Assembly (NCBI GenBank): GCA_050084515.1
Contig: CM114271.1
Span: forward strand, 25,110,001-25,174,000
DNA length: 64,000 bases
Direction of reading: 5' to 3'
Source: Blasia pusilla
Taxonomy: Eukaryota
This document shows, in pieces, positions 1 through 64,000 of this stretch; within the stretch, counting starts at the first letter, position 1, and each line of letters opens with the position of its first letter. The notes beneath the pieces are model-generated. The model saw only the letters and a list, made by a program, of their open reading frames with translations. It searched no databases and was not told the origin of the DNA. The position numbers were made by a program, and so were the translations under genes.

Positions 1-335
1 AGGCACAAGAGAGAAAATACTATCCAGAAAAATTGACGACTATCTGACCTCTCAAACAACTCAACAACATGCGGACGATAGACGACTTTCCAAGTTCCCT
101 TAAAATATTACAATTTCGAAGTCAACCACGAGAGGGAACAGATGTGTGACTGAAGCATGTCGAGAAATCTGTCACTTCGATTAGTGAGTCACCTTCAAAT
201 TCAGGAAGGAGAGATAGAGTAATGAACAAAGATAAAGGCAACTTATAGTTTCCAATCCCAAGGAATCGAAGAGTGGAAGCCGAGAGTGAAGATGAAGAGC
301 GATGGGAGAGGTGGGTCTTTGGAGGGAGAGAACCC

Positions 336-546
<211 letters not shown>

Positions 547-1324
547 ACTCACCGGGGTGTCAGATCAACAATGTGTATCAGGTTTCAAAGCAATGCCGTG
601 TTTGCACTAGAGTTAGCACCCTCGTATCCGAGCCTTCCTTCGTCAAAAAAATATTACCAATCTCCCAAAAACGCACCATATCATACTTTCTCCCCTAAAC
701 AAGCCTCCTTCCCCCTCGCATTGCCCGCCTCATCATCTTTCAACTTCCTTCCTCAATCGTCTCGCCCAGGAGCTTGCAAACGCTGGGAACCTCAATCGTC
801 TCGCCCAGTTAGGGTGAAGAGCTTGCAAACGCTGGAATGTGCAAAGCCTTCAAAACCTCGCCTTGTTAGTAGGGTGCAGGAGCTTGCAAACGCGGGAATG
901 TGCAAAGCCTTCAAAACCGAATCGCATCGCACCGAAAAAACAGAGCCAAAGCCTAGGTCCTTGCCACGACACACTCAACATGTCAAATAAGCCTACAACC
1001 CACCTTGATTGCCACGTTGGCATAAAAAAAAATGTGATACTCTAGGTGCCCATTCACATGGTGCTAAATTTTGTCCATTCTTTTAGCATCCATAAAAATT
1101 TGGTGGAGAGATGACCTAAAAATGTTGACCACATTGAGTTGGTTATAATTCCAAGTAGTAAATACCTACCCGTTTGCTTTGCTACATTAAGCATATGAAA
1201 AAAATTTACACAAAATCCAAACATGCGCATGCCCGTGATATAAGTAAGAAGGCCCAAATAAGTCTTGAAGATTAGAGGGATGGAGGTCACATCAAAAGAA
1301 AAACCCCGCAAGAAATCTCACTCG

Positions 1325-2990
1325 AGAAAAATGGAAGGAGCACTAGGAACATTACTTGTAAGTTACTCCTCTTCCACTTTCTTGTTCATTTGATGGTCCT
1401 TATCCTCCAAAACAAGCCCATAAATCATGAAACTTGATCACACCATGCCCTTCACGTTAGGACCCAAGGGGGAAAAAAAATAAAACCCCAAATGCTTCTT
1501 GGGGTTTGGGAGTTAAAAATCAAAACCCTTAGCTCAGGTCTTCATTTTTAATGCAGCATGGAGAATTCTATATAAGATCTACACCGTCCAAGTTCAAGAG
1601 GGGCATGACCATCCACAAATTTCCAGGTTTAAGCTCCATCCAACGGTGGCATCAAATGATGAGTGGCAACAAAGGTGAAAAATGGAAGGAGGACTAGGAA
1701 AAAGACTTGTAAGTCACTCCTCTTCCACTTTCTCCTTCATTTGATGTTCCTTCTCCTCCAAAACAAGCCCATAAATCATGAAACTTGATCACACCATGCC
1801 CTTCATGGTCAGGGCCCCAAGGAAAAAAATAAAACCCCCTCAACCAAGAGTCGAAAAAAAAAGAAACGGTTCCTAGATAGCCACCCAACCCCACGAACAC
1901 GAAGGGAAGAAGAAAAACTTCAAATGATCACTCACACATTGAATAAAAAATCGTAATCCCTAAATAAGGACTTTGATTTTTTGTACTAGCATAGAAGGCT
2001 ATGGGATAGATCCGAACCGTTGCAATTGTGGAGGCATTAAATAACAAGGCATGTGCCAACTTTCAAGACCATCCAATGGTTGGAAGAAGAGTCAACACCA
2101 TAATAACATGAAATTGCAACAAGGATTCGAAACAATCCTACTCAATGCCCTCTTCCCCCATCATGACAGTTCTTTTTCGACCCTTGCCCCTCAACGAGGG
2201 TTCCAAAAACCAAGGAAATTTTCCTACACCTAAATCCCAACCCCATGAACACAAGGCAAAAGAAAAAACTTCAAATGACCACTCACACATTGAATTAAAA
2301 ATCGTAAACCCTAAATAAGGACTTTGATTTTTGGTACTAGCATGGAAGTTTAAGGGACACATCTGAACCATTGAGCGTGTGGAAGAATTTAATGGCAAGG
2401 CTTGTGCCAAGTTTCACCACCATCCAATGGTTGGAAGAAGAGTAAACACTATAATAACATGAAATTGCAACAAGGACTTGAGACAATTCTACTCAATGCC
2501 ATCATCCACTTGCATGACACCTCTTTTTCTACCCTCCCCCCTCAACCAGGAGTCGAAAAAAAAAGAAAAGGTTCCTAGATAGCCACCCCAACCCCACGAA
2601 CACAGGGAAGAAGAAAAAACTTCAAATGATCACTCACACATTGAATAAAAAATCGTAATCCCTAAATAAGGACTTTGATTTTTGGTACTAGCATAGAGGG
2701 CTATGGGATAGATCCGAACCGTTGCAATTGTGGAGGCATTAAATAACAAGGCATGTGCCAACTTTCAAGACCATCCAATGGTTGGAAGAAGAGTCAACAC
2801 CATAATAACATGAAATTGCAACAAGGATTGAAACAATCCTACTTAATGCCCTCCTCCCCATCATGACACCTCTTTTTCGACCCTCCCACCTCAACGAGGG
2901 GTCCAGAATGAGAGAATTAATGCAAAGTCTTGTGCTTACTTTTATCACCATTTTATGGTTGGATGAAAATATATCTCCATGTTAACATGA
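1325..2990. repeat. Degenerate ~350-bp tandem repeat, probably internal/subterminal to the CACTA element ending at 3269
   Basis: AAAAATGGAAGGAG...AAACTTGATCACACCATGCCC recurs at ~1327 and ~1677. The AAACTTCAAATGA..CACTCACACATTGAA block recurs in units starting ~1841, ~2192 and ~2543. Confidence 0.8.
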
Positions 2991-3039
2991 AAATGACACA
3001 AGGACTCTGAATAATCCTACTCAAAATGGGAGCATGAAA

Positions 3040-3269
3040 TCATTTAAACATATGAGTCGTTCTTTATGACTCATCTTTACTAGGCGAGTGAAACAAGTCT
3101 GACTCGTAGTGACTAGTGGGTATTGAAAACTTCTTTAGTCATAAGGAGATGACTCAATGAGTTGTACGACCCTAAATTTTATGACTAAACCATTTAAGTA
3201 CTAATTTGAGTCATTCTTTTGGTGAGTCATTTAAAGTCTAGTCATAAAAACCACCCATTTCTTCTAGTG
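3040..3269 (+). mobile_element. Right terminus of a CACTA (En/Spm) transposon
   Basis: Ends TTTCTTCTAGTG (reverse complement CACTAGAAGAAA) after clustered GACTCA/TGAGTC subterminal motifs. The same terminus occurs at 41019. It truncates the repeat that continues further left at 8368. Confidence 0.7.
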
Positions 3270-4490
3270 TATACTGCCGAGGAAGGTGGTGGGACTCGAG
3301 ATAGGTTACATGGGACCGTTATGGTGTACCTAGGGGGGGGCCAAGGCTCTCGAATTCGCCCAACATTTTCGATCCCTGTCTACAATCGGCCAGAGGAGCC
3401 ACTTGAATCCCAAGACATTCCTTTGGTACTGTCACCGAGGAGAGTTAGGAGTAAATTTGTAGATAACGAGGCTGAAGAAATCATAGACTAGGTGAAATGT
3501 ATATTTCCGAGGTTCCTTCGGAGGTAATAAAAATGAGATTTTTTCAACCCATAATGGTTTGTAAAAGTTTGCTGGAATATGTTTTTGGACTTGTGGATTG
3601 TGTTCTTTTAGCTACTCAGAATTACAATTCTGCAACCCGTATGATTCCGACGGGTTGCAACTTTTGCTTTATTCGCAACTTTTTAACATTTCAGGCAACC
3701 TGTCGGATTCGGCAGTTGATCGCTTGAGTGATCGGACTCTATCCTGTGAGACCAACCGACGCATTGTGGCGGGCTTCTTGACTTTTGCCGTTCCCTTCAT
3801 TCGTCCAACCAGTTCTAGGCTTGTTTTCTTGTCTAAGATGTGCAGGATTCCTACTACCTGTCGGATTGCCATTTCGGATTCCCAACCCGTTAGATCGTCG
3901 TGGGTTCAGGGTGGAAGAAAATCACTTCTAAAAATCTTTTCCTTTCTTATGGTGAGCTTTCTTACTGGTTGGGAGGGGTGCAGCTTCTCAGTTTCTCAGC
4001 CTTAGGATCTGATTTGTTCACATTTCAGAAAGTTGGTCTTGAGCAGACACCATTCATAACCGACAGAAAGTTGGTTATGGGGCAATTTAGGGGAGGCCAT
4101 GATGCAAGCAACAATCCTTGCAAAAAGAGAGGTTCCCATCCGGGTGGTCCTCCAACAAAAATACCAAGGGCACTGCTTTTTGTTGACAGAGACAGGGAAT
4201 GTTAAGAAACTTAGGCTCACATGGAGAGTGATGGAAAAATGTTTAGGGTGGTCTTATGATAACTCATTTTTTCTCGCCCCCAGGAAAGAGGAGGTTTTTT
4301 TAGGGCCAAATGTGGACCACTAAATACTCTCTTCTAAAGATTTCCTGAATTTTAAAGCAAAAAAAATTTTCAAATATGTCAAAAAGTTTTGAAGAGAGGA
4401 GGCGGATTTGGCCTTTTTTTTTAAGAGAGACTCTCCTCTCTTCCTCTCTTCCTCTCCTCTCTTACTCTCTCTTGTCAGAATACCAGCCCC
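3270..4490 (+). mobile_element. Terminal segment of the Mutator-like element: last codons of the ParB-MTase gene, 3' region and putative TIR
   Basis: Direct repeat of 8368-9597. Encodes PTFSIPVYNRPEEPL...EAEEIID*, the C-terminus of the minus-strand gene at ~10468-10600. Ends CTCTCTTCCTCTCTTCCTCTCCTCT...GAATACCAGCCCC. Confidence 0.6.
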
Positions 4491-4774
4491 CCACGGGTTG
4501 CTTTGGGGAAAAAACCTTCTAAACCTGCAGTCACTCGAGCAACTCGTCGGAGTCCGACGGGTTGCATTCTTAAAAGAACACCCTCACAAGGCGGCCTATC
4601 GAGCAACCCGTCGGACTCCGACAGTTTGCTTACCAGGCATTAGCAAATCTGAATGCAATCCGTCGGACTCCGACGGGTTGCATCATTAAGCTCGTTGCTA
4701 GAATCCGACCTTGAGCTGTGACGACCCGTCAGAGTCCGACGGGTTGCAAAAACCCATGTAATTTCCTGACGAGT

Positions 4775-7700
4775 TGAGTTTGGATGTGCAAGATTGTATC
4801 CGAGGGGAATGTCGCCCACCACTGGATCCAGGACTGCGATCGGGTGAGAAAGGTGCTTACGACGCACCCGGGAGAGTACAGGGGGTTCTTGGGCGATGCC
4901 CTCGTCAATCAGATGCTTGCAAAGGATGCTCAGATTAAGAAGAAAACTTGGGCAAACAAGTTTATTTCTCAAGATGCAGCCGTAACCATCCTTTGCTGGT
5001 CAAAGATTTAGGCCCAAGAAAAGCGCCGCACTAGAGCCGAGCGGAGGGAGAAGGTATCTGCGCCTCGAGCGCAAAATTCATCAAGCCGCAGATTCGCTGC
5101 AACGAAATACACGGCGAGCAAGATGCAGCGATACATCAACATTCTCAACCCGAACTTCGTCCGGAGTTCTACAAGGAGTCAAGGCTATTATCAAGCACCA
5201 AATGAAGAGGGATGAAGATCCGCATGGTCGGATTGGGAGAAAGTGTCGCGATCGCGTGCACGGGTTTGCGTTGTCCGGGATAAGCGAAGTTCAGGAGGAT
5301 ACGATCGATGAAAATCAGTCTCGAGGGCTCGAGGAGGCCAGAAGAGGGCGCACACCATCCTCCGGTGTGTCCGATCCGGTGATCTTGCATTGGCTACGCG
5401 AATGGTCATTCTGGGACGCGTTGCTGGTAATCGGGAAGTCCGTGCTGGACGGTCTGCAAGCGGAGCTCAGAAGATTGGAGCCCATTCCGCCGGAAGCAAA
5501 CCTTGAAAGTTCTGGAGATTATGAGGTTTGGCTGGACGACATCCGGGACAAGCCAACAAAAAACCCAGGATTCAAGACCATGTTCAAGGTTTGCGTCCTC
5601 CCTCAGACAGAGCTTGACAAAGAAGTAGAGGGGAACAAACGGGATCAAGCGAAGAAGAAGCGAGATCTACAAGAGCAGACGGCCGATAATGTTCGATTAA
5701 AAGCTGACCAACGGATGGTCTTCACGTACCTCGTCCAGTGTAAGAACGCAGGTATGTGGGGAAAATTACCGGTAGCCTTGAAGTTGTGGGCTTCGCCGCC
5801 GGATGCAGAGACATTCTCCATGTACGACGTGGAGATGGGGCAGCACATGTCCGATTGGGAGGTGGAGAATTGCCCCATTTGGCTCGACTTCAACGACCCT
5901 GAAGACATCACGGATAAGGACTTACGAGTGCTTCATGATGCAGTGGCCTCAGGACAAGACGACATCCCCAATTTCGTCCAGCCTGAAGACTTCTTCGGAG
6001 GAGATGTAGAAGAGCAAGCCCACGAGACAGCTGAGTTGGGTTCCAAGGTCTGGACAGCCAAAGACAAATCCATAGCGGGTCTCAAAGGCACGGCGAGGGG
6101 AGGGAAAAATTCAGAGGCCGAGTCTTCCCAAAGAGAGGCTGAAGATTCAAAGCCAGAGGCAGAATCGTCCAGACGAGCGGGGAGAGAGGGTCGGACCAGG
6201 TCCTCGGCGAAAAAAACGCCACTAGAATCTGAGGTCATAGAAACCCCGACAAGCCATCCCCAGACTAGGGAGAAGCGGAAGCGAGAGGTGCCCGAGTTGT
6301 CCCAAGGAGAATACAACCCATCGTCCTTGGGAAGACACAGACAAAAAATGACCCGGACAAGCGTCCTCTTTCAGTTCACTCCTTTACTGGATGAGCTGAA
6401 GAGCTTCAGTTCTTAAGCGTCGACACCAGCCATCGAAAAATTGACAACGCTGGGACGGAAGCTCCAACGAAACGAGCATGCTGCCTGGACGGTGAATGGA
6501 GTGGTGGAAGAGGTTGCGGTGGATCTCTTGATCGCCAATCTGCCCTCGGGGTTGCGACTTTGGGGCGAGAATCCGTCGGACGAGGTACTTGAGTGGAATG
6601 TGCCGCTCACTTATGACCAGATTGCACTTTTGTTCTCCTTTGCAGACGACTATCTGAGTGACTGGGGCTGCTTCTTGGTGTTGACTGGAGGGAGCGAGAA
6701 CGAGCTCTTCAACCTCTAGTGCGTCAAGAGGTCGCTAAAGTGGAGGACGTCACAATCGTGGATCATCAAAATCGAGTACCCACTCCGATCCGCGACGAGT
6801 TAGATTCGGGTAAGGCTCAATTCCTTTACAATAATTTCAATTATCTTATAATGATGTGTAGAATGAGAGTCAATCTGGGCTTTTTTTGTCGGTGAGCAAT
6901 CCGTTGGAAGGCGACGGGTTGCTGGCTTAGAGCGGGTTGCTGGCTTAGAGCAGCCCATGCTTGGCTGAGAGCAACCCATCGGTTTCCGACGGGTTGCATC
7001 TTTCCCACATACACCCGGAAAACCGCGGTGTTCCTGCAACCCGACGGGTTGCAGGAGGCGACGGGTTGCTCTCAGGCGAGCATGGGCTGCTCTAGGCCAA
7101 CAACCCGTCGCCTTATGAAGGGTTGCATCCAAAAACCAAAATCAACTGGGAAAACCCAAAAGCAACTGCAACCCGTCGGGTTCCGACGGGTTGGTCCGGG
7201 ACAAAACAACCCGTCGGACTCCGATAGGTTGATCCAAAGTCAGTTATTGAAAATCTTCTCAAGGCGACTTCTTTAGTTTTCGACATTGTTTCCAACGTCT
7301 TTGATTCTGAGATGGACCACTCCTACGCTCTCGCTTTGTTCGCCCGAGCACAATTTCAGGTGTTCAAGATCCAGGATCCTGTGGATCCATGCTCGATGGG
7401 TACTGACTTAGATAGTTTGTACAATTCCCCGGAATTTACATGCAAGACAAGACCCCACTACGGGAGGAAGGAAAAGTCGCCACCGATGCAACGCTCATCG
7501 AGCTCTGCTCAAGGCCGGGTGACTTGGTGTTCGACTTAGTGGGACTTTCAAAGGGGCAAGTATCAAAGGCGCTGGCAGAGTGGCAGGAACATTCTCGCCT
7601 CGAGGGAAGGCAGAATCGCTTTGACCTTTGCAAGGAGGCAAAGGCGAATACGAAAGGCTCGTTGGGGCATACAACTCTCCACGGCCGAGAGCTCCGGTTC

Positions 7701-7889
7701 CGAGCCACCCTTGGTAGTGACTCCATGGTCACTTCCAACGATTCCCAAAATCGGGAGGGCAAGGCCGAAAGTGATTTTGCAAGAGCTCTTGACGATGATG
7801 AGTGAGTTCAAAGAACTCAACGACCAGCTTGACTGCAGCGTTTGGAGTAGGGAGTTTTTGATAATGAGGCAAAAGATTTCATAGAATAG
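4775..7889 (+). pseudogene. 5'-truncated copy of the ParB-like/beta-class amino-DNA-methyltransferase gene
   Basis: ORFs 4784-5011, 5202-6416 and 6441-6719, then intron 6810-7311 (GTAAG...AG), then exon to TAG at 7887-7889. Motif IV VDLLIANLPSG (6519-6551), LSDWGCFLV, HSYALALFAR, and motif X-I KEKSP..LIELCSRPGDLVFD (7468-7535) followed by ASIK..SGRNILA.E across frameshifts. Confidence 0.7.
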
Positions 7890-8299
7890 ATCAAATGTAC
7901 AGATTCCGAGCTTTTTCGGATGATATAAAGCGTAAGATTTTTTCGATCGATGGTGCTTGTAAATGTTTGCTGATCATTTTTCTTTTCGAATGTTCGAATG
8001 TGACTTCTACTTTGCAATCGGATTTCTCCACGGACTTGCAACTTTCACTTTATGACCATTGCAACCCGTCGGATTTCTCCTCCTTGCAACTTTTCGCTTT
8101 TTGACCATCGCACCCTTTTACCACCTCCGGCAACCTGTCTGATTCCGACAGTTGCCCGATCGGACCCTTTCCTGTTGGTCCAACTTAAGAGGTCGTCTGG
8201 CGGGCTTCTTCCTTGGCACCTTCCCCTCAACTCGTAAAGGCGGCGAGGCTTTTTCTTCTCTCAGACGTGTTGGATTCCTTCTACCCAGGCGGTTGCCAT

Positions 8300-9597
8300 A
8301 ATGGTATTACCAGGGGACGGAGCAGATATTGATCTTTGGATGGGTGTCACATTGAGAGCGTACAAGGTATACTGCCGAGGAAGGCGGTGGGACTCGAGAC
8401 AGGTTACATGGGACCGTTATGGTGTACCTAGGGGGGGCCAAGGCTCTCAAATTCGCCCAACATTTTCGATCCCCGTCTACAATCGGCCAGAGGAGCCACT
8501 TGAATCCCATGACATTCCTTTGGTACTATCACCGAGGAGAGTTAGGAGTAAATTTGTAGATGACGAGGCTGAAGAAATCATAGACTAGGTGAAATGTACA
8601 TTTCCGAGGTTCCTTTGGAGGTAATAAAGGACGATATTTTTTCAACCCATAATGGTGTTTGTAAAGTCTTGCTGGAATATGTTTTTGGACTTGTGGATTG
8701 TGTTCTTTTAGCTACTCAGAATTACAATTCTGCAACCCGTAGATTCCGACTTTTTACTTTTTGCCCAGTGCAACTTTTTAACCATTTCCAGGCAACCTGT
8801 CGGATTCCGACAGGTTGAGTGCTTGAGTGATCCAACTCTATCCCGGTGAGACCAACTTCTGACGCATTGTGGCGGGCTTCTTGACTTTTGGCTCGTTCCC
8901 CTTCATTCGTCCAACCAGTTGTAGGCTTCTTTTCTTGTCTAAGATGTGCAGGATTCCTACTACCTGTCGGATTGCCATTTCGGATTCCCAACCCTTTAGA
9001 TCGTCGTGGGTGCAGGGTGGAAGAAAATCACTTCTGAAAATATTTCCTTTCTTATGGTGAGCTTTCTTACGGGTTGGGAGGGGTGCAGCTTCTCGGTTTC
9101 TCAGCATAAGGATCTGATTTGTTCATATTTCAGAAAGTTGGTCTTGAGCAGACACCATTCTTAACCGACATAAAGTTGGTTATGGGGCAATTCAGGGGAG
9201 GCCATGATGCAGGCAACAATCCCTGCAAAAAGAGAGGTACCCATCCGGGTGGTCCTCCAACAAAAATACCAAGGGCACTGCTTTTTGTTGACTGAGACAC
9301 GCAATGTGAAGAAACTTAGGCTCACATGGATAGTGATGGAAAAATGTTTGTAGTGGTCTTATGATGTCTACTTGTTTTTCGCCCCCTGGAAAAAGGAGGT
9401 GTCTTTAGGCCCGAATGTGGACCACTACCTACTCTCTTCTAAAGATTTCATGAATTTGAAAGTAAACAAAAATTTCAAATATGTCAAAAAGTTTTGAAGA
9501 GAGGAGGCGGATTTGGCCCTTTTTTTTGAAGAGAGACTCTCCTCTCTTCCTCTCTTCCTCTCCTCTCTTACTCTCTCCTGCCAGAATACCAGCGCCC
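8300..9597 (+). mobile_element. Second terminal segment of the Mutator-like element
   Basis: 8368-9597 repeats 3270-4490. Ends with the same CT-rich block and GAATACCAGCGCCC. Confidence 0.6.
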
Positions 9598-10467
9598 GAA
9601 TGGGTGCATTAAGTATACCATGGACTGTTGTGCGTTTGATAACTTGGTTTCATCATTCTCTCACCCATTGAGAAATGTATGCATCAAGAAGAAAATGTGA
9701 TCAGACTGAAATGACAATTGAACCAAAAGGTTGATAGTTGTGAGGAGTAAAGAGGAACTAATGCACCCATGTCCCTTCATTCAGACCCTAAATGTCGGAA
9801 ACCCATAGGTTGCACCCCTTGCAAGCAAGCACACCACAACAAAAGAATGATCTTGACAAGTGATTCTATTGCGCCCTGCACCCCATGAGAATCCAACATG
9901 AGAATCTGACAAGTAGTAGGAATCCAACACATCTCTCAAATACCGTGTTAGAGAATAACGGTGTGAAGATAATGGGGGAACAAGGAAAAAGTGAAGAAGC
10001 CTGCCATAATGCCTAAAAAGTTGGACTAACAAGAAAAGAGTGGGATCACTCAAGCAGCCAACCTGTCGGAATCCGACGGGTTGCCTGAAAGGAGTTAAAA
10101 AATATTGTGACAAGTTGCAACCCGTCGGAATCCGACGGATTGCAAAATAAATAGCCTCGAGTAGATAGACCAACACAATCGACGAGAACGAAAAAAAATT
10201 CAGCAAAATTTTACAAAAAGAGTGGGATCACTCAAGCAGCCAACCTGTTGAAATCTGACAGGTTGCGTGGAAAAAGTTTAAAATATTGTGACAAGTTGCA
10301 AGCCGTCGGAATCCAACTAGTTGCAAAATAAAAAACCTCGAGTAGATAGACCAACACAATCGACAAGAACGAAAAACAATTCAGCAAATGTTTAGAAAAA
10401 CCATCATGGTTCAAAAACTTTTTGTCCTTTATTACATCCGAGGGAAGCTCGGAAATGTACATTTGAT

Positions 10468-13400
10468 CTAGACAATGATTTCTTCAGCCTCGTCATCTAC
10501 AAATTTACTCCTAACTCTCCTAGGTTCCTGTACAAAAGAAATGTCTTGGGATACAAGTGGCTCGTCTGGCCGATTGTAGATGGGGATCGTAAATGTTGGG
10601 GAATCAAGGAAGGTGACTTCTCCCTTCCTCCAATTAAGGGGAGAATTTTAGAGACTATCTAAGCTGTACCCATCGGAGCATGGATCCACTGGATCTGGGA
10701 TCTTGAACACCTGGAAGTTGTGCTCGGGCCTTACAAAGCAATAGACAAATGAGTGGTCCATCTGTAAACAAGAAGGTGGAAAATAATGTCAGCAAAAAGA
10801 AAAAGCTAGTAGACGTCGGGATCCGACGGGTTGCTCATTTGGCTAGGCACAGGAGCAAATGCAACATATCTGAGTCTGACAGGTTGCTTTTCAACCTGTC
10901 ATACTAGTCCATAGTGATAACCAACCTGTCCGAACTTGGCCTATAGGCCTGACAAAACAGCAACCTGTCAAAATTCGACGGGTTGGCCATGAGCAACCCG
11001 TCGGAAGCCGACAGGTTGCTCATCTTGTTGGATAGAACCTCCACCTGTTGGAGTCCGATGGTTGGCTTTCAAATTGAATACAATTGTTTAGAGTTGAGAA
11101 CTTCCGAATATGAGAGCCACCCATCGCTTTCAGACGGGTTGCATCACTCTAGAAGCATATGGAAAAGCAGTGCTACTTGCAACCCGATGGGTTCCGACGA
11201 GTTGCAGTCAATTGAGACTTGTTGGTGAATTTGCAACCCGTCGCTTTTAGATGGATTGCAACATCGCAGACACAAGCTGTTGGGATCCAACTGGTTGCAT
11301 GCAGAGATGTAACCCGTCGGAGTCCAACGGGTTGAATTTCTATTCAAACTCAATTCGTTGAAAAAGAGGACTTACCCGGACTTGAGTCGTCGCCGATTTG
11401 AGTGGATACTCATTTTTAATGACCCATGATTGCGTCGTCCTCCACTTCAGCAACCTCTTCACGCACTGAAGGTTGAAGAGCTCGTCTTTGCTCCCCTCCA
11501 GTCAGGACCAAGAAACAACCCTTGTCACTCATATACGCGTCGGCAAAAGAAAACAACAACGCGATTTGGTCGTACGAAAGCGGAACATTCCACTCTGGGA
11601 CAGTGTCAGATGGATTGTTATCCCACAAGCAAAACCCAAAAGGCAAATCCGCAATGAGGAGGTCCACTGCCACCTCCTCAACAACCCCATGCACCATCCA
11701 GGGGGCCTGCCCGTTTTGTAGGAGTTTTCGTCCCAACACGGTCAATTTGTCGATGGCAGTTGTCGACTCTTGAGAATTGAAACTCTATAGCTCATCGACA
11801 AGATGAGTCAAGTGAATAAGGACATTTGTTCTGGTGGCTCTATCCCTACGCGAGCCCAAGGAAGATTGAGTGTATTCCACATCCTTATCTCCTCCCTTGG
11901 ACGAACCAAACGCCTCCCGCTTTCGCTTCTCCCGAGTCTGCTGTCGGCTTGTGGGAGTCTCTATTACCTCAGACTCACAAGAGTTTTCTTGCATGAGGAC
12001 CTGGTCCGGCCCTCTCGCCCCGCTCGCCTGGACGATTCCGCCTCTCGCCTTGAGGACTCAGCCTCTTTTTTGGAAGACTCCGCCTCGGAATTCCTCAATC
12101 CCCTCGCCTTGGCTTTCAAACCCGTTATGGATTTTTCTTTAGCGGTGACGACCTTTGCCACCAACTCCACTGTCTTGAGGGCTTGCTCCTCTGCATCTCC
12201 TCCGAAAACATCGTCAGGCTTCACGAAGTTTGGAATGTTGTCCCTACCTGCAGCCATTGCATCATACACCACGCGTAGATTTTGTAATGTCCTCAGGGTC
12301 GTTGAAGTCCAACCAGATTGGACAATTGATAGCCTCCCAGTCGAACATGCCCTGTCCCATCTCCATGTCGTACATGGAGAATCCCTCTCCATCAGGCGGA
12401 GAAGCCCACAATTTGCAAGCTGCCGGTAATTTTTGCCAAGTACCTGCATTCATACAATTGATGAGGTACCTGTAAACCATCCGCTGGGCAGATCTTTATC
12501 AAGATGACTCGGCCGTCTCGTCTTGAAGATCTCGCTTCTTCTTTGCAAAATCCCATTTTTTGGCGTCTATTTCCTCATCCATATCTGCTTGAGGGAGAAT
12601 GTGATTCTTGAACATCATCTTGAATCCTGGGTTTTTCGTGGCTTTATATCTGATGCCATCAAGCCATAGTTCAAAATCTTCTATAGCCTCTAGGTTTGCT
12701 TTCTTTGGAACTGGCTCAATCTTCTTCAGCTCCGCTTGTAGATCCACGATCATGGACTTCCCGAGAAGGCGCAACGAATCCCAGAATGACCATTCCCCTA
12801 GCGAATGGGAGATCATTGGATCTGAAACTCCCGGAGGATGGTGTGCCGCCCGCTTTTGGGCCCGAGTGCCCTGAGACTGATTTTCATCAGTTGAATTTGC
12901 CTAAACTCGGATATCCCAGACAACGCAAACCGGTGGATGCCGTCTTGAGACAGCTTCTATCCGATCCGACCCTGTGGATCTTCGTCTCTCTTCCGCTCCC
13001 GCTTGATTATCGCCTTGAGCTCCTTGTAAAACTCCGGGCCAAGTTCAAGGTTGAGAATCGTAATGTAACGCTGCATCTTGCTTGCAATGTACTTTGTAGC
13101 TGCACATACGGCAGCCTGAATAAACTTTGCACGTTCCGACGTTGACACGTTCTCCCTTCACTCCAGTTCCAACGAAGCACTCTTCTTGGCGGCTTGGATC
13201 TTGGACCAACATAGGATTGTGACGGCTGCATCTTTTGGGAAATAAAGGTATTTGCCCGGGTCTTCTTTTTTATTTGAGCTCCCTTTGCCAGCATCTCATT
13301 TATCAGATTGTCGCCCAGGAATCCCTTGTACTCTTCCGGGTGCGTCGTAAGCACCTTCTTCACCCTGTCGCAATCTTGGATCCAGTGGTGGGTGATGTTC

Positions 13401-15484
13401 CCCTCGGATACAATCTTACACATCCAAACACAAGGTAAAAATACTGCAAGCTATCGGGTTCCTGCAACCCGTCGGACTCTGACGGATGGCAATTTTGTCA
13501 ACCCATAGGGGTCTAAATCGTAACACACAGATAAGTGTTGCAACCCGTCGGACTCCGACCGGTCGTAATTCTGTAAATCCATCGGAGTCCAAATCGTAAC
13601 ACAGAGATAAATGTTGCAACCCGACGGAGTCCTGACGGGTTGCAACACTTATCTTTGTGTTACACTTATTGCAACACTCTTGAGAGAATTGCAACCCATC
13701 GGAGTCTAACAGGTTGCACTCTCTTTTCATGACTCTTTGGTCCAACCGATCGGTTCCTCTTGATCCTTGGTTTCCAGGTTAAAAACTGCACATATCAACC
13801 CATCGAAGCCCGAAAGGTTGCGTAATGGCCTTGTTAAGCTGGAATTGGACGCCTAAAAGCAAGCTCTCAGACTCCGACCACATGCCATTGGGGCCAAATG
13901 CAACCCATCGGAGTCCGACAAGTTGCTTGCGGCCAAAAGTATCCAAAAATAAGCAGACAGTCCAACAACTCGTCAGACTCCGACGAGTTTCTTTTAGGCG
14001 TCCGATGATTTGTTACCTCTCATTGTGCAACTCGTCGGAGTCCGACGGATTGAAGAAAAAATAAATCATGCAGTCATTTTTCCACCCATCGATGTTCGAC
14101 TTGGTTCAATATCCCGTATTAATGTGGTGTGCTTGGCCAGCAGGCAACGGGTCGGACTCCGACGGTTTGCTTGACTATGACATTGACCACAAACAGGATG
14201 GTGGCAAGAGACTCAAATCATTCTTGCCCATCTTTAAGCTTTCCAATTATGCAACCCGTTGGACACCGACGAGTTGAAGCAATCAAACTTAAGGAAGAGG
14301 AAACTTACGTATTCATCGCATGCATTGCCATTTCCACCATTGCCATGTGATGAGGAAATGGATGGAGCACAACTGCCTTCACAAAAAAATGCGCCTCCAA
14401 TGAATTTGGACGCTCCTCTACAAACAGTGTCCACGCCATGTACTTGTGGTTTCCATCCCAGATGAAGAAGTAAAGGTTCCGCATCCAGCTAAATTGGGTT
14501 CCTTCAATCGCTCATCCTCCAGAAAGTATCCAACGCCTCCAAGTCCTCTTCCGTCACCAGAGCTTGGGTTCCATGTTCATTGTAAGGCTAAACATAGAAC
14601 GGAGGGAAGCTGTCAACGTAGGATGCAGTCGTTGTCGACTGTTTGAGCTTTGCAATGTCCTCCGACTGAATTTCGCGAACATACTCCATTGTCCATAATC
14701 AACAAAGTGGAATTCTTGGGCCTTCTAGCCCTCCATCAATGCCATCTGCTTAACAACCTGCCACAATGGGGACCAAGTCAATATAATACAGTGTTTTGCC
14801 AATGAATTGCAAAATGAGCCTTCACATAACCCGAATTTTTCTTACCCGCTCAAAGATTGGGTCGGCGTCCAGGCCCGCCAGCTACTCTAGGACAACAACT
14901 GGCAAGTCCACGGGAAACTCATTGATCCGATAATGGTTGATTTCTTCCACTGGGCTCAAAGACGACGAAGACTCTTCTCCTGCTTCTTCAGAGATGTCCA
15001 CCATCTCCACACTTGCTGTCCTCATGACCTCATCGTCTGTCACTTGAACTTCCGCCGTTTCCTCAGCCGATTTTAGATTCATGGTGTCCCCTGACCTCAT
15101 CGGAGACATTTCCTGCATCTCAACACTCTCTCTTGGACGGGCAGGGCTTTCTTCAATGGCGATTGCTTTTTCCCTTTGAGCTTTCACCAATTCTGCTCTC
15201 CTGATGGAGGCCTCAAGACGCTTCTTCTCGCATTTCTCGTCCACGACTCTTTTCTTCAAGGCCTTTGATGCCTCAGCCTCGGCGTTTTTCTTAGCGAGCT
15301 CCTCTAGAACACGTTTTGCTAGAACCTCCTGCCTCTGCATATCTGCTTCCCTTTCCCGCTCCTCTATTTCTTGTTGCCTTATCTCATTCGCTGAACGAGG
15401 ACCTGGAGATGGTGACGCAGGAGTCCTAATGGACTTGGGAGTGATGCTCCCTACCTTGGTTTCTTGTGTTTTCTTTCTCGTCAT
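10468..15484 (-). pseudogene. Four-exon gene: charged N-terminus + ParB/Srx-like domain + beta-class N6A/N4C DNA methyltransferase (disrupted, motif I deleted)
   Basis: Inferred exons 15484-14846, 14757-14309, 13443-11376 and 10761-10468, all with GTAAG donors and CAG acceptors. Exon 2 encodes VREIQSEDIAKLKQS...PFYV...YFFIWDGNHKYMAW (14431-14472), a ParB DGNH(R/K) motif. Exon 3 encodes VDLLIADLPFG (DLPF at 11638-11649) and YMSDKGCFLV. Confidence 0.72.
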
Positions 15485-15894
15485 GGTGCACGTTGGGTCA
15501 GTTCTTCCTCCTCGACAGTCTAATCTGCTCATGTGCAGGATATATCCCTCAAAGCATTTCGTGATGAAGCGCCGTGATCCTAAACCCAACTCTGTTAGCG
15601 TTTCGTGATGAAGCGCCGTGACCCTCCAGCCGATGGGCTTGCCGAAATCAAACCCTAGAAGCCTCGGGTGCTGGATCGTCTGTAACCTTCCAACGAAGGG
15701 ATGAATGTAACCAAGTTTGGCAGCGGAAAGGTAACGTTAACAGCTGCGAGGAAGAGCACATGAAATCGTGAAATGAAAAACAGAAATGAGCAAAATCTTA
15801 GCCTTTTATACTTTTTGAGCCATTGAGCTGACCATTGGGTCGTTGGGTTGTACCGACGGTGATGTGTCGGCCGTTATGGAACTTTGCACGTGGG

Positions 15895-16162
15895 AACCCA
15901 AGCAACCCGTCGGTCTCCAACGGGTGACATGCTTCCCTCATCTTGGGGATGCAAGGCGAGGTACCCAGGCAACATGTCGGAGACCGACGGATTGCACTCT
16001 TCCCTTGTCGTTGGGGTAACAAAGCGAGGTACCCAGGAAACCCGTCGGAGACCGACGGGTTGCACGCTTCCCTCATCTTGGGGTAACAAGGTGAGGTACC
16101 CGGGCAACCCCTCGGAGACCGACGGGTTGCACACTTCCCTCGTCCTCGGGTAACAAGGCGAC
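15895..16162. repeat. ~68-bp tandem repeat x4, each unit holding one palindrome, in the divergent intergenic region
   Basis: Units start ACCCA/GG at ~15895, 15963, 16031 and 16098, each with CAACCCGTCGGAGACCGACGGGTTGCA-like cores and GGGGTAACAAGG.GAGGT tails. Confidence 0.85.
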
Positions 16163-16835
16163 AAAGCATAGTCCTGAGGAAACCAATGGATTACAAGGTC
16201 TACCCTCGGTTGGACACTTCCCACCATACAGGAAAAATTGCACTCACGATTTGCACAGTTCATTGGACAAGAGAAATCGACGCGAGATTCCCCTTGCAAC
16301 CCGGTTACCTCCAAAAGGGAGAGCGAGGTTAGGTGCCTTTCCAACCCGTCGCAGTCCCCAAAGGGTTGCCGTAGCAAATCCATGCAAGGTCTTGTGGATC
16401 TCGACTCCAATCAGACAGGTCAAACATGCAAAGGGTACTAATCCAACAGACTCCGACGGGTTGCAAGTTGGACTCTGACTCTAATAGAAGATGGTAGTCC
16501 GTGGCTTTGCAACCAACGTGTCTGAGTTCCAAAATTTGCAACCTATTGGACTCCAACAAGTTGCAACAGGATTGAATCCATTGCATCAAAAAATCTCACC
16601 TACCAAACAGCATCTTGTCAGTCAAATTCTATAAGGAGAATAAGGGTCAAAATTCACTATAAATTAAACATTCTCATTCTCATTCCCATTCTTATTCTTA
16701 TTCCTATTCTCATTCTCCATCCAGTGGAATAATCTGGGAATGGATAATTATGTGAAACTCACTTGTGGCAATCATCTAGCGGCCCTTCCTCAATAAGAAA
16801 TAATTCAACTACAAGCTCGTGAGTCTTACATACCA

Positions 16836-19800
16836 ATGGATGAAAATTTCCTCTCTGTCGGATTTCTTCTCCAAATTGGAACAATCTTTGTTTCCAAGGA
16901 TGTTAGGGTGGACAGTACGGAGGATGTTGTAGGTGAGATAGTCCAGCCAGTGATAGCAGATTGTAAAGTATGGAATCTCCTACCTCTAAAAAATGGTCAA
17001 TACAGAGTTTATGGCTTGCCTTTGAATTCCTCTGTTTCCCAAGTAGACGGTCCGGAATTTCCTAGTGCATCGAGCTCTACGTTTGCCACTCCCAACTTAA
17101 TAGATCCGGCATCGACTCTAGCTTCACATGTTCGTAACAATGTTGTACTTCCTGAAGATATTCCGGACGTCGTCAACCTCAGTGGATCTGTCAGACACCA
17201 ACAGGGCCCTCTGTCTGCCTACTCATTCCTCTTGCGAGTATCAGGCAATAGTTTGCTGTCGTCTTTGCCCTTTAAAATGTTCAAGCACATTCTTGTCGAC
17301 GAGCTGCCGCCCACATATGATAGTAATTGCATTTTTTAGGAACCTCCACTTGCTGGTCCTGCTCCAAAGAAAGATGGAGGATGCTTGAAGGGTATGGACA
17401 GAAAGTCTGATTGTCATCAATGGCGCAGGCTTCAACGGACTAGTGCTTCAATTCCAGATGGTCCTTAGATTGTTTCTCTCCGCCAATGCGTTGGAGCCCT
17501 GGAGTGTAGAAGTCCAGCTAGCCCGTATCTAGAGCACAATGGGCGAGTCAATACGTTGCAATTCTCCCCAAAGAATGCAGAAACTCCATATGAGGTCGGT
17601 GCGACCATATCGCAGGAGGCCATCAATGTCCTCATTGTCAAGCATCCCCTTTCTGCGTTGGAGTGTGTCGTGCATACATATTTTTCATTGTGCACGACTT
17701 CAATTCTACGACCGAGTACACTTGGCTGGCAGTTCATGTTGGCTCCCACATTCATCCTGTTACTGGTGCAATTCAGAGACACATCAAGGAGGATGTGGCA
17801 AAGAAATTGTCCGAGGTATATAGAAACTCTCCGGGATCAAAGCCCAGAGTGATCAAGTTAACAACAACATCACAAATTTGTGAACAATTGCTTGAAATCC
17901 TTGGATAGAGCGAGATCACGACTGTTGAGGAGAAACAACAATGGGAAAATCTCGCATTTCTCGCTGATCCTGAATGCTTCCGAAGTTTGATCCATCAAAT
18001 ACGGGTACTGGATGGAAAGATGGCCGAAATGGATGCCATTTCCAAAATCAAGGCCAATTCCAGATTTCCATTTATTCAGACATGGCAGTTCATGGGCCAG
18101 GGAGGTGAAGGATCCAGAGCTTATGTCTTCAAAATGTCAACGACAGGGCTGTCGAGTGGCCTCGATCTTATAGATCGAATGAGGGAAGGGGGAGATCTTT
18201 ACGGTAGTTGGGTAAGCTTTGATATTTGCTACAGAGTGTTGAATGGATGGTTGACCATGGGTGCTCACGTTTATGACCATGTGGAGAAGGGACTCAAAAC
18301 TATATTTTTCTGTGAGGTAAAAGCCGAAGATGTTGGCAGTTTGAAGATGGGTTCGTTACTCTTATTGGAGGTGGTGAAGGAAAACAAAAGGCTTCCTCCG
18401 GAAATTTATGGATTCATGGCGGACAATGCACAACCAGGGTGGATTGCTATCAAGGAAGTGTTCTGGGGTGAAGAGGTTCAACCAGAGAGGGAAAGGTCGG
18501 ATGCTTTCCATTGGCAACAATCTGTGACCCCGTACACCAAATCTTGCATCAAGGAGAATAAGAGGACAAAGCATGTCACTCTACTCCAACGCTGCAAGGA
18601 CAACAAAACCTTGAAACAAGCCATGGAGTGCCAAGAAGAACTTTATGGGTGGTGGAGGAAGCATGCGATTGAGGGGAAGTACAAAGAGTTGTGCTCTTGG
18701 ATGAGTTGGTGGACTGTACAAATGAGACAATGGGGAAACTTCATGCGACAGGTGAGTTCAGTATCTCGTCCTGTCGAGCTCATGCTGAGAATTGTTTGAA
18801 AAGTTGCAACTCAAGTTGAGAAGCGTGGGCACTATAGGGATTTCAAACCGAAGAAACCAAGCAGCCCGTCGGATGCGACAGGTTGCCTGAGTGTGCAACC
18901 AGTCGGAAACCGATGGGTTGCATCAAGAATGTTTGTGTTCCTTGTCGGAGCGTGACATCATGCACGAGGAATGTTTCTGCAACCCGTAGGAATCCGACTG
19001 GTTGCATGAGTGTGCAACGTGTCGAATCCCTACGGGTTGTAAGTTGCATGCATACAAGGCCAGCAAATAGTTCGACCCGGATGGGTTGCAAGCCGCAAGG
19101 CTGCGAGTTAACTCGGTCTACGACTTGTCAAATTCCGACAAGTTGCATCTATCTGCAACCTGTGGGATTCCGACTAGTTGCATCTATATGCGACTCTTGG
19201 CATTCATACAGGTTGCGGCTCTCTCCAAGTCGCATCTAGACACGTTGAATCAGCTCAAGTAAATTGGAACCCGTTAAATTCCAATACTTGCAAAGCTTTG
19301 TGTGTGGATACTTCTTGCAAGCCAACGGAATTTGACAGGTTACACAAGGATTTTCGAGACCGAACCGGCCTGCTTCTCACAACCCGTCCGATTCCGACGG
19401 GTTGCAGTAGCAGGTTCGTGGGAACTAGGTTGAAGTAAAAGGTTACTGGGACATTCGAGGGAAGTCTCTGACTTGCAACCCATTTAAATTGGAGGTTGGA
19501 AAATCCATGTGCGATTCGTCGGATTCCCATGACTTGCACTTGGATCTTCCAGCCCAGAGTTACTTGCAACCCGTCTGAATCCGACGGGTTGCAGTAGATG
19601 GTTCTTGGGTGTTGCAATACATCGTAAACCAACGAATCGCAGAATCATTCATGGGATGCCTCCGACTTGCAACCCGTCTGGTTCTGACATGTAGCTTTTT
19701 TCTTTGCTCATAGAGCTATTTTCGTTCCCTTCTCACATTGCCATCATTGCAGGGATTGAACATTCATGAAAATATCCTCTGCCCCAACACAAGTGGAGGA

Positions 19801-21280
19801 GAAAGTGTTCATTCCTCCTGGAGGTCATCATAAGCATGCCAAAGAATTTCACTTGTGGAGGCATGCCAACAGACCAGGCAAGAGCAATGCTACAATTTGC
19901 AGTATCCCATATCTTCCTCACAAAAGGCATAACAAAAGTAAGGGGGCCTTCGATTTACGAGCTCTATGTCAAGGCGGTTGTGAGATATATTGATGAGGAA
20001 CTCTATGTGGAAGCCTTCAATCGGTGCGTAGTAAGAACTCCCCTCGAGCAAGATGTACACATTGGTGGGGATATTCGTGGGCGTGTTTCAAGACGTCCCA
20101 CACAAATGGTGGTAGAGCAGTCCGAGCGAGACTCGTGGAGACCATATAAGTATCTTGACTTCAGGCAAGTGAAGAGGCACCATCGAGGAACAAACCCGGT
20201 GATTGATTTGGATGAAGAAATTACGCCGCCTAGGTAGTCGGAGACCTAGATTGATCCCAAATCCATGATGCAGTAACTTTTCCAAAATCAGTGAATGTTT
20301 TATTTCAAAAGCCCTCCATTGCTGGAAGTTTGCAACATCCGGTCGTTGAAAGTTTGCAACATCTGGTCGCTAGGGTGGTTCAGCAGTATGGGATTCGGTC
20401 ATTGAGGTGGATTGCAACCTCAAAAGATGGCATATATCTTGGAGCAACCCTGGACGTGGACCCACTTGCAGGGCAGGATTAGATGGCATTAGGAGAGCAT
20501 GCGGCACATTCCTAAATAAGAATTGTACAAGGACTAGACAACCACTGCCTAGATTCTGGGGACTCAAAACCTTTGATCGTTTCACAAGGACCAGGGATCA
20601 ATTGAAGTACTTCTTCTGCCCAAATGAATCCTACGCTTTCCGAAAGTCTTATCCGACTACCATTTGAGCTCCTAGGAATACCCCCATGATTTGGCCCATT
20701 GCCGCAGGTACGAATTGCACTTAGGACGAAGTGGACAATCTTACAAGTGTTGGTTTCAGAGTCGTAGACGAAGGAATTTTGGAGCATGTTCGCATTACAG
20801 AGACCTTCGCATTTCGTATTCAACCCAAGATTGATGTCAACATGTATTCGGAGAAGGTGGATGATCTCAATCCACTATTTTTGTTTGAGTTTAGAAATGG
20901 GGTGAAGAGAAATAGAATGTGTAGGCCAACGGTGGAGAGAGCAAAGCGAATCGCATCAGCTTGGGAGGCAAACATAGAAATCATCGCCACAAAAGATGTC
21001 CAGAGTGGCAATGGAATAGGAAGGATGCATTGGGTCAGGAACAACACTGTAAATTCAACTCTCACAGGGGTGTATGTGGTGCACATCTGTTGCTTTCCCA
21101 CATATTCCTGTGATAACTTTGTCCAAAGAGAGACAAGTGGAAAATGTATTTCCCTTGTAAGCACATGTACTATGAGTTGCTTGTAGTTTTAAGAGAGTCG
21201 GAGATAGGAGTAGGAATCCACCAACCAAATCTATCCCTTAAAGAAGTGTGAAGTATTTTAAACAAACCACTTTGAGGATG
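16836..21280 (+). pseudogene. Mutator-like DDE transposase with N-terminal GCM/WRKY-like Zn domain and C-terminal SWIM finger (stops and frameshifts)
   Basis: DCHQW...RQCVGALEC...N..QF...HVGSHIH at ~17410-17760. D at 18221 (WVSFD), D at 18422 (FMADNA), (C/D)xxH motif DAFH at 18500. Phase-0 intron 18752-19752, then E at 19801 (PNTSGGESVHSSW). SWIM-like YVVHI...SCDNF...CKHMY at ~21070-21170. Confidence 0.8.
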
Positions 21281-24200
21281 TAAAATGAGGTCTTAGATTG
21301 TACTTTCATTTGCCAGAACCTTCACTTTGAGCTTGAACTCTATGCAGCCCAAGGCAAATGACAAATTTTTTCCAGACCTTGGTTGGAAAAAGTGATTTGT
21401 TCCACATTTATGATTCCACTGATTTTTCAATTTTTAAAATTTTGTGCAAATTGCAACCCGTCGGATTTAGATGGGTTGCCAAAATGTGGAAGATGAAAAA
21501 AAAATCTGTCGGAGTGCCTAAGCACTGAGAACAACAGTGCAAAAAAATTCACAAAAAAGTTTTGAGTACTCTCTTAAAAAAAAGTATCTCTTTGGGTTAA
21601 AGGTAGTTTCCTCTCTCCTCTCTCCTCTCTTCTCTCTTCCTCTCTTCCTCTCCTCTAAGCGCTCCTTCGGCGCGACGTAGCAGGAAGCGCGGTGCGAAAG
21701 AGGACGACGTGAGGCTAGACCAGACGGAAGCGACTCTGAGGGCCCAACCCGCCGGATGCAGCGTCTCAGCAATGGCGGCAGGGTTGGCGGCATCCTGGGG
21801 ACCAGTGTGGCAAGGGTTCAGGCTAGTGCGGCAGCAACGTAGACGCGGCATTCAAGCAGCGTAAGTTCGGCGGTAGTCGCGGTCGGCGGAGGCTCGGCGG
21901 CTGTGTAGAGGCGGCTCGTCCACGGGCCCCCCTTTCCCCCAAATTTGTTTTTTCCACTAAAATGACCCCTTGAAAACCCGGATTTCTCTATTTTTTCCTC
22001 TTACTTGATTGCCCCCCTCTTTACAGATTACAAATAGCATGCTTTACCACAAATCCCTCCTAAGATTGAGGGTCAACACCCCCCAAAGATAACTTTTCAC
22101 TCAACTTCTTCCTCAAAGGACATGTGCCCTTGTTCTATTCACTAAGTTAACAATGATTTTTATTTTTCTACCTATCAACAAGGATTTTTACCCAAGGATT
22201 TTGGAAAGTTCACTCACACCTTAGAACGGTGGCTATGGCAGCCCAATAAAACTTGTCCTAACTTGGCGCTCACCTACTCAAATTGTGCATTGGTTCTTCC
22301 ACAACGTGCACAACTTCCCGATCTACGACGGTGTTAAATCAATTTCTTCATTTGATCTCCCAACAAAAATTGGCAGGGACTGTCGTGCAGCCCATCGTCT
22401 CTTTCTCCTACGCAAAATTTGGCAGTGCTTCTTTGGTGATTTCTTCCAACACCAACTTCAACCTGTAAAATACAGAAGCCATAAAGCTACACACTGCTCC
22501 CAAGAGCACCGGCATGGGTAATTTTCCCCCACACTCAAATTCTACCAAAATTTGGGCAGCACTTCCATGCGTCCCTCTCTCGTACGAAAAAAGTCAAAGG
22601 AAAATATCAAACTGACTGACTCTTGCTCCCAAGAGCACTCCCATGAGTCATGAAGCAAGGAACACGGTCCCTAACCTGCAAACACAACAAAAATGTAGCA
22701 AGTTCCCGCATTGTAGCTCTCATTCTCTCTTGTAAAGTACGCTCGGATCTCTCTCAACACCATCTCACACCATAGCTCTCAAAGGTGTGCACTCTCTCTC
22801 ATGTCAAACCAAACCCACTCTCCTTATAAGAGCCTTGGATTACACTCACAAGGCAAGGGACCATAGCTCCGCCGTCTCATGCCATGAGGTTCAACAAAGA
22901 GAGAATGAGCTCTGTCATGACCATACGGATTATGTCGTAGAGTATAGTGTGCTAGTAGAGGCCATACCTTATGTAGAGCCGTAGTGTCTAGATAGAGATG
23001 CAGTTTCATACATAGGGTTTGGGGTGACTAAGTTGAGGGTGACTTTTCCAGTAGAGCCCGCTCTTAGGTTGGAGGATATAGTGTGGAGTGCACTCAAAGA
23101 ATATTTAGTTCTTTGAGTTGAGCCTGTTGCGTTGGGAGTTAGCCTTGGTAGTGAGTAGAGCTCTTGGCTATGGTGGTTCTCGCAAGCTTCGACTTGGATT
23201 ATCCCATCGTGGAGTGGGTTTGGCTCGATTGTATGTGATTCTATACGTGTTTTATGACAGTAGAAATTTCACGGATTTCACTCAAAGAACTAGAGTAGAT
23301 CGATGGTAACTTCGATTGTGGATCAGTAGGATCTGGTTAGGGCTTATTGTGTACTCAACCGTGGATTTTCATGGCTTGTGGCCTATTTTGGAGGTAGGAA
23401 TCTGATGCATGGTTGGTTGGGAAAGAAGTGCCTTGTTGAGAGCTTTCCAACGTGCTTTAGATGCCAGATTCCGTCAAGGGAGTTGGAAGTTATCAAGGAT
23501 TGAAGATTATGGTTCGTGTTTGACGGTTTTCTGATGTGGAGAGCTTGGAGTGCGGAAGCTCTGTTGAAGTTCATCAAGATCGGGTGAGACGTTCCTATTG
23601 CTACTTATATTGTGATCTCATGTGAAGCTATCTGCTTGAGTGTGTGGAGCATTGCGGATTTCTGCGTGTATGAATCTGGGCGGAAGCACTGTCGGATTTG
23701 TGATTCTGGAGGTGTATGGACATTAAGTTTGCCTGATTTTTAGCTCAGAGTACAGAGCTTGATTGTAGCTTTTTTTTTGTGGAGAGATAGCTATGGTGAT
23801 ATATTGAATTCTGGTTTAAATAGATTCAATTTTGGTTGGGGATTTGTGGAGTAATTGCTGATCGAAATTTTGAAGAGTAGCTCAAGGACTAGCTATGGTG
23901 GACAGCAGATCGGAGGGGCTGGTTGGTTGGTGATTCGTCCGTTGTTGGAGAGGCCTATCCCATTGGGGGCGCCCTGGTTGGGCCTCTCTCCATAGCAAAG
24001 CATGGCAAAGCGTGGCAAATGGGGCATGTCTCGAGCATTTCTCGGCGTTCCGAGGCTTCGAGGCAACTCGTGGTAGCTCGGGGCGAGTGGGCGTGAGAGG
24101 CGGAGTAAGGAGCAAGGAGCAAGCAAGCAAGCTTGCTTGCTTGGTTGGGCGTGAGGCAGTTTTTGCAGGATTTGTGATTTTAGTGTTGCATAACTGGTCA

Positions 24201-24916
24201 TCCATCTTTGGGCTATTCTGCCTGGAAGACATTTAACTGCTGAGTTCTTAACTATGCCAGTGTACATATTGGTGTAGCTCATTTGGTGTTGTTCGGAGAG
24301 GTGTTAGGCGGTTTATGCATCTCAATTTTTTGGTTGATGGACCTCTAGCACATAGTATGGTGTAGCCTCTCCATGCAGGTGATATTTTCAAGTGCTGCGA
24401 GTCCGACTAGCACGTCATCGACCCGCGGCGGAGTAGCTATTGCGTTAGAATTGTGTGGTGGAATCTGTGGATTCAGGGGGCGCCATGTTTGGTGGATTAT
24501 GTTACCTTGATTTCCATTTGTGATTGGAGGGTTGTCGTTGGACTTTCTGTGTTTGGATCCCCTCCATCGTTGCTTCTTGCTTGCGCGCCCATTGTTAGGG
24601 TTGACGCTGATTTCGAGTAGTGTTATACGTGTGCTGCTCTTTTGGTAGTGAGGCTGGAGTGATGACTAGTAGACCGTGGGAGGCTTCTTGTGGTGATGAC
24701 AGGTTAGGTTGCCTACACCCATAGCTAGTAGAGCTAGAATAGTACAACGACATCGACGTCACTTGGTTACTTAGTGGTGGTAATTTGGTGGTGGTGCGGC
24801 ATCGGCGTTGGTCATCACGGAACTGTCTCGTGGTCTGGTTGGGGATCGTGGTGCGGATAATGGTGGTTTTACATGGAGTGGATTGAGGTATCGGCTACCT
24901 CTTCCACTTCCGACAG

Positions 24917-26568
24917 TTGAATGAGGCCATGAAGGGCCCACGACGATACTCGTGTGCAGTGGGCACCATTGAGTTGGAGGACTTCATACAGGAGTTTGAT
25001 ACGTGGTGTGATATGCAGATGTTGCGGAACGCCACGTTGTTTACACCCTTCTTGGCTTGGAAGGGGTTGTTTCAGCACTTGGAGGGACCACCCATGGATG
25101 ATTACCATGAGTTCAGGAAGGACCATGTTGTTGAGATAGAGGCGTGGAAACAATATTGGTCTCCAGACTATGTGTCTATCACCCATGGTGGTATTGGTAG
25201 TAGTGCTCCTACTATGCCAGCCAGCCCGACGTTGAGTGGTACGAGTACGAGCCGGAGTGGGGGTACCAGTGGAGGTGCCCATGGAGGTACCAATGGGGGT
25301 ACTAGTGGAGGTACTAGTGCCCCACCATCGTTCAACCCGGTTGCAGAGTTCTTCAAGAGGTTGAAAAAGAATTATCAGGGAGTGAAGACAGAGAAGTTGA
25401 GGAGTCTCCAGGAATTTGAGCGAAAGACTGGTGAGAGTCTTCGTGAGGCATACACTCATATGCGACGCTTGATTTCAATTACCCAGGGTGTGGCGAGGCT
25501 CGAGCAGCACCGGTTTTGGTATGGAATCTTGGATAGAGAGTTGCGCCCCAGGGTACGTTATGCTACTCTTATGAGTGATGATTCACCCACATTGACCCAT
25601 GTGTTTGCTCTATCTGAGAAGATTGAGCTTAACATGGTGGAGGAGAGAGTGGTGACATCCGCATTTAGTAGGGATACAACTACTACTTCTCGTGTTCAGC
25701 AGTCCACCTCACAGTCTTGTAGTAGTGGTGTTGGTAGTAGTAGTGGGAGTCGTGGGGGGTACATACGACCTCAGTCAGGTCCTAGAGGGACACTTGCGCA
25801 GAGACCATTACCTTCATTTTGCCTTGCATGACAGGGCGATCATGTTGGACATGTGGAGGTGATCATGTTAGGAGGTTTTGTCCCCAAGAGGATGGGAGAC
25901 GGACTTTGGAGGATGGGCCTCAATCGGCCCCAACTCAGTGTGATCATTGCGGGAGACCAGATCATCCTCGAGAGCGTTGCTTTGATCTTCATCCAGAGTT
26001 GAGATCAGGCCGCGGCCGTGTTGGAGTAGCTCCGAGAGGCCAAGGTGGTAGGGGTGGTAGAAATGGACCAGTGGTTGGAGAGCCTACGGTGGCTACCCCT
26101 ACCACTACGACAGAGTTAGCGATGGCTGCCAGGATTGAGCAGTTGGGGCAAAAGTTGGCTACTATGGCTCGTATCCAGCATAGAGCAGGTTCGGGAGCAA
26201 GGGCTTCCACCTCTTATGGAGGGGATGATTTCTCTTATATGGCGAGTGCAGCACAGGTTGAGGCATCAACTGTAATTACAAGAGGAGCCACTCGAGCATC
26301 AGAGCCATGTGGTGCTACTGTGGAGTTGGACCCACAGAGGGGTGAGGCTGGGAGGCAGGCTAGCCTTCCCCAGTCATTCTTGTTGTCTGAGGTGCTTAGG
26401 ACTCCATCCATGGTTCCTACACAGCCTATTGAGTCGGTGATGGGGGCCGAGGCATCTACATCATGTGTAGTAGACACGGATCGACATCAATGTAGTATTG
26501 CGGATGGCAACTTCAGTGTTGGGATCCCCATTGTTTTCGGCCACGGAGCTGATGGCTTTAGGAGTTGA
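24917..26568 (+). pseudogene. gag: Gag-like protein with two CCHC zinc knuckles (frameshifted)
   Basis: ORFs 24917-25831 and 25819-26568. Motifs CWTCGGDHVRRFC and CDHCGRPDHPRERC. Confidence 0.85.
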
Positions 26569-26739
26569 CTTAGGTCCTGTATTTCAGCTAGCAGCCACAT
26601 TGTGTGAACGTGGGGGTGTTACTGCTACACATTCTGAGGTGGATGAGGTGTTGCGGTGGAGCGACCCTCTATGTCAGGTGTAGCATTGAGTACCAGTGCT
26701 ACTTGGTCAGGCAACAGCGGCAAAGATGGATGCATTACC

Positions 26740-27200
26740 AACCCGGCCAGCCATTGATCGTGAGAGGCTTACACCTGGTGTATGTATGTTGGACAACCGG
26801 AGTGGGATATTTTGATTGGTGAGTCCTACATGACAGGTGTATAGACGAGATATAGTCTTGTTAGACTCTGGTGCCCAACCTTTGATGTTGGGAAAGGCGA
26901 CATGTATTGGTTTGGGTATTCGGAGGTCAGAGCTTGAGCCTTGCCCATTCTAGATTCAAACATCACTTGGAGGAGCCAATGATAGGTCTCAATTCATGAC
27001 ATGGGAGAAGTTGTCTATACATTTTAGACCAAATCATGCGACTGATAGCTCCCGATTGGGAGTACCTGCAGTGGTCACATCAGTCGAGTCATATGATGTA
27101 CTAGTTGGAGGAGCAGTATTGTACTCGATGGGTTTTCAGATGGACTATTGGACTAAGACAGCATCTTATAGACTTGGTTGGCAGTCCGAGGGATGGACGT
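26740..27200 (+). pseudogene. Retroviral-type aspartic protease domain
   Basis: VLLDSGAQPLMLG at ~26855-26895 and downstream YDVLVGG. Confidence 0.85.
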
Positions 27201-27585
27201 ATGAGCCAGGTTCCTCTGAGATCTATTTATGGGGCTCGACCAGGAGGGTCTTCCCCACCGGTGTTAGCATCTGTGGCTGGTTTTAGTGGAGTAGTCACTT
27301 GGCCAAGACTTTTTGGAGGGTAATCTTTCTGCTATGGATTCTCTTGTGCATGAGGAGGTAGAGGAGGTCCCTAGTTTTGCAGTAGTGGCATCCTCATTGT
27401 TGGATGTGCCACTTTGGAATTCAGGCGGTGCACTACGGCAAGAGGCTGATCGCCTAGTGCAGGAGGCTTGGTGTGAGACTGTTATACCTCACAAGGAAGA
27501 GGAGGCCCCATAGCGGACTCCTACTTCTGGTCCAGTTGGGTTATCCCCTTTGGATACTACACCCATTGTATGGCAGTATCTGCCG

Positions 27586-28530
27586 GAGGGCATTTGTGTG
27601 TTAGATCTCTTTGGTGGGATTAGCACTGGTTTGGATGTAGTGTTGCAGACCGGTATTCCTGTGCGGAGATACGTGTATGTGGAGCGAGATGAGACGGCCC
27701 AGAGAGTCTCATCCCAACATATCGGTCAGTTGATGTGGAGATATCCTGAGTTGTCTCCGCCATCAGCTATTCGTGGGTACCAGCGTGCTTTGCCGTTACA
27801 CATTGCATTGTTGGGGGCGTAAGACCTTAAGAGGGTTGGTCCTGTGAATTTGGTGATTGCTAGATGGCCATGTCAAGGTCATACACGTGCTGGTCGTGGT
27901 GAGGGATTACACGACCCTAGGTCTCGATTATTTTGGGAGATGTTACGAGTGTTACGACATCTTCAAGTTCATCAGGCACGTGCTCTAGCTTACATTCTAG
28001 AGAATGTTCCATTGTTGGGTGACACTCGGACCCGGATGATAGCGAGTGTTCATGAGGTGCGGTCTTGGATTGGACCAGCGGTGTTGTTGGATGCTGCGCA
28101 AGTTGGCTCGTGTGCACATCGTCCACGCTTGTGGTGGACAAACTTGTTTCCTAGGGAGGTTCTATGTCGAGCATATGATGCAGTGCAGCGGGATCCTTGC
28201 CTTACAGTGGATAGTATCTTGGATATTGGGCGACTTTCTCAAGTGGTGAGGGTTATTGATCGGTCATCCATGGCAGTGGTGAATCGTGTGGGCCAGCCTA
28301 GGATGGCACTACCCACATTTTTGAGTTTTCCCTCGTCACATGCCTACAGGGAAGGTGGTCGTGGGCTTCTATGGGATTCTCATGTGCAACAGTTGGTGGA
28401 GCCTAACGCTGATGAGAGAGAGAGCGTGCGATGAGATTTGCTACTGGTGTGACATCGGTTGGTTCCATTTTGAGGCTTCACGACGTCATGTGTTGGGTCA
28501 GGCCATGGACCTGAATTGTTTGACTTGGAT
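27586..28530 (+). pseudogene. C5-cytosine DNA methyltransferase domain (DNMT3-like) within pol, between protease and RT
   Basis: Motifs in canonical order: I VLDLFGGISTG, II YVYVERD, IV LVIARWPCQG (27865), VI ILENV (28000), VIII AHRPRLWWTNL, IX EPNADERE, X RRHVLGQAMD. Confidence 0.9.
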
Positions 28531-28849
28531 TTTGAGTCTTGGGATGGCCGAGCAGCGTCGACTTTGGACTATGTCTATGGGTCTTCCACCCCTTGTGATG
28601 AGCTTGATGGCTACCGGGACGGTAGAGACATCGCCTGCGGGCGAGGAGAATAGTATTTTGCATCATTGGAGTAAATGGGATGTAATGGTTGGGCATGTGG
28701 AGTTGGTTGCTCATGCTGGTGGAGGAGTTATTTGCTCAGATGATGGTGTAGCTAAGGGTGTACCATCTTGTGGAGGGGTTGCCTAGCAGCCAATGGGGTG
28801 CCATTACTTGGGCCCAAGCTTAGGGGAGGTGAGAAACGACGCTTGACAC

Positions 28850-31200
28850 AATTCCTATGTGCTTATAGGAGTTGTTTTGCCTTTAGCATGAAGGAGTTGG
28901 GTGTTTTGGTTGGACCCGATATACGGATTGATTTGGCTAGTGATTCGATATAGTGATATGGAAAGGAACCTCATTTAGAGTAGGACGTTGGACCTTTTGG
29001 AGGCTGGATTAGTGGAGTTGTTGCATGGAGTATGCATCAGCCACTGTCATGCCTGCTAAAAAGGATGTGCATGGCAACTACACGGATAGGCGGATGTGTG
29101 GAGATTACCATCCTATCAATCGGCATACCAAGGCCGATAGGTATGCCATGCCTACACCTGAGGAGATCTTTGATGTGGTGGGATAGGCAAAGATTTTTAG
29201 TACTTTGGATCTTCGGGCAGGATACCATCAATTTCCGATTTGAGAGAGTGACAAGGCCAAGACAACATTTTGGGGTGTCAACTCTCATGGCAAGGATTGT
29301 TTGTACCATTGGAAATTCTTACCCTTTGGGTTGAAGAATGCACCTGCCGAGTTTTAGAGAGTGATTGACAGGATCCTAGCAGGATTGGATTTTGTTTGGT
29401 GTTACATTGATGATATCTTGGTGTTCAGTAACACGGTGGAGGAGCATCAGATACATTTGCAGATGGTGTTTGAGCGGTTGAAAGCTCATGGTCTACTTTT
29501 GCATCCAGGAAAGTGTAAGTTCTTCCATGAGGATGTTGAGTACCTGGATCATGTGTCGTGCCCCTACTCTCCTTGAACGTCAATCTTTGGTGTTGCGGAA
29601 GCGTGCGTTCAGTAGGTCACGAACTCATCGCCGATCTGCACCCAAACACGCACTCTCGTTAGTCGGGTTTGGCCAACCGGCGTTCCAACCCACCGAGTCC
29701 TCAACTCGGCATCTCATCAAGCTCAACCTTCCTTAGTTCCCAGCTCCCAACACATGGCAAGTCCTTTAAGACTTGGAACAGACTTCCTGGTTAGTCCAGG
29801 GATCTGAAACGGCACTTACACACCTAGCAATCCCAACTGTTCAACGGTCCTCGTGTGAGTTCCGAACCGAGACCCAAGTAATTGAGTCGCGGCGTGAAAT
29901 CCAAGAGGGATGTCTAAAATCGCCTCAATGGACTTGGTGCAGGTTTTCCAACCCAACGCCCAAACTCGCGTTCCGTTCCATGCCCTTGAGCCGCCCCGCG
30001 GCGCCCAAAGTGGGGTTTGGGTTCCAAGCACTCTCGAAGACCTTCCCCCTTACTAGTACTTATGGGGTTCTCCAATAACCCCTCCCCTTTGGGAAAAGAG
30101 GTTCGGTCCCTTCATTTTGGCCCTCAACCCGACTCCACTTACAGTCGTTTTGGGTCGTATCTCGGCCGCTGCTTATGCGTTTGCAGCGATCTTTGGTGCG
30201 TTTGAACCAGCTCTTTATAAGCTTTCCAACGCACTCTTATTTGCTCCAAACGCATCTTGGAGCTAAAAGTTATGGCCATAAATACAGTCGGAAACTCTCA
30301 AACGCAAGTGGCGTTCCAAGTCCGGATCTTTCCTTTGGCAACCCACTTCCTAGACTCGACTTTTTTCAAGTCTCATTCCGCGTTTGGTCCAGGTTTCAGT
30401 CGCGACCATCACATCTGAAATGCGACTTCTCGCTCGCGTCTCATCTCTTGTCTCCTCTTTGAGACAACTCCAACGCGCAAACCATCTTAGCGTGAGCCCG
30501 CTAATGTTCCGATGTTCCGCTTGGCACTTGTTTGGTCATGAGGGTCGCGACATCATGTGATCTATCCAGGTGGTTTGGGAGTTCAGCAAGCAAAGGTGGA
30601 GGCTATTGCACTTATTCCTCATCCGGTAGATGTGAGTAGAGTTCGGGCATTCATGGGATTGGCGACTACTATCGGAGGTATGTGAAGGGATTTAGTGCTA
30701 TGGCAAAGCATTTGAACCAATTGTTGAAATCAGATCAGGAGTGGCACTGGGGAGATCATCAGGAGAGAGCTTTTGTGGAGCTCAAGGCCCAGTTGGTAGA
30801 GGCGCCTATCTTGAGGAGACCTATCAGAGGGCGCCCATTTCAGTTACACACTGATTGGAGTAGGTTGGGACTTGGAGCAGTGTTGACACAAGATGATGAT
30901 GAACACATGGAGTTTGTGGTGGCCTATGCAAGTCGTTCGAATAATGCAGCGGAGTTGCGCTACAGTTCATATGAGGGAGAGTGCTTGGCAGTAGTGTGGG
31001 ATGTGGCACACTTTAGGTGTTACTTGTTTGGCACACAGTTTACCCTTGTTACTTATCACCAGCCGTTCAAGTGGTTGATGGAGTCTGACAAGCTTATAGG
31101 GAAGCTTGCACAGTGGGCTCTTATCTTACAGGAGTATGACTTCCAGGTGGTACATAGACCTAGAGTTGCCAACCTTGATGCTGATGGGTTGAGTAGAAAC
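28850..31200 (+). pseudogene. pol: Gypsy reverse transcriptase and RNase H, interrupted by a solo LTR
   Basis: RMCGDY, FSTLDLRAGYHQ, PFGLKNAP, CYIDDILVFS (~29400), LHTDWSRLGLGAVL, YSSYEGECLAVVW. Confidence 0.92.
29554..30552. mobile_element. Solo LTR (999 bp) of a third family
   Basis: TGTCGTG...CGCGACA with 5-bp TSD TCATG. RT sequence rejoins across it (compare 57380-57410). Confidence 0.88.
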
Positions 31201-31419
31201 CCATATACTAACCAAGAGGATGCAACTGGGGCTAGATGGCATGGCGAGGTTGATGAGGAGATGGTCCCACGTTGGCATGCATCAATGCATCCTTTTTATG
31301 CTGGTTAGGGGTGGATTCTAGTATAGAGGACCACATGACATCTTACTCTAGTCAGAGGGTAGATGGCCAGCCTTTAGATCCTAAGGTTGGAGATGGTGGT
31401 ACGCATCAGCGTGATATTC

Positions 31420-33475
31420 ATGATGATGCGTTGGTGTTGGAGTTCCTATGGACCAGTAGGGCGCCAGGCATAGTGAGTGCCAAGGAGCGAGACCGTGCTC
31501 TTCAACGTGCTAAGAGGTATCGATTGGAGGGAACACATATTCTCCGTGTGTGGGAGGATGGTAGAGTACGAGTAGTGCCACATTTGGCTCATAGAGAGCG
31601 CACTCATAGAGGCGTTGATTGATGATCGGACCACATCTCGAGATCATCTAGAGGCGGATGGTTTGGTTGAGCGTGTGGTTTAGACAGTGAAGAGGGCATT
31701 GCGCAAGTATGGCCTACAGAAGGGGCAGCTTGGAGATTGGGATATTCAGCTGTCATGGTTAGCCATGGGGTATAGGTTCAGCCGCCAAGCATCCTTGGCT
31801 TCCTTCTCACCTTATTTTCTGTTATACGGCCGAGATCCAGACTTGCCCGCATAAATTTTTCGGGAGTCTAGTGAGGTGGTGAACCTTGATGACCCAGAGA
31901 TGTGGATGAGAGTGTGTTCTCGGCGGGCAGAGCTCTTTCGGAGGGTTATGCCAACAGCCTTTGAGAATCTTGCCATTGCTCAACACAGGGATACGTTGCG
32001 GTATGCAACCATTCTGGGTGAAGGTTATCAACCATCTATTTGTAGGTTCCATGTGGGTGTCGTGCGCCTACTCTCCTTGAACGTTAATCTTGTTTGTTGC
32101 GGAAGCGTGCGTTCAATAGGTCACGCTCTCAACGCTGATCTACATCCAATCACGCACTTTGGTTAGTCGGGTCTTGTATCAATCATCGGGATTACTTTTC
32201 GAGTTCTCGTCTCGGACTCTCGTCAAGCTCAACCTTCCTAGTTTTGCGGTTTACAACACGGGAAAATCTCGAAGGACTTGGGACAGACTTTCTGGTCGGT
32301 TCAGGAACCTGAAACGGCGTTTTGCGCCTAGCGGTTCCAATTGTCCGATGGACATCCAATGAGTTCCTCACCAAGACTCACAAGAAGTGAATCTCGGGTT
32401 GGAATACAAGTGTGGGGTACAAAGTCCTCTCCCTTGGATCAGGTTTGGGTTTTGAGTTCCAACGCCAAACTCCCGTTCCATCCCGTGCCTCTGAAATGCC
32501 GTTTGGCGCCCAAAGTGAGGATTCGTGTTCCGAGATATCTTGGAGAGACTCCTCCCTTACTAGTACTTCTGGGGATCTCCGGGGGCCCCCTACATTTAGG
32601 GAAAGACACCCGGGCCTCTCCAATTGGCCCTCAACCTGATTGCTCTCTCAATCGTTTTTGGCCAATATCTCAGCCTGTACTTATGCGTTTTCTAAGATAT
32701 TTAGTGCGTTGGAAGCATCTCAAGATTAGCTTTCCAACCCGCCCTTATTTGTCCCAAATGCATCTTGGAGCTCAACGTTATGGTCCTAAACACAGTTAGA
32801 TTCTCCCAAACACTAGTCGTGTTCCAAACTGGTTCTCACCTCTTTGGAAACTAACCTCCCAAGACTCAACTCATCTCAAGTCTTGGCTCGCGTTTGGTCT
32901 AGGTTTCCTGGTCGCGACCACTAACGCATGAAATGCACAACTCTGTTCTGTGTTTCATCTCTTAAACTTTTCCAAGAGACTTTTCCAAACGCCTCTCCAA
33001 AGCGCTAACCTCGCAGCGTGAGTTCACTTGAGTTCTGATGTTTCACTTGACGCCTATTTGGTGTTGTTTGGTTATGAGGGTCGCGACAATGGGGGACTAT
33101 GTCTATTTGCAGCAGATTGCACCGAAAATGTTGGATGTGACGGTAGGCCGCACTATTTTACGAGTGCGCGAGGTGTTAGTTTCTGGAGTTCTCATGTTGG
33201 AGGGTCGTGATGGACTTATTTGGAAGGACCATGTACGTAATTGTGCGCCATGTCATCTTCCAGATGTGGATGGTACTGTTGACCCAAGCTTAGCCATGAT
33301 ACGTGCTAGCTTGAGGTGCATGTTGTGTGGATCTACTAGTAACGCAACCCGTATGTTGGTGTGTGATCGGTGTTCTAGAGGTTGGCACATGATGTGTTTG
33401 ACTCCACATATGGATGTTGTTCCTACTAGAAGGTGGGTTTGTCCTCGATGTACTCAGGAGAGGCAGTTGACTTGA
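31420..33475 (+). pseudogene. Integrase (internal deletion of ~430 bp at ~31605, solo LTR insertion) with C-terminal PHD finger
   Basis: ADGLVERVV, FSPYFLLYGR. PHD CMLCGS...MLVCDRCSRGWHMMCLTP...WVCPRC. The HHCC motif and first catalytic Asp are missing relative to 58430-58860. Confidence 0.85.
32058..33088. mobile_element. Solo LTR (1031 bp), diverged relative of 29554-30552
   Basis: TGTCGTG...GAGGGTCGCGACA with TSD GTGGG/ATGGG. Integrase sequence FHVGDY rejoins across it. Confidence 0.85.
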
Positions 33476-34542
33476 TCTTTGCATGATATGGATTACAAAT
33501 GGGCGACTAACGATGGGGCAACCTAGCACCCGGCCTTCTGATTCGTGCACCCAAGAAGGTGTATAGCATGTAGTAGATGTATAGGGCTACCTCGGAGTTA
33601 GAGGGACCTAACCACTAGTTAGGGGGGCGAGTTGTGGTACACTTGTATTTGTGGATGTTCTCGTCTATGTTATGTATGTATGTGAGTATGGTATGTCAAC
33701 GATGTATGTTGTATGACGATGTGGATTTGCACGACAGATGTCATGACCATATGGATTATGTGGTAGAGTATATTGTGCTAGTAGAGGCCATACCTTATGT
33801 AGAGCCTTAGTGTCTAGGTAGAGATGCACTTTCATACATAGGGTTGGGGGTTACTCAGTTGAGCGTGACTTTTCCAGTAGGGCCCGCTCTTAGGTTGGAG
33901 GATATAGTGTGGAGTGCACTCAAAGAACAGTTAGTTCTTTGAGTTGAGCCTGTTGCGTTGAAAGTTAGCCTTGGTAGTGAGTAGAGCTCTTGGCTATGGT
34001 GGTTCCTGCAAGCTTTGACCTGGATTCTCTCATCGTGGAGTGGGTTTGGCTCGATTGTATGTGATTCTATACGTGGTTTATAACAATAGGTCTTTAAGTT
34101 GTGGTACACTTATGTTTGTGGATGCTCTCGTCTATGTTATGTATGTATGTGAGTATGGTAGGTCAGCAATGTATGTTGTATGACGATGTGGATTCGCACG
34201 ACAGCTCTCAAGCTCTCTCTCTCTTGGAAGTATACCCCCTTCCCTCTCCCAAGCCCTCTCAACGGTAACCTATGCTCGTAGGTCACCTCCTTGGCTTTGG
34301 ACTTGTTGTAGCGGGTCAAGGCCCACTTCCCAAAGTGGAAAGTCAACTATCCCTAACATGGAAACTTGCCCAAAATAGTAATTTTCTTTGTATGGCTCCA
34401 AATGAGCCGAAACGAAGGGAAAACCTACTCTCTCAGGTTTTGCAGGGCCTCAACAGGTCATCCTCGACCTGTTGGGCATGTCCTCCACAACTTGAGAAGA
34501 CGCTCTGCTAGATCCCACTGATCTATCCTAATAGTCATGATA

Positions 34543-37500
34543 GAGGAGCCAGAACTTGGACTAGAGGAGATGTCGTATGGAGAGTATGCATCTGCCATGC
34601 ATGCCAAGAAGAATATGCATGACAACTGGATAGATAGGCGGATGTGTGGAGACTACCGACCTATCAATCTGCAAACAAAGTCAGATAGGTATGCTATGCC
34701 CACTCCCTAAGGAGATCTTTGATGCTATTGGGCATGCAAAGATAGCTTGTTCGTTGGATCTTCGACCCGGATACCATCAGCTACCTGTCAGATTGGAGGA
34801 TAGGCATTTTGGGACATCGATCCTCACACAAAGGATTGTTTGTACCATTGGAATTTTTTACCATTTGGGTAAAAGAATGTTGTGATTGAGTTTCAGAGGG
34901 TCATGGATAGGATCTTGGTAGGTCTGGATTTTGCTAGGTGTTATATTGATGACATCGTAGTCTTTAACACCAGGGTTGAGGGGCATGAGCAACATATAGA
35001 GGAGATGTTTCGACGATTGCAATTACATGGGCTGAAGCTACATCCAAGCAAGTGCAAGTTCTTCTACGATGAGATTGAGTACTTGGATCACACAATATAC
35101 CCATGTGGCCTTGGTGTGCAGTAGACGAAGGTAGAGGCTATTTCATGCATTCACGCCCTATAGATATGAGTTGAGTTCGTGCATTCATGGGATTGGCGAA
35201 CTTCTATCGAAGGTACGTCAAGGGTTTCAGTTTGATTGTAAAGTTGCTAACCTTGTTGATCAAGATGGATCACGAGTGGCATTGGGGGGAAGAGTAGGAG
35301 AGAGCATTTTAGCTGCTCAAGGACAGGTTGGCATCCACACCCATATTGAGGAGACCAATCAAAGGACATCCTTTCCAATTGCATACAGATTTGAGCATGT
35401 TGGGGCTTGGAGTGGTGCTCACCTAGCATGACAATGAGGGTAGGAGGTTAGTGGTGGCTTACGCTAGTCGCTCGAAGAACGCTGTAGAGGCAAAGTAAAG
35501 CTCGTATGAGGATGAGTGCTTGGCTACAGTATGGAGTCTCGCGCATTTCAAGTGTTACTTATTCTGTAATCTCTTTACCACCATTACTGATCATCAGCCA
35601 CTTAATTAGTTCATCGAGTCCGACAATCTTACATGAAAGCTTGCGAGGTGGGATATGTTGTTGTAGGAGTATGATTTTCAGGTGGTGCATAGACCTCGGA
35701 CGCTTAACCATGATGCAGATGGTCTGAGCCTTAACCCATACCCGAGTCAGCGAGATGCAACTAGAGCTCGGTAGCATGGAGAGAGTGATGAGGAGATGGT
35801 GTCGGGATGGCACGTGTAAGCCTATTTGGGCTTGTTGGCTATGGAGCGTCAGAGTGTTGAGACTTTGATGGCGAGGTCTGATAGAGAGTCCTTAGATCCA
35901 GAGGCCGGTGAGGAGGCGATAGGTGGCCGAGATATTCACAAGGATGAAGTCGTCTTGGAGAACCTGCATACTGGTAGTGTCGCGAGCACAATGGGTGCTA
36001 AAGAGCGGGATCGGATCCTACAGCGAGCCACACGTTTCGGATAGGAGGGGACACATGCGTTGCAAGTTTGGGAGGATGGTAGAGTACATATAGTGACTCA
36101 TCCTTCACAAAGTGCACATTTTGTGTGGCATGTTGATGAGGAGTTGGATCATTTTGGAATGAAGTGGACTTATAGCTTACTCCAGATACAATATTAGCGG
36201 CGAGGCACGTAGATTGACGTTCAGCAGTTTGTTGCTAGGTGCATGGTGTGTGATCAAGTATGGGCATCGTTCAAGGTTTCAAATCCACAGTTCCATCCAC
36301 TTCCAATCATGGATTGAGGTTATAGATGGAGTTTGTATTTTGCAAGGCCTTTACCTTTGACGGAGCGTCATAGTCGTTATGTGTTGGTGATCGTCAAACA
36401 CTTCTTGAAGTAGATAGAGTTGGTTGCATTGCCTAACAAAGCGAGCAAGAGAGTAGCATATGCCTTCTTAGATAGGGTGCTGAGTCATTTTGGCGCACCA
36501 GCTAAGGTGTTGACAGACCAGGGTATGGAGTTTTGTTGGGAGTTTCATGCCTTGTGTGATTAGGCGTTAATCGACCATCGGACCACTTCGCAAGATTATC
36601 TTGAGGTGGATGGACTAGCGAAGAGGGTTGTGCAGTTGATGAAGAGAGATTTACATAAGTATGGCTTGTAGAGAGATCACCTAGGAGATTGGGACCTCTA
36701 GTTTCCGTGGTTGGCAATGGGAAACAGATTCAGTAGGCATGCATCCTTAGCGTCTTTGTCACCATATTTTTTGGTTTATGGCCGAGAGCTTGATTTACCT
36801 ACGGCCATTTTTTGAGATGTTGGTGAGCTGTTAAATCTTGATGACCCTGATATATGTATGGATACAAGCATGTTCTAAGAGGGCTGAGTTTTTTTGGAGA
36901 GTGATGCCCATAGCGTTTGAGAACTTGGCGATTGCGCAACCTTGGGGTACGTTAAGATATGCGACTATTCGGGGAGGTGGTTACCGACATACTATTCAGA
37001 GATTCCATCAGGGAGACTATGTCTACTTTGAGACGGCACCCGCGATGTTGGATGTGACTGTAGAGCGCACTATCTTTAGATGCGTGAGATTTTGCCATCT
37101 AGTGTTCTCTTATTGGAGGGACGTGATGGTATGGTTTGGAAGGACCATGTGCATAACTATGTGCAATTTTATCTTCCTAACATTGATGATATAATGAATC
37201 CTAGATTAGAAATAGTTCTTGTAGGCTTGCAATGTATGTTGTGTGGTTCTGCCCATGGTACAGCCATTATGCTGGTCAGTGATGGATGTTCGAGAGGATG
37301 GCATATGGCATGTCTGACGCCACCTCTCAGTAGGGTACTTTCCTTGGGGACGATGGGTGTGCCCCAAATGTACACAGAGTAGGTAGTGATAGATTTTGAC
37401 TTGTATGTATGACATGGATGATAAGAAGGCGACTAACGATGGGGTCACATGAGCTACCTAGCCTTTTACTCTTAGTGTCCTAGAGAAGTATGTCATGGTA

Positions 37501-38130
37501 GGTAGGGTTAGATGGCTATTTGGAGTTAGAAGGACCTTAGCACCATCTAGGGGATTATTGGAGATATTTTGGCACTTCTCGTCTAGTTGTGTGGACTCCA
37601 TGAGTTAGCATGGGACCGTTTGTGTTTATATGTGCATTCGATGATATCGATGTATGTTATGTAGCTATGTGTATGCGCACGATAATTATCACGTATTTTA
37701 GGATATATCGATGAGATCTAGCAGAGCGCCTTTGGAGATATTGGAAGACACCCTGAGGAGGTCGTGGATGACCTACTGAGGGCACGTGTAACTTGAGAGA
37801 ACAAATTTCTCCTTCGTTTCGGCTTATTTGAAACCATATTGAGGAACTTACTATTTTGGCTAAGTTTCTATTTTTGTATAGTTGACTTTATAATTTGGGA
37901 AGTGGCCCTTCATCCACTACATCATGTCAAGAGCCAAGGAGGTGACCTAAGAGCATAGGTTACCGTGGAGAGAGCTTGGGAGAGTGCAGGGGATATACCT
38001 CAAAGAGAGAGATCTTGAGAGCCCATTCTCTCTTTGTTGAACCTCTTGGCAAGACGCGGCGGAGCTATGGTCCTTCTTGCCTTGTGTGTGTAACCTGAGC
38101 CTCTCATTAGGAGAGTAGGTTTGGTTTGAC

Positions 38131-38168
<38 letters not shown>

Positions 38169-38430
38169 CACAAAGAGAGAATGAGGTGAGGTGATTGAGA
38201 GGGCTATTATGGAGGAGGTTGCTAGTTTCTTGTTGTTGTGTAGGTTGGGTACCGTGTTCCCCGTTCAACGACTCTTGGGAGTGCTCATCGGAGCAAGAGC
38301 TGCTTGTTTATGTGTTATGTTTTGCAGATCTTTCGTGTGGAAGAGTGGCGCGCAGAAGCGCTGCCCAATTTTCATTAGAAATTGAGTATGGGGGCGGATT
38401 GCTCCATGCCAGTTCTCTCGGGAGCGCACC
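34543..38430 (+). mobile_element. Degenerate family-B Gypsy copy: RT-RNaseH-IN-PHD, then full B-NN-A LTR, PBS and start of a further leader
   Basis: CYIDDIVVF (~34940), PHD at ~37230-37375, PPT at ~37549, B 37558-37684, spacer AT, A from 37687, PBS-like ACAAAGAGAGAAT at 38170-38182. Many stops. Confidence 0.85.
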
Positions 38431-38459
38431 GACATACACGTTCTATGCTACTAACTTTG

Positions 38460-41019
38460 GAATTATATGTAATTGATACAAGAAAAGACAAGATTGACTC
38501 TCCACCAATAGTTAATGCAGAAGTAATGGTCGGGGCTAAAGGCATGGATTCAACTCATAGTGAAGATCTAGACACTATACACGTAAGGAGTTCAATTCAC
38601 TCTCTCACCTATGTATGGAAGTCAATTCACTCCAAAATTTTGTTTAGTGTCATAACCATAGCAAGATGAATTTACAACTCATTGATGCTTCTCTTTATAC
38701 TCTCATTCAAAAACTCCAAAGAGTGTCCAATGGAGGAGTTTAGCAAAAAGTGGTCAACATGCAACAACACACCCTAATTGTAAAAAAAAAAATCTTCATT
38801 TTCTTATTAGGAGTTGTAAATTGAAACTTGGATACATAATATATTTTTTGAATAATGATTAGACAAACATTCATCCCACAAATTTTTCCTTGCTCATTAT
38901 TTTTTGTCCAAAGATAATGTTAGTGTGGACATCAAAATTAAGTCATCCTTGCACAAAAGAAAATCAAGGCTACAACTTAATGTAGCAAATGAGCAAGAAA
39001 CTCAAATACGTTCAAGCTCTTAAAAAAAATCCAAAGCAAGTTCTTCATATGCACATAAATTGGCTCATACCATCTTTTCTTGTACCCATGTGACTAAGAT
39101 TTACCGGTATGGACAACTATTTGATTTTTTAGGACTTGTGTGAGGATTTTTTTCCAAATTGGGGTGGACATTCAAGAAGGTAAATTGATGCATTTGTCAA
39201 TTGTTCCCCATGACACATATACGCCAACTACGTATTGCATCAAACTTACCTTGAATCAACATTCATTTGATTGTAATTTCAGATTGGAGATAATCTCCTA
39301 CTCACAAAACCAAAGTTGAGTAGGACAAACCTTGGATTTGGAGTGATATTAGGATTTGGTGGAAAGGAGCAATTTCATGGCAAGAATATCCCATTGGGAA
39401 TGGTACGGATGGATTTGAAGGAAGTATTACATCCAGATCATCCCTTGTGGCCTACTAATCTGGTTGATGAGCCTCCATAGATGACTTGTGTTGATTCACT
39501 TGGCTCAAGGATCCTTTGGCCGGAGATACATATGAGGAAGGTGATCCACTAGGTATTTTGTGTCATAAATATGAAGCTTGTAAAATTTAGACATGAGATT
39601 TCTCAGGTTTTGAATGTAGATTAAATGGTTAGCTTGACATTTTGGCCATATATAAGCATGTCAAGAAACTTAGTGATTCTTAAACATGCTTTAACACAAG
39701 GTTATGCTTTCTTCTCTTCACGTTTTGATCTTGGTTTTGTTGAGTAAACCTGCATTGCTTATAAAGCACTCAAGATCTAGATGATTTTCAAATATCTATC
39801 TATGGGTTATCATCGCTTGGTTATTATTAAGACTCACCAACATTTTTGTGCGGGGTATCGTGATCCCTAATATGAAGGGTGTAATCTTCTAAATGAGTGT
39901 ATGTTTCGAGTGCAACGCATTATGATTTTGACACATTTTCCATGTGGCTTACATGGTTAGATTGAAACTTTTGCCATGTATAAGCGTGCTAAGAACTATG
40001 TGATTCTTACTCGTGCTTCAATTCAAGGTGATTTTTTCTTCCAAATTTGATCTTAATTCTTTTGAGTAAACATGCATTGCTTATGAAATACTTTCAATAA
40101 TTAGTTTCTTGGAATTAGCATCGCCTAGTCATAAGGTTTGTTGCTCTTCAAGTTCTATTGCAATGACTATACAAAACCACTGACTCAAAGGGTTGAACCT
40201 CTGTGACTACATCACTCATATCATAAATTATTATATGACCTAAGTAGTTACTCTTAACTATAGCCCATGACACACAATAGTGTTATCCATAACTCATATA
40301 TTCACTGTATACTACAAATTTGTAAAGGATTGGTCAAGTCATTTGAAAATGACTATGTATAGGACAAAAGTATCAAAAATGATTGACAATGACACATCGA
40401 GTCGTTATGGATGACTTATTAATGATTCACCTGGTCAATTACCATCATAGATGACTACTGAAATGACCACGTGAGTCGTAAGGAACAAAAAAATGGGTAT
40501 AAATTTGCAAGTATGACTCAGTCTTGACAAATAAGTAAGCATGTCACATCATCCACTACATAAGATATGCTACTGGACTAGCCAAGTGACTCCTAGAGTC
40601 ATATAACCCAAATGATAACTAGAGCATATCATGTGTTTCCCTCTTAGTGGATCCAATGTGATCAATCCTTGCCAAAATTAGGGTAAATGACTAGGCTAGT
40701 CATGTACCATGACTCCAACTACATACATGGCTATAAATATCACTACGAATTAAATTTTTTTGGCATTGCATGTCATCCGATGAGCTAGCATCCTCATCAT
40801 GTGATGATGTGCCATTCCATCCATGTCATCTCGATGACATGGTAGTAAAGGAGTATAAGTTCTTGGTTTAATCATATACCAACATCCACGTATGCAAATC
40901 CTTCTAGTTGTATGAGTCATTATGGGTATATAATGTCTATATGAGTAATCAGTCATTGCTAGTTGTGAAATGATATAAATGACTCATAGGAGTCATAAAA
41001 CCATGATTTTCTTCTAGTG
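38460..41019 (+). mobile_element. 3' remnant of a CACTA transposon; left boundary uncertain
   Basis: TnpA/ORF2-like last exon, ATGAC/GTCAT-rich subterminal region 40160-41000, terminus TTTTCTTCTAGTG at 41019. Confidence 0.65.
39283..39552 (+). pseudogene. Terminal exon resembling the CACTA Tnp1/En/Spm (ORF2) C-terminal domain
   Basis: After a TTTCAG acceptor: IGDNLLL...LGFGVI...FHGKNIPLGMVRMDLKEVLHPDHPLWP...LGSRILWPE, with one internal TAG at 39478. Confidence 0.55.
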
Positions 41020-42064
41020 TTTGGGGCCCAGGGCATTGCCATCGATGATTATGGTGTGTTTAGGATGGACATGCGATTCATCCAACAAGATGATAAAGAG
41101 ATTGATAAACCTTGTATCTTTCCCTCACAAGTGGAGTAGTGTTTCTACATCAATCATCCATACTTCCGTGATACACATCCAGAGGAGTAGACCACCTTTG
41201 CAAAAAGTGGATATTGTACATTGCGATGTAGGATGATATACATAAGGCATTGCATAAATATTATACAATTTTATTACAATCCAATAGATAATTCCCATAT
41301 AGAATTGGCTGAGTCCCTAACCTCTCATACATTCATACAATCTTCATTTTTTTTATCATGATCATAGACGAGTTATCAAAATTAATCTCCTCCATAAGTA
41401 TACTTCCTCACTAAGTAAGTCTATCATTAGCTTTCATGGGCACATTGCTTGAATAGGCTTGCAATCCAGTCGTGCATGTAGTAGTATGTCGGGCTCTATA
41501 GTAAGAAAGGAGGTTTGTCTCTTAGCTAGATATCTTCATCCACTCCGTTCCTTGATTGTAAGTCTAGTCATTTGTGTTCAACAAATCACACTCTTGTTAC
41601 TAATCTCCACCAAAACACACTCACATTACCCATGTTTTAGGTGAACCAAGGTGTGAGATCCTTGAGCCAAGATCTAAGTCAAAGAAGAGTAGCACGAGGG
41701 AATAGTTAAGACAAGCACTAGCCATGACACTAGTCACGAAACGCAAAGGACGATAAGACAACCATGAGACATCAAATGGCAGGAGTCAAGATAGGCACTA
41801 GCCATGAGGTGCAAAAATGGGTCTAAGATCCAAGATGTGTTTAGAAAATAAGAAGTTCGAGAATCTGCAAGAAGACTGCCCCAAGCCACCTTGGGGTACA
41901 ACTAGTCAAATGTTGGTCTGCGGGTTATAAATCACTTGTCAATTGTGGGCCAAAAGAAAGGGCTTGGTGTAGATAATGTTATGGGGAAGGTGTAGCTTCC
42001 TAATAAAACCCCAAAAGTACCTATCGGGAGAGAGGAAACCTATTTAGGAGCTTAGTTCTCCATC

Positions 42065-42455
42065 TGACATTTGAGATTATGCTCTTCCACATTTGAGGAT
42101 TTGTGATCAAAATCTTGCGGAGATCATAAATTTTAGGTGAATTATCATATGAAGCTGAAATTTTCCGAGAATGTGGAAGCTAAAGAGATGTCTTTGCCCT
42201 AAAAATTTTAGGCCCAACCAAGTTTCAAAGACGAAGTTGTGTGACATTTGAGATTCTACTCTTCCACATTTGAGGATTTGTGATCAAAATCTTGCAGACA
42301 CCATATCTTTCAAGTGGAGTATTACATGAAGCTAAAAGTTTCAAGAAATGTGGAAGCTAAAGAGGTTCCCTTGCTCTAAAATTTCAGGGCAAACCAAGTT
42401 ACAAAAACGAAGTTGTGTGACATTTGAGATTATGTTCTTCCACATTTGAGGATTG
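42065..42455. repeat. ~177-bp tandem repeat, 2.2 units
   Basis: TGACATTTGAGATT..TCTTCCACATTTGAGGATT at 42065, 42242 and 42418. Confidence 0.85.
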
Positions 42456-42749
42456 GAGCACGTGCAACATCTGGGACCCTAAATCCATTTCACGATGACT
42501 ATTGAGGATGACATTTTGAATCTCATACAAGTCTTCTTGCATGAATTGAAAGAGATTCGGCAAGAATTCAAGGTACAAACTTATCAATTGAACCTTGCAT
42601 ATGTTTAGATCAGAGAGTTGAAGGCATTGCAAGAGCCCTTGAAGAATGTGATGAAAGATAGTTCTATTGTGATTATGGATCTTTCCAAATGTGTAGCGGA
42701 TGTTCAAGAGAAAGCATCATCATTAGCAAAAAGTCCCAATAGTTCATGA

Positions 42750-42935
42750 TTGCATGGAATTGTGGAAAGTTTGGAAGTGAAAATTAAGTCTTATGCGGAA
42801 GCCACAAAGGTTGCCCAAATTTCTTTCTTCCAAGAGCAAGAGATAGAAAAGGAAAACAAATTTGCACACAGGAAGAACGTGAGAATTTTAGGATTATCTA
42901 AAACAAAAAATGAAGAGGTGAAGAGTGTTTTCACC
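42750..42935 (+). pseudogene. Possible LINE ORF1-like fragment
   Basis: Charged coiled-coil-like stretch followed by RKNVRILGL, similar to the RRxNxRIxGL motif of L1-type ORF1. Short and weak. Confidence 0.3.
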
Positions 42936-44059
42936 TCATCCCAAATCATGCCTAGCCCTCCCTGACGAAAGGCATGGGATGCTGGAAAGCTCACCAACGT
43001 AGGTAAGGCTACCCTCAACTCCCCCACCCTATTCGCCATCACCGACGGTGGTCTATCATCCCGCGTCACCACTTGAGATTGACGCCCTGAGCCCAAAATA
43101 GCATCCACTGTGAGATGTGGTGGTCTCTCGACTTCATCGTATGCTCGAATCAGTACCTCTGATGGTATCAGGTTCGTCCACCACAGTCGTGGATGATGGG
43201 CGCGTGATCCAACTCTCACTACATCTAACAACACAACAAGTCCCAACCAAGACCTCACTTGATGCACACTCGTCATCACACGTGCACAAGTGTCTCCCAA
43301 CAACGGCATGTTCTAAAAAATGTATGCGGAGAACATGTATGACTCTCCTGCAAGTGTTGTACTACTCGCAGCATCTCCCAAAACATCACTGATCTCAGAT
43401 CCTGCAATCCAAACCCTCGGCCAACTGATGAATGACCCTGACATGGCCATCCAGCAATCACCAAATGAATGGTACCAACTCTATCCAGATCCTATGCCCC
43501 CACCAAAGAGATGTCGGCGGGTAGTGTATGTTGATATCCCCGTATTGCAGATACCGGAAATAACTCAGGATACCTCTGGACCAATCTCACTACGTGACGT
43601 AATGATTCTCGCCGCCCAGTCTCATCTCTCTCCACATAAAGGTATTGATGCACCTGTATGCCTGCCTACAATACCTCTGCCAATCCTGTGCTAATCACTC
43701 CAAAGAGATCTAACACCCTAACACCCTCCTTTGGACACTGCCACACAACGAGGGTGGTATCCAATGGGGTCAACGTCTCCACTCCAGAGGCCCGATCGCC
43801 ACTTGACTCTTGCTGCTCTGGGATAAAAGCATGACTCCATGCCTGCCTAAGGAGGTCGTCGGCACTCCTCTGTGGCTCTCGTGTTGTACCCCATAATGGT
43901 GAAGAGGTCTCGCCAACATAAGAAGAGATACCCGCCATGGCCTGTCTCTCCGTGGGACTATCCACCATTGGGATATCCTTCGCTTGTGCATTCTCCTCCA
44001 ACAACTCTCATGGCCAGCTAACACTACCTATGAAAGCTGCCAACTTGGTCACAGACTCA
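42936..44059 (-). pseudogene. Fragment of an older DNMT-Gypsy copy (methyltransferase domain); continues at 63464-63560
   Basis: VLDLFGVISTG, VIAGWPCQGH, ENM, RAHHPRLWWTNL. The reading GWRSGDGWMSQL...RDE|SVTKLAAF joins across the 44060-63459 insertion. Confidence 0.85.
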
Positions 44060-44364
44060 TGTCGTGCGTATACACATTGCTACACAACATACATCCCTGT
44101 CACCGAACACACACACAAACACACATGATCCCATGCTAACTCATGGCATCCAAACAACGAGACAAGAAGTACCAAAATATCTCCAATCGTCCCCCTAGCT
44201 GGTGGTTAGGTCCCTCTAACTCCAGATAGCCATCTATCCCTACCTACAATGACATACATCTTTCGAACGCTAAGAGCAAGAAGGTCGGGTGCTCATGTGG
44301 CCCCATCGTTAGTCGCCTTCTTGTCATCCATGTCACAAATACAAGTCAGAATGTAAAACTACCT

Positions 44365-47300
44365 ACTCTATGTACATCTGGGACACATCCATCATCCCTG
44401 AGGAACCCTAGTGAGAGGTGGCATCAAACATGTCATATGCCATCCTCTCGAACATCCATCATAGACTAGCATAGTGGCTGCACCACGGGCGGAACCACAC
44501 AACATACACCGCAAGCCTGCAGGAACTATTGCTAAGCTCAAATCAACTATAACGTCAATGTTTGGAAGATGACATGGTGCACAGTTATGCACATGGTCCT
44601 TCCAAACCATACCATCGCGTCCCTCCAGTAAGAGAACATCGGATGGCAAAACCTCACGCACTCTCAAGATGGTGCGCCCTGAAGTCACATCCAACATCGT
44701 GGGTGTCGTCTGCTGCAAGTAGACATAGTCTCCCTGATGAAACCTCTAGATAGTAGCTCGATAACTACCTCCCCGAATAGTCACATACCTCAACGTATCC
44801 CGATGGTGCGTAATTGCCAAGTTCTCAAATGTCATGGGCATCACTCTCCGAGAAAACTCAACCCTCTCAGAACATGCTTGCATCCATACATCAGGTTCAT
44901 CAAGGTTCAACACCTCACCAGTATCTCAACGAATGGCCGTTGGTAAATCTGGTTCTCGGCCATAAAGCAACAAGTATGGTGTGAAAGACGCTAAGGATGC
45001 TTGCTTGCTGAATCTGTATCCCATCGCCAACCACGGAAACTAAAGGTCCCAGTCTCCTAGGTGACCTCTCTGCAAGCCATACTTGTGTAGTCCTCTCTTC
45101 ACTGTCTACACAACCCGCTCCGCTAGTCCATCCGCCTCAGGATGATCTCAAGAAGTAGTGCGATGGTTGATCAGTGCCTGATCACACAAGGCCTGAAACT
45201 CCCCACGGAACTTTGTACCCTGGTCTGTCAACACCTCAGCTTGCACGCCGTAATGACTCAACACTCGATCTATGGAGGCATATGCAACTCCCTTACTCGC
45301 TTTGTCAGGCAATGCAACCAACTCTATCCACTTTGAGAAGTGCTCGACCATCACCAACACATAACGACTATGGCGCTCCGTCAAAGGCAAAGGTCCTGCA
45401 AAATCCAAACTCCATCTATAACCTAAACCCATGATCGAAAGTGGATGCAACTGTGGAGTTGGTGCATTGAACAATGCTCAGACTCGATCACACACCATGC
45501 ATCTGGCAACAAACTGCTGAACGTCAGTCTGCATGCCTCGTCACCAATACTGAATCTGGAGCAAGTTGTACGTCCGCTTCACTCCAAAATGACCCAACTC
45601 CTCGTGGGCATGACGCACCAAATATGCTCTCTGCAAAGGATGAGGCACTACACGCACTCTACCATCCTCCCACACTCGCAACACATGTGTGCCCTCAAAC
45701 CGGAACCGTGTGGCTCGTTGTAGGATCCGATCCCACTCTCTAGAACCCATTGTGCTCGCGACGCTGCCACTACGCAGGTACTCCAAGACCACTCCATCGT
45801 CGTGAATGTCTTGGCCACCTATCGTCTCCTCACTGGCCTCTAGATCTAAGGACTCTCCATCAGACATCGCCATCGAAGTCTCCACAATCTGGCTCTCCAT
45901 AGCCAACAAGCCCAAATAGGCTGACGCATGCTATCGGGCACCAACTCCTCATCACTCTCACCATGCCAACGAGCTCCAGTCGCATCTCGCTGACTCGGGT
46001 ATGGGTTACGGCTCAAACCATGGCCATCCTGGTTGAGCATCCTAGGTCTATGCACCACCTGGAAGTCATACCCCTGCAACAAAAGAGCCCACTTCGCAAG
46101 CTTTCCCGTAAGCTAGTCGGACTCCATCAACCACTTAAATGGTTGATGATCAGTAATGATGGTAAAGGGATTGCCGAATAGATAACATCTTAAATGTGCG
46201 ACAGTCCACACTGCAGCCAAGCACTCATCCTCATACGAGCTATACTTCGCCTTTGCAGCGTTATTTGAGCGACTAGCGTAAGCCACCACAAAACTCTCTA
46301 CCATCATCATCATGTTGGGTGAGCACGGCTCCAAGCCCCAACAAGCTCCAATCGGTATACAACTGGAAAGGATGCCCCCTGATCCGTTTCCTCAATATGG
46401 GCGCGGACGTCAATATGTCCTTGAGCATCTGAAATGCTCTCTCTTGCTCATCCCCCCAGTGCCACTCCTGATCCACCTTGTTCATCAAAGTTAGCGGCTT
46501 TGCAATTGAACTGAAACCCTTGACGTACCGTCAATAGAAGTTTACCAATCCCATGAATGCACGAACTTGACTCACATCTGTAGGGCATGGAATGCATGAA
46601 ATAGCCTCTACCTTCGTCTGTTGCACACCAAGGCCCCCAGGGTATATTGTATGACCCAAGTACTCAATCTAGTCGTAAAAGAACTTGCACTTGCTTGGAT
46701 GTAGCTTCAGCCCATGTAACTGCAATCGTCAAAACACCTCCTCTAGATGTCGCTCATGCTCCTCAACTGTGGCGCTAAAGACTACGATGTCATCAATATA
46801 ACACCTAGCAAAATCCAGACCTGCCAAGATTCTACCCACGACCCTCTGAAACTCAGCCAGGGCGTTCTTTAACCTGAATGGGAAGAACCGCCATTGGTAC
46901 AAAAACTCCTTCTCGTGAGGATCGATGCCCCAAAATGCCATCTTTTTTCTGTCCTCCAATCTGAGAGGAAGCTGATGGTATTTGGCTCGCAAATCCAATG
47001 AATTGAAGACCTTTGCATACCCAATTGCATCAAAGATCTCCTCAGGGATGGGCATGGCATACCTATTGGCCTTTTTTTGTTGATTGATAGGTCGGTAATC
47101 TCCACACATTTGCCTATCCGTCCAGTTTCCATGCACATCCTTCTTGGCGGGCTTGACAGTGGCAGATGCATACTCTCCATGCAACATCTCCACTAGTCCT
47201 GCTCCAACCAAGTCTGCTCCTACTCTGAATCTGAGCCCTCTCCATATCACTGTACCTGTAGGGTTTTTGGAAGATCGGCGTGTCACTCGACAGCTCAATG
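44365..47300 (-). pseudogene. pol: RT, RNase H, integrase and PHD finger of the family-B element
   Basis: CYIDDIVVFS, LYTDWSLLGLGAVL, ITDHQPFKWL, HAHEELGHFG, WSLDFAGP, VLTDQG, CMLCGS..DGCSRGWHMTCL. Confidence 0.9.
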
Positions 47301-47749
47301 CGGATTCATGGACCCTTCAGTGTACCCAAATCATGCATACTAAATGCAAAATAGCTCTTATAACTCCTAAGGAACTGGTGCATCCAACGCCGCTCTCCTC
47401 CTGTCAACTCAGGGCCCATATCTGGCTCCCAAGTCTCCATCATGACTACGATACGTCTCTCCGGAACGGATGTCAGTGGTTGCTATGGTGCAACCTCGTC
47501 TCAAATAATAGAACTGCCATCTCCACATGCAGTACTCGAAACCACGCTCGATGCGGTGGCTATCATCTCTTGGCGTACCTGCAAAACATCCCAAGAAGTC
47601 CAAGGGTGTCTCTCCCAATCACCCTTGGTGTGTCGATCTCCTTGGGTCTCGCCCCCAACCAGTGCCTCAATCGTCTCGGTAGGCATGGGGCTCACCAACG
47701 CAACTTTTGTGATTTGTCGCATCCTCAAACGACGTTGCTAAGCTACTCC

Positions 47750-48710
47750 TAAGTTGAAAATCCATGTCAAGCAGTTCAGGTCCATCGCCTGACCCGAGAT
47801 ATAACGTCGTGATGCCTCTGATAGTGACGGTACTGCCGTCACTTGTGTGGGGAATCCCATCGCTCACTCTCGCTCATGGGCGTTGGGCTCCATCAGCCTT
47901 TGTACTTGATCATCCCAAACCAGGTACAGAGGTACAGAGGCCAGGTCTCGCCTCCTTGAATGCATAGGAAGCGAGAAAACTCACCAATATGGGAAGGGCG
48001 GCTCGTGGCATGCCAATCCTGTTGACCACAGTCAACGACAGTTGATCATCGTGCCTCAGTGCCTGTGATCGACGGTCCGGATCCAATATAGAATCCACCA
48101 ACAAATCGGAGGGATGCTCCACTCTCGCATAAGCCCTCCGTAATACCTCATGTGGTACCAAGTTGGTCCACCAAAGACGCGGGAAATATGCTCGTGAACC
48201 CACACTCGCTGCATCTAACAACACCGTCATGCCGATCCATGCACGCACCTGATGTGCACTCGTCACCACACGGGGCCTCGAATCGGCCAAAATTGGCACA
48301 TTCTCCAAAATGTATGGTGGAGATTGATGCTCCTATTAATGTCGCAAGATTTGCATCATCTCCCAAAAAAACTTGGACCGAGTGTCAGCTAACCCGCTAC
48401 CTCGTCCAACACTCGATTGGCCCTGACACAGCCAACCAGCAATGACCAAATCTATGGTCCGTACCCGCTCCAAGTCCTACGCCCCCAATAATGAAATATC
48501 CCTCGATAGGGAACTCTAGTAACCCTTAATGGCAAACGTTGACAACAAGTCGGGAAAATGGAGGCGTAACAGCGCCACATGGTGAAGTGAAGCACGCCTC
48601 GCAACATCATCAATCTCCACATACAAAAACTCTTGCACGCGCACTCCAGCGTGCAAAACAGCAGCTAACCCAGTGCCAATCCCTCCAAAGAGATCCAACA
48701 CCCGAATACC
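47750..48710 (-). pseudogene. DNMT3-like C5 methyltransferase domain of the family-B element
   Basis: LDLFGGIGTG, YVEID, DLVIAGWLCQG (PC mutated to LC, ~48421-48452), ENV, PRLWWTNL. Confidence 0.88.
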
Positions 48711-48859
48711 CTTCTCCTTCTCTGGGATGCATCACATAATCGTGGTGGTGTCCAAAGGGGTCATAGCAGCACTCCTGCCTACTTGGGGTTCCTCTGACCC
48801 GTCACATTGTGGTGCAAGCGTCTCGCTCCACGCGGTCTGCACATGCTCAATGGCTAAGC

Positions 48860-50697
48860 GTCAAAGCTCCTCCGTAGAGCCCCAAAGCGGCACCTCTCCT
48901 CCACAAACTGATGTAGCTACCATGACACTCGTCTCCATAGAAATGTCAAGAACGGGAGGATCCTCTACATGGACATGTCCCTCAATCAAATCACTAGGCC
49001 AAGTGATGGCACTACTAAATGTTGCTAAGGTCGCCATCTCTCTTGGCCGTTGCTCGATCACTGCACTTGTGAATCGAACGGGTAATGAGCTAAGACGCCT
49101 ATCACCTGATTGCCATCCTGGTCTGTGGGATGCTGACTCCTCCCAGTAATCCAGGGAAAACCCCATCGGGTATAACACTGGTCCACCAACCAAGACGTCG
49201 TAGGACTCTGCATCAGTCACTATCGCCTTGGCTCGCAACACGGACTCATTTGTAGGATATCCCGGGCGAATCCTCACCATGACCTCCTATCGGGTGATAT
49301 ACTATGTGGTACTTGCTCCATCCAAGGATTTATGTATCCAAAATGGACAACGCTCCACATCAGCTCTCGTCAAGCTCAATCCTCAGAATGACGCTTTCCC
49401 CAACATCAGGGGTTGCGCTCCTGAATCCAACAAGACGCGATGCGGACTAAAAGCTCTACCTCCATGACTCACCAACCGGAAGACCTCTCCTCGGTTATCG
49501 AGCAACACAACACCAGGAGAAACCATGGCACGCTCTATCGCGGGTCTAGCGGGCATCTCCACCATCCTAGCAGCCGCAACCTGCCATAAATATGACGTGG
49601 ACGGCCCCAGCATCCGCTCCAAGGGCAGGTCCATCACCTCTTCTGCAATCACCTCTGATGGTGATGCAGGAACTCCAACTCTACGCTCACATACCATAGC
49701 GGCCAACCAAAAAATCTTGGCGGGTGTACCTCCCAACGTCATAACATCGGAAGCAGAAAATAAAGGAGCGCGGTACACAACGGTGGCCGCCCCCAACAAC
49801 GTGCTTGACACATGCCCCTCTTGAGCATCAGCAATAGGAGTCGTCGCACTTGCTTCTCCCATCTCCCTCCGTGCTTGCACACCAACAACATCACCAACTC
49901 TTCAGGAGCTCTGATCAAGACCCATCGATGGGTTCCTCATCGCCTCAAACAACGTGAAAGACTGAGGAAGCCTAGTCTGTTTCTTGGCTTCCCCTTGCAG
50001 AGTTGGATCCTCCATTTGGGCAACCCCGCACATCCAACCAGGATCCTCCATGTCTCTGGCTGCTCCATATGATGTCAATGCCACCGATCCACATCAGGTA
50101 ACCTCAATGCCATAGCGGCAATCTACTCCTGTAGCTGTTGTATCTGAGCAGCCATCCCAGCCTCACGCCTGGCGTCTCCCTCAATGCGTCTAGGTGGTGG
50201 GACTCTACCTCCTCCACGGGAAGCTCCACCACCTTGTCGGGCAACTCTACCTCCTCATCCCCCAACGGGACCACCTGGTGCACGACCTCTAACCCCACCG
50301 GACCGGCTACTCGCTCTGGTGCCCTCTCTGGCCCTCGGTCCGGACGTAACTCAGGATGTAAACTGAAACACTTGGCGCGTGTATGACCATACCTCTGACA
50401 ATAGTCACACTGATAACCTCCTAGTGCAGCACCATCTCCTCCTCCATGTTGAGGCACGTCCATGACCATGACGAGTGCAATCGCGCTCATGATGGGCTCC
50501 ACCACATGACCACCAAGTAATAGTAGGCGAATGTTGCTCGCCCATATGAAGGCGCAGGTCTCTGTGGCACAGCCTCTTGGTATCCTCCCTGAGCTCGCGG
50601 TGCCACAGTCGACCTATCTTGGAGTCCATGTTGTTGCACAGGTGGTGCAGACAATTGTGACTACTCTCGCCCAAAACCCATGGTGGCTACGCTTTCC
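48860..50697 (-). pseudogene. Gag zinc knuckles and protease of the family-B element
   Basis: WSCGGAHHERDC, CDYCQRYGHTRAKC, VLLDSGAQPLMLG, YDVLVGG. Confidence 0.85.
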
Positions 50698-50865
50698 TCT
50701 GTGTCATGACCATACGGATTATGTCGTAGAGTATGGTGTGCTAGTAGAGGCCATTCCTTATGTAGGACCGTAGTGGCTTGGTAGAGATGCGGTTCCATAC
50801 ATAGGGTTGGGGGTTACTCACTTGGGGGTGACTTTCCCAGTAGGGCCCGCTCTTAGGTTGGAGGA

Positions 50866-51080
50866 TATAAGGTGGCTTGCCCTCAAAGAAACGATCAGTT
50901 CTTTGAGTTGAGCTGTTGCGTTGGGAGTTAGCCTTGGTAGTGAGTAGAGCTCTTGGCTATGGTGTTTCCCGCAAGCTTCGACCTAGATTCTCCCATCGTG
51001 GAGTGGGTTTGGCTCGATTTTATGTGATTGTAAACGTATTTTATGACATTAGGTCTTTCACGGATTTCACTCAAAGAACT
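50866..51080 (+). promoter_or_regulatory. TATA box, predicted transcription start and complementary self-priming PBS of family A
   Basis: TATAA at 50866. AGTTCTTTGAGT at 50897-50908 is the exact reverse complement of ACTCAAAGAACT at 51069-51080. Same arrangement at 23107-23118 and 23280-23291. Confidence 0.7.
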
Positions 51081-54000
51081 TGAGTAGATCGATGGTAGCT
51101 TCGATTGTAGATCAGTAGGATCTTGTTAGGGCTGATTGTGTACTCAGCCGTGGATGTTCGCGGCTTGTTGCCTATGTTGGAGGTGTGAATCAGGTGCGTG
51201 GTTGGTTGGGAAAGAAGCGCCTTCTTTGAGAGCTTTCCAACGCTGCTTGTAGATCGCGGATTTCGTCAAGGGAGTTGGAAGTTATCAAGCATTGAAGATT
51301 CTGGTCGTGTTCGACAGTTTTTCTGATGTGGAGAGCTTGGAGTGCGGAAGCTCTGTTGAAGTTCATCCATATCGGGTGAGAGGTTCCTATTGCTACTTGT
51401 ATTGTGATCTCATGTGAAGCTATCTGCTCGAGTGCGTGGAGCGTTGCGGATTTCTGCGTGCATGAAACTTGGCGGAAGCGCTGTCGAATTTGCGGTTCTA
51501 GAGGTGTATGGACAGCAAGTTTGTCTGATTTTTAGCTCGAAATACGGAGCTCGGTTGTAGCTGAGTTTTTGTGGGGAGATAGCTATGGTGGTCAATTGAA
51601 TTCTGATCGAAACACATTTGATTTCGGTCACGTATTTGTGAAGTAATTTTGATCGAAATTTCGCAGACTAGCTCAAGGTCTGGCTATGGTGGACAGCGGA
51701 TCGGAGGGGCTGGTTGGTTGGTGACTCGTTCATTGTTGGAGACGCCTATCCCGTTTGGGGCGCCCTGGTTGGACCTCTCTCCATAGCGAAGCATGGCGAA
51801 GCGTGGCGAACGGGGCATGTCTCGGCGTTTTGAGGCTTCAAGGCAACTCGTGGTAGCTCGGGGCGAGTGGGCGTGAGAGGCGGAGCAAGGAGCAAGGAGC
51901 AAGCAAGCAAGCTTGCTTGCTTGGGCGTGAGGCAATTTTTGCAGGATTTGGGATTTGAGTTTTGCATAAGCTGGTCACCCATCTTTGGGCTAATCGCTGG
52001 AGGGCGCTTAAGCTGCTGAGTTCTTAACTATGCGTGTGTCTGTTGTTGTAGCTCATTTGGTGTTGTTTGGAGATGTGTTAGGCGCTTTATGCATCTCAGG
52101 TTTTTGGTTGATGTACCTCTAGCGCATAGTACGGTGTAGCCTCTCCATGCAGGTGATATTTTCAGGTGCTTTGCGAGTTCGACTAGCACGTCATCGACCC
52201 CGGCGGAGTAGCTATTGCGTTAGAATTGTGTGGTGGGTTTTGTGGATTGAGGGCACCACATTTGGTGAATTGTGTTACCTTGATTTCCATTTGCGATTGG
52301 AGGTTGTCGTTGGACTTCTGTGTTTGGATCCCCTCCATCGTGCTTCTTCTTGCTTGGCGCCCATTGTTAGGGTTGGCTGATTTCGAGTAGTGTTACTCCT
52401 GTGTGCTACCGGTAGTAAGGCTGGAGGGATGACGAGTAGACTGTGGGAGACTTCTTGTGGTGATGACAAGTTAGATTGCCTACACCCATAGCTAGTAGAG
52501 CTAGAATAGTATAGCGACATCGACGTCACTTGGTTATTTGGTGGTGGTAATTTGGCGATGGCGCGGCATCGGCGTTGGTCATCACGGAGCTGTCGGGTGG
52601 TCTGGTTGGGGACCGTGGTGCGGACAGTGGTGGTTTCACACGGAGTGGATTTAGGTATTGGCTACCTTTTCCACGCCGGCGGTTGATGAAGAGGAGGGCG
52701 AGGGTGTTCCAAACACCGAGTCTTCTACGTTGTTATTGAGTGTTGCGGCTCCATTGATTTGGGACATGGGCCGGTGGATATGGGGCCATGAAGGGCCCAC
52801 GGCGATACTCGGGTGCGTGGGCACCATTGAATTGGAGGACTTCATGCAGGAGTTTGATCGTGGTGTGATATGCAGATGTTGCGGGCACGCCACGTTGTTT
52901 ACACCCTTCTTGGCTTGGAAGGGTTGTTTCAAACACTTGGAAGGACCACCCATGGATGATTACCATGAGTTTAGGAAAGACCATGTTCTTTGAGATTTAG
53001 GCGTGGAGACAATATTGGTCTCCAGGCTATGTGTCTATCACCCATGGTGGTATTGGTAGTCTTGCTCTTACTATGCCCGGCCGACCCGGCGTTGAGTGGT
53101 GCAGTGCGAGCCGGAGTGGGGGTACCGGTGGAGGTACTAGTGGAGGTACTAGTGCCCCACCATGGTTTAGCCCGATTCTGAGAGTTCTTCAAGAGGTTGA
53201 AGAAGAACTATCAAGGAGTGAAGACGGAGAAGTTGAGGAATCTTCAGGACTTTGAGCGAAAGGCGGTGAGAGTCTTCGTGAGGCAAACAGCGTATCACGG
53301 CGACGCTTGATTTCAATTACCAGGGTGTGGCGAGGATCAGGCGGTCGATTTTGGTATGGGATCTTGGGCAGAGATTTGCGCCGTAGGGTGCGTGATGCTA
53401 CTCTTATGAGTGATGATTCACCCACATTGACCCATGTGTTTGCTCTATTTGAGAAGATTGAGCTTAACATGGTGAAGGAGAGAGTGGTGACATCCGCATT
53501 GATGAGGGATACAACTACTACTTTCGTGTTTAGCGCCCACCTCACGTCTCGTAGTAGTGGTGGTGGTAGTAGTAGTGGGAGTCGTGGGGTACACGCGACC
53601 TCAGTCAAGTCCTAGAGGACATTTGTGCAGAGACCATTGCCTTCATTTTCTGCCCCACAGCAAGGGCGATCATGTTGGACATGTGGAGGTGATCATGTTA
53701 GGAAGTTTTGTCCCCAAGAGGATGGGAGGCGGACTTTGGAGGATGGGCCTCGATCGGCCCCAACTCGGTGTGATCATTGCGGGAGACTAGGTCATCCTGA
53801 GGCGTTGCTTTGATCTTCATCGAGTTGAGATCAGGGCGTGGCCGTGGTGGAGTAGCTCCGAGAGGCCGAGGTGGTAGAGGTGGTAGGGGTGGTAGAGGTG
53901 GACCGGTGGTTGGAGAGCCTACGGTGGCTACCCCTACCACTACGACAAGTCGCTATGGTGCTAGGATTGGCTTGATTGGAGCATAAGTTGGCTACTATGG

Positions 54001-55384
54001 TGGTATCCGGCATAGATCGGGTTTGGGAACAAGGGCTTCCACCTCTTATGGAGGGATGATCTCTCTTATATGGCGAAAGACGAGGTTGAGGCATCAGCTG
54101 CGATTATGAGAGGAGCCACTCGGCGTTAGAGCCACGTGGTGCTCTTGTGGAGTTGGACCCCAGAGGGATGAGGGGGAGGCGAGGCTAGGCTTCCCAGTCA
54201 TTCTTGTTGTGTGAGGTGCTTAGGACTCCATCCATGGTTCCTCGCAGCCTATTTAGCCGCAGTGGGGACCGAGGCATCTACATCGCGTGTAGTAGACACG
54301 GATGCGACATCAATGCGATGTGCGGATGGCAACCGGTGTTAGGATCCCCATTGTTTTTGGCCACGGAGGCGATGGCTTTAGGAGTTGACTTAGCTCTGTA
54401 TTTGATCAGCGACCACGTTGTGTGAGCGTGGGGTATTCTTGCTGCTACGTGTTGAGGTGGATGAGGGTGTTGCGGTGGAGCGACCCTCTATATCGGGAGT
54501 AGCATTGAGTACCGGTGCTATTTGGCGGCGGCGGCGAAGATGGATGCATTACCGGCCCGCGCCGACCATTGATCGTGAGAGGCTTACACCTGGTGTATGT
54601 ATGTTGGACAACCGGGTGGGATCTTCCGATTGGTGAGTCCTATAGGGCAGTGTATATACCGAGATAGAGTCTTGTTAGACTCGGTGCCCAACCTTTGATG
54701 TTGGGAAAGCGGCATGTATTGGTTTGGGTATTCGGAGGTCGAGCTTGAGCCTTGCCCATTCGATTCAAACATCACTTGGAGGAGCCAATGATAGGTCTCA
54801 ATTCATGACACGGGAGAAGTTTTTATGCAGTTGAGACAGATCATGCGATCGATAGCCCGGTTGGGAGTATCTGCGGTAGTCACATCGGCCGTAAAGTCGT
54901 ATGATGTACTAGTTGGAGGAGCGATTGTACCCGATGGGTTTTGGATGGATTCTTGGGTGAGACAGCGACTTACAGACCTGGTTGGCGGTCCGGGATGGGC
55001 GTATGAGCCAAGTTCTGTGAGATTTATTTCTTGGGCTCGACCGGGGGGTCATCCCCAACAGTGTTAGCATCGTGGCTGGTTTTAGTGGAGTAGTCACTTG
55101 GCTTGGAGACTTTTGGAGGGTAATGTTTTACGCTATGGATTCTCTGCATGAGGAGGTAGAGGAGGTCCCTATTTTTGCAGCAAAGTGGCATCCTCATCGT
55201 TGGATGTGCCACTTTGGAGTTAGCGGTGCACTACGGCGGGAGGCGTCGCCTAGTGCGAGGAGGCTTGGTGTGAGGTGTTATACCTCACGAGGAAGAGGAG
55301 GCCCCACGGCGGACTCCTACTTCAGTCGATTAGGTTATCCCCTTTGGATACTACACCCCTTGTATGGCAAATTATCCGCCGGAG

Positions 55385-56310
55385 GGCATTTGTGTGTTAG
55401 ATCTCTTTGGTGGGATTAGCTTGGTTTGGTTTGGCTGCAATGTTGCGGGCCGGTATTCTGTCTTGCGGAGATACGTGTATGTGGGGCGAGATGAGCGGCC
55501 CGAGAGAGTCTCATCCCGACATATTGGTCGATTGATGCGGAGATATCCTGAGTTGTTGTCGCCATCGGCTATTCGTGGGGTACCAACGTGCTTTACCATC
55601 ACACATTGCATTGTTGGCGCAGGATCTTGAGAGGGTTGGTCTGTGGATTTGGTGATTCTTTGGATGGCCATGTCGAAGTCATACACGTCTTTGGTCGTGG
55701 TGAGGATTACATGACCCTAGGTCTCGATTGTTTTGGGAGATATTACGGGTGTTACAACATCTTGAGTTCATCAAGCACGTGCTCTAGCTAACATTGGAGA
55801 ATGTTCCATTGTTAGGTGACACTCGGACCGGATGATGGCGAGTGTTCATGAGGTGCGGTCTTGGATTGGACCAGCGGTGTTGTTGGATGGCTTGAGTTGG
55901 CTCGCGTGCACATAAATCCACGCTTGTGGTGGACAAACTTGTTGCCTAGGGAGGTTCTACGTCGAGCATATGATGCAGTGCAGCGGGATCCTCGCCTCAC
56001 AGTGGATAGTATCTTGGATATTGGGCGACTTTCTCAAGTGGTGAGGGTTATTGATCGGTCACCCATGGCGGTGGTGAACCGTGTGGGCCGACCTAGGATG
56101 GCACTACCCACATTTGTGAGTTTTCCCGTCACATGCTACGGGGAAGGTGGTCCGGGGCTTGTATGGGATTCTCATGTCGGCGGTTGGTGGAGCCTAACGC
56201 TGATGAGAGAGAGCGTGCGATGGGATTTGCTCTTGGTGTGTGGCGGTTGCTTCTATTTTAGGCTTCGAGGCTTCATGTGAGTCAGGCCATGGACCTGAAT
56301 TGTTTGACTT
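55385..56310 (+). pseudogene. DNMT3-like C5 methyltransferase domain, family A copy 2
   Basis: GICVLDLFGGIS, GWPC (~55662), ENV (55797), PRLWWTNLLP, QAMDL. Confidence 0.88.
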
Positions 56311-56679
56311 GGATTTTGAGTCTTGGTATGGCGGCGGCGTCGACTTTGGACTATGTCTGTGGGTCTTCCACCCCTTGTAATGAGCTTGATGGCTACCGGG
56401 ATGGTAGCGGCATCGGTGGGGCGAGGAGAGAAGTATTTTGCATCCTTGGAGTAAATGGGATGTAATGGTGGGCATGTGGAGTTGGTTGCTCATCTTTGGT
56501 GGAGGAGTTATTTGCTCGGATGATGGTGTAGCTAAGGGTGTACCATCTTGTGAGGGGGTTGCGTAGCGACCAATGGCATCGTCCTCTCCCTCTAGTGTGC
56601 CAATGGAGGAGACTTGAGAGCCATTACTTGGGCCCAAGCTTACGGGGGGAGGTGAGAAGCGGCGCTTGACACAATTCCT

Positions 56680-59600
56680 ACGTGCTTATAGGAGTTGTTT
56701 TGCCTTTAGCATGAAGGAGTTGGGTTCTTTGGTTGGACCCGGTATCACGGATTGATTTGGCTAGTGATCGCCAATCTTCCGTCGTCCCTACCGATATAGT
56801 GATATGGAGAAGGACCTCATTGAGTAGGGCGTTGGACCTTTTGGAGCCTGGATTAGTGGAGTTGTCGCATGGAGAGTATGCATCACCCCTGTCATGCCGG
56901 CTAAAAGGATATGCATGGCAACTACGGATAGGCGGATGTGTGGAGATTACCGTCCTATCAATCGGCAAACCAAGGCGGATAGGTATGCCATGCCTACACT
57001 GAGAGATCTTTGATGTGGTGGGACAGGCAAAGATTTTCAGTACTTTGGATCTTGAGCGAGATACCATCAATTGCCGATTCGGGAGAGTGACAAGGCCAAG
57101 ACAAAGACATTTTGAGGTGTCAACTCTCATGGCAAGGATTGTTTGTACCGGTGGAAATTCTTACCCTTTGGGTTGAAGAATGCACTGCCGAGTTTCAAAG
57201 AGTGATGGATAGGATCCTAGTAGGGTTGGATTTTGTTCGGTGTTACATTGATGATATCTTGGTGTTGATAACACGGTGGAGGAGCATCGGATACATTTGA
57301 AGATGGTGTTTGAGCGGTTGAAAGCTCATGGTCTACGTTTGCATCCAGGAAAGTGTAAGTTCTTCCATGAGGATGTTGAGTACTTGGGTCATGTGATCTA
57401 TCCAGGTGGTTTGGGAGTTCAGCAAGCAAAGGTGGAGGCTATTGCACTTATTCGGCGTCCGGTAGATGTGAGTAGAGTTCAAGCATTCATGGGATTGGCG
57501 AACTACTATCGGAGGTATGTGAAGGGATTTAGTGCTATGGCAAAGCCTTTGAACCAATTGCTGAAATCAGATCAAGAGTGGCACTAGGGAGATGATCAGG
57601 AGAGAGCTTTTGTGGAGCTTAAGGCCCAGTTGTGGCGGCGCCTATCTTGAGGAGACCTATCAGAGGGCGCCCATTTCAGTTACACACTCATTGGAGTAGG
57701 TTCGGACTTGGAGCGGTGTTGACACAACATGATGATGAGCACATGGAGTTTGTGGTGGCCTATGGAAGTCGTTCGAATAATGCAGTGGAGTCGCGCTATA
57801 ATTCATATGAGGGAGAGTGCTTGGCAGTAGTGTGGGATGTGGCACACTTTAGGTGTTACTTGTTTGGCACACAGTTTACCCTTGTTACTGATCACCAGCC
57901 GCTCAAGTGGTTGATGGAGTCGGACAAGTTTACAGGGAAGCTTGCACGGTGGGCTCTTATCTTACAGAGTATGACTTCCAGGTGGTACATAGACACTGGA
58001 GTTGCCAACCTTGATGATGGGTTGAGTAGGAACCCATATACTAGCCAAGAGGATACAAGCGGGGCTAGATGGCATGGCGAGGTTGATGAGGAGATGGTGC
58101 CATGTTGGCATGCATCCGTCTTTTTATGTTGGTTAGGGGTGGACTCTAGTATGGAGGACCACATGATATCTTACTCTAATCAGAGGGTAGATGGCCAGCC
58201 TTCAAATCCTAAGGTTGGAGATGGTGGTACGGATCAGCGTGATATTCATGATGATGCGTTGGTGTTGGAGTTCCTACGGACCAGTAGGGTGCAGGGCATA
58301 GTGAGTGCCAGGAGGCGAGACCGTGTTCTTCAACGTGCTAAGAGGTATCGATTGGAGGGAACACATATTCTCCGCATGTGGGAGGATGGTAGAAACAGTA
58401 GTGCCACATTTGGCTCGAGAGAGGCGCATTGTGCGACATGCCCATGAGGAGTTGGGACATTTTGGGGTAAAGCGTCGTATAACTTACTCCTTGGCGATAT
58501 TGGTGGCGTGGCATGCATACTCAGTGCAGCGATTGGTGTCACGTTGTATGGTTTGTGACCGGGTGAGGGCATCATTTAATGCCCCTACACCACAATTACA
58601 TCCCTTGCCTATTATGGGGTTGGGTTATCGTTGGAGTGTGGACTTTGCGGGACCGTTACCGTTGGTATGCGACATCATCGATATGTGTTGGTGATGGTGG
58701 AGCACTTCTCCAAGTGGATTGAGTTTGTGGCATTACGGACAAGGCAAGTGAGGAACGGCGTATGCATTTCTGGATAGAGTGCTTAGTCATTTTGGTGCAC
58801 CGGTGAAGTCTTGACCGACCGAGTGCGGAGTTTGGGTGAGTTTTCAGGTCTTGTGTGACAAGGCGTTGATTGATCATCGGACCACATCTCGAGATCATCA
58901 GAGGCGGATGGTTTGGGTGGCGTGTGGTTCATACGGTGAAGAGGGCATTGCGCAAGTATGGCCTCTGAAGGGGCATCTTGGAGGCTAGGATATTCGGTTG
59001 CCATGGTTAGCCATGGGGTATAGGTTCGATCGCCAAGCATCCTTGGCTTCCTTCTCACCTTATTTTTTCATTATCGGCCGAGATCGGACTTGCCAAAGAA
59101 GCAATTGCGTCGGGAGTCTAGTGAGGTGGTGAACCTTGATGACCGAGAGATGTGGATGAGGGTGTGTTCTCGGCGGGCGGAGCTCTTTCGGAGAGTTATG
59201 CCAACATCCTTTGAGAATCTTGCCATTGCTCAACACAGGGGATACGTTGCGGTATGCAACCATTCGGGAGTGGAGGTTATCGACCATCGATTAGTAGGTT
59301 CCATGTGGGGACTATGTCTATTTGCAGCAGATTGCCCGACAACGTTGGATGTGACGGCAGCCGTACTATTTTTCTGAGTCGCGAGGTGTTAGCTACGGAG
59401 TTCTCATGTTGGAGGGTCGTGATGGAGTTGTTTGGAAGGACCATGTGCGTAATTGTGCGCCATGTCATCTTCCAAATGTGGATGGTATCTTGTTGACCCA
59501 AGCTTAGCCATGATACGTGCTAGCTTGTGGTGCATGTTGTGTGGTGGGTCTTGTACTGTAACGCGGCCCGTATGTTGGTGTGTGATCGGTGTTCTAGGGG

Positions 59601-59690
59601 TTGGTACATGATGTGTTTGACTCCACGTTTGGATGTTGTTCCTACTGAAAGGTGGGTTTGTCCTCGATGTACTTAGGAGAGGTAGATGAC
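56680..59690 (+). pseudogene. pol: RT, RNase H, integrase (HHCC + DDE) and PHD finger, family A copy 2
   Basis: CYIDDILV, VTDHQPLKWL, HAHEELGHFG...CMVCDR, WSVDFAGP, PHD at ~59530-59672. Confidence 0.9.
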
Positions 59691-60430
59691 TTAATCTTTG
59701 CATGATATGGATTACAGATGTGCGACTAATGATGGGGCAACCTAGCACCCGGCCTTCTCATTCGGGCATCCAAGAAGGTGTATAGCATGTAGTAGATGTA
59801 TAGGGCTACCAGGAGTTAGAGGACCTAACACTTGATTAGGGGGCGAGTTGTGGTACACTTGTGTTTGTGGATACTCTCGTCTATGTTATGTATGTATGTG
59901 AATATGGTATGTCAGCGATGTATGTTGTATGACGATGTGGATTCGCACGACAACTGTCATGACCATACGGATTATGTCGTAGAATATGGTGTGCTAGTAG
60001 AGGCCATTCCTTATGTAGGACCGTAGTGGCTTGGTAGAGATGCGGTTCCATACATAGGGTTGGGGGTTACTCACTTGGGGGTGACTTTCCCAATAGGGCC
60101 CGCTCTTAGGTTGGAGGATATAAGGTGGCTTGCCCTCAAAGAACGATCAGTTCTTTGAGTTGAGCTATGCGTTGGGAGTTAGCCTTGGTAGTGAGTAGAG
60201 CTCTTGGCTATGGTGTTTCCCGCAAGCTTCGACCTAGATTCTCCCATCGTGGAGTGGGTTTGGCTCGATTGTATGTGATTGTAAACGTGTTTTATGACAG
60301 TAGGTCTTTCACGGATTTCAGTTGTGGTACACTTGCGTTTGTGGATACTCTCGTCTATGTTATGTACGTATGTGAGTATGGTATGTCAGCGATGTATGTT
60401 GTATGACGATGTGGATTCGCACGACATCCG

Positions 60431-61340
60431 CCATGTTGTGCTCAATGTTCTTGACGATCCTAAAAACATCTCTCCAAGTAGGGGAGGTGGTCATAAAAAG
60501 CATCCCATTCCGCACCCCTGTCCGCAGGGTCTGGTCCAACATCATGTACCATGACTAGATAGCCTAAGCCTGCGTCACTCCTTGAGTGATGTTGGTCAAC
60601 CGGCGCAAGCAAGTGTAAGTAAGCCTCACGCAAACTCTCACCCGGGCGCCTCTGGAAGTTGTGGATGCTCCGCAACTTTTCCGTCCATATCCCGTGGTAG
60701 CTCGCTCTCAACTCAGCAAAGAACTCAACCACAGGGTTGAACGTGGGACCAACCCGACTAGACGGTGCAATTGCTCCAGTGCGAGTGACCTCTCCTAAAA
60801 TGTCACTAGTGGAAGAGGAAGTAGCCTCTCCTGACTCCTCCTCCTCCTCTTCATCTGGGAACGGCTCCATCCATGACACATAATGTGGGTCATAGTAGAG
60901 CCTCCACGCCTAGATCTCACGTGCACATCTCTGAGAGAGCTCATGGTAATCGTCCATGGGCGCCTCCTCTAAATGCTGGAACATACCGTTCCATGATGTA
61001 AACGGGTTGGACTCTCTAGAGTTCCAAGCCCGTTGTGAGTCACACCAACTCCTAAACTCCCCAATGAAGTCGTATAGCTCTATAGTGCCTACAACACCCG
61101 AAAATCTACACGGTCCTCTATCCCGGTCGTCCATCTCGTACGCCCAATTGGTAGGACCACTCAATATGTACGATGGATCACTAACACACTCCTCTATACG
61201 CTCACTCTCATCTGAAGACGACACAGAAGGAGATCGAGGTGGTCTCTTACGTGGAGACCCTTGAGCTACTCTTAAGTCCACTACCTCGCCTCTCAAAATC
61301 TTGAAAAGACGCCGTGATGGCCCTTGTGCCCCTCTCACAC
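60431..61340 (-). pseudogene. gag: N-terminal Gag of the family-B element
   Basis: GTIELYDFIGEFRSWCD...PMDDYHE and FNPVVEFF...TEKLRS...GESLREAY, homologous to ORF 24917-25831. Confidence 0.85.
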
Positions 61341-62947
61341 GATCACTCTCAATCTCGTGAGTAATCCCTCAATCACTCAAACTAAACATGCGACACTAAA
61401 TCTACACTCTCTCACTGAGACGTGTGTTGTGCAGCAACAAGCAGCGTGGTGCGGCAAATCAACATATCTATCGTCTCATCGACAAACCATCCTCAACTTT
61501 GGACATCTCACACAGATCTCTATCCCCTAAACCCATACATCATCAACACGAAACCCAATATTCCAAATAACTTCCCAATATCCGGAAATCCCTCACACGT
61601 GCAAGGTAAGAGACAAGAATGGGTAACATGACAATAATGTCGATATCGCTCCTTGGAAACTGCAAATCTTGACCGTAACTCGATCATGAAGATAACTCCT
61701 CCAATCAGCAAGTCGTACTCCTCTCGTACCAACGCTGCTCAAACCTCCTAATTGTGTGGTGCGGCTTTAGCGGTCCAGTGCGGCATAGGCAGCACGGAAC
61801 GGCTACAAATGGCACGGCACTCGGGAATGGGGTGCGGCACTCGGCGGCATACCCTCCTCGATCAGCAATTCACACGCTCTACTCCTTAGTGAAGGAGCGG
61901 CTCCGCGATCAAGATGGTGCGGTGCGGCCACGAGCGGCAAGGCACGGCAATCGGCGACGCGTTGTGGCTACGGGCGTCATGACACAGTACTCAATCGTCA
62001 TCGAGCGGCTACCAATCACAACATAGCAGCATTAAATGAAAACTCAAACACCATAACCCGGGGTCACATGCCATCATTGGTTAATGACGAAACAACGATG
62101 GCCAAACCAAAGTACGTGGTGGCGGCGCAAGTCAAAGAATCAACGGTGGTCGTGGAAGACCCTCCACTCCATAATGGCGGCAATGGCAACCAAAGGGTGG
62201 ACAACAGACGAACGCGGCTCGGAGCAGCGCTAGGCGGCGGCCGACGGTGGACGGTGGACCGTTGATGGGGACGGCCGACCGTTGACGGTTATGGTTGACC
62301 GTTGACCATTAACGGTTAACCTTTGACGGTTATGGTTGACCATTGACTATTGACGGCAGACCGATGATGGTGACTATGACGGAGACGGCCGCCGCCGGCG
62401 CGACGGCTGGTTTAGGGTTTGAACAATTTAACCCTAAAAATCACCTAGCAATGGCAATTTTGCAAGATTGACCATAACTTTTATTTTGCAACTCCAAATT
62501 GCACACCGTTTAGCGCACAGTGTGCACAACTTCACGATCTACAAGAGCGTCAAAAAATATTTGGAATCAAACATTCCAATAAAAATTGACGAGGACTGTC
62601 GTAAAGCCAAATGTCTTTTTCTCCTACACATAACTCGATAGCTCTTCCGCGCTGATTTCTCCCAAAAAAAATGTAAAATATGTGAGAACACAAATCAGCA
62701 AGCTACATGGTGCTTCGAGAGCACCAGTATGGGGCGACTTGGCCCCATACTCAATCCCTATCAAAAATTGCACAACGCTTCCGCGTGCCACTCTTCCACA
62801 CGAAAAATGGGCAAATGAAATGTCACAAGTAAGCGGCTCTTGCTCTGGTGAGCACTCCCATGAACCGCTAAACGGGGAATATGATCCCCAACCTGCAAAA
62901 CCAGCGAGCGACCAACGAGCTCCCCCATGAAGCTCTCTCACTCATTC

Positions 62948-63150
62948 ATTCTCTCTTTGTAAAATAAGATCAAATCTCTCTCACAACTCTATAGTTTTCA
63001 CGTGTGTCTCTCAATGTCAAACCAAACCCACTTTCCTAATGAGAAGCTTGGGTTACACACACAAGGCAAGCAAGACCATAGCTCCGTCGCCTCATGTCAA
63101 GAGGTTCAACAAAGAGAGAATAAGCTCTCAAAGTCTCTCCTTGAGATATA
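62948..63150 (-). promoter_or_regulatory. TATA box, predicted transcription start and self-priming PBS of family B
   Basis: Minus strand: TATA at 63150, ATTCTCTCTTTGT at 63121-63109, complementary ACAAAGAGAGAAT at 62960-62948. Confidence 0.68.
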
Positions 63151-64000
63151 CCCCTACCCTCTCCCAAGCTCTTTCCATGGTAACCTATGCTCCCAAGTCG
63201 CCTCCTAAGCTCTTGACCTGATGTAGGAGGTTAAAGGCCACTTAACAAAAATAGAAAATCGATCATATATTCAAAATGATATTCACCTAAAATAGTAAGT
63301 TTCTCAATATGACTCCAAATGAACCGAAACGAAAGAAAAACATGTTCTCTCAGATTTCCCGCGGCCTCAATAGGTCATCCTCCACCTATTGAATCTATCT
63401 TCCACTATTCACAAAGGTGCTCTACTAGATCTCACCAATCTATCCTAAAAAACGTGACACTCATCTCGTGATCGACCACTTCGTCCCGCAAATTGCACGG
63501 ATAACTGGCTCATCCAACCGTCACCTGACCGCCACCCTTGCCCATAAGCAAGCTGTCTCCTCTCAAAAATCAAGGATGAATGATAGGGATATCCTTCGTA
63601 CTTCTAATAAAATCTTAGGGAAAGGTGGCTATGAGTGTTTCTTTCCCTATGCATAGAGGGGACCTTGGCACTCAACATCCAGTAGTAACCACCAACAATT
63701 TTGACACCAAATGTTCACAACTTGACTCCAATTTTAACACTTTCCTCAAACCTAATCCGACAGCTCCGCAAGGATTACGAAGTCGACCGTCTTCTTTCCC
63801 AAACGGGAATTCAATTTTCACTATTTCCATAGCTTTTATGTAGAGACAGTCTTCCAACAACGCTTGTTTTATTGGAATGCTTGTAAAGGAATCAGAAATC
63901 CCGTTTGCACCTCAAATACCCTTCTTTCAAGTTTCGTTCTTTCCAAATAATAACCGCCCGACTGTCGGAGCGTACTTGTATCATTCAAAACCACTTAGAA

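Follow-up and report, generated by a model that had tools for sequence, protein, structure and literature searches.

Gene content of the analyzed region

The window, i.e., the complete stretch of 64,000 nucleotides of Blasia pusilla DNA that was analyzed, harbors a ParB–methyltransferase accessory gene on the minus strand (approximately 15484–10468; copy B), arranged head to head with a plus-strand transposase-like gene. The divergent arrangement described in an earlier note on this DNA was therefore recovered. Furthermore, a second copy of the accessory gene (copy A), copies of a 1.25-kb repeat (R) and arrays of a palindrome were observed. Coordinates of all features are summarized in Table 1.

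Table 1. Features of the analyzed region (positions refer to the window; a dot denotes features without strand).
Feature	Position	Strand	Basis and remarks
Repeat R, first copy	3269..4504	+	Second copy at 8367-9610; 91.4% identity over 1251 nt
Copy A of the accessory gene, 5'-truncated, without ParB part	4778..7805	+	Alignment to copy B, family HMM
Repeat R (1.25 kb), truncated copy; 3'/terminal region of the unit	9798..10604	-	452 whole-genome reads diverge at 10604
Copy B, probable last exon, '...PRRVRSKFVDDEAEEIIV' followed by a stop	10468..10604	-	By-eye likeness to the family tail '...KRRNPFVDDQAKED'
Copy B, short conserved piece	10640..10790	-	80% identity to copy A 7282-7430
Copy B, spacer with palindrome array	10791..11375	-	Downstream of a conserved GGTAAG
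Copy B, long central exon, decayed	11376..13429	-	74.5% identity to copy A over 2128 nt; indels relative to copy A
Copy B, spacer (probable intron), 13-1-13 palindrome array	13430..14304	-	GTAAGT after 14305; half-sites at 13464-14263
Copy B, ParB/sulfiredoxin-like domain with WDGNHK; two in-frame stops and one frameshift	14305..14734	-	tblastn E 1e-15, HMM
Copy B, probable N-terminal part, low-complexity/acidic/coiled	14885..15484	-	ATG at 15484 in ORF 15736-14882
Palindrome array between the divergent genes	15902..16464	.	Half-site map
Transposase-like gene, decayed	16797..18799	+	Homology at 17211-18766 (tblastn)
Palindrome array with copy-specific insertion 19088-19528	18861..19681	.	Joint 19087->19529 in 90 whole-genome reads
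Two ORFs, possibly C-terminal half of the transposase	19770..21186	+	No Pfam match; read depth 560-1120, as high as over the transposase part
Right border region of the high-copy repeat	21550..21665	+	Weak similarity to the end of R, same orientation

Copy A is flanked by two direct copies of R, and no transposase adjoins it. Positions 4986–6808 represent one frame with three stop codons, and the family HMM described below matched 6417–6716 with an E value of 3e-9. Its motif IV reads NLPS. An X–I-like stretch in the ORF 7416–7805 was weak (family HMM, E 1.4 for 7416–7802), and the 476-aa ORF of copy A had no match in a word-indexed protein search.

Copy B of the accessory gene

Copy B is a pseudogene. 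As judged from sequence comparison, it is homologous along its whole length to a protein family of the liverwort genus Riccia. Colinearity with Riccia proteins was observed by tblastn, with E values down to 1e-15, for the segments 14734–14513, 14478–14311, 13414–13229, 13229–12843, 12801–12283 and 11757–11473. A ParB-block HMM, derived from 51 of the 71 family members, recognized the ORFs 14511–14308 (E 3e-9), 14587–14507 (E 8e-4) and 14698–14591 (E 0.13), and a methyltransferase-block HMM recognized the ORF 11784–11419 (E 6e-7). The motifs DGNH (as DGNHK, within WDGNHK, in minus-strand ORF 14511–14305) and DLPF (minus-strand ORF 11784–11416), to which the earlier note had drawn attention, are real and are located in stretches that ORFs, tblastn and HMMs assign to one protein family. 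Protein-language-model leads for the ParB region were DUF6551 (0.92) and a cluster (0.91) in which 11% of the members carry ParB_N. The end of the probable N-terminal part, EEINHYRINEF, resembles by eye the family stretch IIxKYTMxF preceding PRIPLCRL; the corresponding alignment was not significant.

The central exon comprises a QYDWIQDAER-like block, a helical middle and methyltransferase motifs IV (DLPF) to V–VI (11784–11419), and an in-frame TAG is located at 11785. The gene had previously been described as a spliced four-exon gene, a model that was not upheld, since most of these 'exons' together constitute a single long exon broken up by frameshifts. Frame changes inside 13429–11376 are mutations and not introns, because copy A is single-frame there and the indels are supported by reads. 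Whole-genome reads from other copies differed from copy B by two bases at 13233 (47 of 129 reads), by one base at 12872 (70 of 113) and by one base at 11493 (82 of 350). A candidate GT-AG intron at 11984–11785 was rejected; this stretch keeps one frame, interrupted by a TAG, and is read through in copy A.

Downstream of the central exon, the piece at 10640–10790 (DPVDPCSDG) resembles, by eye only, the family block F.IPKLD.PPFD.ENSGRD..NYN between motifs VIII and X (HMM E 13–36). The sequence of the probable last exon occurs three times in the window (3360–3491, 8457–8590 and 10599–10468). The X–I (SAM-binding) half had no match in copy B when searched with the family HMM. The motif order IV followed by X–I, previously ascribed to this gene, thus applies to the family, as deduced from alignment and fold, but was not recovered in copy B itself.

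In three raw RNA runs, depth over the copy B gene body was 0–2 (11026–13235), and no RNA splice junction was encountered among the 15 joints listed. The spacer at 13430–14304 is regarded as a probable intron only, since no RNA joint was seen there. The RNA result for the window gene neither proves nor rules out transcription of intact copies. Pfam searches yielded no relevant match for single ORFs or for read-throughs of copies A and B, and none was returned for the 122-aa and 68-aa ORFs by phmmer against the PDB.

A Riccia protein family with two predicted folds

Relatives in the database amount to 71 proteins, all originating from Riccia sorocarpa or R. fluitans and all unnamed or hypothetical. 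A read-through of copy A recruited four relatives, and a subsequent profile search yielded 68 proteins. Fuller Riccia members are 873–1244 aa in length. The motif [DE]GNH was found in 34 of the 71 members (DGNHR 31 times, DGNHQ three times, EGNHR once), and we take DGNHR to correspond to the GxxR box of ParB. Seven of the 71 annotated members possess motif I (DFAGGWGAT and variants), and at least five of 71 contain both motifs within one protein. SET and oxygenase domains were not detected in the family by Pfam.

The methyltransferase part was evaluated on the AlphaFold model of the member P0025. Foldseek assigned it to M1.HpyAVI (E 1.9e-8) and CcrM (E 2.2e-8); altogether, 62 matches reached E<=1e-3. 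VIA-align of residues 603–873 gave a Z score of 18.4 for CcrM (227 residues aligned, rmsd 4.0) and 17.5 for M1.HpyAVI (196 of 201 aligned, rmsd 3.0). The fold of a permuted class-I methyltransferase, with the motif order IV–VIII ... X–I–II, was found in this model and in the family alignment. Fold and order IV ... X–I are shared with CcrM, M1.HpyAVI, M.BceJIV, M.MboIIA, M.RsrI, M.PvuII and the rotifer N4CMT (Z 15–18), and family motif I DFAGGWGAT resembles DPFMGSGTT of M1.HpyAVI in the alignment. In contrast to the solved beta-class enzymes, to which identity is 11–16%, the family features D-[LMI]-P-[ST]-G in place of (D/S)PP(Y/F) and a large N-terminal extension. Searching the PDB with the family profile returned M1.HpyAVI as best matches (E 0.038 and 0.058). 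The Pfam family N6_N4_Mtase (PF01555) was matched by seven of eight members examined, at the X–I end only (E 1e-5 to 0.29), and their scores of 11.5–25.9 bits did not reach the curated cut-off of 26.7 bits.

For the ParB-like part, the model of P0033 was compared by VIA, and the top 17 rows were all ParB, Noc, KorB, PadC or sulfiredoxin (Z 8.6–4.0), including Caulobacter ParB with a Z score of 8.4 and an rmsd of 2.4 over 100 residues, before the first unrelated structure appeared at Z 3.7. The ParB Z scores of P0033 fall in the range that the tool terms 'middling'. Foldseek returned no match for the P0033 ParB part at E<=1e-3, and Pfam ParBc/ParB_N had no match at E<=1 among the window ORFs and eight members. 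Of the checks envisaged in the earlier note, structure models recovered both folds, and Pfam profiles gave no ParB match and PF01555 scores below the cut-off. Overall, these models support a family in which a prokaryote-type ParB-like domain is fused to a beta-class (IV ... X–I) amino-methyltransferase in one protein. Counting against the overall reading of the region given below are the Pfam results for both parts, motif IV without an aromatic residue, motif I in only 7 of 71 members and the RNA depth of 0–2.

Motif IV and predicted activity

Motif IV was placed after the strand 665–671 of the P0025 model, as read from alignment and model. Across the family it is D-[LMI]-P-x-[GH], mostly D-[LMI]-P-[ST]-G; position x is occupied by T in 13 members, S in 6, K in 1 and I in 1. 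An aromatic residue was present in none of 21 members, and the canonical catalytic motif IV (D/N/S)-P-P-(Y/F/W) was not found in these members. DLPF is peculiar to copy B and unlike family motif IV. The family motif argues against ordinary catalysis. With no aromatic residue in motif IV, methyltransferase activity of the family appears doubtful, and since N6A and N4C enzymes score alike, specificity cannot be assigned. The conserved non-canonical motif IV predicts either a pseudo-enzyme or unusual chemistry.

Transposase-like gene and right-hand part

The transposase-like gene has two homologues of 660–678 aa with 43% identity. It is damaged by three in-frame stops and one frameshift near 17610, and insertions at 17612 and 17614 are supported by reads. 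SFD ... MADN ... SDAFH is invariant in three aligned transposase sequences; this pattern was recognized by eye, and a third acidic residue could not be placed. A D...D...E core with a [C/D]xxH-type pattern is common to several transposase superfamilies. Pfam assigned no family to the ORF 17909–18799 (best HEPN, E 0.08) or to the full-length homologues P0003 and P0004. The previous designation as a MULE transposase thus found no counterpart in Pfam, and 'Mutator-like' is unproven. A metagenome scan with the transposase alignment produced 144 pattern matches, none of which was confirmed. Further downstream, an additional A at 19870 is present in 1076 of 1290 reads.

Palindromes, element borders and copy number

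The 13-1-13 palindrome (TGCAACCCGTCGGA-n-TCCGACGGGTTGCA) is represented by 80 half-sites versus 0.94 expected, all within 3632–21756. These half-sites flank and interrupt both the accessory and the transposase-like genes. Terminal inverted repeats were not found at 10468 and 21280, the borders previously given for the element, which are not its ends. The last ORF ends at 10468, homology with the other copy extends to approximately 9800, and read depth drops only beyond approximately 21630 (from 471 to 6.5 between the bins 21192–21633 and 21634–22075). A search for terminal inverted repeats between 8.9–11.4 kb or 13.4–16.9 kb and 20.9–22.95 kb recovered only the palindrome and a CT-rich 30-mer, and no target-site duplication was found for the element. 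Whole-genome read depth amounted to 115–280 for the accessory gene and 466–1329 for the transposase part, compared to 6.5 for the flank.

Origin of the region

Based on these results, the region probably represents a decayed large DNA transposon that carried both divergent genes, the ParB–methyltransferase accessory gene and the transposase-like gene. Its extent may be roughly 9.8 kb to 21.65 kb, with a truncated left end. The proposal of the earlier note that a ParB plus amino-methyltransferase gene became transposon cargo is supported in part, namely at family level, by the fusion, the multi-copy nature, the head-to-head arrangement in the window and the shared palindromes; an intact gene in copy B and the Mutator type are not supported. 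Counting against a single element are the missing terminal inverted repeats and target-site duplication, the lower depth of the accessory part and copy A without a transposase beside it.

Two adjacent or nested elements, a rather unlikely constellation, would account for part of these observations. The accessory gene and R would then form a possibly non-autonomous family of their own, mobilized in trans by the higher-copy transposase element at approximately 16.7–21.65 kb, with the palindrome common to both. Consistent with this, depth rises from 113 to 466 at approximately 16772 and remains three to five times higher up to 21633, although depth, counted for reads at >=88% likeness, also depends on the conservation of each part. 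Moreover, copy A lies between direct R copies without a transposase, and the right end (21550–21665) resembles, in the same orientation, the end of R. However, the same palindrome arrays occur in both parts, and the head-to-head layout corresponds to that of a published Ectocarpus element.

An expanded host gene family merely located near transposons is very improbable. In the database, the 71 relatives are all entered as ordinary hypothetical proteins of Riccia chromosomes, as would be expected for host genes, but read depth is indicative of tens to hundreds of copies, and copies A and B are both pseudogenes in inverted and tandem repeat arrangements. Furthermore, many Riccia members are truncated (DGNH in 34/71, motif I in 7/71), and palindrome arrays are located inside the probable introns.

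A Pack-type chimera of captured host fragments (e.g., legumain plus an RNA/protein methyltransferase) or of chance motifs is hardly credible: animal legumains matched around their catalytic Cys (copy A E 6e-4; copy B 12 legumains, E 0.0075–0.69) and no window ORF matched Pfam, but the Riccia relatives shown have W, D and W in place of the Cys that aligns with the legumain nucleophile, the architecture is colinear across 71 proteins, and the folds are those of ParB and a beta-class DNA methyltransferase. The legumain-like stretch was also rejected as a functional domain, as its Cys is not kept in Riccia relatives; the similarity may be due to chance or be very remote.

Proposed function of the accessory protein

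For the single transposon carrying both genes, the ancestral accessory product (about 900–1250 aa in Riccia) would have combined an N-terminal ParB/sulfiredoxin fold containing DGNHR with a C-terminal DNA methyltransferase domain of the beta-class N6A/N4C type, separated by a long helical and disordered stretch. The ParB-like part of intact copies, perhaps assisted by adjoining helices, may recognize the element's 13-1-13 palindromes and thereby deliver the methyltransferase-fold domain to DNA of the element itself. This domain would either modify the element DNA or only bind DNA/SAM, the latter being an option because motif IV lacks an aromatic residue. As a result, silencing or transposition might be tuned.

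In a bolder version, which we consider improbable, intact members would constitute an active self-marking system, in which ParB loads on the palindrome arrays and the methyltransferase writes 6mA/4mC on its own element. Host 4mC writers such as MpDN4MT1, a liverwort enzyme, could then be domesticated relatives.

Comparison with known systems

Architecture and the self-marking idea are not new and have already been published for algal transposons. The 21.5-kb element Sola1-1_Ec32 of Ectocarpus encodes a 1104-aa accessory protein on the strand opposite to the transposase, and the hypothesis that such a protein binds and modifies its own transposon is in print for Ectocarpus Sola1 elements (Genome Biol 2025; PMC12477816). 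Related genes are described in red and green algal transposons (PMC12477816; 10.1101/2025.02.11.637652). Like the Sola1-1_Ec32 protein, the liverwort accessory protein combines a ParB-like domain and an N4C/N6A methyltransferase in approximately 1100 aa, and its gene in the window likewise faces a transposase-like gene, probably within one large DNA transposon. The cases differ in host and carrier, namely a brown alga with a Sola1 transposase versus a liverwort-like genome with an unclassified transposase family without Pfam match. Motif IV without an aromatic residue sets the liverwort family apart from the Ectocarpus protein, the algal proteins being compared by published description. The algal-type layout, comprising both domains, a gene opposite to the transposase and inverted-repeat arrays nearby, is matched by the window and the family taken together, the two genes probably sharing one element.

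In the red alga Bostrychia, a preprint describes Plavaka PAG2/PAG3 genes with PF01555 and a ParB-like N-terminal domain in giant DNA transposons (10.1101/2025.02.11.637652). Tandem inverted-repeat arrays adjoin the ParB-bearing gene there as well, and most copies are degenerate and weakly transcribed. In contrast to the one fused protein of the liverwort family, the red-algal domains are distributed over two proteins (methylase plus SET; ParB plus 2OG oxygenase). Carriers named in the same text are EnSpm/Plavaka, Mutator, Zisupton and Fanzor-encoding elements. Moreover, ParB-linked beta-class or Dam-like methyltransferases of phages and prophages and their eukaryotic derivatives were described by Iyer, Zhang and Aravind (BioEssays 2016; PMC4738411), representing the same association of prokaryotic origin with repeated transfer into eukaryotes. 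The cases named in the available portion of that article are from haptophytes, chlorophytes and chytrids, with no land-plant or transposon-borne case among them.

Literature searches gave no relevant report among the matches listed for ParB and liverwort, the red-alga preprint as sole match for ParB, transposon and Marchantia, and none on bryophytes for PF01555 and transposable element; supplements may name further taxa. With these algal precedents, the window element joins a known class. The recently recognized accessory class of ParB-like and N4C/N6A methyltransferase proteins, described for brown, red and green algae, is thus extended to a liverwort-like genome and probably to land plants, where the unnamed Riccia proteins form a large family.

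The fuller Riccia members, with the 27-bp palindrome as a candidate binding site, provide test material. Among plants, 4mC is to our knowledge proven only for liverworts, which makes the phylogenetic link between transposon-borne and host amino-methyltransferases of interest.

A Riccia protein family related to the accessory gene

The accessory gene (copy B; minus strand, 15.5–10.4 kb) appears as several ORF pieces; a second, 5'-truncated copy (copy A) lies on the plus strand. Pfam searches with each single window ORF of copy B returned zero matches at E ≤ 1, and PDB sequence searches with its two motif-bearing ORFs (see table) returned none. By sequence profiles alone, the ParB-methyltransferase reading of an earlier note would therefore fail. 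A word-indexed protein search with the 476-aa ORF of copy A yielded nothing; the read-through of copy A (P0001), used as query in a full HMMER scan, identified four relatives (best E 2e-17), and the profile built from these retrieved 68 proteins. The relatives are named hypothetical proteins and originate from Riccia sorocarpa, with one from R. fluitans, which makes a liverwort, or a near relative of one, the probable host of the window. Fuller members (873–1244 aa) have one colinear architecture in common, namely a low-complexity N-terminus, PRIPLCRL ... WDGNHR, QYDWIQDAER, a long helical and disordered middle, ADCLxLD-[LM]-P-[ST]-G, DDRGCLIILH, PFDxxNSGRD..NYN, FVQTLLENFT.QGDIVIDFAGGWGAT followed by ..AE.., and acidic tails.

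Riccia proteins align colinearly on copy B from 14734 to 11473 (E down to 1e-15), and family HMMs matched its ParB pieces (3e-9, 8e-4 and 0.13) as well as the motif IV-V piece of copy B (6e-7) and copy A (3e-9). Hence, the ParB-like and methyltransferase-like pieces belong to one gene, as the earlier note had assumed. Both copies also matched animal legumains near the catalytic Cys, copy A (5690–5960, plus strand) at E 6e-4 and copy B (12262–12495, minus strand) with 12 legumain sequences between E 0.0075 and 0.69. The aligned Cys is not kept in the Riccia relatives, and this unexplained likeness is probably due to chance.

Predicted methyltransferase and ParB domains

The X-I (SAM-binding) end of Pfam N6_N4_Mtase was matched by seven of the eight members tested (11.5–25.9 bits), all family matches lying under the curated cut-off of 26.7 bits. 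For P0009 (R. sorocarpa), such a sub-threshold match was the only Pfam match, so that its UniRef name 'Trimethylguanosine synthase' looks like an automatic mis-annotation. The top two PDB matches of the family profile were the beta-class adenine methylase M1.HpyAVI (E 0.038 and 0.058), with unrelated proteins representing three of the six rows. Structure prediction, a check proposed in the earlier note, supported the methyltransferase fold strongly and the ParB/Srx fold moderately. The AlphaFold model of member P0025 (75-row alignment, mean pLDDT 67, domain blocks 70–91) strongly matches beta-class DNA amino-methyltransferases: Foldseek returned 62 matches at E ≤ 1e-3, including M1.HpyAVI (1.9e-8) and CcrM (2.2e-8), and VIA-align gave Z 18.4 for CcrM, 17.5 for M1.HpyAVI (196/201 residues, rmsd 3.0), 16.7 for the N4C enzyme M.PvuII and 16.1 for rotifer N4CMT. 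Since N6A and N4C enzymes reach similar scores, these matches do not separate the two specificities. Based on the profile and model matches, the proposed beta order (IV ... X-I) is right for the family; in copy B itself, the X-I half was undetectable by the family HMM. Copy A contains a weak X-I stretch alone (ORF 7416–7805, family HMM E 1.4). In copy B, the 10790–10640 piece runs within 36 bases into repeat R, the 1.25-kb repeat that makes up the unit's 3' and terminal region, where copy A has approximately 400 more bases.

Catalytic motif IV reads D-[LMI]-P-x-[GH], with x being T in 13, S in six, K in one and I in one member, and aromatic in 0 of 21. In (D/N/S)PP(Y/F/W) enzymes the aromatic residue stacks the base; its loss points to an enzyme that is either inactive or unusual, and judged by this motif the catalytic competence of the family is doubtful. 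In the window, DLPF of copy B is an exception, and copy A reads NLPS.

Pfam ParB matched neither window ORFs nor the family members tested. Foldseek with the model of member P0033 gave no match at E ≤ 1e-3, the weak rows being rich in ParB and sulfiredoxin. In VIA-align, the top 17 rows were all ParB, Noc, KorB, PadC or sulfiredoxin (Z 8.6–4.0) and the first unrelated row followed at Z 3.7; Caulobacter ParB aligned to model residues 146–307 (Z 8.4, rmsd 2.4 over 100 residues). Moreover, [DE]GNH occurs in 34 of 71 members, and a protein-language-model search with the 68-aa ORF of copy B led to DUF6551 and ParB_N. The N-terminal domain is assigned to the ParB/Srx fold with moderate confidence.

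Structure and decay of copy B

Positions 4726–6814 (plus) of copy A and 13485–11371 of copy B share 74.5% identity over 2128 nt. In this alignment, copy A holds one frame (4986–6808) broken by TAA, TAG and TAG alone; relative to it, copy B carries three indels (5, 1 and 1 bases), and its frame is interrupted by stops near 12499 and at 11785. Among whole-genome reads carrying the same species label, 47/129 lack 2 bases of copy B at 13233, 70/113 have an extra C at 12872 and 82/350 lack 1 base at 11493, copy B being the odd one out at all these sites. Most 'exons' within 13429–11376 are therefore frameshifted pieces of a single long exon, and the four-exon spliced gene of the earlier note was not upheld. 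Three remaining spacers are plausible introns. The proposed RNA check gave no splice joint for the gene among the 15 listed of 396 joints and a gene-body depth of 0–2 in three runs. Copy B is a pseudogene; the DGNH and DLPF motifs first noticed in it lie in pieces homologous to the Riccia family, the form DLPF being specific to this copy.

The sole part of the unit with appreciable RNA is 10142–11025 (depth 6.5–13; first mate on the plus strand in 3/3 runs). These reads differ fixedly from the window and thus derive from other copies.

Features of the accessory-gene and transposase-like region (window positions)
Feature	Position	Strand	Remark
WDGNHK-bearing ORF	14511–14305	-	ORF track/sequence
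VDLLIADLPFG-bearing ORF	11784–11416	-	ORF track/sequence
Candidate intron	14304–13430	-	GTAAGT donor
Candidate intron	11375–10791	-	conserved GGTAAG
Candidate intron	10639–10605	-	
Repeat R	3269–4504	+	91% identical to 8367–9610
Repeat R	8367–9610	+	91% identical to 3269–4504
Repeat R, truncated inverted copy	10604–9798	-	
Read depth 115–173	11026–13235		
Read depth 466–1329	16772–18981		
Read depth 560–1120	19424–21191		
Read depth 6.5	21634–22075		

Transposase-like gene and extent of the element

Divergent from the accessory gene and separated from it by about 1.3–2 kb, plus-strand ORFs at 17211–18766 show 38–43% identity to two unnamed 660–678-aa proteins. This transposase-like gene is decayed: three stops interrupt its frame, and reads support, at 17612 and 17614, a frameshift near 17610. 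Pfam transposase families matched neither the window ORF nor its two homologues, leaving the earlier MULE assignment unsupported, and the SFD ... MADN ... SDAFH pattern, invariant in the aligned sequences, does not single out Mutator.

The palindrome half-site GCAACCCGTCGGA occurs 80 times at ≤2 mismatches (0.94 expected), every time within 3632–21756; its arrays occupy the presumed introns, the intergenic gap, the region 3' of the transposase ORF and repeat R. Read depth (both directions summed, likeness ≥88%) indicates that the copy number is high and places a right border near 21.63 kb; the borders 10468/21280 proposed before were not confirmed, and neither terminal inverted repeats nor target-site duplications were established for the element. 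Repeat R looks as if it opens with the apparent last exon of the accessory gene, and its end weakly resembles 21550–21665. The accessory gene and the transposase-like gene probably form one composite element. Two elements having one palindrome in common are rather unlikely; this would agree with the 3–5-fold read-depth difference between the accessory-gene and transposase halves, and with copy A, which has no adjoining transposase and also lacks the ParB part.

Units A and B stand tail to tail and share repeat R, which gives a large imperfect palindrome (about 4726–8990 versus 13485–9886); a further R lies upstream of copy A. The layout may be a product of recombination between palindrome arrays.

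Relation to published systems

The concept of a ParB-like plus methyltransferase transposon gene is already published for algae; placement of such a gene in liverworts was not found in the literature searched. In Ectocarpus, the 21.5-kb Sola1-1_Ec32 family has such a gene encoded opposite to its transposase (2025; PMC12477816), a layout also seen in the window. A preprint on the red alga Bostrychia describes PAG2 (PF01555 plus SET) and PAG3 (ParB-like plus 2OG oxygenase, adjoined by tandem inverted-repeat arrays) in giant Plavaka and other elements, and reports that Plavaka elements had been misclassified as MULEs on account of accessory genes of this kind (10.1101/2025.02.11.637652). Iyer et al. 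treat prokaryotic ParB-linked methylases and eukaryotic derivatives (PMC4738411). Compared by motif alone, TSPPY of the Marchantia 4mC writers MpDN4MT1a/b is unlike motif IV of the family. The initial observation is partly confirmed and its interpretation right in kind.

Neighbouring features

LTR retrotransposon copies at 22910–34203, with related copies at 42–50 kb and 50.7–60.4 kb, carry a C5 cytosine DNA methyltransferase piece in their internal region (ORF 27823–28434, Pfam DNA_methylase E 3.6e-7, above cut-off) besides RT, RNase H and a PHD finger. Retrotransposon-borne DNMTs were published for dinoflagellates and charophytes (PMC5890265), and one in a liverwort-like genome may merit a separate look. 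Furthermore, a long (GA)n-type microsatellite and tandem repeats of ~350 bp were observed at 226–990 and 1326–2916; poly-RE and poly-LS ORFs arise from this microsatellite.

Follow-up and report, generated by a model that had tools for sequence, protein, structure and literature searches.

Self-priming and split repeats in known retrotransposons

The Tf1 element of Schizosaccharomyces pombe (Tf1/sushi) carries, after its 5' LTR, a primer binding site (PBS) that complements the first 11–13 nt of its own transcript and is used without a tRNA, and sequence derived from the primer is reportedly kept at the cDNA end. Experimental demonstration of self-priming comes mainly from Tf1. Elements of the DIRS order use a tyrosine recombinase and, to our knowledge, have no target duplication. 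Amongst plants, self-priming is assigned in the part of Neumann et al. 2019 considered here only to Tcn1 (chromoviruses of mosses and club-mosses) and TAR (Ty1/copia), lineages with ordinary LTRs and without a DNA methyltransferase (DNMT) or PHD domain, for which the self-primer was predicted in silico from a PBS matching the LTR. According to the legend of Fig. 4c in de Mendoza et al. 2018 (PMC5890265), KnitGypsy-Dnmt3, from Klebsormidium nitens, has the repeat structure of a DIRS retrotransposon; the main text of that article contains no occurrence of 'primer binding' and describes neither a primer, a junction rule nor two insertion forms. We found no published explanation of the DIRS-like layout in these Klebsormidium relatives.

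Lineage and repeat layout of the liverwort elements

The 64-kb window (the whole stretch of Blasia pusilla DNA analysed) contains elements of two families, A and B, the parts of which are listed in Table 1. The copies are riddled with stop codons, so nothing in the window is active. The preliminary description had correctly placed the 63-kb copy of family B on the minus strand. The insertion site of A1 reads GAGCTCTCAAG in intact copies of family B, and that of A2 is bridged by contigs of a relative that lack the interruption. A second LTR pair is present in the window at 3269–4491 and 8367–9597.

Table 1. Positions of the family A and family B features in the window
Element	Feature	Position	Strand	Remarks
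A1	Whole element	22913–34203	+	Degenerate
A1	Target duplication GCTC	22909–22912 and 34204–34207		4 bp, on either flank of the element
A1	5' repeat L	22913–23279	+	367 nt; first bases TGTCATG; from self-BLAST and alignments
A1	TATA-like motif TATAG	23077–23081	+	30 nt upstream of M1
A1	M0	23092–23102	+	Near-copy of M2 immediately 5' of M1; local hairpin with M1
A1	M1, AGTTCTTTGAGT	23107–23118	+	Candidate first 12 nt of transcript and self-primer; exact complement of M2
A1	M2, ACTCAAAGAACT	23280–23291	+	Putative PBS; starts at first base after L
A1	G-run polypurine tract (PPT), AGGGGGGCG	33621–33629	+
A1	Block X	33630–33736	+	Ends in CACGACA; then 2 variable nt (GA), then 3' L
A1	3' repeat L	33739–34096	+	About 10 nt missing at end
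A1	M1, further copy	33933–33944	+
A1	Block X'	34097–34203	+	Second copy of X; right end of element (..CACGACA)
A2	Whole element	50702–60426	+	Degenerate
A2	Target duplication TCTG / TCCG	50698–50701 / 60427–60430
A2	5' repeat L	50702–51068	+
A2	M1	50897–50908	+	Within 5' L
A2	M2	51069–51080	+
A2	Right end	59837–60426	+
A2	PPT	59837–59845	+
A2	Block X	59846–59952	+	Then AC
A2	3' repeat L	59955–60319	+
A2	M1, further copy	60149–60160	+
A2	Block X'	60320–60426	+
B#3	Whole element	44060–63459	-	A2 nested in its gag; from tblastx map and end sequences
B#3	TATA-like motif TATAT	63150–63146	-
B#3	M1	63121–63109	-
B#3	M2	62960–62948	-
B#1	Repeat after internal region	37687–38182	+
B#1	M1	38025–38037	+
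B#1	M2	38170–38182	+
B#0	Third family B repeat	22722–22906	-	Split by A1 insertion
B#0	M1	22906–22894	-
B#0	M2	22733–22722	-	1-nt deletion

Judged from their sequences, the elements are Ty3/gypsy retrotransposons, apparently of the integrase type, and relatives of KnitGypsy-Dnmt3. The pol region encodes a C5 DNA methyltransferase (PF00145, E 3.6e-07, 27823–28434) upstream of a reverse transcriptase (RVT_1, 29358–29573), followed by an RNase H (30640–31308), with a PHD finger (PF00628, E 1.8e-10) rather than a chromodomain at the C-terminal position of the integrase; the homologues likewise carry PF00628 and not PF00385. For the DDE integrase the window copies give sub-threshold matches only (H2C2, E 0.011; rve, E 0.07), and full-length homologues have both PF00665 and PF17921. 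The best homologue matches are from Calypogeia, Riccia and Marchantia, and the K. nitens protein P0037, which combines DNMT, reverse transcriptase, RNase H and rve domains, is a homologue at E 6e-45. The gypsy pol with a DNMT3-type domain and the DIRS-like repeats are traits held in common with KnitGypsy-Dnmt3 (PMC5890265), whose host is K. nitens and not a liverwort.

The repeats of both family A copies are arranged as L-internal-X-L-X' (L-I-X-L-X'), which equals the split direct repeats of PAT and Ngaro elements of the DIRS order (A1-internal-B1-A2-B2, in which the labels denote repeats). Membership of DIRS/Ngaro, suspected from this arrangement, is ruled out by the DDE integrase of the homologues, the TG..CA ends and the 4-bp target duplications. 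No match to the tyrosine recombinase PF00589 occurred in the 38 open frames scanned.

Paired motifs at the repeat edge and the candidate transcript start

As had been noted in the preliminary description, the 12 nt that follow the LTR (M2) are in both copies of family A the exact complement (12/12) of a site about 30 nt past the TATA motif (M1). The 12-mer pair has six matches in the window against 0.02 expected, a number reached in 0 of 100 shuffles. Alignments of 5' with 3' repeats end at 23279 in A1 and 51068 in A2, so that M2 begins one base on. The earlier statement that no PBS of the TGG type follows the LTR also holds, with the nearest TGG in A1 lying 25 nt beyond the repeat and no TGG start amongst the post-repeat sequences of any family.

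These elements, families A and B of a DNMT/PHD Ty3/gypsy lineage of liverworts and mosses, are probably primed by the start of their own RNA in the manner of Tf1. Transcription would begin with the first base of M1, some 30 nt beyond the TATA motif, and the first 12–13 nt of the RNA would fold back onto M2, directly after the 5' repeat. Cleavage by RNase H after M1 would then free a 3' end to prime minus-strand DNA, and no tRNA would take part, as in Tf1. The likeness to Tf1 lies in an M2 that directly follows the 5' repeat and pairs with the candidate transcript start. The liverwort elements differ from Tf1 in possessing a PHD finger and not an integrase chromodomain, a DNMT in pol, a 4-bp target duplication and permuted terminal repeats (L-I-X-L-X').

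The position of both motifs is shared with relatives. In families A, A' and C, the likeness between 5' and 3' copies of the repeat is lost from the first base of M2 onwards (A1, A2 and the moss loci L012, L037, L040, L044, L045, L054, L058 and L074). Duplex energies between L and the 16 nt that follow the repeat were uninformative owing to the AT-richness of the moss sequences, with control 16-mers doing equally well or better, and the place of the complement relative to TATA was tested instead. In 12 of the 16 repeats of the 5' type, the 14 nt that come next find their best ungapped complement 27–32 nt after the last upstream TATA; the chance of this is a few percent per family, because the repeats are about 300 nt long and each contains 1–4 TATA-like motifs. 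The best complement lies elsewhere in the remaining four (L004, L009, L012 and L049), and M1 is visibly mutated or deleted in L004, L009 and L012. Where M1 lies 27–32 nt downstream of TATA, it starts with an A at +1, preceded by a pyrimidine at -1; the spacing and these two bases are indirect evidence that M1 forms the 5' end of the transcript.

Further support comes from covariation, which the preliminary description had proposed to follow across more families. When this check was run, additional complementary pairs with compensatory double changes were found in moss relatives, and five distinct M1/M2 pairs are now present amongst families A, A', B, C and C' (related moss contigs included). 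The pair of A' (L044; AGTTCTTCGAAT / ATTCGAAGAACT) differs from that of A by two compensatory double changes, the pair of family C is TAGTTTTTCTAGA / TCTAGAAAAACTA, and that of C' (L047) has T:A in place of C:G.

Family B had been credited with a different 13-nt pair in the same geometry. The pair itself is exact (M1 ATTCTCTCTTTGT, M2 ACAAAGAGAGAAT), with ATTCTCTCTTTGT or its complement occurring five times against 0.00 expected, but the geometry was not confirmed. In B#1, the only family B repeat that follows an internal region (37687–38425), likeness to the two 5' copies extends about 240 nt past M2, to about 38420, and neither the remainder of the B#1 leader past 38425 nor a 3' L-X' joint of family B was found within the window. 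Family B supports the pairing of M1 with M2, but not the placing of M2, as a PBS, against the repeat end.

In each of the two alignable groups, RNAalifold closed the predicted structure with the M1:M2 helix without prompting, the compensatory columns being 4/160 and 10/154 for 8 sequences and 10/185 for 5 sequences. The partition-function pairing probability of nt 2–10 is approximately 0.95–1.0 in eight of the 11 RNAs folded (A1, A2, B#1, L011, L061, L047, L074 and L021), with weaker predicted pairing in B#3 (0.47), B#0 (about 0.2) and L054, in which it drops after nt 9. A predicted and covarying helix demonstrates pairing and not priming, and in family C it extends 3 bp into U5, as might suit a conserved long-range helix that closes R-U5 for packaging, dimerisation or strand transfer while another primer binds at or near M2. 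This reading is unlikely, as in three families the repeat stops precisely at M2, the place where minus-strand DNA would start, no other candidate PBS and no TGG are found within 20 nt after the repeat, and at one related locus (L077) U5 continues into M1 and its upstream sequence in reverse-complement orientation.

At L077, the 3' repeat (3361–3698 of that locus) runs straight into a second repeat copy in inverted orientation (3699–3878, 94% identity), which reaches from nt 1 through to the end of M1 and closes with GTCATGACA, after which the flank begins. We read this as a candidate fossil, a DNA copy, of a long copied primer, in parallel to the primer retention of Tf1. Such a joint would be expected either from an M1 that itself bore the 3' end used for priming or from plus-strand strong-stop DNA with M2 at its end.

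It is very improbable that M2 instead binds a host tRNA, a tRNA half or another small host RNA, with the match to M1 being secondary. Half-tRNA primers have been described for some copia lineages of plants (PMC6317226), yet families A, B and C each have an entirely different M2, which in every case matches the M1 of its own element and lacks a TGG start. A search of 22800–23700 against Rfam returned no match at E up to 1. A search of the window and 41 loci returned no tRNA genes with which M2 could be compared, and it is the covariation argument that would exclude priming by an internal tRNA fragment. There is equally little to recommend a reading in which the pair is an inverted repeat in the DNA that a protein recognises (an integrase, a methyltransferase or some host factor), or in which it arose incidentally as the repeats evolved and plays no part in priming. 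Inverted repeats are common in LTRs and M0-M1 is locally palindromic, yet complementarity is kept between families while sequence is not, which fits base pairing rather than a protein site, and the positions are fixed at TATA+30 and the repeat edge.

Self-priming of the Tf1 type, as advanced in the preliminary description, is thus well supported in silico by the repeat edge, the TATA spacing, covariation, RNAalifold and L077. It would be a further instance of an established mechanism, plant self-priming having already been predicted for two lineages, and would add a third, unrelated-looking plant lineage with predicted self-priming (DNMT and PHD, with a chromodomain found neither here nor in close homologues). 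The comparative support is better than usual, comprising several covarying families and the candidate DNA fossil of a copied primer. Additionally, the near-copy of M2 termed M0, which the preliminary description had passed over, is found in families A, A' and B, though not in the moss family C, and forms with M1 a local palindrome, or hairpin. In these three families the putative hairpin, a difference from Tf1, may mask the internal M1 of the 3' repeat and leave only the 5'-terminal M1 free.

The L-X' joint and the split repeats

The putative self-primer provides an anchor for a problem without a solution so far, namely how an element with an integrase comes to have DIRS-like split repeats. 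Amongst related loci, L and X' follow 22 of the 39 first X blocks, and a G-run of at least GGGGG directly precedes X at 37 of the 39. The 3' L-X' joint consists of the base before M2 and the base after the G-run PPT, in agreement with the earlier proposal that M2 fixes the U5 end; a primer-defined end is fused there to a polypurine-defined one. If M2 and the G-run PPT are taken to mark the ends defined by reverse transcription, the L-X' joint reads as both ends fused, and the puzzle of the split repeats becomes a directly testable model. Every linear scheme of reverse transcription that we could derive needed either end-joining or one more template switch to give X'.

We tentatively propose, as a possibility that the data favour less than its opposite, that in this streptophyte Gypsy-DNMT3 lineage the ends made by reverse transcription differ from the ends that integrate. 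Of the former, one would lie where X begins, as dictated by the G-run PPT, and the other where U5 stops, as dictated by the self-primer, and their fusion to each other would form the L-X' joint, such that replication would pass through a joined-end DNA, circular or concatemeric. Integrase would then cut an internal palindrome that resembles a circle junction (..CACGACA NN TGTCATG..). B#3 has the form L-internal-X, without a 3' L, and is flanked by TGAG on both sides. If true, the model would account for the two kinds of insertion, L-I-X-L-X' as well as L-I-X, both of which have a 4-bp duplication, and would provide a mechanistic link between integrase-type elements and the split-repeat DIRS/Ngaro elements.

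Complementary pair at the repeat edge of the family-A elements

Directly behind the 5' terminal repeat (L), both family-A copies (A1 and A2, ~88% alike) carry a 12-mer, M2, the proposed primer-binding site (PBS). M2 is exactly complementary to a 12-mer within L, M1, the proposed transcript start and self-primer. The preliminary description had placed this complement about 30 nt past the TATA box in both copies, which is borne out, as M1 begins 30 nt past TATAG (23077) and the 12-mer or its complement occurs at 6 sites against 0.02 expected. In alignments, the 5' and 3' L copies part at the first base of M2. A near-copy of M2, M0, lies directly 5' of M1 and forms a local hairpin with it.

Many stops interrupt the open frames of the family-A copies in the window, and A2 has two sub-threshold Pfam integrase matches (H2C2, E 0.011; rve, E 0.07). 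With the RNase H frame as query, 110 longer proteins were recovered, the best matches being from liverworts (Calypogeia fissa, 70% identity; Riccia; Marchantia); a Klebsormidium nitens protein with DNMT, RT, RNase H and rve domains was also among them. Based on the Pfam domains and these protein matches, the family-A elements are classed as integrase-type Ty3/gypsy elements of the Gypsy-DNMT3 kind. This kind was described for K. nitens (PMC5890265), whose four-domain protein is homologous to the RNase H frame of the window.

Features of the window
Feature	Position	Strand	Remark
A1	22913-34203	+	family-A element copy
A2	50702-60426	+	family-A element copy
5' L of A1 (367 nt)	22913-23279	+	
5' L of A2 (367 nt)	50702-51068	+	
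L near right end, A1	33739-34096	+	
L near right end, A2	59955-60319	+	
C5 DNA methylase (PF00145)	27823-28434		Pfam, E 3.6e-07
RVT_1	29358-29573		Pfam, E 1.1e-13
RT-RNase H	30640-31308		Pfam, E 1.4e-32
PHD finger	33032-33475		Pfam, E 1.8e-10
B#3	63459-44060	-	family-B copy, tblastx against A1; A2 nested in its gag
Short-period tandem array	336-545		
351-bp tandem repeat	1835-2905		three copies
~67-bp tandem repeat	15893-16161		
1.2-kb direct repeat pair	3269-4491 / 8367-9597		5.1 kb apart; probably part of another LTR element

The difference in length between A1 and A2 is mostly due to two ~1-kb, same-orientation copies of one unrelated repeat (~73% alike) at 29555-30553 and 32057-33089 of A1, absent from A2. 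Contigs of two sequencing runs (X12 and X18, one sample) connect 52852 to 59307 through 25 letters of other sequence, which suggests an internally deleted family-A derivative elsewhere in the genome.

Covariation, an inverted repeat and the proposed priming mechanism

A search with an alignment of eight homologues recovered 80 loci (numbered with the prefix L) from moss-associated metagenome contigs. The 5'-type L set consisted of 16 copies, two from the window and 14 from these loci, leaving out L039 and L045, which repeat L040 and L044, respectively. For the 14 nt behind L, the best-matching ungapped complement fell 27-32 nt past the last upstream TATA in 12 of the 16. The misses by position were L004, L009, L012 and L049, and M1 is visibly mutated or deleted in the first three. 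In every family, the first base of M1 is A and is preceded by a pyrimidine.

Paired sequences by family
Family	M1	M2	Remark
A	AGTTCTTTGAGT	ACTCAAAGAACT	
A' (L044, 3' L)	AGTTCTTCGAAT	ATTCGAAGAACT	two compensatory double changes relative to A
C (moss)	TAGTTTTTCTAGA	TCTAGAAAAACTA	
C' (L047)	as C, one C->T	as C, paired G->A	one C:G becomes T:A
B	ATTCTCTCTTTGT	ACAAAGAGAGAAT	

Covariation, which the preliminary description proposed to test across more families, is seen in the compensatory changes of the A' and C' pairs and in the compensatory columns returned by RNAalifold for R-U5 regions, run separately on eight family-C (4/160 and 10/154) and five A-like sequences (10/185). The predicted closing helix in both sets is M1:M2. 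Single-sequence partition functions gave pairing probabilities of ~0.95-1.0 for nucleotides 2-10 in 8 of 11 RNAs, with weaker predicted pairing in B3 (0.47) and B0 (~0.2) and a drop after nucleotide 9 in L054.

At locus L077, an inverted copy with 94% identity (3699-3878) adjoins the 3' L (3361-3698) without a gap and covers L from its first base as far as the final base of M1. The copy ends in ..GTCATGACA, terminating at an integrase-type CA before AT-rich flank; no other inverted L adjoining a forward L was found among the loci and window positions. Either of two routes would yield precisely such a product. In one, a primer RNA containing U3-M0-M1 and terminating 3' with the final base of M1 would have been a template for the plus strand; in the other, strong-stop DNA of the plus strand, with M2 at its end, would have snapped back onto M1. 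Under either route M2 would be acting as the PBS, paired with M1.

The chief alternative is an M1:M2 helix with a structural role only and some other primer in use, but this leaves both the end of the repeat at M2 and the L077 product unexplained. Self-priming of the kind for which Tf1 is the reference system is considered probable for these elements, its start site, RNase H cut and priming being steps that we infer.

A survey of plant elements predicted self-priming for 12% of them, in the lineages Tcn1 and TAR (PMC6317226), and one study of a Selaginella Tcn1 element reported evidence for neither tRNA priming nor self-priming (PMC2864245). The main text of the K. nitens paper contains no occurrence of 'primer binding' (PMC5890265), and a 2026 preprint mentions the streptophyte Gypsy-DNMT3 by name only (10.64898/2026.05.21.726589). 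Among publications, mostly titles and abstracts, on Tf1/PBS self-priming, DNMT retrotransposons, split direct repeats with integrase and moss PHD-integrase elements, no description of self-priming or of a junction rule in the Gypsy-DNMT3 lineage was found. The probable self-priming here is a new case of a known mechanism with some new features, and the M1/M2 finding gains interest by giving a fixed point for the permuted repeat layout.

Repeat layout and forms of insertion

Both A copies are arranged as L, M2, internal region, PPT (a G-run polypurine tract), X, two variable bases (NN), L and X', where X and X' are copies of a short right-end block. X starts at the base behind the G-run (AGGGGGGCG) and ends in CACGACA, followed by NN and the TGTCATG that starts L; the CACGACA of X' is the right end of the element. 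The joint between the 3' L and X' unites the base before M2 with the base after the PPT. Layout and junction rules are the same in the moss loci. A duplicated GCTC flanks A1, which interrupts a B repeat, and undisrupted B copies read GAGCTCTCAAG across the site; for A2, contigs of an uninterrupted relative span 50698 to 60429 (TCTG/TCCG). Both sites confirm the element ends. The repeats of K. nitens Gypsy-DNMT3 were called DIRS-like in a 2018 figure legend (PMC5890265).

At X|L junctions (window 33737-33738, 59953-59954 and 37685-37686, and the loci), NN reads GA, AC, AT, GC, GT, AA or CT, varying from copy to copy between conserved motifs, with the first base mostly a purine.

In 38 loci, 39 first X blocks were collected, 37 with a scored G-run before them. 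What follows is L and X' in 22 (some being one locus assembled twice), L and inverted L in one (L077), unrelated sequence in 10 (nine with a scored G-run, and L063 lacking one; L047 and L048 being one sequence) and the contig end in five; the remaining one, L008, is probably an X' with an X block that escaped detection. Insertions of the short form, L-internal-X, are complete, with perfect 4-bp duplications in L009 (TACA/TACA), L047 (AATT/AATT) and B#3 of the window (TGAG/TGAG) and no target duplication in L021. In the long form, duplications matched at 4/4 bases in A1, L040, L058 and L074 and at 3/4 in A2, L012, L037 and L054 (eight copies checked). The short form, lacking 3' L and X', is seen in B#3, L009 and L047/L048, and also at the 3' ends of L005, L021, L023, L030, L051, L063 and L064.

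The layout, the joint and the forms of insertion suggest that the integrated element joins the two ends produced by reverse transcription (X start and U5 end), and that integrase would use ends located at an internal palindrome. The simplest reading is end-joining followed by cleavage at this palindrome. X precedes the 5'-type L in none of the 16 copies, and the mirror form, L-X-L-internal-X, is missing, which speaks against a two-repeat circle being cleaved at random. A linear scheme producing X' was sought and none was found.

Family B

The different 13-nt pair claimed for family B is present at 5 sites against 0.00 expected. The copy at 63 kb had been read on the minus strand, correctly, since it belongs to the minus-strand B#3. 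On its sense strand M1 starts 29 nt past TATAT, with an M0-like partner directly upstream. The claim of the same geometry as family A holds for the position of M1; for M2 at the repeat edge it is not confirmed. In B#1 (37687 onward), the only B repeat behind an internal region, similarity to the two 5' copies extends ~240 nt beyond M2 and is lost near 38420. Its order is internal-X-L-M2-leader, as in a tandem or concatemer, and no B right end with X' occurs within the window.

Across 34536-38425, B#1 is truncated at its RT (34557) beside the point where B#0, a B repeat in inverted orientation, starts (34542, minus strand); the right side of B#1, X-L-M2-leader, has circle or tandem order and ends in AT-rich sequence. 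A lone DNMT-coding fragment on the minus strand (43899-42938), starting ~160 nt outside the right boundary of B#3, represents a further element of the Gypsy-DNMT3 lineage.

Follow-up and report, generated by a model that had tools for sequence, protein, structure and literature searches.

Retrotransposons and related features in the window

The window analysed here, a stretch of 64,000 nucleotides of Blasia pusilla (contig CM114271.1, positions 25,110,001 to 25,174,000), carries four DNMT-like stretches. An earlier note made from the letters of this DNA had placed them at 27586-28530, 42936-43730, 47750-48710 and 55385-56310; all of them are present, with slightly wider limits. Copy 1 belongs to a complete but degraded retrotransposon, element A, whose features are the following.

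22913-34203, + strand: element A, DNMT-bearing Ty3/Gypsy element (self-BLAST, termini, empty-site homologue)
22909-22912 and 34204-34207: target duplication GCTC (4 bp) of element A
22913-23280, + strand: terminal repeat A1, 93% identical to A2
24887-26568, + strand: Gag region (ORFs; 68% identity to the N-terminus of Marchantia protein P0158)
26705-27286, + strand: aspartic protease (tblastn matches to the protease region in P0002 and P0021)
27514-28564, + strand: DNMT3-like domain, copy 1 (PF00145, DNMT3A match, alignment to the relative P0002)
28784-28792, + strand: ORF1 stop TAG, then CAG CCA (homologous stop in B, C and the ORF ends of relatives)
28984-30661, + strand: reverse transcriptase (RT), split by nested insertion 1 (tblastn to the RT of P0021 and P0015)
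29553-30552: nested insertion 1, inside RT (skipped by RNA reads and DNA contigs)
30640-31308, + strand: RNase H (PF17917, 1.4e-32)
31257-32056, + strand: integrase remnant (tblastn)
32057-33090, + strand: nested insertion 2, about 1 kb, 71% identical to insertion 1
33317-33451, + strand: PHD finger at the C-terminal end of the integrase frame (PF00628, E 3e-10)
33631-34203, + strand: 3' terminal block, with B1 at 33631-33736, a 2-nt spacer, A2 at 33739-34097 and B2 at 34098-34203

Element A begins with TGTCATG and ends with CACGACA, and an uninterrupted homologue of its insertion site was located near 63115-63135. The Gag region contains a CCHC knuckle at 25939-25980, recognised by pattern, and the protease shows the motif LLDSGA, in which DSGA starts at 26864. 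The integrase has an internal deletion near 31602-31610, where loose read ends fall at 31602 and 31610. Pfam gave no match for gag, the C-terminal protease pieces and the other large ORFs of the window, and an Rfam scan of the window gave no matches either.

The remaining copies of the domain are distributed over two further elements and one isolated fragment, and a separate Pol fragment was also identified.

50702-60426, + strand: element B, nested within the gag of element C, about 87% identical to A and of the same family
50702-51069 (A1) and 59847-60426 (B1, A2, B2), + strand: repeats of element B
55310-56352, + strand: DNMT domain, copy 4 (element B), with many frameshifts (tblastn with P0002 and A-B alignment)
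56564-56572, + strand: ORF1 stop TAG of element B, then CGA CCA, with the RT region next in the same frame
44062-63465, - strand: element C, second lineage, interrupted by element B and without a 3' terminal repeat
47723-48764, - strand: DNMT domain, copy 3 (element C; tblastn with P0002)
47477-47485, - strand: ORF1 stop TAG of element C, then CAA CCA, with the RT region next in the same frame
46729-47316, 45148-45930 and 44392-44745, - strand: RT, integrase and PHD finger of element C
42938-43830, - strand (to about 44079 with the upstream linker): DNMT copy 2, isolated fragment of a third lineage (tblastn with P0002)
34557-37682, + strand: fragment D, RT-RNaseH-integrase-PHD of a C-like element (83% identity)

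In element C, protease and DNMT share one frame of 1659 nt (49583-47925), the protease motif being VLLDSGAQ with DSGA starting at 49427, and gag continues at 60460-61368, beyond element B. Fragment D is without DNMT because it is cut off 5' of RT. Copy 2 consists of the linker and motifs I to VIII, about 1.1 kb, with neither protease nor RT adjoining it. Nucleotide identity is 64-68% among A, C and copy 2 and 87.8% between A and B, in agreement with the diverged lineages proposed before. The position of the domain between protease and RT, proposed for every copy with both flanks preserved, holds in elements A, B and C.

Condition of the four methyltransferase copies

All four DNMT copies in the window are pseudogenes. 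Copy 1 retains in a single frame motifs I (FGG), IV (PCQ), VI (ENV) and VIII (HRPRLWWTNL), as well as the block that precedes motif IX, and motifs IX and X follow downstream of small frameshifts. Its damage amounts to one TAA (27820) and at least two frameshifts, small and after 28422. The motif set of the other copies is partly damaged: copy 2 has two stops and at least one frameshift and ends before motif IX; copy 3 has about seven stops and one frameshift, and the Pro of its PC motif is replaced by Leu; copy 4 reads PCR instead of PCQ and, in the nucleotide alignment, differs from copy 1 by 23 indels, 21 of which are not multiples of three. As no copy is intact, nothing in the window is functional.

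The suggested check against the DNA_methylase profile was passed by copy 1, which exceeded the Pfam cut-off for PF00145 (29.8 bits against 22; E 5.5e-7). Among the individual ORF pieces of copies 2-4, none matched Pfam (six of seven queries were blank); by tblastn, the main pieces of these copies show 39-48% identity to the same relatives as copy 1. A stop codon position shared by A, C and copy 2 inside the domain was considered as a programmed stop and rejected, since element B has CAG there and the relatives carry Q, E or S; the site corresponds to a CAG decaying to TAG or TAA.

Identity of the domain

The best solved relative of copy 1 alone was DNMT3A (6.7e-12), against E values of 2e-3 for M.HaeIII and 0.5 for DNMT2. 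A profile built from 61 relatives matched DNMT3A, DNMT3C and DNMT3B (3.9e-24, 1.4e-23 and 5.6e-22, respectively) better than DRM (2.3e-12 to 9e-11), and the same profile matched Ty3 Gag-Pol at 4.7e-88. The relatives score 27.5-46.1 bits with PF00145, above the cut-off. In copy 1 and the relatives the motif order is unpermuted: I, IV (catalytic Cys), VI (ENV), VIII (RxR), IX, X. A search of a protein atlas returned only clusters named "DNA cytosine methyltransferase" (score 0.94), with mostly viral labels.

The AlphaFold model of a Calypogeia relative has a pLDDT mostly above 90 in its DNMT part. When this model was submitted to Foldseek, all matches listed down to rank 50 were DNMT3A/B/C chains, with E values down to 3e-17, and among these matches the TM score normalised by target was 0.78-0.84 for catalytic-domain chains. 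By sequence and modelled fold the domain is thus assigned to the DNMT3-type C5 cytosine methyltransferases, as had been proposed, with catalysis as a prediction; the preference for DNMT3 over DRM, DNMT1, DNMT2 and bacterial enzymes comes from search scores and fold ranks. The resemblance to animal DNMT3A/3B/3C covers the best sequence and fold matches, the unpermuted motifs and a short region between VIII and IX. However, identity is about 22-24% in structural alignments, neither PWWP nor ADD lies beside the catalytic domain, the setting is a retroelement polyprotein, and the PHD finger is distant, at the end of the integrase.

Coding layout and the in-frame stop

The order protease, DNMT, RT, RNase H, integrase and PHD was observed in elements A and C. 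The Pfam order (RVT_1, RT_RNaseH, Integrase_H2C2, rve) and the tblastn maps agree with each other. Judged by this Pol order, the Ty3-like RT, the CCHC Gag and the D-S-G protease, the elements are assigned to the Ty3/Gypsy type. The integrase core is of the DDE type (rve, PF00665) and ends in a PHD finger (PF00628).

The earlier note had described the domain as embedded in a Gypsy polyprotein. It does lie within the Gypsy coding region, but the frame is not open through to RT and integrase: a conserved in-frame TAG separates Gag-PR-DNMT from RT-RNaseH-integrase-PHD in elements A, B and C. Because the TAG lies between DNMT and RT, the methyltransferase falls on the Gag side. The six nucleotides that follow the stop (CAG CCA in A, CAA CCA in C) fit CAR-YYA, with one mismatch in B (CGA CCA), and RT continues in phase in both B and C. 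Since C-to-T decay of CAG produces shared stops elsewhere, the window copies alone are insufficient proof of a conserved stop, and the support comes from the ORF ends of the relatives: 13 of 20 liverwort or moss relatives end at the homologous position, 86-92 residues past motif X where this could be measured. A conserved frameshift between DNMT and RT was rejected, as A and C change frame at positions that do not coincide, and in B and C the frame runs unshifted past the TAG.

UAG-CAR-YYA is described as the readthrough motif of tobamoviruses (PMC3159437), and we infer that RT, RNase H and integrase would be produced by UAG readthrough. The layout recalls the gammaretroviral Gag-UAG-Pol and the tobamoviral UAG-CAR-YYA, with an in-frame UAG between an abundant upstream product and the polymerase (PMC3159437). 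Unlike the gammaretroviral case, the stop here comes after protease and DNMT, not after Gag, and readthrough is predicted from sequence.

Terminal repeats and classification

The repeats of both A and B are split, with A1 at the 5' end and B1-A2-B2 at the 3' end, and are not two equal LTRs; the elements end in TG...CA and are flanked by 4-bp duplications (GCTC for A, TCTG/TCCG for B). By self-BLAST, A1 and A2 of element B are 97.8% identical. B-type repeats were searched around fragment D, whose repeat is truncated, and around the 5' end of element C, and none was found.

Split direct repeats are characteristic of DIRS/PAT/Ngaro-type retrotransposons, and the layout A1...B1-A2-B2 of elements A and B resembles theirs. 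However, in place of a tyrosine recombinase these elements have a DDE integrase (PF00665), and they end in TG...CA and are flanked by 4 bp of duplicated target; membership in the DIRS-like class was rejected on the basis of the rve core and the duplication. The fusion of a chromatin-reader domain to the integrase C-terminus of a Ty3/Gypsy core is shared with chromoviruses, but here a PHD finger (PF00628) takes that place and no chromodomain appeared in any Pfam scan, so that this class was rejected too. Chromoviruses are not known to carry a methyltransferase.

Relatives, selection and transcription

Nearest among the named relatives, at 63-75% identity, are multi-copy proteins annotated as "hypothetical" in Marchantia polymorpha, Calypogeia and Sphagnum, as expected from the earlier guess of a land-plant family; more distant ones occur in Closterium and Monoraphidium. 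Segment by segment, the best identity to Marchantia proteins is 70-82%. The 23 matches of the "longer" search included 17 from Marchantia polymorpha, one from Calypogeia fissa and two from Sphagnum, and clustering at 90% identity placed 18 Marchantia proteins, encoded on several chromosomes (V among them), in one cluster. There were 2256 cluster representatives at E<=1e-3. The DNMT domain is present in 248 of 249 related proteins, and most of those of sufficient length also contain RT, RNase H and integrase. The architecture could be assigned in 174 of the 248, and in a sister architecture DNMT is found after RNase H and before integrase. The domain order of the window elements recurs in P0021 and its kin, each a single ORF (2188-2374 aa); in such uninterrupted relatives (P0021, one ORF of 2188 aa) the domain is in frame with pol, contrary to what the earlier note had named as a ground for rejecting its reading.

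In the phylogenetic tree the window sequences of A and C fell inside a 15-row clade (support 100) with the close named relatives; the tree covered the proteins with a domain match of at least 250 residues, which left out 35 of the 249, including both Sphagnum proteins, as well as copies 2 and 4. A metagenome search with a generic motif-IV pattern yielded 80 loci of 24-43% identity, many of gut or marine origin, and these were judged to be ordinary C5 methylases.

The dN/dS of the DNMT domain was 0.17 (A-C), 0.16 (A-copy 2) and 0.17 (C-copy 2), the ratios being rough because synonymous change between lineages has reached saturation (dS 1.6-2.0). In the A-C and A-D comparisons, RT gave 0.13-0.23 and RNase H 0.09-0.11. 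These values indicate purifying selection on DNMT between lineages, similar to that on RT and RNase H, and not the neutral evolution that would have spoken against the earlier reading. No dS was obtained for the C-B comparison, owing to saturation. Since the split of A and B, evolution has been neutral (nucleotide-guided dN/dS 0.73, CI 0.46-1.28); a protein-guided value of 0.92, distorted by the frameshifts of element B, was discarded. The catalytic Cys of motif IV, whose loss had been named as a further objection, is kept in 211 of 211 relatives, the Glu of motif VI in 212 of 212, the two Arg of motif VIII in 210 and 211 of 212, and the second Gly of motif I in 199 of 200. With four copies, 248 of 249 related proteins bearing the domain and between-lineage ratios of 0.16-0.17, the domain is a conserved module and not a one-off capture, as the earlier note had argued.

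The family is highly repeated, with four copies in 64 kb and 192,148 matching contig pieces in one DNA run. In three RNA-seq runs the DNMT bins were covered 30-72x in one read direction, sense by the usual library convention, and 0-3x in the other. Only 14 of 3679, 5 of 3601 and 13 of 3994 RNA reads were at least 99% alike to the window; because these are so few, the transcripts come from other copies of the family. Related copies are therefore transcribed.

Relation to described elements

The concept is already published as KnitGypsy-Dnmt3 (de Mendoza et al. 2018), and the family of the window adds bryophyte members. The earlier note had acknowledged that the idea is not new, and the main text of the 2018 article indeed describes a Gypsy-DNMT3 for the charophyte alga Klebsormidium nitens (PMC5890265). 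That element and the window family share an intronless DNMT3-type domain with no DRM-like rearrangement, placed within the Gypsy coding region, and key catalytic residues are kept in both (PMC5890265). The Ka/Ks reported there is below 0.2 (PMC5890265), compared with 0.16-0.17 between lineages here, and a figure legend mentions a DIRS-like repeat arrangement with Gypsy-like domains (PMC5890265), to be compared with A1...B1-A2-B2.

The differences, established against the published description, begin with the host, here a bryophyte and not a charophyte alga. Few copies are reported in K. nitens (PMC5890265), whereas the present family is highly repeated. The main text on KnitGypsy-Dnmt3 makes no mention of a PHD finger, of a stop separating DNMT from RT, of TG...CA ends or of a 4-bp target duplication (PMC5890265). 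The terms "PHD" and "split direct" have 0 occurrences in that main text, but figure 4c or the supplements may show some of these features (PMC5890265). No sequence named as from K. nitens was among the relatives found in the protein searches. Our literature search found no description of these elements in land plants, for which supplements of recent papers might list cases; two recent papers mention only "streptophytes", citing the 2018 work.

Proposed function and alternative explanations

Taken together, the data are explained best, and in our opinion very probably, by a decayed bryophyte Gypsy-DNMT3 family with a two-product layout, a leaky UAG and the enzyme roles set out here. In an intact element, ORF1 would encode Gag (CCHC), an aspartic protease and a DNMT3-type C5 cytosine methyltransferase, and would be closed by an in-frame UAG in a leaky CAR-YYA context. 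The same frame past the UAG would encode RT, RNase H and a DDE integrase with a terminal PHD finger. Occasional readthrough would yield RT, RNase H and integrase, so that Gag-PR-DNMT would be the abundant product. The DNMT would be active on DNA, its targets being the element's own DNA, after reverse transcription or new integration, or the DNA of the integration site, and the PHD finger may read histone tails and steer integration. Methylation of cDNA or of the target site, also suggested in the earlier note, had already been proposed in 2018 (PMC5890265).

A broader interpretation is doubtful as a whole, and we advance it only tentatively. It would place the family in an old green-lineage clade combining integrase-PHD and DNMT, on whose liverwort branch Gag-protease-DNMT would be made ahead of the leaky UAG and loaded into particles in Gag-like amounts. 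There the DNMT would write host-like cytosine methylation on its own cDNA or on the fresh insertion, and the PHD finger would select the chromatin for entry. The ends would be rebuilt from the internal B-A junction, in a DIRS-like manner, yet inserted by a DDE integrase.

Among the alternatives to the decayed Gypsy-DNMT3 family with self-directed roles, the one that survives best, and that we still consider unlikely, is that an active enzyme works on the host genome, silencing competitors or altering host chromatin, and not on its own cDNA or insertion. Being encoded upstream of the stop, the product is predicted to be as abundant as Gag, beyond the need for a packaged enzyme, and effects on the host epigenome were raised for dinoflagellates in the main text of the 2018 paper (PMC5890265). 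However, fusion to Gag and protease would carry the domain into particles, which favours action in cis. From sequence alone, host and self targets are not discriminated.

Less probable still, to the point of being quite improbable, is that the conserved domain is no longer a DNA methyltransferase: it would be a non-catalytic, DNA- or chromatin-binding or regulatory protein of the DNMT3L kind, or would methylate RNA or an RNA:DNA hybrid. The replacement of the Pro before the catalytic Cys by Glu in 124 of 212 relatives, those of the sister architecture with DNMT between RNase H and integrase, is compatible with such a change. Nevertheless, the near invariance of the catalytic residues (Cys, ENV Glu, RxR and the Gly of motif I) argues against it, such residues being lost in DNMT3L, and fold and sequence are closest to the active DNMT3A/B/C, with DNMT2, an RNA enzyme, reaching only an E value of 0.5. 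The same alternative could appeal to the K. nitens domain, for which no methylation was detected in yeast, in the sole activity test published for a Gypsy-DNMT3 domain, a result that the authors call inconclusive (PMC5890265). The yeast test is uninformative, as it also failed there for human DNMT3B (PMC5890265).

Finally, fragments derived from a host DNMT3 gene, or one accidental capture passively copied with a dead element, would account for four pseudogenes and a neutral A-B divergence, but this is hardly credible given the same position in three elements of two lineages about 35% apart in DNA, a between-lineage dN/dS as low as that of RT, the fact that no introns were seen, and hundreds of relatives from green algae to mosses with the domain inside the retroelement frame.

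Significance

For the decayed bryophyte Gypsy-DNMT3 family that we favour, the main implication is that a cytosine methyltransferase encoded by a retrotransposon reverses the usual picture, a host silencing enzyme being carried by the parasite. Elements of this kind are here abundant and transcribed in the genome of a bryophyte, and Marchantia polymorpha has close multi-copy relatives with long open frames that are annotated only as hypothetical proteins. Experimental manipulation is difficult in the hosts described so far (dinoflagellates and Klebsormidium); in Marchantia polymorpha, transformation, knock-outs and methylomes are standard. Young multi-copy relatives in this genetic model could make the function of the domain directly testable. 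The location of the DNMT ahead of a stop in a leaky context, together with the PHD finger of the integrase, offers concrete hypotheses on how dosage and targeting may be achieved.

Organization of the retrotransposon nest and its methyltransferase copies

Self-comparison, ORF lists and domain searches revealed that the region at 22.9–63.5 kb is a nest of degraded Ty3/Gypsy-type retrotransposons, with the following features.

22913-34203, forward strand: element A, outline complete
50702-60426, forward strand: element B, of the A family (~87% identity), within the gag of element C
63465-44062, reverse strand: element C, a second lineage, 64–74% identical to A across the aligned parts
34557-37682: fragment D, a C-like piece from RT to PHD
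44079-42938, reverse strand: 1.1-kb fragment carrying copy 2, adjoining the truncated 3' end of element C
29553-30552 and 32057-33090: insertions nested in element A, each of ~1 kb, 71% alike

The four DNMT-like stretches described in the earlier note are real, and their limits were placed at 27514-28564 (copy 1, in A), 42938-43830 (copy 2, extending to about 44079 when the linker is counted), 47723-48764 (copy 3, in C) and 55310-56352 (copy 4, in B). The DNMT was also found where that note had located it, between the protease (LLDSGA) and the RT, in elements A, B and C. Protease and DNMT have one common frame over 1659 nt in element C, and both flanks of copy 2 are gone.

Other repeats were observed in 3269-13485 and 17909-21186, with a 91% match between 3269-4504 and 8367-9610 and an inverted match (74%) between 4726-6814 and 13485-11371. 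Several ORFs of 150–476 aa in these regions had no Pfam match, and the repeats are probably other, unclassified transposons. In addition, a long GA/CT dinucleotide run at about 330-560 produces SLSL... and RERE... pseudo-ORFs.

Identity of the domain

The assignment to the DNMT3 type was borne out by copy 1, whose best match was DNMT3A (6.7e-12), followed by DNMT3B and DNMT3C; those with tobacco DRM (2e-3), M.HaeIII (2e-3) and DNMT2 (0.5) were far weaker. A profile built from 61 relatives matched DNMT3A at 3.9e-24, DNMT3C at 1.4e-23, DNMT3B at 5.6e-22 and DRM at 2.3e-12 to 9e-11, and Ty3 Gag-Pol at 4.7e-88. Copy 1 also exceeded the 22-bit cut-off of the Pfam profile PF00145, scoring 29.8 bits (E 5.5e-7). 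Copies 2–4, searched as individual ORF pieces, did not, and their main pieces align to the relatives of copy 1 at 39–48% identity. The AlphaFold model of P0161, a relative from Calypogeia, has a pLDDT mostly above 90 in its DNMT part and, among the Foldseek matches listed for it, the top 50 were all catalytic domains of DNMT3A/B/C, with E-values as low as 3e-17 and, for domain-only DNMT3 chains, a target-normalised TM of 0.78–0.84. Agreement in the protein atlas was no finer than "DNA cytosine methyltransferase".

Conservation and selection

Among 1.84 billion cluster representatives searched, 2256 proteins matched at E ≤ 1e-3, of which 157 reached E ≤ 1e-30; polyproteins of 1300–3400 aa were frequent among the matches. 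The DNMT domain was present in 248 of 249 related proteins, 49 of them with the protease-DNMT-RT order of the window and 125 with the order RNaseH-DNMT-integrase, usually with a C-terminal PHD finger; 74 were too short to assign. In an unrooted FastTree of 214 domain sequences, which left out proteins with a domain match below 250 residues and copies 2 and 4, all 124 RNaseH-DNMT-integrase rows fell within one 152-row clade (support 100) and the protease-DNMT-RT rows all lay outside it. In the larger sister group (P0015, P0028 and others), in which the methyltransferase lies between RNase H and integrase, Glu replaces Pro ahead of the catalytic Cys (124/212 rows).

The catalytic Cys is kept in 211/211 rows of relatives, as are the ENV Glu in 212/212, the motif VIII Arg pair in 210/212 and 211/212, and the second Gly of motif I in 199/200. 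Neutral evolution of the domain between lineages was not observed, its dN/dS being 0.17 (A–C), 0.16 (A–copy 2) and 0.17 (C–copy 2), compared with 0.13–0.23 for RT and 0.09–0.11 for RNase H in like pairs, all of them rough ratios because dS is saturated (1.6–2.0). The domain's near-universal presence among relatives, these low ratios and the almost invariant catalytic residues agree with the earlier view of a conserved module. Divergence between A and B is near-neutral (dN/dS 0.73, CI 0.46–1.28), as expected because these copies are dead.

Decay of the copies

None of the four DNMT copies is intact. In copy 1, a TAA occurs at 27820 and the frame shifts at least twice beyond 28422. Copy 2 carries two stops and at least one frameshift, and ends ahead of motif IX. 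Copy 3 contains some seven stops and a single frameshift, and its PC motif has a Pro to Leu change; 21 of the 23 indels of copy 4 relative to copy 1 are not multiples of three. In element B, the 97.8% identity between the terminal repeat blocks A1 and A2 points to a recent insertion, but the coding region of B is full of 1–2 base indels (those 23 fall in ~1 kb of DNMT), which could be true decay or else assembly error.

The same DNMT-domain codon is a stop in three diverged copies: TAA at 27820-27822 (A), TAG at 48477-48479 (C, reverse strand) and TAG at 43492-43494 (copy 2, reverse strand). A programmed stop was rejected because this codon is CAG in B (55620) and Q, E or S in relatives. The shared stop has the appearance of C-to-T decay that occurred in parallel at a symmetric CAG site.

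Stop codon conserved between the DNMT and RT regions

A second stop, TAG, lies ~90 codons past motif X in A, B and C; the next six bases are CAG CCA in A, CGA CCA in B and CAA CCA in C. The RT is in phase after it in B and C, and A has a private deletion just past the stop. Among 20 relatives from liverworts or mosses, 13 terminate at the corresponding position, with a tail of 86–92 residues in the nine measured; of the remainder, five terminate earlier and one at 70 residues, and a single gene model continues into RT. Gene models that fuse DNMT and RT omit the stop-bearing segment. UAG-CAR-YYA is the readthrough motif of tobamoviruses (PMC3159437). We infer that the main product would be Gag-PR-DNMT, ending at the UAG, and that RT-RNaseH-integrase-PHD would be made through its readthrough. 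The frame is single and uninterrupted in other branches (the relative P0021 and its kin, Closterium). The expectation of a domain in frame with pol thus holds in those branches, and for the phase of RT in B and C, but has to be amended for A, B and C, where the conserved TAG intervenes.

Element ends and nested insertions

Both A and B have a 5' repeat A1 and a 3' end made up of B1, a 2-nt spacer, A2 and B2; the element as a whole starts with TGTCATG and ends with CACGACA. The flanks are GCTC on each side of element A, for which a homologous site without the insertion lies near 63120, and TCTG and TCCG for element B. These elements fit the description of the K. nitens element, DIRS-like repeats with Gypsy domains according to a 2018 figure legend (PMC5890265), and additionally have integrase-type ends and a target duplication. 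The ends of both nested insertions, (G)TGTCGTG...GCGACA, are similar to those of element A, and their 4-bp target duplications are TCAT and GTGG/ATGG. Both insertions may represent non-autonomous partners using the same integrase.

Expression and copy number

In three raw-read RNA runs with the same organism label as the best-matching DNA, reads spanned the whole element, with DNMT bins at 30–72x in one read direction and 0–3x in the opposite one, which corresponds to the sense strand if the usual stranded-library convention is assumed. As few reads were ≥99% alike to the window (14/3679, 5/3601 and 13/3994), the RNA comes from other, related copies. One DNA run gave 192,148 aligned contig pieces, and the family is therefore highly repeated. 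Both nested insertions were skipped by RNA reads and by DNA contigs; RNA coverage was present on the second (32057-33090) and almost none on the first (29553-30552). A join of 31375 to 31949, with eight other letters between, was seen in 16, 31 and 47 RNA reads and in no DNA contig, and may represent an expressed deletion derivative without part of the integrase or a copy-to-copy difference.

Host range and relation to published elements

A longer-protein search (E ≤ 1e-10) gave 23 matches, 17 from Marchantia polymorpha, one from Calypogeia fissa, two from Sphagnum and three unnamed (best identity 75%), in accordance with the land-plant family anticipated in the earlier note. Window segments reached 70–82% identity with Marchantia proteins, which assigns the window to a liverwort or a near relative. 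In the unrooted tree, the copies of A and C grouped with Marchantia, Calypogeia and three unnamed proteins in a clade of 15 rows (support 100), the A copy being sister to nine Marchantia rows (support 94). One Marchantia cluster (90% identity) comprises 18 proteins spread over chromosomes 1, 2, 4, 5 and V, several of 1278–1281 aa. The annotation places several proteins of this young M. polymorpha family (P0263–P0265, P0268) on chromosome V, the male sex chromosome (Mp_Vg00370, Vg00480, Vg00540, Vg00690). More distant full-architecture relatives occur in Closterium (protease-side type) and Monoraphidium (RNase H-side type).

The concept is not new, as had been recognized: Gypsy-DNMT3 was published for K. 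nitens, with Ka/Ks <0.2 and conserved catalytic residues, by de Mendoza et al. (2018; PMC5890265). No methylation was found with its domain in yeast, a result that the authors call inconclusive (PMC5890265). TE-borne DNMT3 "in streptophytes" is mentioned, citing the 2018 work, in passages of PMC12344493 and bioRxiv 10.64898/2026.05.21.726589, and the sections consulted of the Marchantia methylation papers concern host enzymes only (PMC5784723; bioRxiv 10.1101/2021.02.12.428880). The literature search found no description of Gypsy-DNMT3 elements in land plants, and supplementary lists may include cases. The initial observation is real and its interpretation correct: the domain is a predicted DNMT3-type methyltransferase within a retrotransposon of the published Gypsy-DNMT3 kind. 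The finding is of value for its bryophyte host range, for connecting these elements to a genetic model plant and for the details of layout, namely the conserved stop, the PHD finger and the split repeats.

What the first reader, a model, noticed from the sequence alone, without database searches (positions are those of the whole stretch)
44060..63459. A complete Gypsy element with a perfect TSD but no repeated LTR (A-internal-B)
The termini and CTCA TSD are confirmed by the interrupted host reading frame rejoining. The element starts with the A half of the LTR and ends with the B half directly after the PPT. This is the predicted product of integrating a 1-LTR circle at the internal att site. 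Post-insertion recombination between B1 and B2 would give the same result. Such copies would be missed by LTR-pair-based annotation tools.
Basis: partly seen in the sequence, partly recalled or inferred. Interest (0 to 1): 0.78.

Follow-up and report, generated by a model that had tools for sequence, protein, structure and literature searches.

The report
Split-repeat Gypsy lacking its terminal repeat
This is an old, dead copy of a plant retrotransposon family that carries its own DNA methyltransferase and splits its end repeats (A...B-A-B); this copy and a sizeable minority of its relatives lack the last A-B block, most likely through recombination after insertion.

Summary
Observation confirmed. 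A minus-strand Gypsy element (63459-44060, 9.7 kb without a nested relative) starts with repeat A and ends with repeat B right after the PPT. It has a CTCA target duplication and no second A or B. The family norm is A-internal-B-A-B with a C5 methyltransferase in pol, as published for KnitGypsy-Dnmt3; this scan noted that layout in two other genomes. A..B copies are common: 9 of 65 and 4 of 29 sampled 3' ends in two families, eight more with perfect TSDs. A Tf1-like self-priming site and a copy-to-copy variable A|B joint indicate that reverse transcription makes B-A-internal-B-A, whose ends are joined and then cut at an internal palindrome. The PPT-side att site, the only one in a 1-LTR circle, is therefore avoided. 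I favour B1/B2 recombination (0.55) over primary integration (about 0.37 in all). Raw reads were inconclusive.

The parts
63460..63463 (.). 4-bp target site duplication CTCA, copy at the element's 5' end
   Evidence: host contiguity in 9 of 9 uninterrupted copies
62961..63459 (-). Repeat A (499 bp), starting with TG: the downstream half of the reverse-transcription LTR; only one copy in this element
63145..63154 (-). TATA-like box inside A (function inferred)
63109..63121 (-). 13 nt about 30 nt below the TATA-like box, complementary to the site after A: presumed transcript 5' end and self-primer (inferred)
62948..62960 (-). Self-priming primer-binding site directly after A
   Evidence: at least 10 nt complementarity in 24 of 30 copies
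60427..61125 (-). gag, 5' part (decayed), cut by the nested element
   Evidence: tblastn; weak Retrotrans_gag hit in a relative
50702..60426 (+). Nested relative (family F2) with the full layout: A1 50702-51068, B1 59846-59952, 2-nt spacer, A2 59955-60319, B2 60320-60426; TSD TCTG/TCCG; A1/A2 1.6%, B1/B2 2.8% divergent
49965..50701 (-). gag 3' part with zinc knuckle (about 50365-50412)
49100..49577 (-). Aspartic protease region (DSG motif read from the translation; limits approximate)
47700..48710 (-). C5 cytosine methyltransferase domain, decayed (motifs I, VI and VIII recognisable; the catalytic PC motif reads LC; internal stops)
   Evidence: PF00145 E=7.6e-07; motifs; E=1.5e-10 in a relative
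46291..47214 (-). Reverse transcriptase
45939..46298 (-). RNase H
44520..45846 (-). Integrase (H2C2 zinc finger and rve core with D, D and E residues present; internal stops)
44374..44508 (-). PHD finger at the end of integrase
   Evidence: PF00628
44188..44200 (-). Polypurine tract
44060..44187 (-). Repeat B (128 bp), ending in CA: the upstream half of the reverse-transcription LTR; only one copy
44056..44059 (.). 4-bp target site duplication CTCA, copy at the element's 3' end
42935..44059 (-). Host: a related methyltransferase-bearing Gypsy, interrupted between protease and methyltransferase (its other side is 63460-63592)

Best explanation
Family mechanism (anatomy shown, steps inferred): the RNA starts inside A and self-primes at the site after A. 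Plus strands start at the PPT before B. Reverse transcription therefore gives B-A-internal-B-A. Its two ends are joined, the DDE integrase cuts the palindrome CACGACA-GC-TGTCA next to the joined left end, and A-internal-B-A-B is inserted with a 4-bp TSD. This copy: it was most likely inserted in that normal form and later lost A2-B2 by recombination or slippage between B1 and B2 (128 bp, about 500 bp apart), the counterpart of solo-LTR formation. It keeps the TSD and cannot replicate.
For: The norm is B followed by A: 54 of 65 F1 and 25 of 29 F2 3' ends. Integrase avoids the PPT-side att: 0 of 28 intact 5' ends have B upstream, and neither of the 2 genome-wide joint-B-att-A matches is ABA..B, against 445 PPT-B-att-A. 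That site is the only att in a 1-LTR circle. Independent use of both sites predicts 8-19 ABA..B matches (P(0) at most 3e-4). The sister product, solo A-B with TSD, occurs at a similar rate (4 of 30). B1 and B2 of one element share private variants and differ by 1.6-11% today, so they were near-identical at insertion. Internal deletions are common in these copies. A..B copies do not form one clade (4 rows, 4 changes, at least 2 forced).
Against: There is no age trend: terminal branches of A..B copies do not differ from A..BAB (F1 p=0.22, F2 p=0.17, only 4 and 3 copies). The older 5'-selected set gave 3 of 10 against 9 of 63, not significant (p=0.35). A..B is about as frequent as solo A-B although B offers four times less homology. 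L174 is a TSD-flanked A-internal|B element without PPT, joined at the exact first base of B with at most 1 nt microhomology; this suggests that molecules with a single att site can integrate. The circular intermediate itself was not observed.
Confidence: 0.55

Rival explanations
1. One reading: a 1-LTR circle (internal-PPT-B-att-A) was cut at its single att site and integrated, giving A-internal-B directly.
For: The family appears to use end-joined intermediates: the A|B joint varies (15 plain, 5 +A, 1 +AT, 1 +53 nt, 1 deleted, of 23) and the variants are unclustered on a tree. L174, L028 and L219 join non-standard sequence to the exact first base of B. The A..B rate is alike in two families (about 14%) and shows no age trend. 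That 1-LTR circles are a common by-product of reverse transcription is recalled, not tested.
Against: The att in the PPT-B context is not seen in use when a joint-side att is present. 1-LTR circles would need a large excess to make up for this. No very young A..B copy was found.
Confidence: 0.25
2. No circle: the linear B-A-internal-B-A cDNA is sometimes integrated using the A side of the left att and the B side of the right att, and the overhanging B and A flaps are trimmed by the host.
For: It gives A..B with a perfect TSD and predicts no ABA..B, as observed. It needs only ordinary single-strand nicks after CA (inference).
Against: It needs an unexplained rule that A ends come only from the left site while B ends come from either. 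There is no direct sign of it in the sequences.
Confidence: 0.12
3. Assembly collapse of a real B-A-B end.
For: Raw reads from four runs did not show a read that clearly spans B at this locus (low depth, apparently other individuals).
Against: The same assembly resolves B-A-B in most copies, including the nested one 6-16 kb away. Eight other A..B copies have perfect TSDs. B pairs in the sampled related elements differ by 3-11%, which would hinder collapse.
Confidence: 0.03
4. A..B is a replicating lineage of its own that needs no repeated ends.
For: A..B copies are numerous (of order 100-200 in F1). Two of them, this copy and L011, fall in one older clade.
Against: They are scattered among A..BAB copies in two families. 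That older clade also holds a B-then-A copy (L030). Without A2 there is no repeat for the first strand transfer (inference).
Confidence: 0.02

Closest known systems
KnitGypsy-Dnmt3 of Klebsormidium nitens (de Mendoza et al. 2018, PMC5890265; I read the abstract, passages, section 9 with the Fig. 4 legend, and searched 3 supplementary files; the main supplementary PDF was too large to read and the figure itself is not held)
   Same: Gypsy domains, a Dnmt3-related C5 methyltransferase inside pol, and DIRS-like repeats (the paper gives A-coding-B-A-B as the DIRS arrangement and says the K. nitens element has the same repeat structure).
   Different: Here the named relatives are land-plant proteins (Marchantia, Calypogeia, Sphagnum), with a PHD finger after integrase and about two thousand candidate places in the genome. 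The text I read gives no mechanism, TSD, priming site or A..B form. No Klebsormidium-labelled protein appeared in my two searches, so descent from that clade is untested.
Ngaro/PAT tyrosine-recombinase retrotransposons (passages of PMC8547959)
   Same: A1-ORFs-B1-A2-B2 layout; solo AB repeats attributed to recombination.
   Different: There is no tyrosine recombinase in any of 12 frames. This element has an rve DDE integrase, TG...CA ends and a 4-bp TSD.
Tf1/Sushi-type and moss Tcn1-clade chromoviruses (passages of PMC6317226)
   Same: No tRNA primer site; self-priming predicted.
   Different: No chromodomain was found (PHD instead), the LTRs are permuted, and a methyltransferase is present. 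Clade placement was not tested.
Foamy virus integrase cutting 2-LTR circle junctions (abstract and outline of PMC1180852)
   Same: A DDE integrase reported to cut a palindrome in a circular cDNA to give processed ends.
   Different: There the palindrome is the LTR-LTR junction itself. Here it lies inside the LTR, 128 bp from the joint, so the provirus is permuted.

Membership tests
Ty3/Gypsy LTR retrotransposon | gag, protease, RT, RNase H, DDE integrase in Gypsy order | tested here: met
   (gag only by tblastn and a weak Pfam hit in a relative; protease by motif)
Ty3/Gypsy LTR retrotransposon | TG...CA ends, short TSD, PPT | tested here: met
Ty3/Gypsy LTR retrotransposon | two full LTRs at the ends | tested here: not met
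   no repeat in this copy; the family has split repeats
KnitGypsy-Dnmt3-like elements | C5 methyltransferase inside the pol region of a Gypsy | tested here: met
   PF00145 between protease and RT; the only named non-element hit was a fish protein with PWWP and DNA_methylase domains at E=1e-3
KnitGypsy-Dnmt3-like elements | A-coding-B-A-B repeats | tested here: met
   met by the family (54 of 65 and 25 of 29 3' ends); this copy lacks A2-B2
KnitGypsy-Dnmt3-like elements | phylogenetic grouping with the K. nitens elements | not tested
   no K. nitens sequence was returned
KnitGypsy-Dnmt3-like elements | active methyltransferase | not testable with these tools
   this copy's domain is decayed; the PC, EN and RxR motifs are present in Marchantia relatives
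Ngaro/PAT (DIRS order) | tyrosine recombinase instead of DDE integrase | tested here: not met
Ngaro/PAT (DIRS order) | split direct repeats | tested here: met
   family level
Tf1/Tcn1 self-priming chromoviruses | primer site complementary to the presumed transcript 5' end | tested here: met
   13 nt here, at least 10 nt in 24 of 30 F1 copies, 12-13 nt in both F2 window copies; transcript start not mapped
Tf1/Tcn1 self-priming chromoviruses | chromodomain after integrase | tested here: not met
   PHD found, no chromodomain hit

The most novel reading that the evidence does not exclude
A..B copies are primary insertions of single-att cDNA molecules (1-LTR circles, or linear cDNA cut at both internal sites). 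They would be a genomic record that a DDE retroviral-type integrase routinely integrates permuted or circular cDNA through an internal palindrome, in a methyltransferase-encoding Gypsy lineage that has multiplied in a land plant.
Probability: 0.35. Interest if true: 0.8.

Novelty: new variant of a known kind. Interest (0 to 1): 0.52.

Why it matters
For LTR elements and retroviruses, circles are usually treated as dead ends (recalled). This family appears to need an end-joined intermediate and an internal att site. The anatomy mapped here (self-priming site, PPT, variable joint, strictly one-sided att choice) turns a one-line remark in de Mendoza et al. 2018 into a testable mechanism. A..B copies, roughly 15-25% of 3' ends, have no repeat pair, so pair-based annotation and LTR dating would probably miss them (inference). 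The single copy is a dead derivative. The family, a methyltransferase-carrying Gypsy with about two thousand candidate places in a probable bryophyte genome, is the more valuable object.

Tried and rejected
Raw reads on 43500-45000 (4 runs of the 19 listed): inconclusive. Depth at the B|flank junction was 0.4-5, flank SNPs suggest other individuals, B was swamped by other copies, and the loose-end list was cut.

Independent choice between the two att sites fitted the equal rates of A..B and solo A-B, but was rejected because it predicts 8-19 ABA..B matches and none was found.

The AC/GT/AT/GC spacer at B|A looked mechanistic. GC is commonest in F2 (13 of 26; GT 5, AC 4, other 4), and AC, GT and AT are what deamination of CAGCTG gives, so I read it as decay (inference).

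That this copy is a chimera (B 97% but coding region 86% like the top hits) is unresolved, because the hits were selected on B likeness.

Age tests had little power. L046 was dropped as evidence for end joining because of a TTT microhomology. No tRNA genes lie in the window.

Literature: nine searches found no paper on A..B derivatives or on these elements in land plants. Subscription journals and Repbase are not covered. Passages of PMC11982613 and bioRxiv 10.1101/363937 were not relevant.

Full report
Observation. The window lies at G000:C1:25110001-25174000 in a 390-Mb genome of 26 contigs. The named protein relatives are from Marchantia, Calypogeia and Sphagnum, so a bryophyte is likely (inference). 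The element is on the minus strand, from TGTCACG at 63459 to CACGACA at 44060, with CTCA on both sides. The host is a related Gypsy. In 9 of 9 uninterrupted host copies the two flanks abut with a 3-5 (mostly 4) base overlap, which confirms termini and TSD. Of the 19,400 bases, 9,725 are a nested relative (F2, 50702-60426), leaving 9,671. No second A or B lies in the interior or the flanks.

Coding content. The element holds gag, a zinc knuckle, protease, a C5 cytosine methyltransferase (PF00145), RT, RNase H, an rve integrase with D, D and E present, and a PHD finger. All are decayed by stops and frameshifts. No tyrosine recombinase or chromodomain was found in 12 frames. The methyltransferase-RT-RH-IN-PHD architecture also occurs in many unnamed metagenomic proteins.

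Family norm. For F1 (this family), 30 of the 40 scored best matches to PPT+B were fetched, out of 2,078 candidates. Leaving out the query, 25 of 29 have B followed by A and 4 end at B. For a second query, 36 of 40 hits were new: 29 B-then-A (28 by script, L213 by eye), 5 clear B-only and 2 ambiguous. Pooled: 54, 9 and 2 of 65. For F2, 25 of 29 are B-then-A and 4 B-only. These samples are biased towards copies like the queries. In a set chosen by the 5' end, 10 of 28 fetched elements showed a PPT-B end within 10 kb: 7 B-then-A and 3 B-only. Genome-wide, 851 places have an exact PPT-B pattern and 599 of them continue into an exact A start. B-only is thus at most 30%, and about 15-25% after allowing for decay (my estimate, from 39 of 42 surviving junctions counted by eye). 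Perfect TSDs were seen for eight more A..B copies: L007x, L012x, L166, L168, L179, L180, L181 and L088. L178 has one mismatch, L011x two, and the 5' end of L021 was not resolved. Solo A-B units with TSD were 4 of 30 matches to the A|B joint. So A..B is a recurrent form, not a one-off.

How the family replicates (inferred from anatomy). The 13-16 nt directly after A1 are complementary to a stretch inside A about 30 nt below a TATA-like box: 13 nt in this copy, at least 10 nt in 24 of 30 F1 copies, and 12-13 nt in both F2 window copies. Shuffled A reached 10 nt in 2 of 1000; that control was started 5 nt into the site. This is the self-priming pattern predicted for Tf1/Sushi and Tcn1 elements (passages of PMC6317226). 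With the primer site after A and the PPT before B, reverse transcription should give B-A-internal-B-A.

The A2|B2 joint is then right end against left end, and it behaves like a joint made anew each time. Of 23 F1 copies, 15 are plain, 5 keep one extra base, 1 two, 1 about 53 bases of what follows A1, and 1 has a deletion. The +A variant is unclustered on a tree (5 rows, 5 changes, shuffled mean 4.8). The tree is largely star-like, but one well-supported pair differs in joint type. L028, L174 and L219 join non-standard sequence to the exact first base of B with 0-1 nt microhomology, or with a 5-nt insert. B1 and B2 of one element share private variants. The B|A junction is a palindrome with a 2-nt centre, CA-GC-TG; a staggered cut there would give standard CA-3' ends (inference). 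A reported precedent for integrase cutting a palindrome in a circle is foamy virus (abstract of PMC1180852).

A 2-LTR circle has two att sites, and equal use would give ABA..B as often as A..BAB. None of 28 intact 5' ends (this copy included) has B upstream. Genome-wide, PPT-B-att-A matched 445 times and joint-B-att-A twice. One of the two is a solo A-B followed by a chance hexamer; the other is a B-A-B-A concatemer after internal sequence. The joint pattern sees only plain joints (14 of 23 known ones). Independent use of the two sites predicts 8-19 matches. So integrase is not seen to use the PPT-side att when it has a choice, and that is the only att of a 1-LTR circle. No very young copies were found: A1/A2 pairs differ by 1.4-7.8%, and A..B copies have terminal branches like the others (4 and 3 copies, low power).

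Weighing. The one-sided att choice, the parallel solo A-B class and the frequent deletions favour loss of A2-B2 after insertion (0.55). Against it stand the lack of an age trend, the short B, and L174, which looks like an integrated single-att molecule, although a deletion ending by chance at B cannot be excluded. A 1-LTR circle (0.25) or a linear cDNA cut at both internal sites (0.12) remains possible. Collapse in the assembly is unlikely (0.03), but the reads did not test it.

Known relatives. De Mendoza et al. 2018 (PMC5890265; abstract, passages, section 9, three supplementary files searched; main supplement unreadable here and it may bear on TSDs or derivatives) describe KnitGypsy-Dnmt3 with Gypsy domains and DIRS-like repeats, with no mechanism in the text I read. 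Ngaro elements share the layout and have solo AB repeats, but use a tyrosine recombinase (passages of PMC8547959). Nine literature searches found nothing on A..B derivatives or land-plant members. This scan had noted the permuted layout in two other genomes. I saw those notes after my own analysis; they are unchecked and are not support.

Verdict. The feature is real. It is a dead, common derivative of a published but unexplained kind of element: a new variant of a known kind. Interest 0.52, carried mainly by the family's mechanism and its methyltransferase.

Noticed in passing
L219 (G000:C5:15638040-15641182), 855-2017: Internal sequence is joined through a 5-nt insert to the first base of B, without PPT, followed by B-A-B-A: a concatemer of the B-A unit.
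   Followed up: partly
L126 (G000:C9:14047181-14050405), 507-1725: PPT-B-att-A is followed by the primer site and 333 nt of 5' internal sequence, then the A 3' part and B; possibly a remnant of a head-to-tail dimer.
   Followed up: partly
L174 (G000:C2:16143420-16153419) and L046: TSD-flanked A-partial internal|B elements without PPT, joined at the exact first base of B.
   Followed up: partly
window 34558-38420 (+): An older F1 relative ends B-A, with A homology running about 740 nt into the 5' internal region and no clear second B.
   Followed up: no
window 22913-34203 (+): A second full A..B-A-B copy of F2 (A1/A2 7.8% divergent), inserted into the A repeat of a minus-strand F1 relative (22300-22913 and 34203-34549); its A|B joint is about 10 nt short.
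   Followed up: partly
window 3269-4504 and 8367-9610: A pair of 1.2-kb direct repeats, 91% alike, around a coding region: probably an element with ordinary paired LTRs. An inverted relative lies at about 9800-13500.
   Followed up: no
window 1326-2916: Tandem array with a 351-bp period.
   Followed up: no
P0001-P0016, P0020, P0021: Many Marchantia 'hypothetical proteins', and Sphagnum and Calypogeia proteins, are relatives of these methyltransferase-bearing polyproteins. They may inflate counts of host methyltransferase genes.
   Followed up: partly
L068:960-2351, 2629-3378, 8607-9998; L067:2-1069: Long open frames unrelated to this family lie upstream of the B-only copy L021; not identified.
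   Followed up: no
L133 and L134 (C2:59.60 and 59.64 Mb): Two copies share the same 3' flank 37 kb apart: a local duplication, both B-A-B.
   Followed up: no

Follow-up and report, generated by a model that had tools for sequence, protein, structure and literature searches.

Split repeats and an LTR-internal palindrome in a Gypsy-DNMT3 retrotransposon clade suggest integration from joined LTR ends

The window, i.e. the whole stretch of 64,000 nucleotides analysed here, carries two plus-strand copies of one retrotransposon family, the second of which is nested within a related minus-strand element of a third family. Repeat self-comparison and direct reading of copy 2 (50702-60426) gave the layout A1-internal-B1-NN-A2-B2, and this repeat order, which a sequence-only reading had assigned to both copies, was recovered in each of them. 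The features of copy 2 and its flanks, all on the plus strand, are as follows.

50698-50701, plus strand: 5' target-site duplication, TCTG (TCCG in the empty site)
50702-51069, plus strand: repeat A1, beginning TGTCATG
50864, plus strand: TATA-like box in A1
50897-50908, plus strand: complement of the putative self-primer, in A1
51069-51080, plus strand: putative self-priming, PBS-like word ACTCAAAGAACT, complementary to 50897-50908
52850-53522, plus strand: gag-like region, degraded (tblastn with the L050 open reading frame, whose own Retrotrans_gag match is weak, E 0.06)
55289-56539, plus strand: cytosine-5 DNA methyltransferase-like region, degraded (the homologous parts of copy 1 and of the minus-strand element match Pfam PF00145)
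56567-58000, plus strand: reverse transcriptase and RNase H (RT_RNaseH, E 6.5e-31)
58401-59545, plus strand: integrase region, degraded (matches the DDE integrases of relatives; Integrase_H2C2 weak, E 0.14)
59557-59673, plus strand: C-terminal PHD finger
59838-59846, plus strand: polypurine tract AGGGGGCGA, immediately 5' of B1
59847-59952, plus strand: repeat B1, with the 3' end CACGACA
59953-59954, plus strand: spacer AC between B1 and A2
59946-59961, plus strand: palindromic junction (att) CACGACA-AC-TGTCATG, within the LTR as defined by reverse transcription
59955-60320, plus strand: repeat A2
60321-60426, plus strand: repeat B2; the A2/B2 joint equals the U5 end plus the U3 start
60427-60430, plus strand: 3' target-site duplication, TCCG

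Repeat comparison identified copy 1 as a member of the same family with the same layout; its features, its empty site and the minus-strand element are listed below.

22913-34203, plus strand: copy 1
22909-22912 and 34204-34207, plus strand: target-site duplication of copy 1, GCTC
22913-23280, plus strand: A1 of copy 1
25939-25980, plus strand: CCHC knuckle of copy 1
27442-28422, plus strand: DNA methyltransferase of copy 1 (PF00145, 6e-7)
33631-33736, plus strand: B1 of copy 1
33737-33738, plus strand: spacer GA of copy 1
33730-33745, plus strand: palindromic junction (att) of copy 1
33739-34096, plus strand: A2 of copy 1
34098-34203, plus strand: B2 of copy 1, ending with the copy
37925-38120, minus strand: empty-site paralogue of the copy 1 target, uninterrupted, with a single GCTC
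44060-63459, minus strand: related element of the third family, in A-internal-B form only, with copy 2 nested inside it and a perfect TGAG/TGAG duplication at its outer ends
63459-63248, minus strand: A of the minus-strand element
44187-44060, minus strand: B of the minus-strand element

The 4-bp target-site duplications proposed for both copies by the sequence-only reading proved exact for copy 1 (GCTC/GCTC), while in copy 2 (TCTG/TCCG) 3 of the 4 letters match, the mismatch being a C-to-T change at a CpG. Both duplications are confirmed by uninterrupted empty sites: the sequences on either side of copy 1 have exactly GCTC as their overlap on the paralogue of its target, and in run X2 four contigs connect the 5' flank of copy 2 straight to 60427 (agreement 0.99). 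Among 14 elements with both ends visible, the duplication at A-start/B-end was perfect in 6 and reached at least 3 of 4 letters in 10, with 42 of 56 letters matching, as against 0-2 perfect cases and 13-26 of 56 letters at the eight shifted offsets that served as a chance control for these elements. It was unconvincing in the other four (2 of 4 letters in L005 and L036, 1 of 4 in L046 and L051). A2 and B2 do not form a separate insertion with a duplication of its own, as the four letters 5' of A2 and 3' of B2 differ; it is the interval from A1 to B2 that has the duplication and the empty sites.

Judged by its domain order (gag, C5-DNA methyltransferase, reverse transcriptase, RNase H, DDE integrase, PHD finger), the element belongs to the Ty3/Gypsy retrotransposons and, among these, to the streptophyte Gypsy-DNMT3 clade. 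The pol order RT - RNase H - integrase agrees in copy 1, copy 2 and the minus-strand element by Pfam and tblastn. The minus-strand element encodes, according to Pfam, a DNA methyltransferase, H2C2 (1.3e-14), rve (5.5e-12) and a PHD finger, L050 likewise matches rve (1.3e-13) as well as Integrase_H2C2, and the residues D, D and E, with a 35-residue spacing, are invariant in 18 relatives, which bears out the earlier assignment to Gypsy elements with a DDE integrase. Copy 2 itself is too decayed for the Pfam rve model, so that neither rve nor the methyltransferase was detected by Pfam on its whole-frame translations, and its integrase is indicated by the weak Integrase_H2C2 hit together with the tblastn matches. 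PF00145 lies directly 5' of the reverse transcriptase in copy 1, in the minus-strand element (2e-8) and in L050 (7e-9). Retrotrans_gag goes no further than the weak match mentioned above, with a CCHC knuckle present in copy 1, and no protease family was matched by Pfam in the decayed copies.

The topology of the repeats is that of Ngaro and PAT elements, and we therefore considered a DIRS/Ngaro-like mechanism in which a tyrosine recombinase acts in trans or was missed in decayed copies. Tyrosine-recombinase elements are not known to make a target duplication. Here the split repeats A1...B1A2B2 are accompanied by 4-bp duplications; the HMM search that the sequence-only reading had called for returned neither PF00589 nor any other Pfam recombinase domain in the six frames of copy 2 (E<=0.01); and the relatives listed carry rve, with PF00589 in none of them. 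We regard this mechanism as the least probable of those considered, with hardly any weight left to it. The pair of complete, identical LTRs with host junctions at the LTR ends that characterises Ty3/Gypsy elements is replaced here by a split A ... B-NN-A-B.

The polypurine tract before B and the self-priming site after A1 support a definition of the LTR made by reverse transcription as B+A. The sequence-only reading had placed this LTR at 59849-60320 (TGTGG...TTTCA); its B+A composition stands, whereas its start lies at 59847 (GTTGTGG), immediately 3' of the purine tract. A G-rich purine tract adjoins the B start in both sequence families of split elements, and in family 2 B begins with ATACATG, without an initial TG, so that the ends defined by reverse transcription are not integrase-like there. 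No TGG-type site was found beside A1 on reading, and a tRNA-type primer binding site was replaced by the self-priming reading. The putative self-priming word measures 12, 13, 16 and 12 nt in Wc2, Wc1, L023 and L027, respectively, lengths seen in 0 of 200 shuffles, and 10-11 nt in L013, L014, L041 and L050, which 3-11 of 200 shuffles equalled. Its sequence varies between families while complementarity is kept, L027 being changed on both sides, and a TATA box lies about 30 nt 5' of the self-primer complement. The A2/B2 joint equals the U5 end plus the U3 start in Wc2, L044, L016, L005, L013, L023, L034 and L042, and is short by 2-3 letters in L014, L032 and L036 and by about 10 in Wc1.

As the sequence-only reading had claimed, the host junctions map to an internal inverted repeat, the palindrome CACGACA-NN-TGTCATG, which lies inside the B+A LTR. 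Since host junctions and duplications are located inside the LTR, they cannot derive from the ends of linear cDNA. Across 20 elements the two halves of the 7+7 core of the palindrome are conserved at 0.90 and 0.96, compared to 0.60-0.69 in the flanks, and the spacer is 2 nt long in all 20. The palindrome follows the PHD finger on the coding strand, at a distance of 200-400 nt, in 19 loci as well as in both window copies. The difference between AC and GA in the two copies had invited the view that the spacer is newly made in each cycle; this was rejected, because the spacer is R-Y in 18 of the 20 elements, with transitions around a CAGCTG centre; inheritance with decay is the better reading.

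A1 and A2 of copy 2 are 99% identical between 50702-50890 and 59955-60143 and 98% between 50917-51069 and 60168-60320, and the alignment of the B regions (59846-59961 with 60320-60435) shows 95% identity. With A1/A2 at 98-99% and B1/B2 at 97%, the repeats are closer within copy 2 than between copies 1 and 2 (86-94%), which we read as regeneration in each cycle. This bears on the suggestion that integrated copies move as DNA, the integrase serving as a transposase of Ginger or IS3 type on the A-start/B-end inverted repeats and the split repeats simply being inherited. Terminal inverted repeats and a 4-bp duplication would suit a DDE transposon, and abutted ends with a 2-bp spacer recall the circle or tandem junctions of insertion sequences. 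However, the identities of 97-99% within copy 2 are what regeneration gives, the start of B and the end of A are precisely where the polypurine tract and the covarying self-priming word have been conserved, and reverse transcriptase and RNase H are retained across the clade, all of which makes DNA transposition very unlikely in our view.

The split layout was found in 17 unique elements of two sequence families, namely the two window copies and 15 independent metagenome loci, and in the source organism the family reaches very high numbers, with 37,760 contig pieces in one run; two runs that may be RNA gave a few contigs. In a tree of reverse transcriptase and RNase H, built after 11 of 84 rows had been excluded for insufficient length, all 17 fall in one clade of 41 rows (SH-aLRT 91), and 5 loci with conventional LTRs fall outside it. 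The sequence-only reading would have been overturned by a majority of conventional BA...BA copies, and none was seen within the clade. L029, which is intact and only distantly related, shows another repeat pattern.

The explanation that we consider best, and somewhat more probable than all others together, is that the two ends of the cDNA become linked, whether in a 2-LTR circle or in some equivalent form, before the integrase opens the palindrome, as pieced together from integrated and mostly degraded copies. Transcription would start in A about 30 nt after the TATA box (around A+195) and end in A2; the 5' end of the RNA would fold back on the word right after A1 and prime the minus strand, as in Tf1, and the purine tract before B1 would supply the plus-strand primer. 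The resulting cDNA would be [B-NN-A]-internal-[B-NN-A], and its U5 end (the end of A) would be joined to its U3 start (the start of B), giving the circle or an equivalent tandem-LTR form. At the palindrome CACGACA-NN-TGTCATG of the PBS-proximal LTR, we infer, the integrase would then cleave both strands just 3' of the CA; the CA-3'OH ends so produced would be recessed behind 2-nt 5' overhangs, as retroviral ends usually are once processed. Insertion of these ends with a 4-bp stagger and trimming of the overhangs would give A-internal-B-NN-A-B with a 4-bp duplication, predicted to be the sole integrated form again able to yield terminally redundant RNA.

A circle with two equivalent sites also predicts a mirror form, A-B-NN-A-internal-B. 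None of the 21 elements in which the 5' region could be inspected has this form, a count to which contigs cannot add, as all short junctions are common to the mirror and the observed form; a bias or a secondary loss must therefore be assumed. A second junction match 5' of A1 in L042 is due to a fragment of A in inverted orientation and does not make this locus a mirror-form element. The absence of the mirror form also weighs on a scheme in which a 1-LTR circle recombines homologously with an existing solo A-B, with no action of the integrase on the junction. One crossover within A would, by reasoning alone, yield exactly the observed layout, but crossovers within B would yield the mirror form, expected in about 22% of cases by length and seen in none of the 21. 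Such recombination also requires an earlier solo insertion at every site, while the empty sites are without a solo repeat, and we hold it to be highly improbable.

About 11 unique elements have the form A-internal-B only (L002, L009, L018, L024, L025, L030, L046, L051, L054, L071 and the minus-strand window element). Rather than deletions, these may be what the integrase makes directly from linear cDNA, and they bring in the possibility that the integrase acts on linear cDNA throughout: it would cut the palindrome of the 5' LTR and insert both new ends, after which the host would end-join the original termini, i.e. the end of A to the start of B. In a variant, the integrase would use the A-start in the 5' LTR together with the B-end in the 3' LTR and would give A-internal-B directly. 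Perfect duplications in three A-internal-B elements (L054, L030 and the minus-strand window element) agree with this, as do the small losses at the A/B joint in some copies, which are expected of end joining. On the other hand, a chromosome break would have to be kept open until repair, the absent mirror product is predicted equally by linear cDNA and by the circle, and the A-internal-B form is equally explained by deletion between B1 and B2; the two forms occur intermingled on the tree. On balance we judge integration from linear cDNA to be unlikely, though deserving of some weight.

Our results suggest that a joined LTR-LTR form, commonly taken for a dead end, is what an ordinary integrase works on in this clade. 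For the broader proposition we put the chances at about even: throughout the clade, a joined LTR-LTR intermediate may be obligate and the DDE integrase may open a templated palindromic att in the LTR, which would make this the first natural retroelement lineage with 2-LTR circles or their equivalent on-pathway, and split repeats a mark of circle-based integration whatever the enzyme. Should the joined LTR-LTR intermediate be borne out, the clade would offer a natural system in which to study junction cleavage by integrase, one structural logic would link the split repeats of DIRS/Ngaro elements with those of this Gypsy clade, and a layout noted but left unexplained in 2018 would be accounted for. 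There is also a practical side. Standard LTR finders assume matching LTR ends and a duplication, and, judged by this working principle, we expect them to misplace the borders of this abundant family.

The closest known element is KnitGypsy-Dnmt3 of Klebsormidium nitens, for which the Fig. 4c legend of de Mendoza et al. 2018 (PMC5890265) gives DIRS-like repeats together with Gypsy domains, the combination also present here. Like our elements it has a Gypsy pol with a DNA methyltransferase and repeats reported in the order A-coding-B-A-B, and the K. nitens protein P0037 matches the window RT/RNase H (E 6e-45). Klebsormidium elements are reported to evolve under purifying selection. Section 9 and the legends of that paper are without ends, duplications, att, priming sites or mechanism (PMC5890265), and the elements described here come from bryophyte-like hosts and include a PHD finger. 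The sequence-only reading knew of no description for a Gypsy element: the layout itself was already in that legend (PMC5890265), and our literature search found no published analysis of the ends, duplications or mechanism of such elements. Self-priming has precedents in the Gypsy elements Tf1 and sushi (PMC6317226), which resemble those studied here in having no tRNA-type PBS and a word after the 5' repeat complementary to a word 3' of the TATA box in the repeat; in our elements the pairing is suggested by sequence and covariation.

The split A1-internal-B1A2B2 repeats of Ngaro and PAT elements (DIRS order) are read as the mark of integration from closed or joined cDNA; these elements encode a tyrosine recombinase and no DDE integrase and are not known to make a target-site duplication, whereas here a DDE integrase, 4-bp duplications and inverted ends of TG..CA type are found. 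Textbook LTR retrotransposons and retroviruses insert the ends of linear cDNA, and LTR circles are regarded as by-products. In IS3/IS30/IS21-type circle or tandem junctions, abutted inverted ends with a spacer of a few bp are the substrate of a DDE enzyme; those junctions arise from DNA copies and take their spacer from donor flanks, unlike the present one, which would be copied through RNA with an inherited 2-nt spacer. In vitro, the integrases of foamy virus (PFV; PMC1180852) and HIV-1 (PMC1905944) cut the palindrome at the 2-LTR circle junction, so that a DDE integrase and a palindrome of abutted LTR ends yield processed ends, as proposed here. Retroviruses acquire the palindrome only through ligation of their cDNA ends, on circles that are usually side products, whereas in the present clade the ligated cDNA ends (A/B) are not the proposed cut site and the palindrome is templated in every LTR.

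A direct-repeat search over 49000-62000 yielded three pairs for copy 2 of the element: A1 50702-50890 and A2 59955-60143 (99% alike), a second A stretch, 50917-51069 and 60168-60320 (98%), and B1 59846-59961 and B2 60320-60435 (95%), A and B being the repeat parts. Exact borders were then set by reading the sequence, and the order of the parts is identical in copy 1.

Repeat parts and priming sites of the two copies (copy 2 by direct reading).
22913-23280, plus strand, A1 of copy 1
33631-33736, plus strand, B1 of copy 1, then spacer GA
33739-34096, plus strand, A2 of copy 1
34098-34203, plus strand, B2 of copy 1
50702-51069, plus strand, A1 of copy 2, internal region next
51069-51080 with 50897-50908, plus strand, candidate self-priming pair of copy 2, by complementarity (TATA box at 50864)
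59838-59846, plus strand, purine tract of copy 2
59847-59952, plus strand, B1 of copy 2, then spacer AC
59955-60320, plus strand, A2 of copy 2
60321-60426, plus strand, B2 of copy 2

Both copies have the outer ends TGTCATG... (5') and ...CACGACA (3') and the inner joint CACGACA-NN-TGTCATG, and the permuted order A1-internal-B1-NN-A2-B2 described in the sequence-only reading is borne out in both and recurs across the clade. A1/A2 and B1/B2 of copy 2 are 97-99% alike versus 86-94% between the copies, as expected from regeneration at each cycle. Scanning of metagenome contigs with protein alignment gave 80 loci, whose layouts were determined by self-comparison and targeted searches. Fifteen unique loci have B1-NN-A2-B2 downstream of the PHD finger (L003, L004, L005, L010, L013 (=L012), L014, L016 with B2 cut short, L017, L023, L032, L033, L034, L036 (=L037), L044 and L058), and A1 is present upstream in every split-repeat locus offering about 9 kb. 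Outside this count stand L041 and L050, whose contigs end too early, L042, with truncated B2, and L021, with B-NN-A and B2 absent. The split-repeat elements form two sequence families with LTRs barely alignable between them; in an RT/RNase H tree built by a quick method (11 of 84 rows dropped, being under 170 residues) their rows all fall within one clade of 41 (SH-aLRT 91), and the five conventional-LTR loci (L045, L065, L069, L073, L075) lie outside it. The layout is confirmed as a clade-wide property. A distant intact relative, L029, has an ORF of 1463 aa, contig ends overlapping by 99 nt and a 66-nt repeat either side of a unique 413-nt stretch (1-99, 6743-6808, 7222-7347).

Copy 2 is heavily decayed, with more than 100 stops per frame. 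Pfam detected RT, RNase H (6.5e-31), a PHD finger and, weakly only, the integrase zinc domain; no recombinase family was found in its six frames, including the tyrosine recombinase for which an HMM check had been proposed. Its RT/RNase H ORF matches proteins of liverwort, Klebsormidium, Closterium and Chara with the architecture RT - RNase H - H2C2 - rve - PHD, and a DNA methylase in some. At least four related elements are present in the window, with these further domains:

27442-28422, plus strand, DNA methylase of copy 1 (E 6e-7)
Minus-strand element, H2C2 (E 1.3e-14)
Minus-strand element, rve (E 5.5e-12)
Minus-strand element, PHD (E 5.7e-8)
Minus-strand element, DNA methylase (E 1.9e-8)

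An alignment of 18 relatives keeps D, D and E at 35-residue spacing without exception, and together with rve and H2C2 of the minus-strand element these residues uphold the initial call of a DDE-integrase Gypsy. The pol domains, the methylase and the lack of a recombinase assign the element to the Gypsy-DNMT3 group, known from Klebsormidium (PMC5890265). The PHD finger closes the integrase at 59557-59673, at 44371-44510 and in metagenome loci. Chromoviruses have a chromodomain at the integrase end, and the PHD finger in its place may be another mode of chromatin reading for targeting.

The 4-bp duplications claimed for the outer ends stand as GCTC/GCTC in copy 1 and TCTG/TCCG in copy 2, and two independent empty sites confirm that both are real. 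For copy 1, the 5' and 3' flanks align to an uninterrupted paralogue in the window (37925-38120, minus strand) and overlap there by exactly GCTC; for copy 2, four contigs of sequencing run X2 (agreement 0.99) link the 5' flank straight to position 60427, reading ...CTCTCC-TCCG-CCATG. In the same run the sequence past the B end is heterogeneous (6 contigs, agreement 0.47) and that past the A end is internal leader (agreement 0.73-0.95). Flanks read in both window copies gave no duplication of its own for A2-B2. Among 14 elements with both ends visible, the true ends gave 6 perfect 4-bp matches, 10 at 3/4 or better and 42/56 letters, versus 0-2 perfect and 13-26 of 56 letters at 8 shifted offsets; the end letters match at only 2/4 in L005 and L036 and at 1/4 in L046 and L051.

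A G-rich purine tract adjoins the B start in both sequence families. Directly 3' of A1 no tRNA-type site was found; the word at this position is complementary to one within A, about 30 nt downstream of the TATA box. The pairing extends over 12 nt in copy 2, 13 in copy 1, 16 in L023 and 12 in L027 (reached by 0 of 200 shuffles) and over 10-11 nt in L013, L014, L041 and L050 (reached by 3-11 of 200). The word varies between families with complementarity kept, L027 being changed on both sides, and fits self-priming of the type known from Tf1. Purine tract and pairing word thus define the reverse-transcribed LTR as B-NN-A, in agreement with the B+A proposed earlier; its start in family 2, ATACATG, is not of the integrase type. 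A contig of run X13 (record 23, run guessed to be RNA; window 60137-60320) begins at A+183, near the predicted transcript start, and reaches the leader; contigs cannot show starts.

Since A-internal-B-NN-A-B is a circular permutation of BA-internal-BA, the A end and the B start must have been linked, and the opening of the molecule must have fallen at the palindrome within the PBS-proximal LTR. In the proposed pathway the A end of the cDNA would be joined to the B start and the integrase would open this palindrome by cutting both strands of CA-NN-TG 3' of CA; the 3'OH ends would thereby be recessed, each leaving a 2-nt 5' overhang, and a 4-bp stagger at insertion would yield the 4-bp duplication. 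Retroviral ends usually have this recessed form after processing. According to PMC1180852 and PMC1905944, retroviral integrases are able to cleave junction palindromes in vitro. Judged from the integrated copies, joining followed by opening by integrase is somewhat probable. The initial observation is thus confirmed across the clade, and its interpretation by circularisation and integrase opening is plausible and the best available, the joined intermediate being an unproven proposal.

In 20 elements the 7+7 palindrome core is conserved at 0.90/0.96 versus 0.60-0.69 in the 24-nt flanks, and every change in the core is a transition. The spacer is 2 nt in 20/20 (GC 6, AC 6, AT 4, GT 2, TC 1, GA 1), and R-Y in 18 of these, with the centre CAGCTG or a transition variant thereof; it reads as inherited and decaying through C-to-T changes, and this R-Y pattern disfavours a spacer newly made each cycle. 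In run X2, position 59953 (spacer 59953-59954) has G for A in 2059 of 2076 depth units.

The mirror product A-B-NN-A-internal-B, expected from opening of the other LTR, is found in none of the 21 elements that show their 5' region. About 11 unique elements, namely 10 loci (L002, L009, L018, L024 (=L040), L025 (=L026), L030, L046, L051, L054, L071) plus the minus-strand element at 63459-44060, have A-internal-B only and are scattered among full forms in the RT/RNase H tree. Either a built-in bias towards one LTR site explains the missing form, or the mirror form, with A repeats longer and closer, collapses to A-internal-B, and the 11 such elements versus 17 full forms are compatible with a split that was equal at first. 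Another option is that the integrase also acts on half-sites of linear cDNA, giving A-internal-B. As for the joining of A to B, the A2|B2 joint consists of U5 end plus U3 start in copy 2, L044, L016, L005, L013, L023, L034 and L042, and is short by 2-3 letters in L014, L032 and L036 and by about 10 in copy 1; low-depth variants also occur among the contigs. In copy 1 the absent letters lie between two TTTCA words (34086-34097), which could be loss at joining or later deletion.

The region around copy 1 is a stack of nested insertions, and two further relatives lie in the window:

63459-44060, minus strand, third-family relative (A 63459-63248, B 44187-44060, duplication TGAG/TGAG)
37556-38140, plus strand, diverged relative (RT from 34552; ends B-AT-A, A 37688-37900)

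The former has a perfect duplication and no A2-B2, and copy 2 is nested inside it. In the latter, A is followed by the family's 5' leader in place of B2, so that its LTR is bordered by internal sequence at either end, perhaps through inter-element recombination or as a tandem form. Copy 1 is inserted in the leader of an inverted third-family element (34328-34541, minus strand, A starting at 34541), the stretches beside copy 1 being 22812-22912 and 34204-34303. Tandem repeats of three 351-nt units and of about 67-nt units (1902-2903 and 15893-16150) are also present, and a direct-repeat pair about 5.1 kb apart (3334-4237 and 8431-9342, 95-96% alike) is probably an unrelated LTR element.

Literature searches found no mechanistic account of the layout: it is not described in the passages found of Neumann et al. 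2019, streptophyte Gypsy-DNMT3 is named in passing only in the portion seen of a 2026 preprint, and section 9 of de Mendoza et al. 2018 (PMC5890265) is silent on ends, duplications and mechanism. The att site, duplications, priming logic and proposed pathway appear to be new. The layout itself, which the sequence-only reading had held to be undescribed for a Gypsy element, has been published before, in a single line: the Fig. 4c legend of de Mendoza et al. 2018 (PMC5890265) gives KnitGypsy-Dnmt3 a DIRS repeat structure with Gypsy domains, and as far as this legend goes the window elements resemble it in combining DIRS-type repeats with Gypsy domains.
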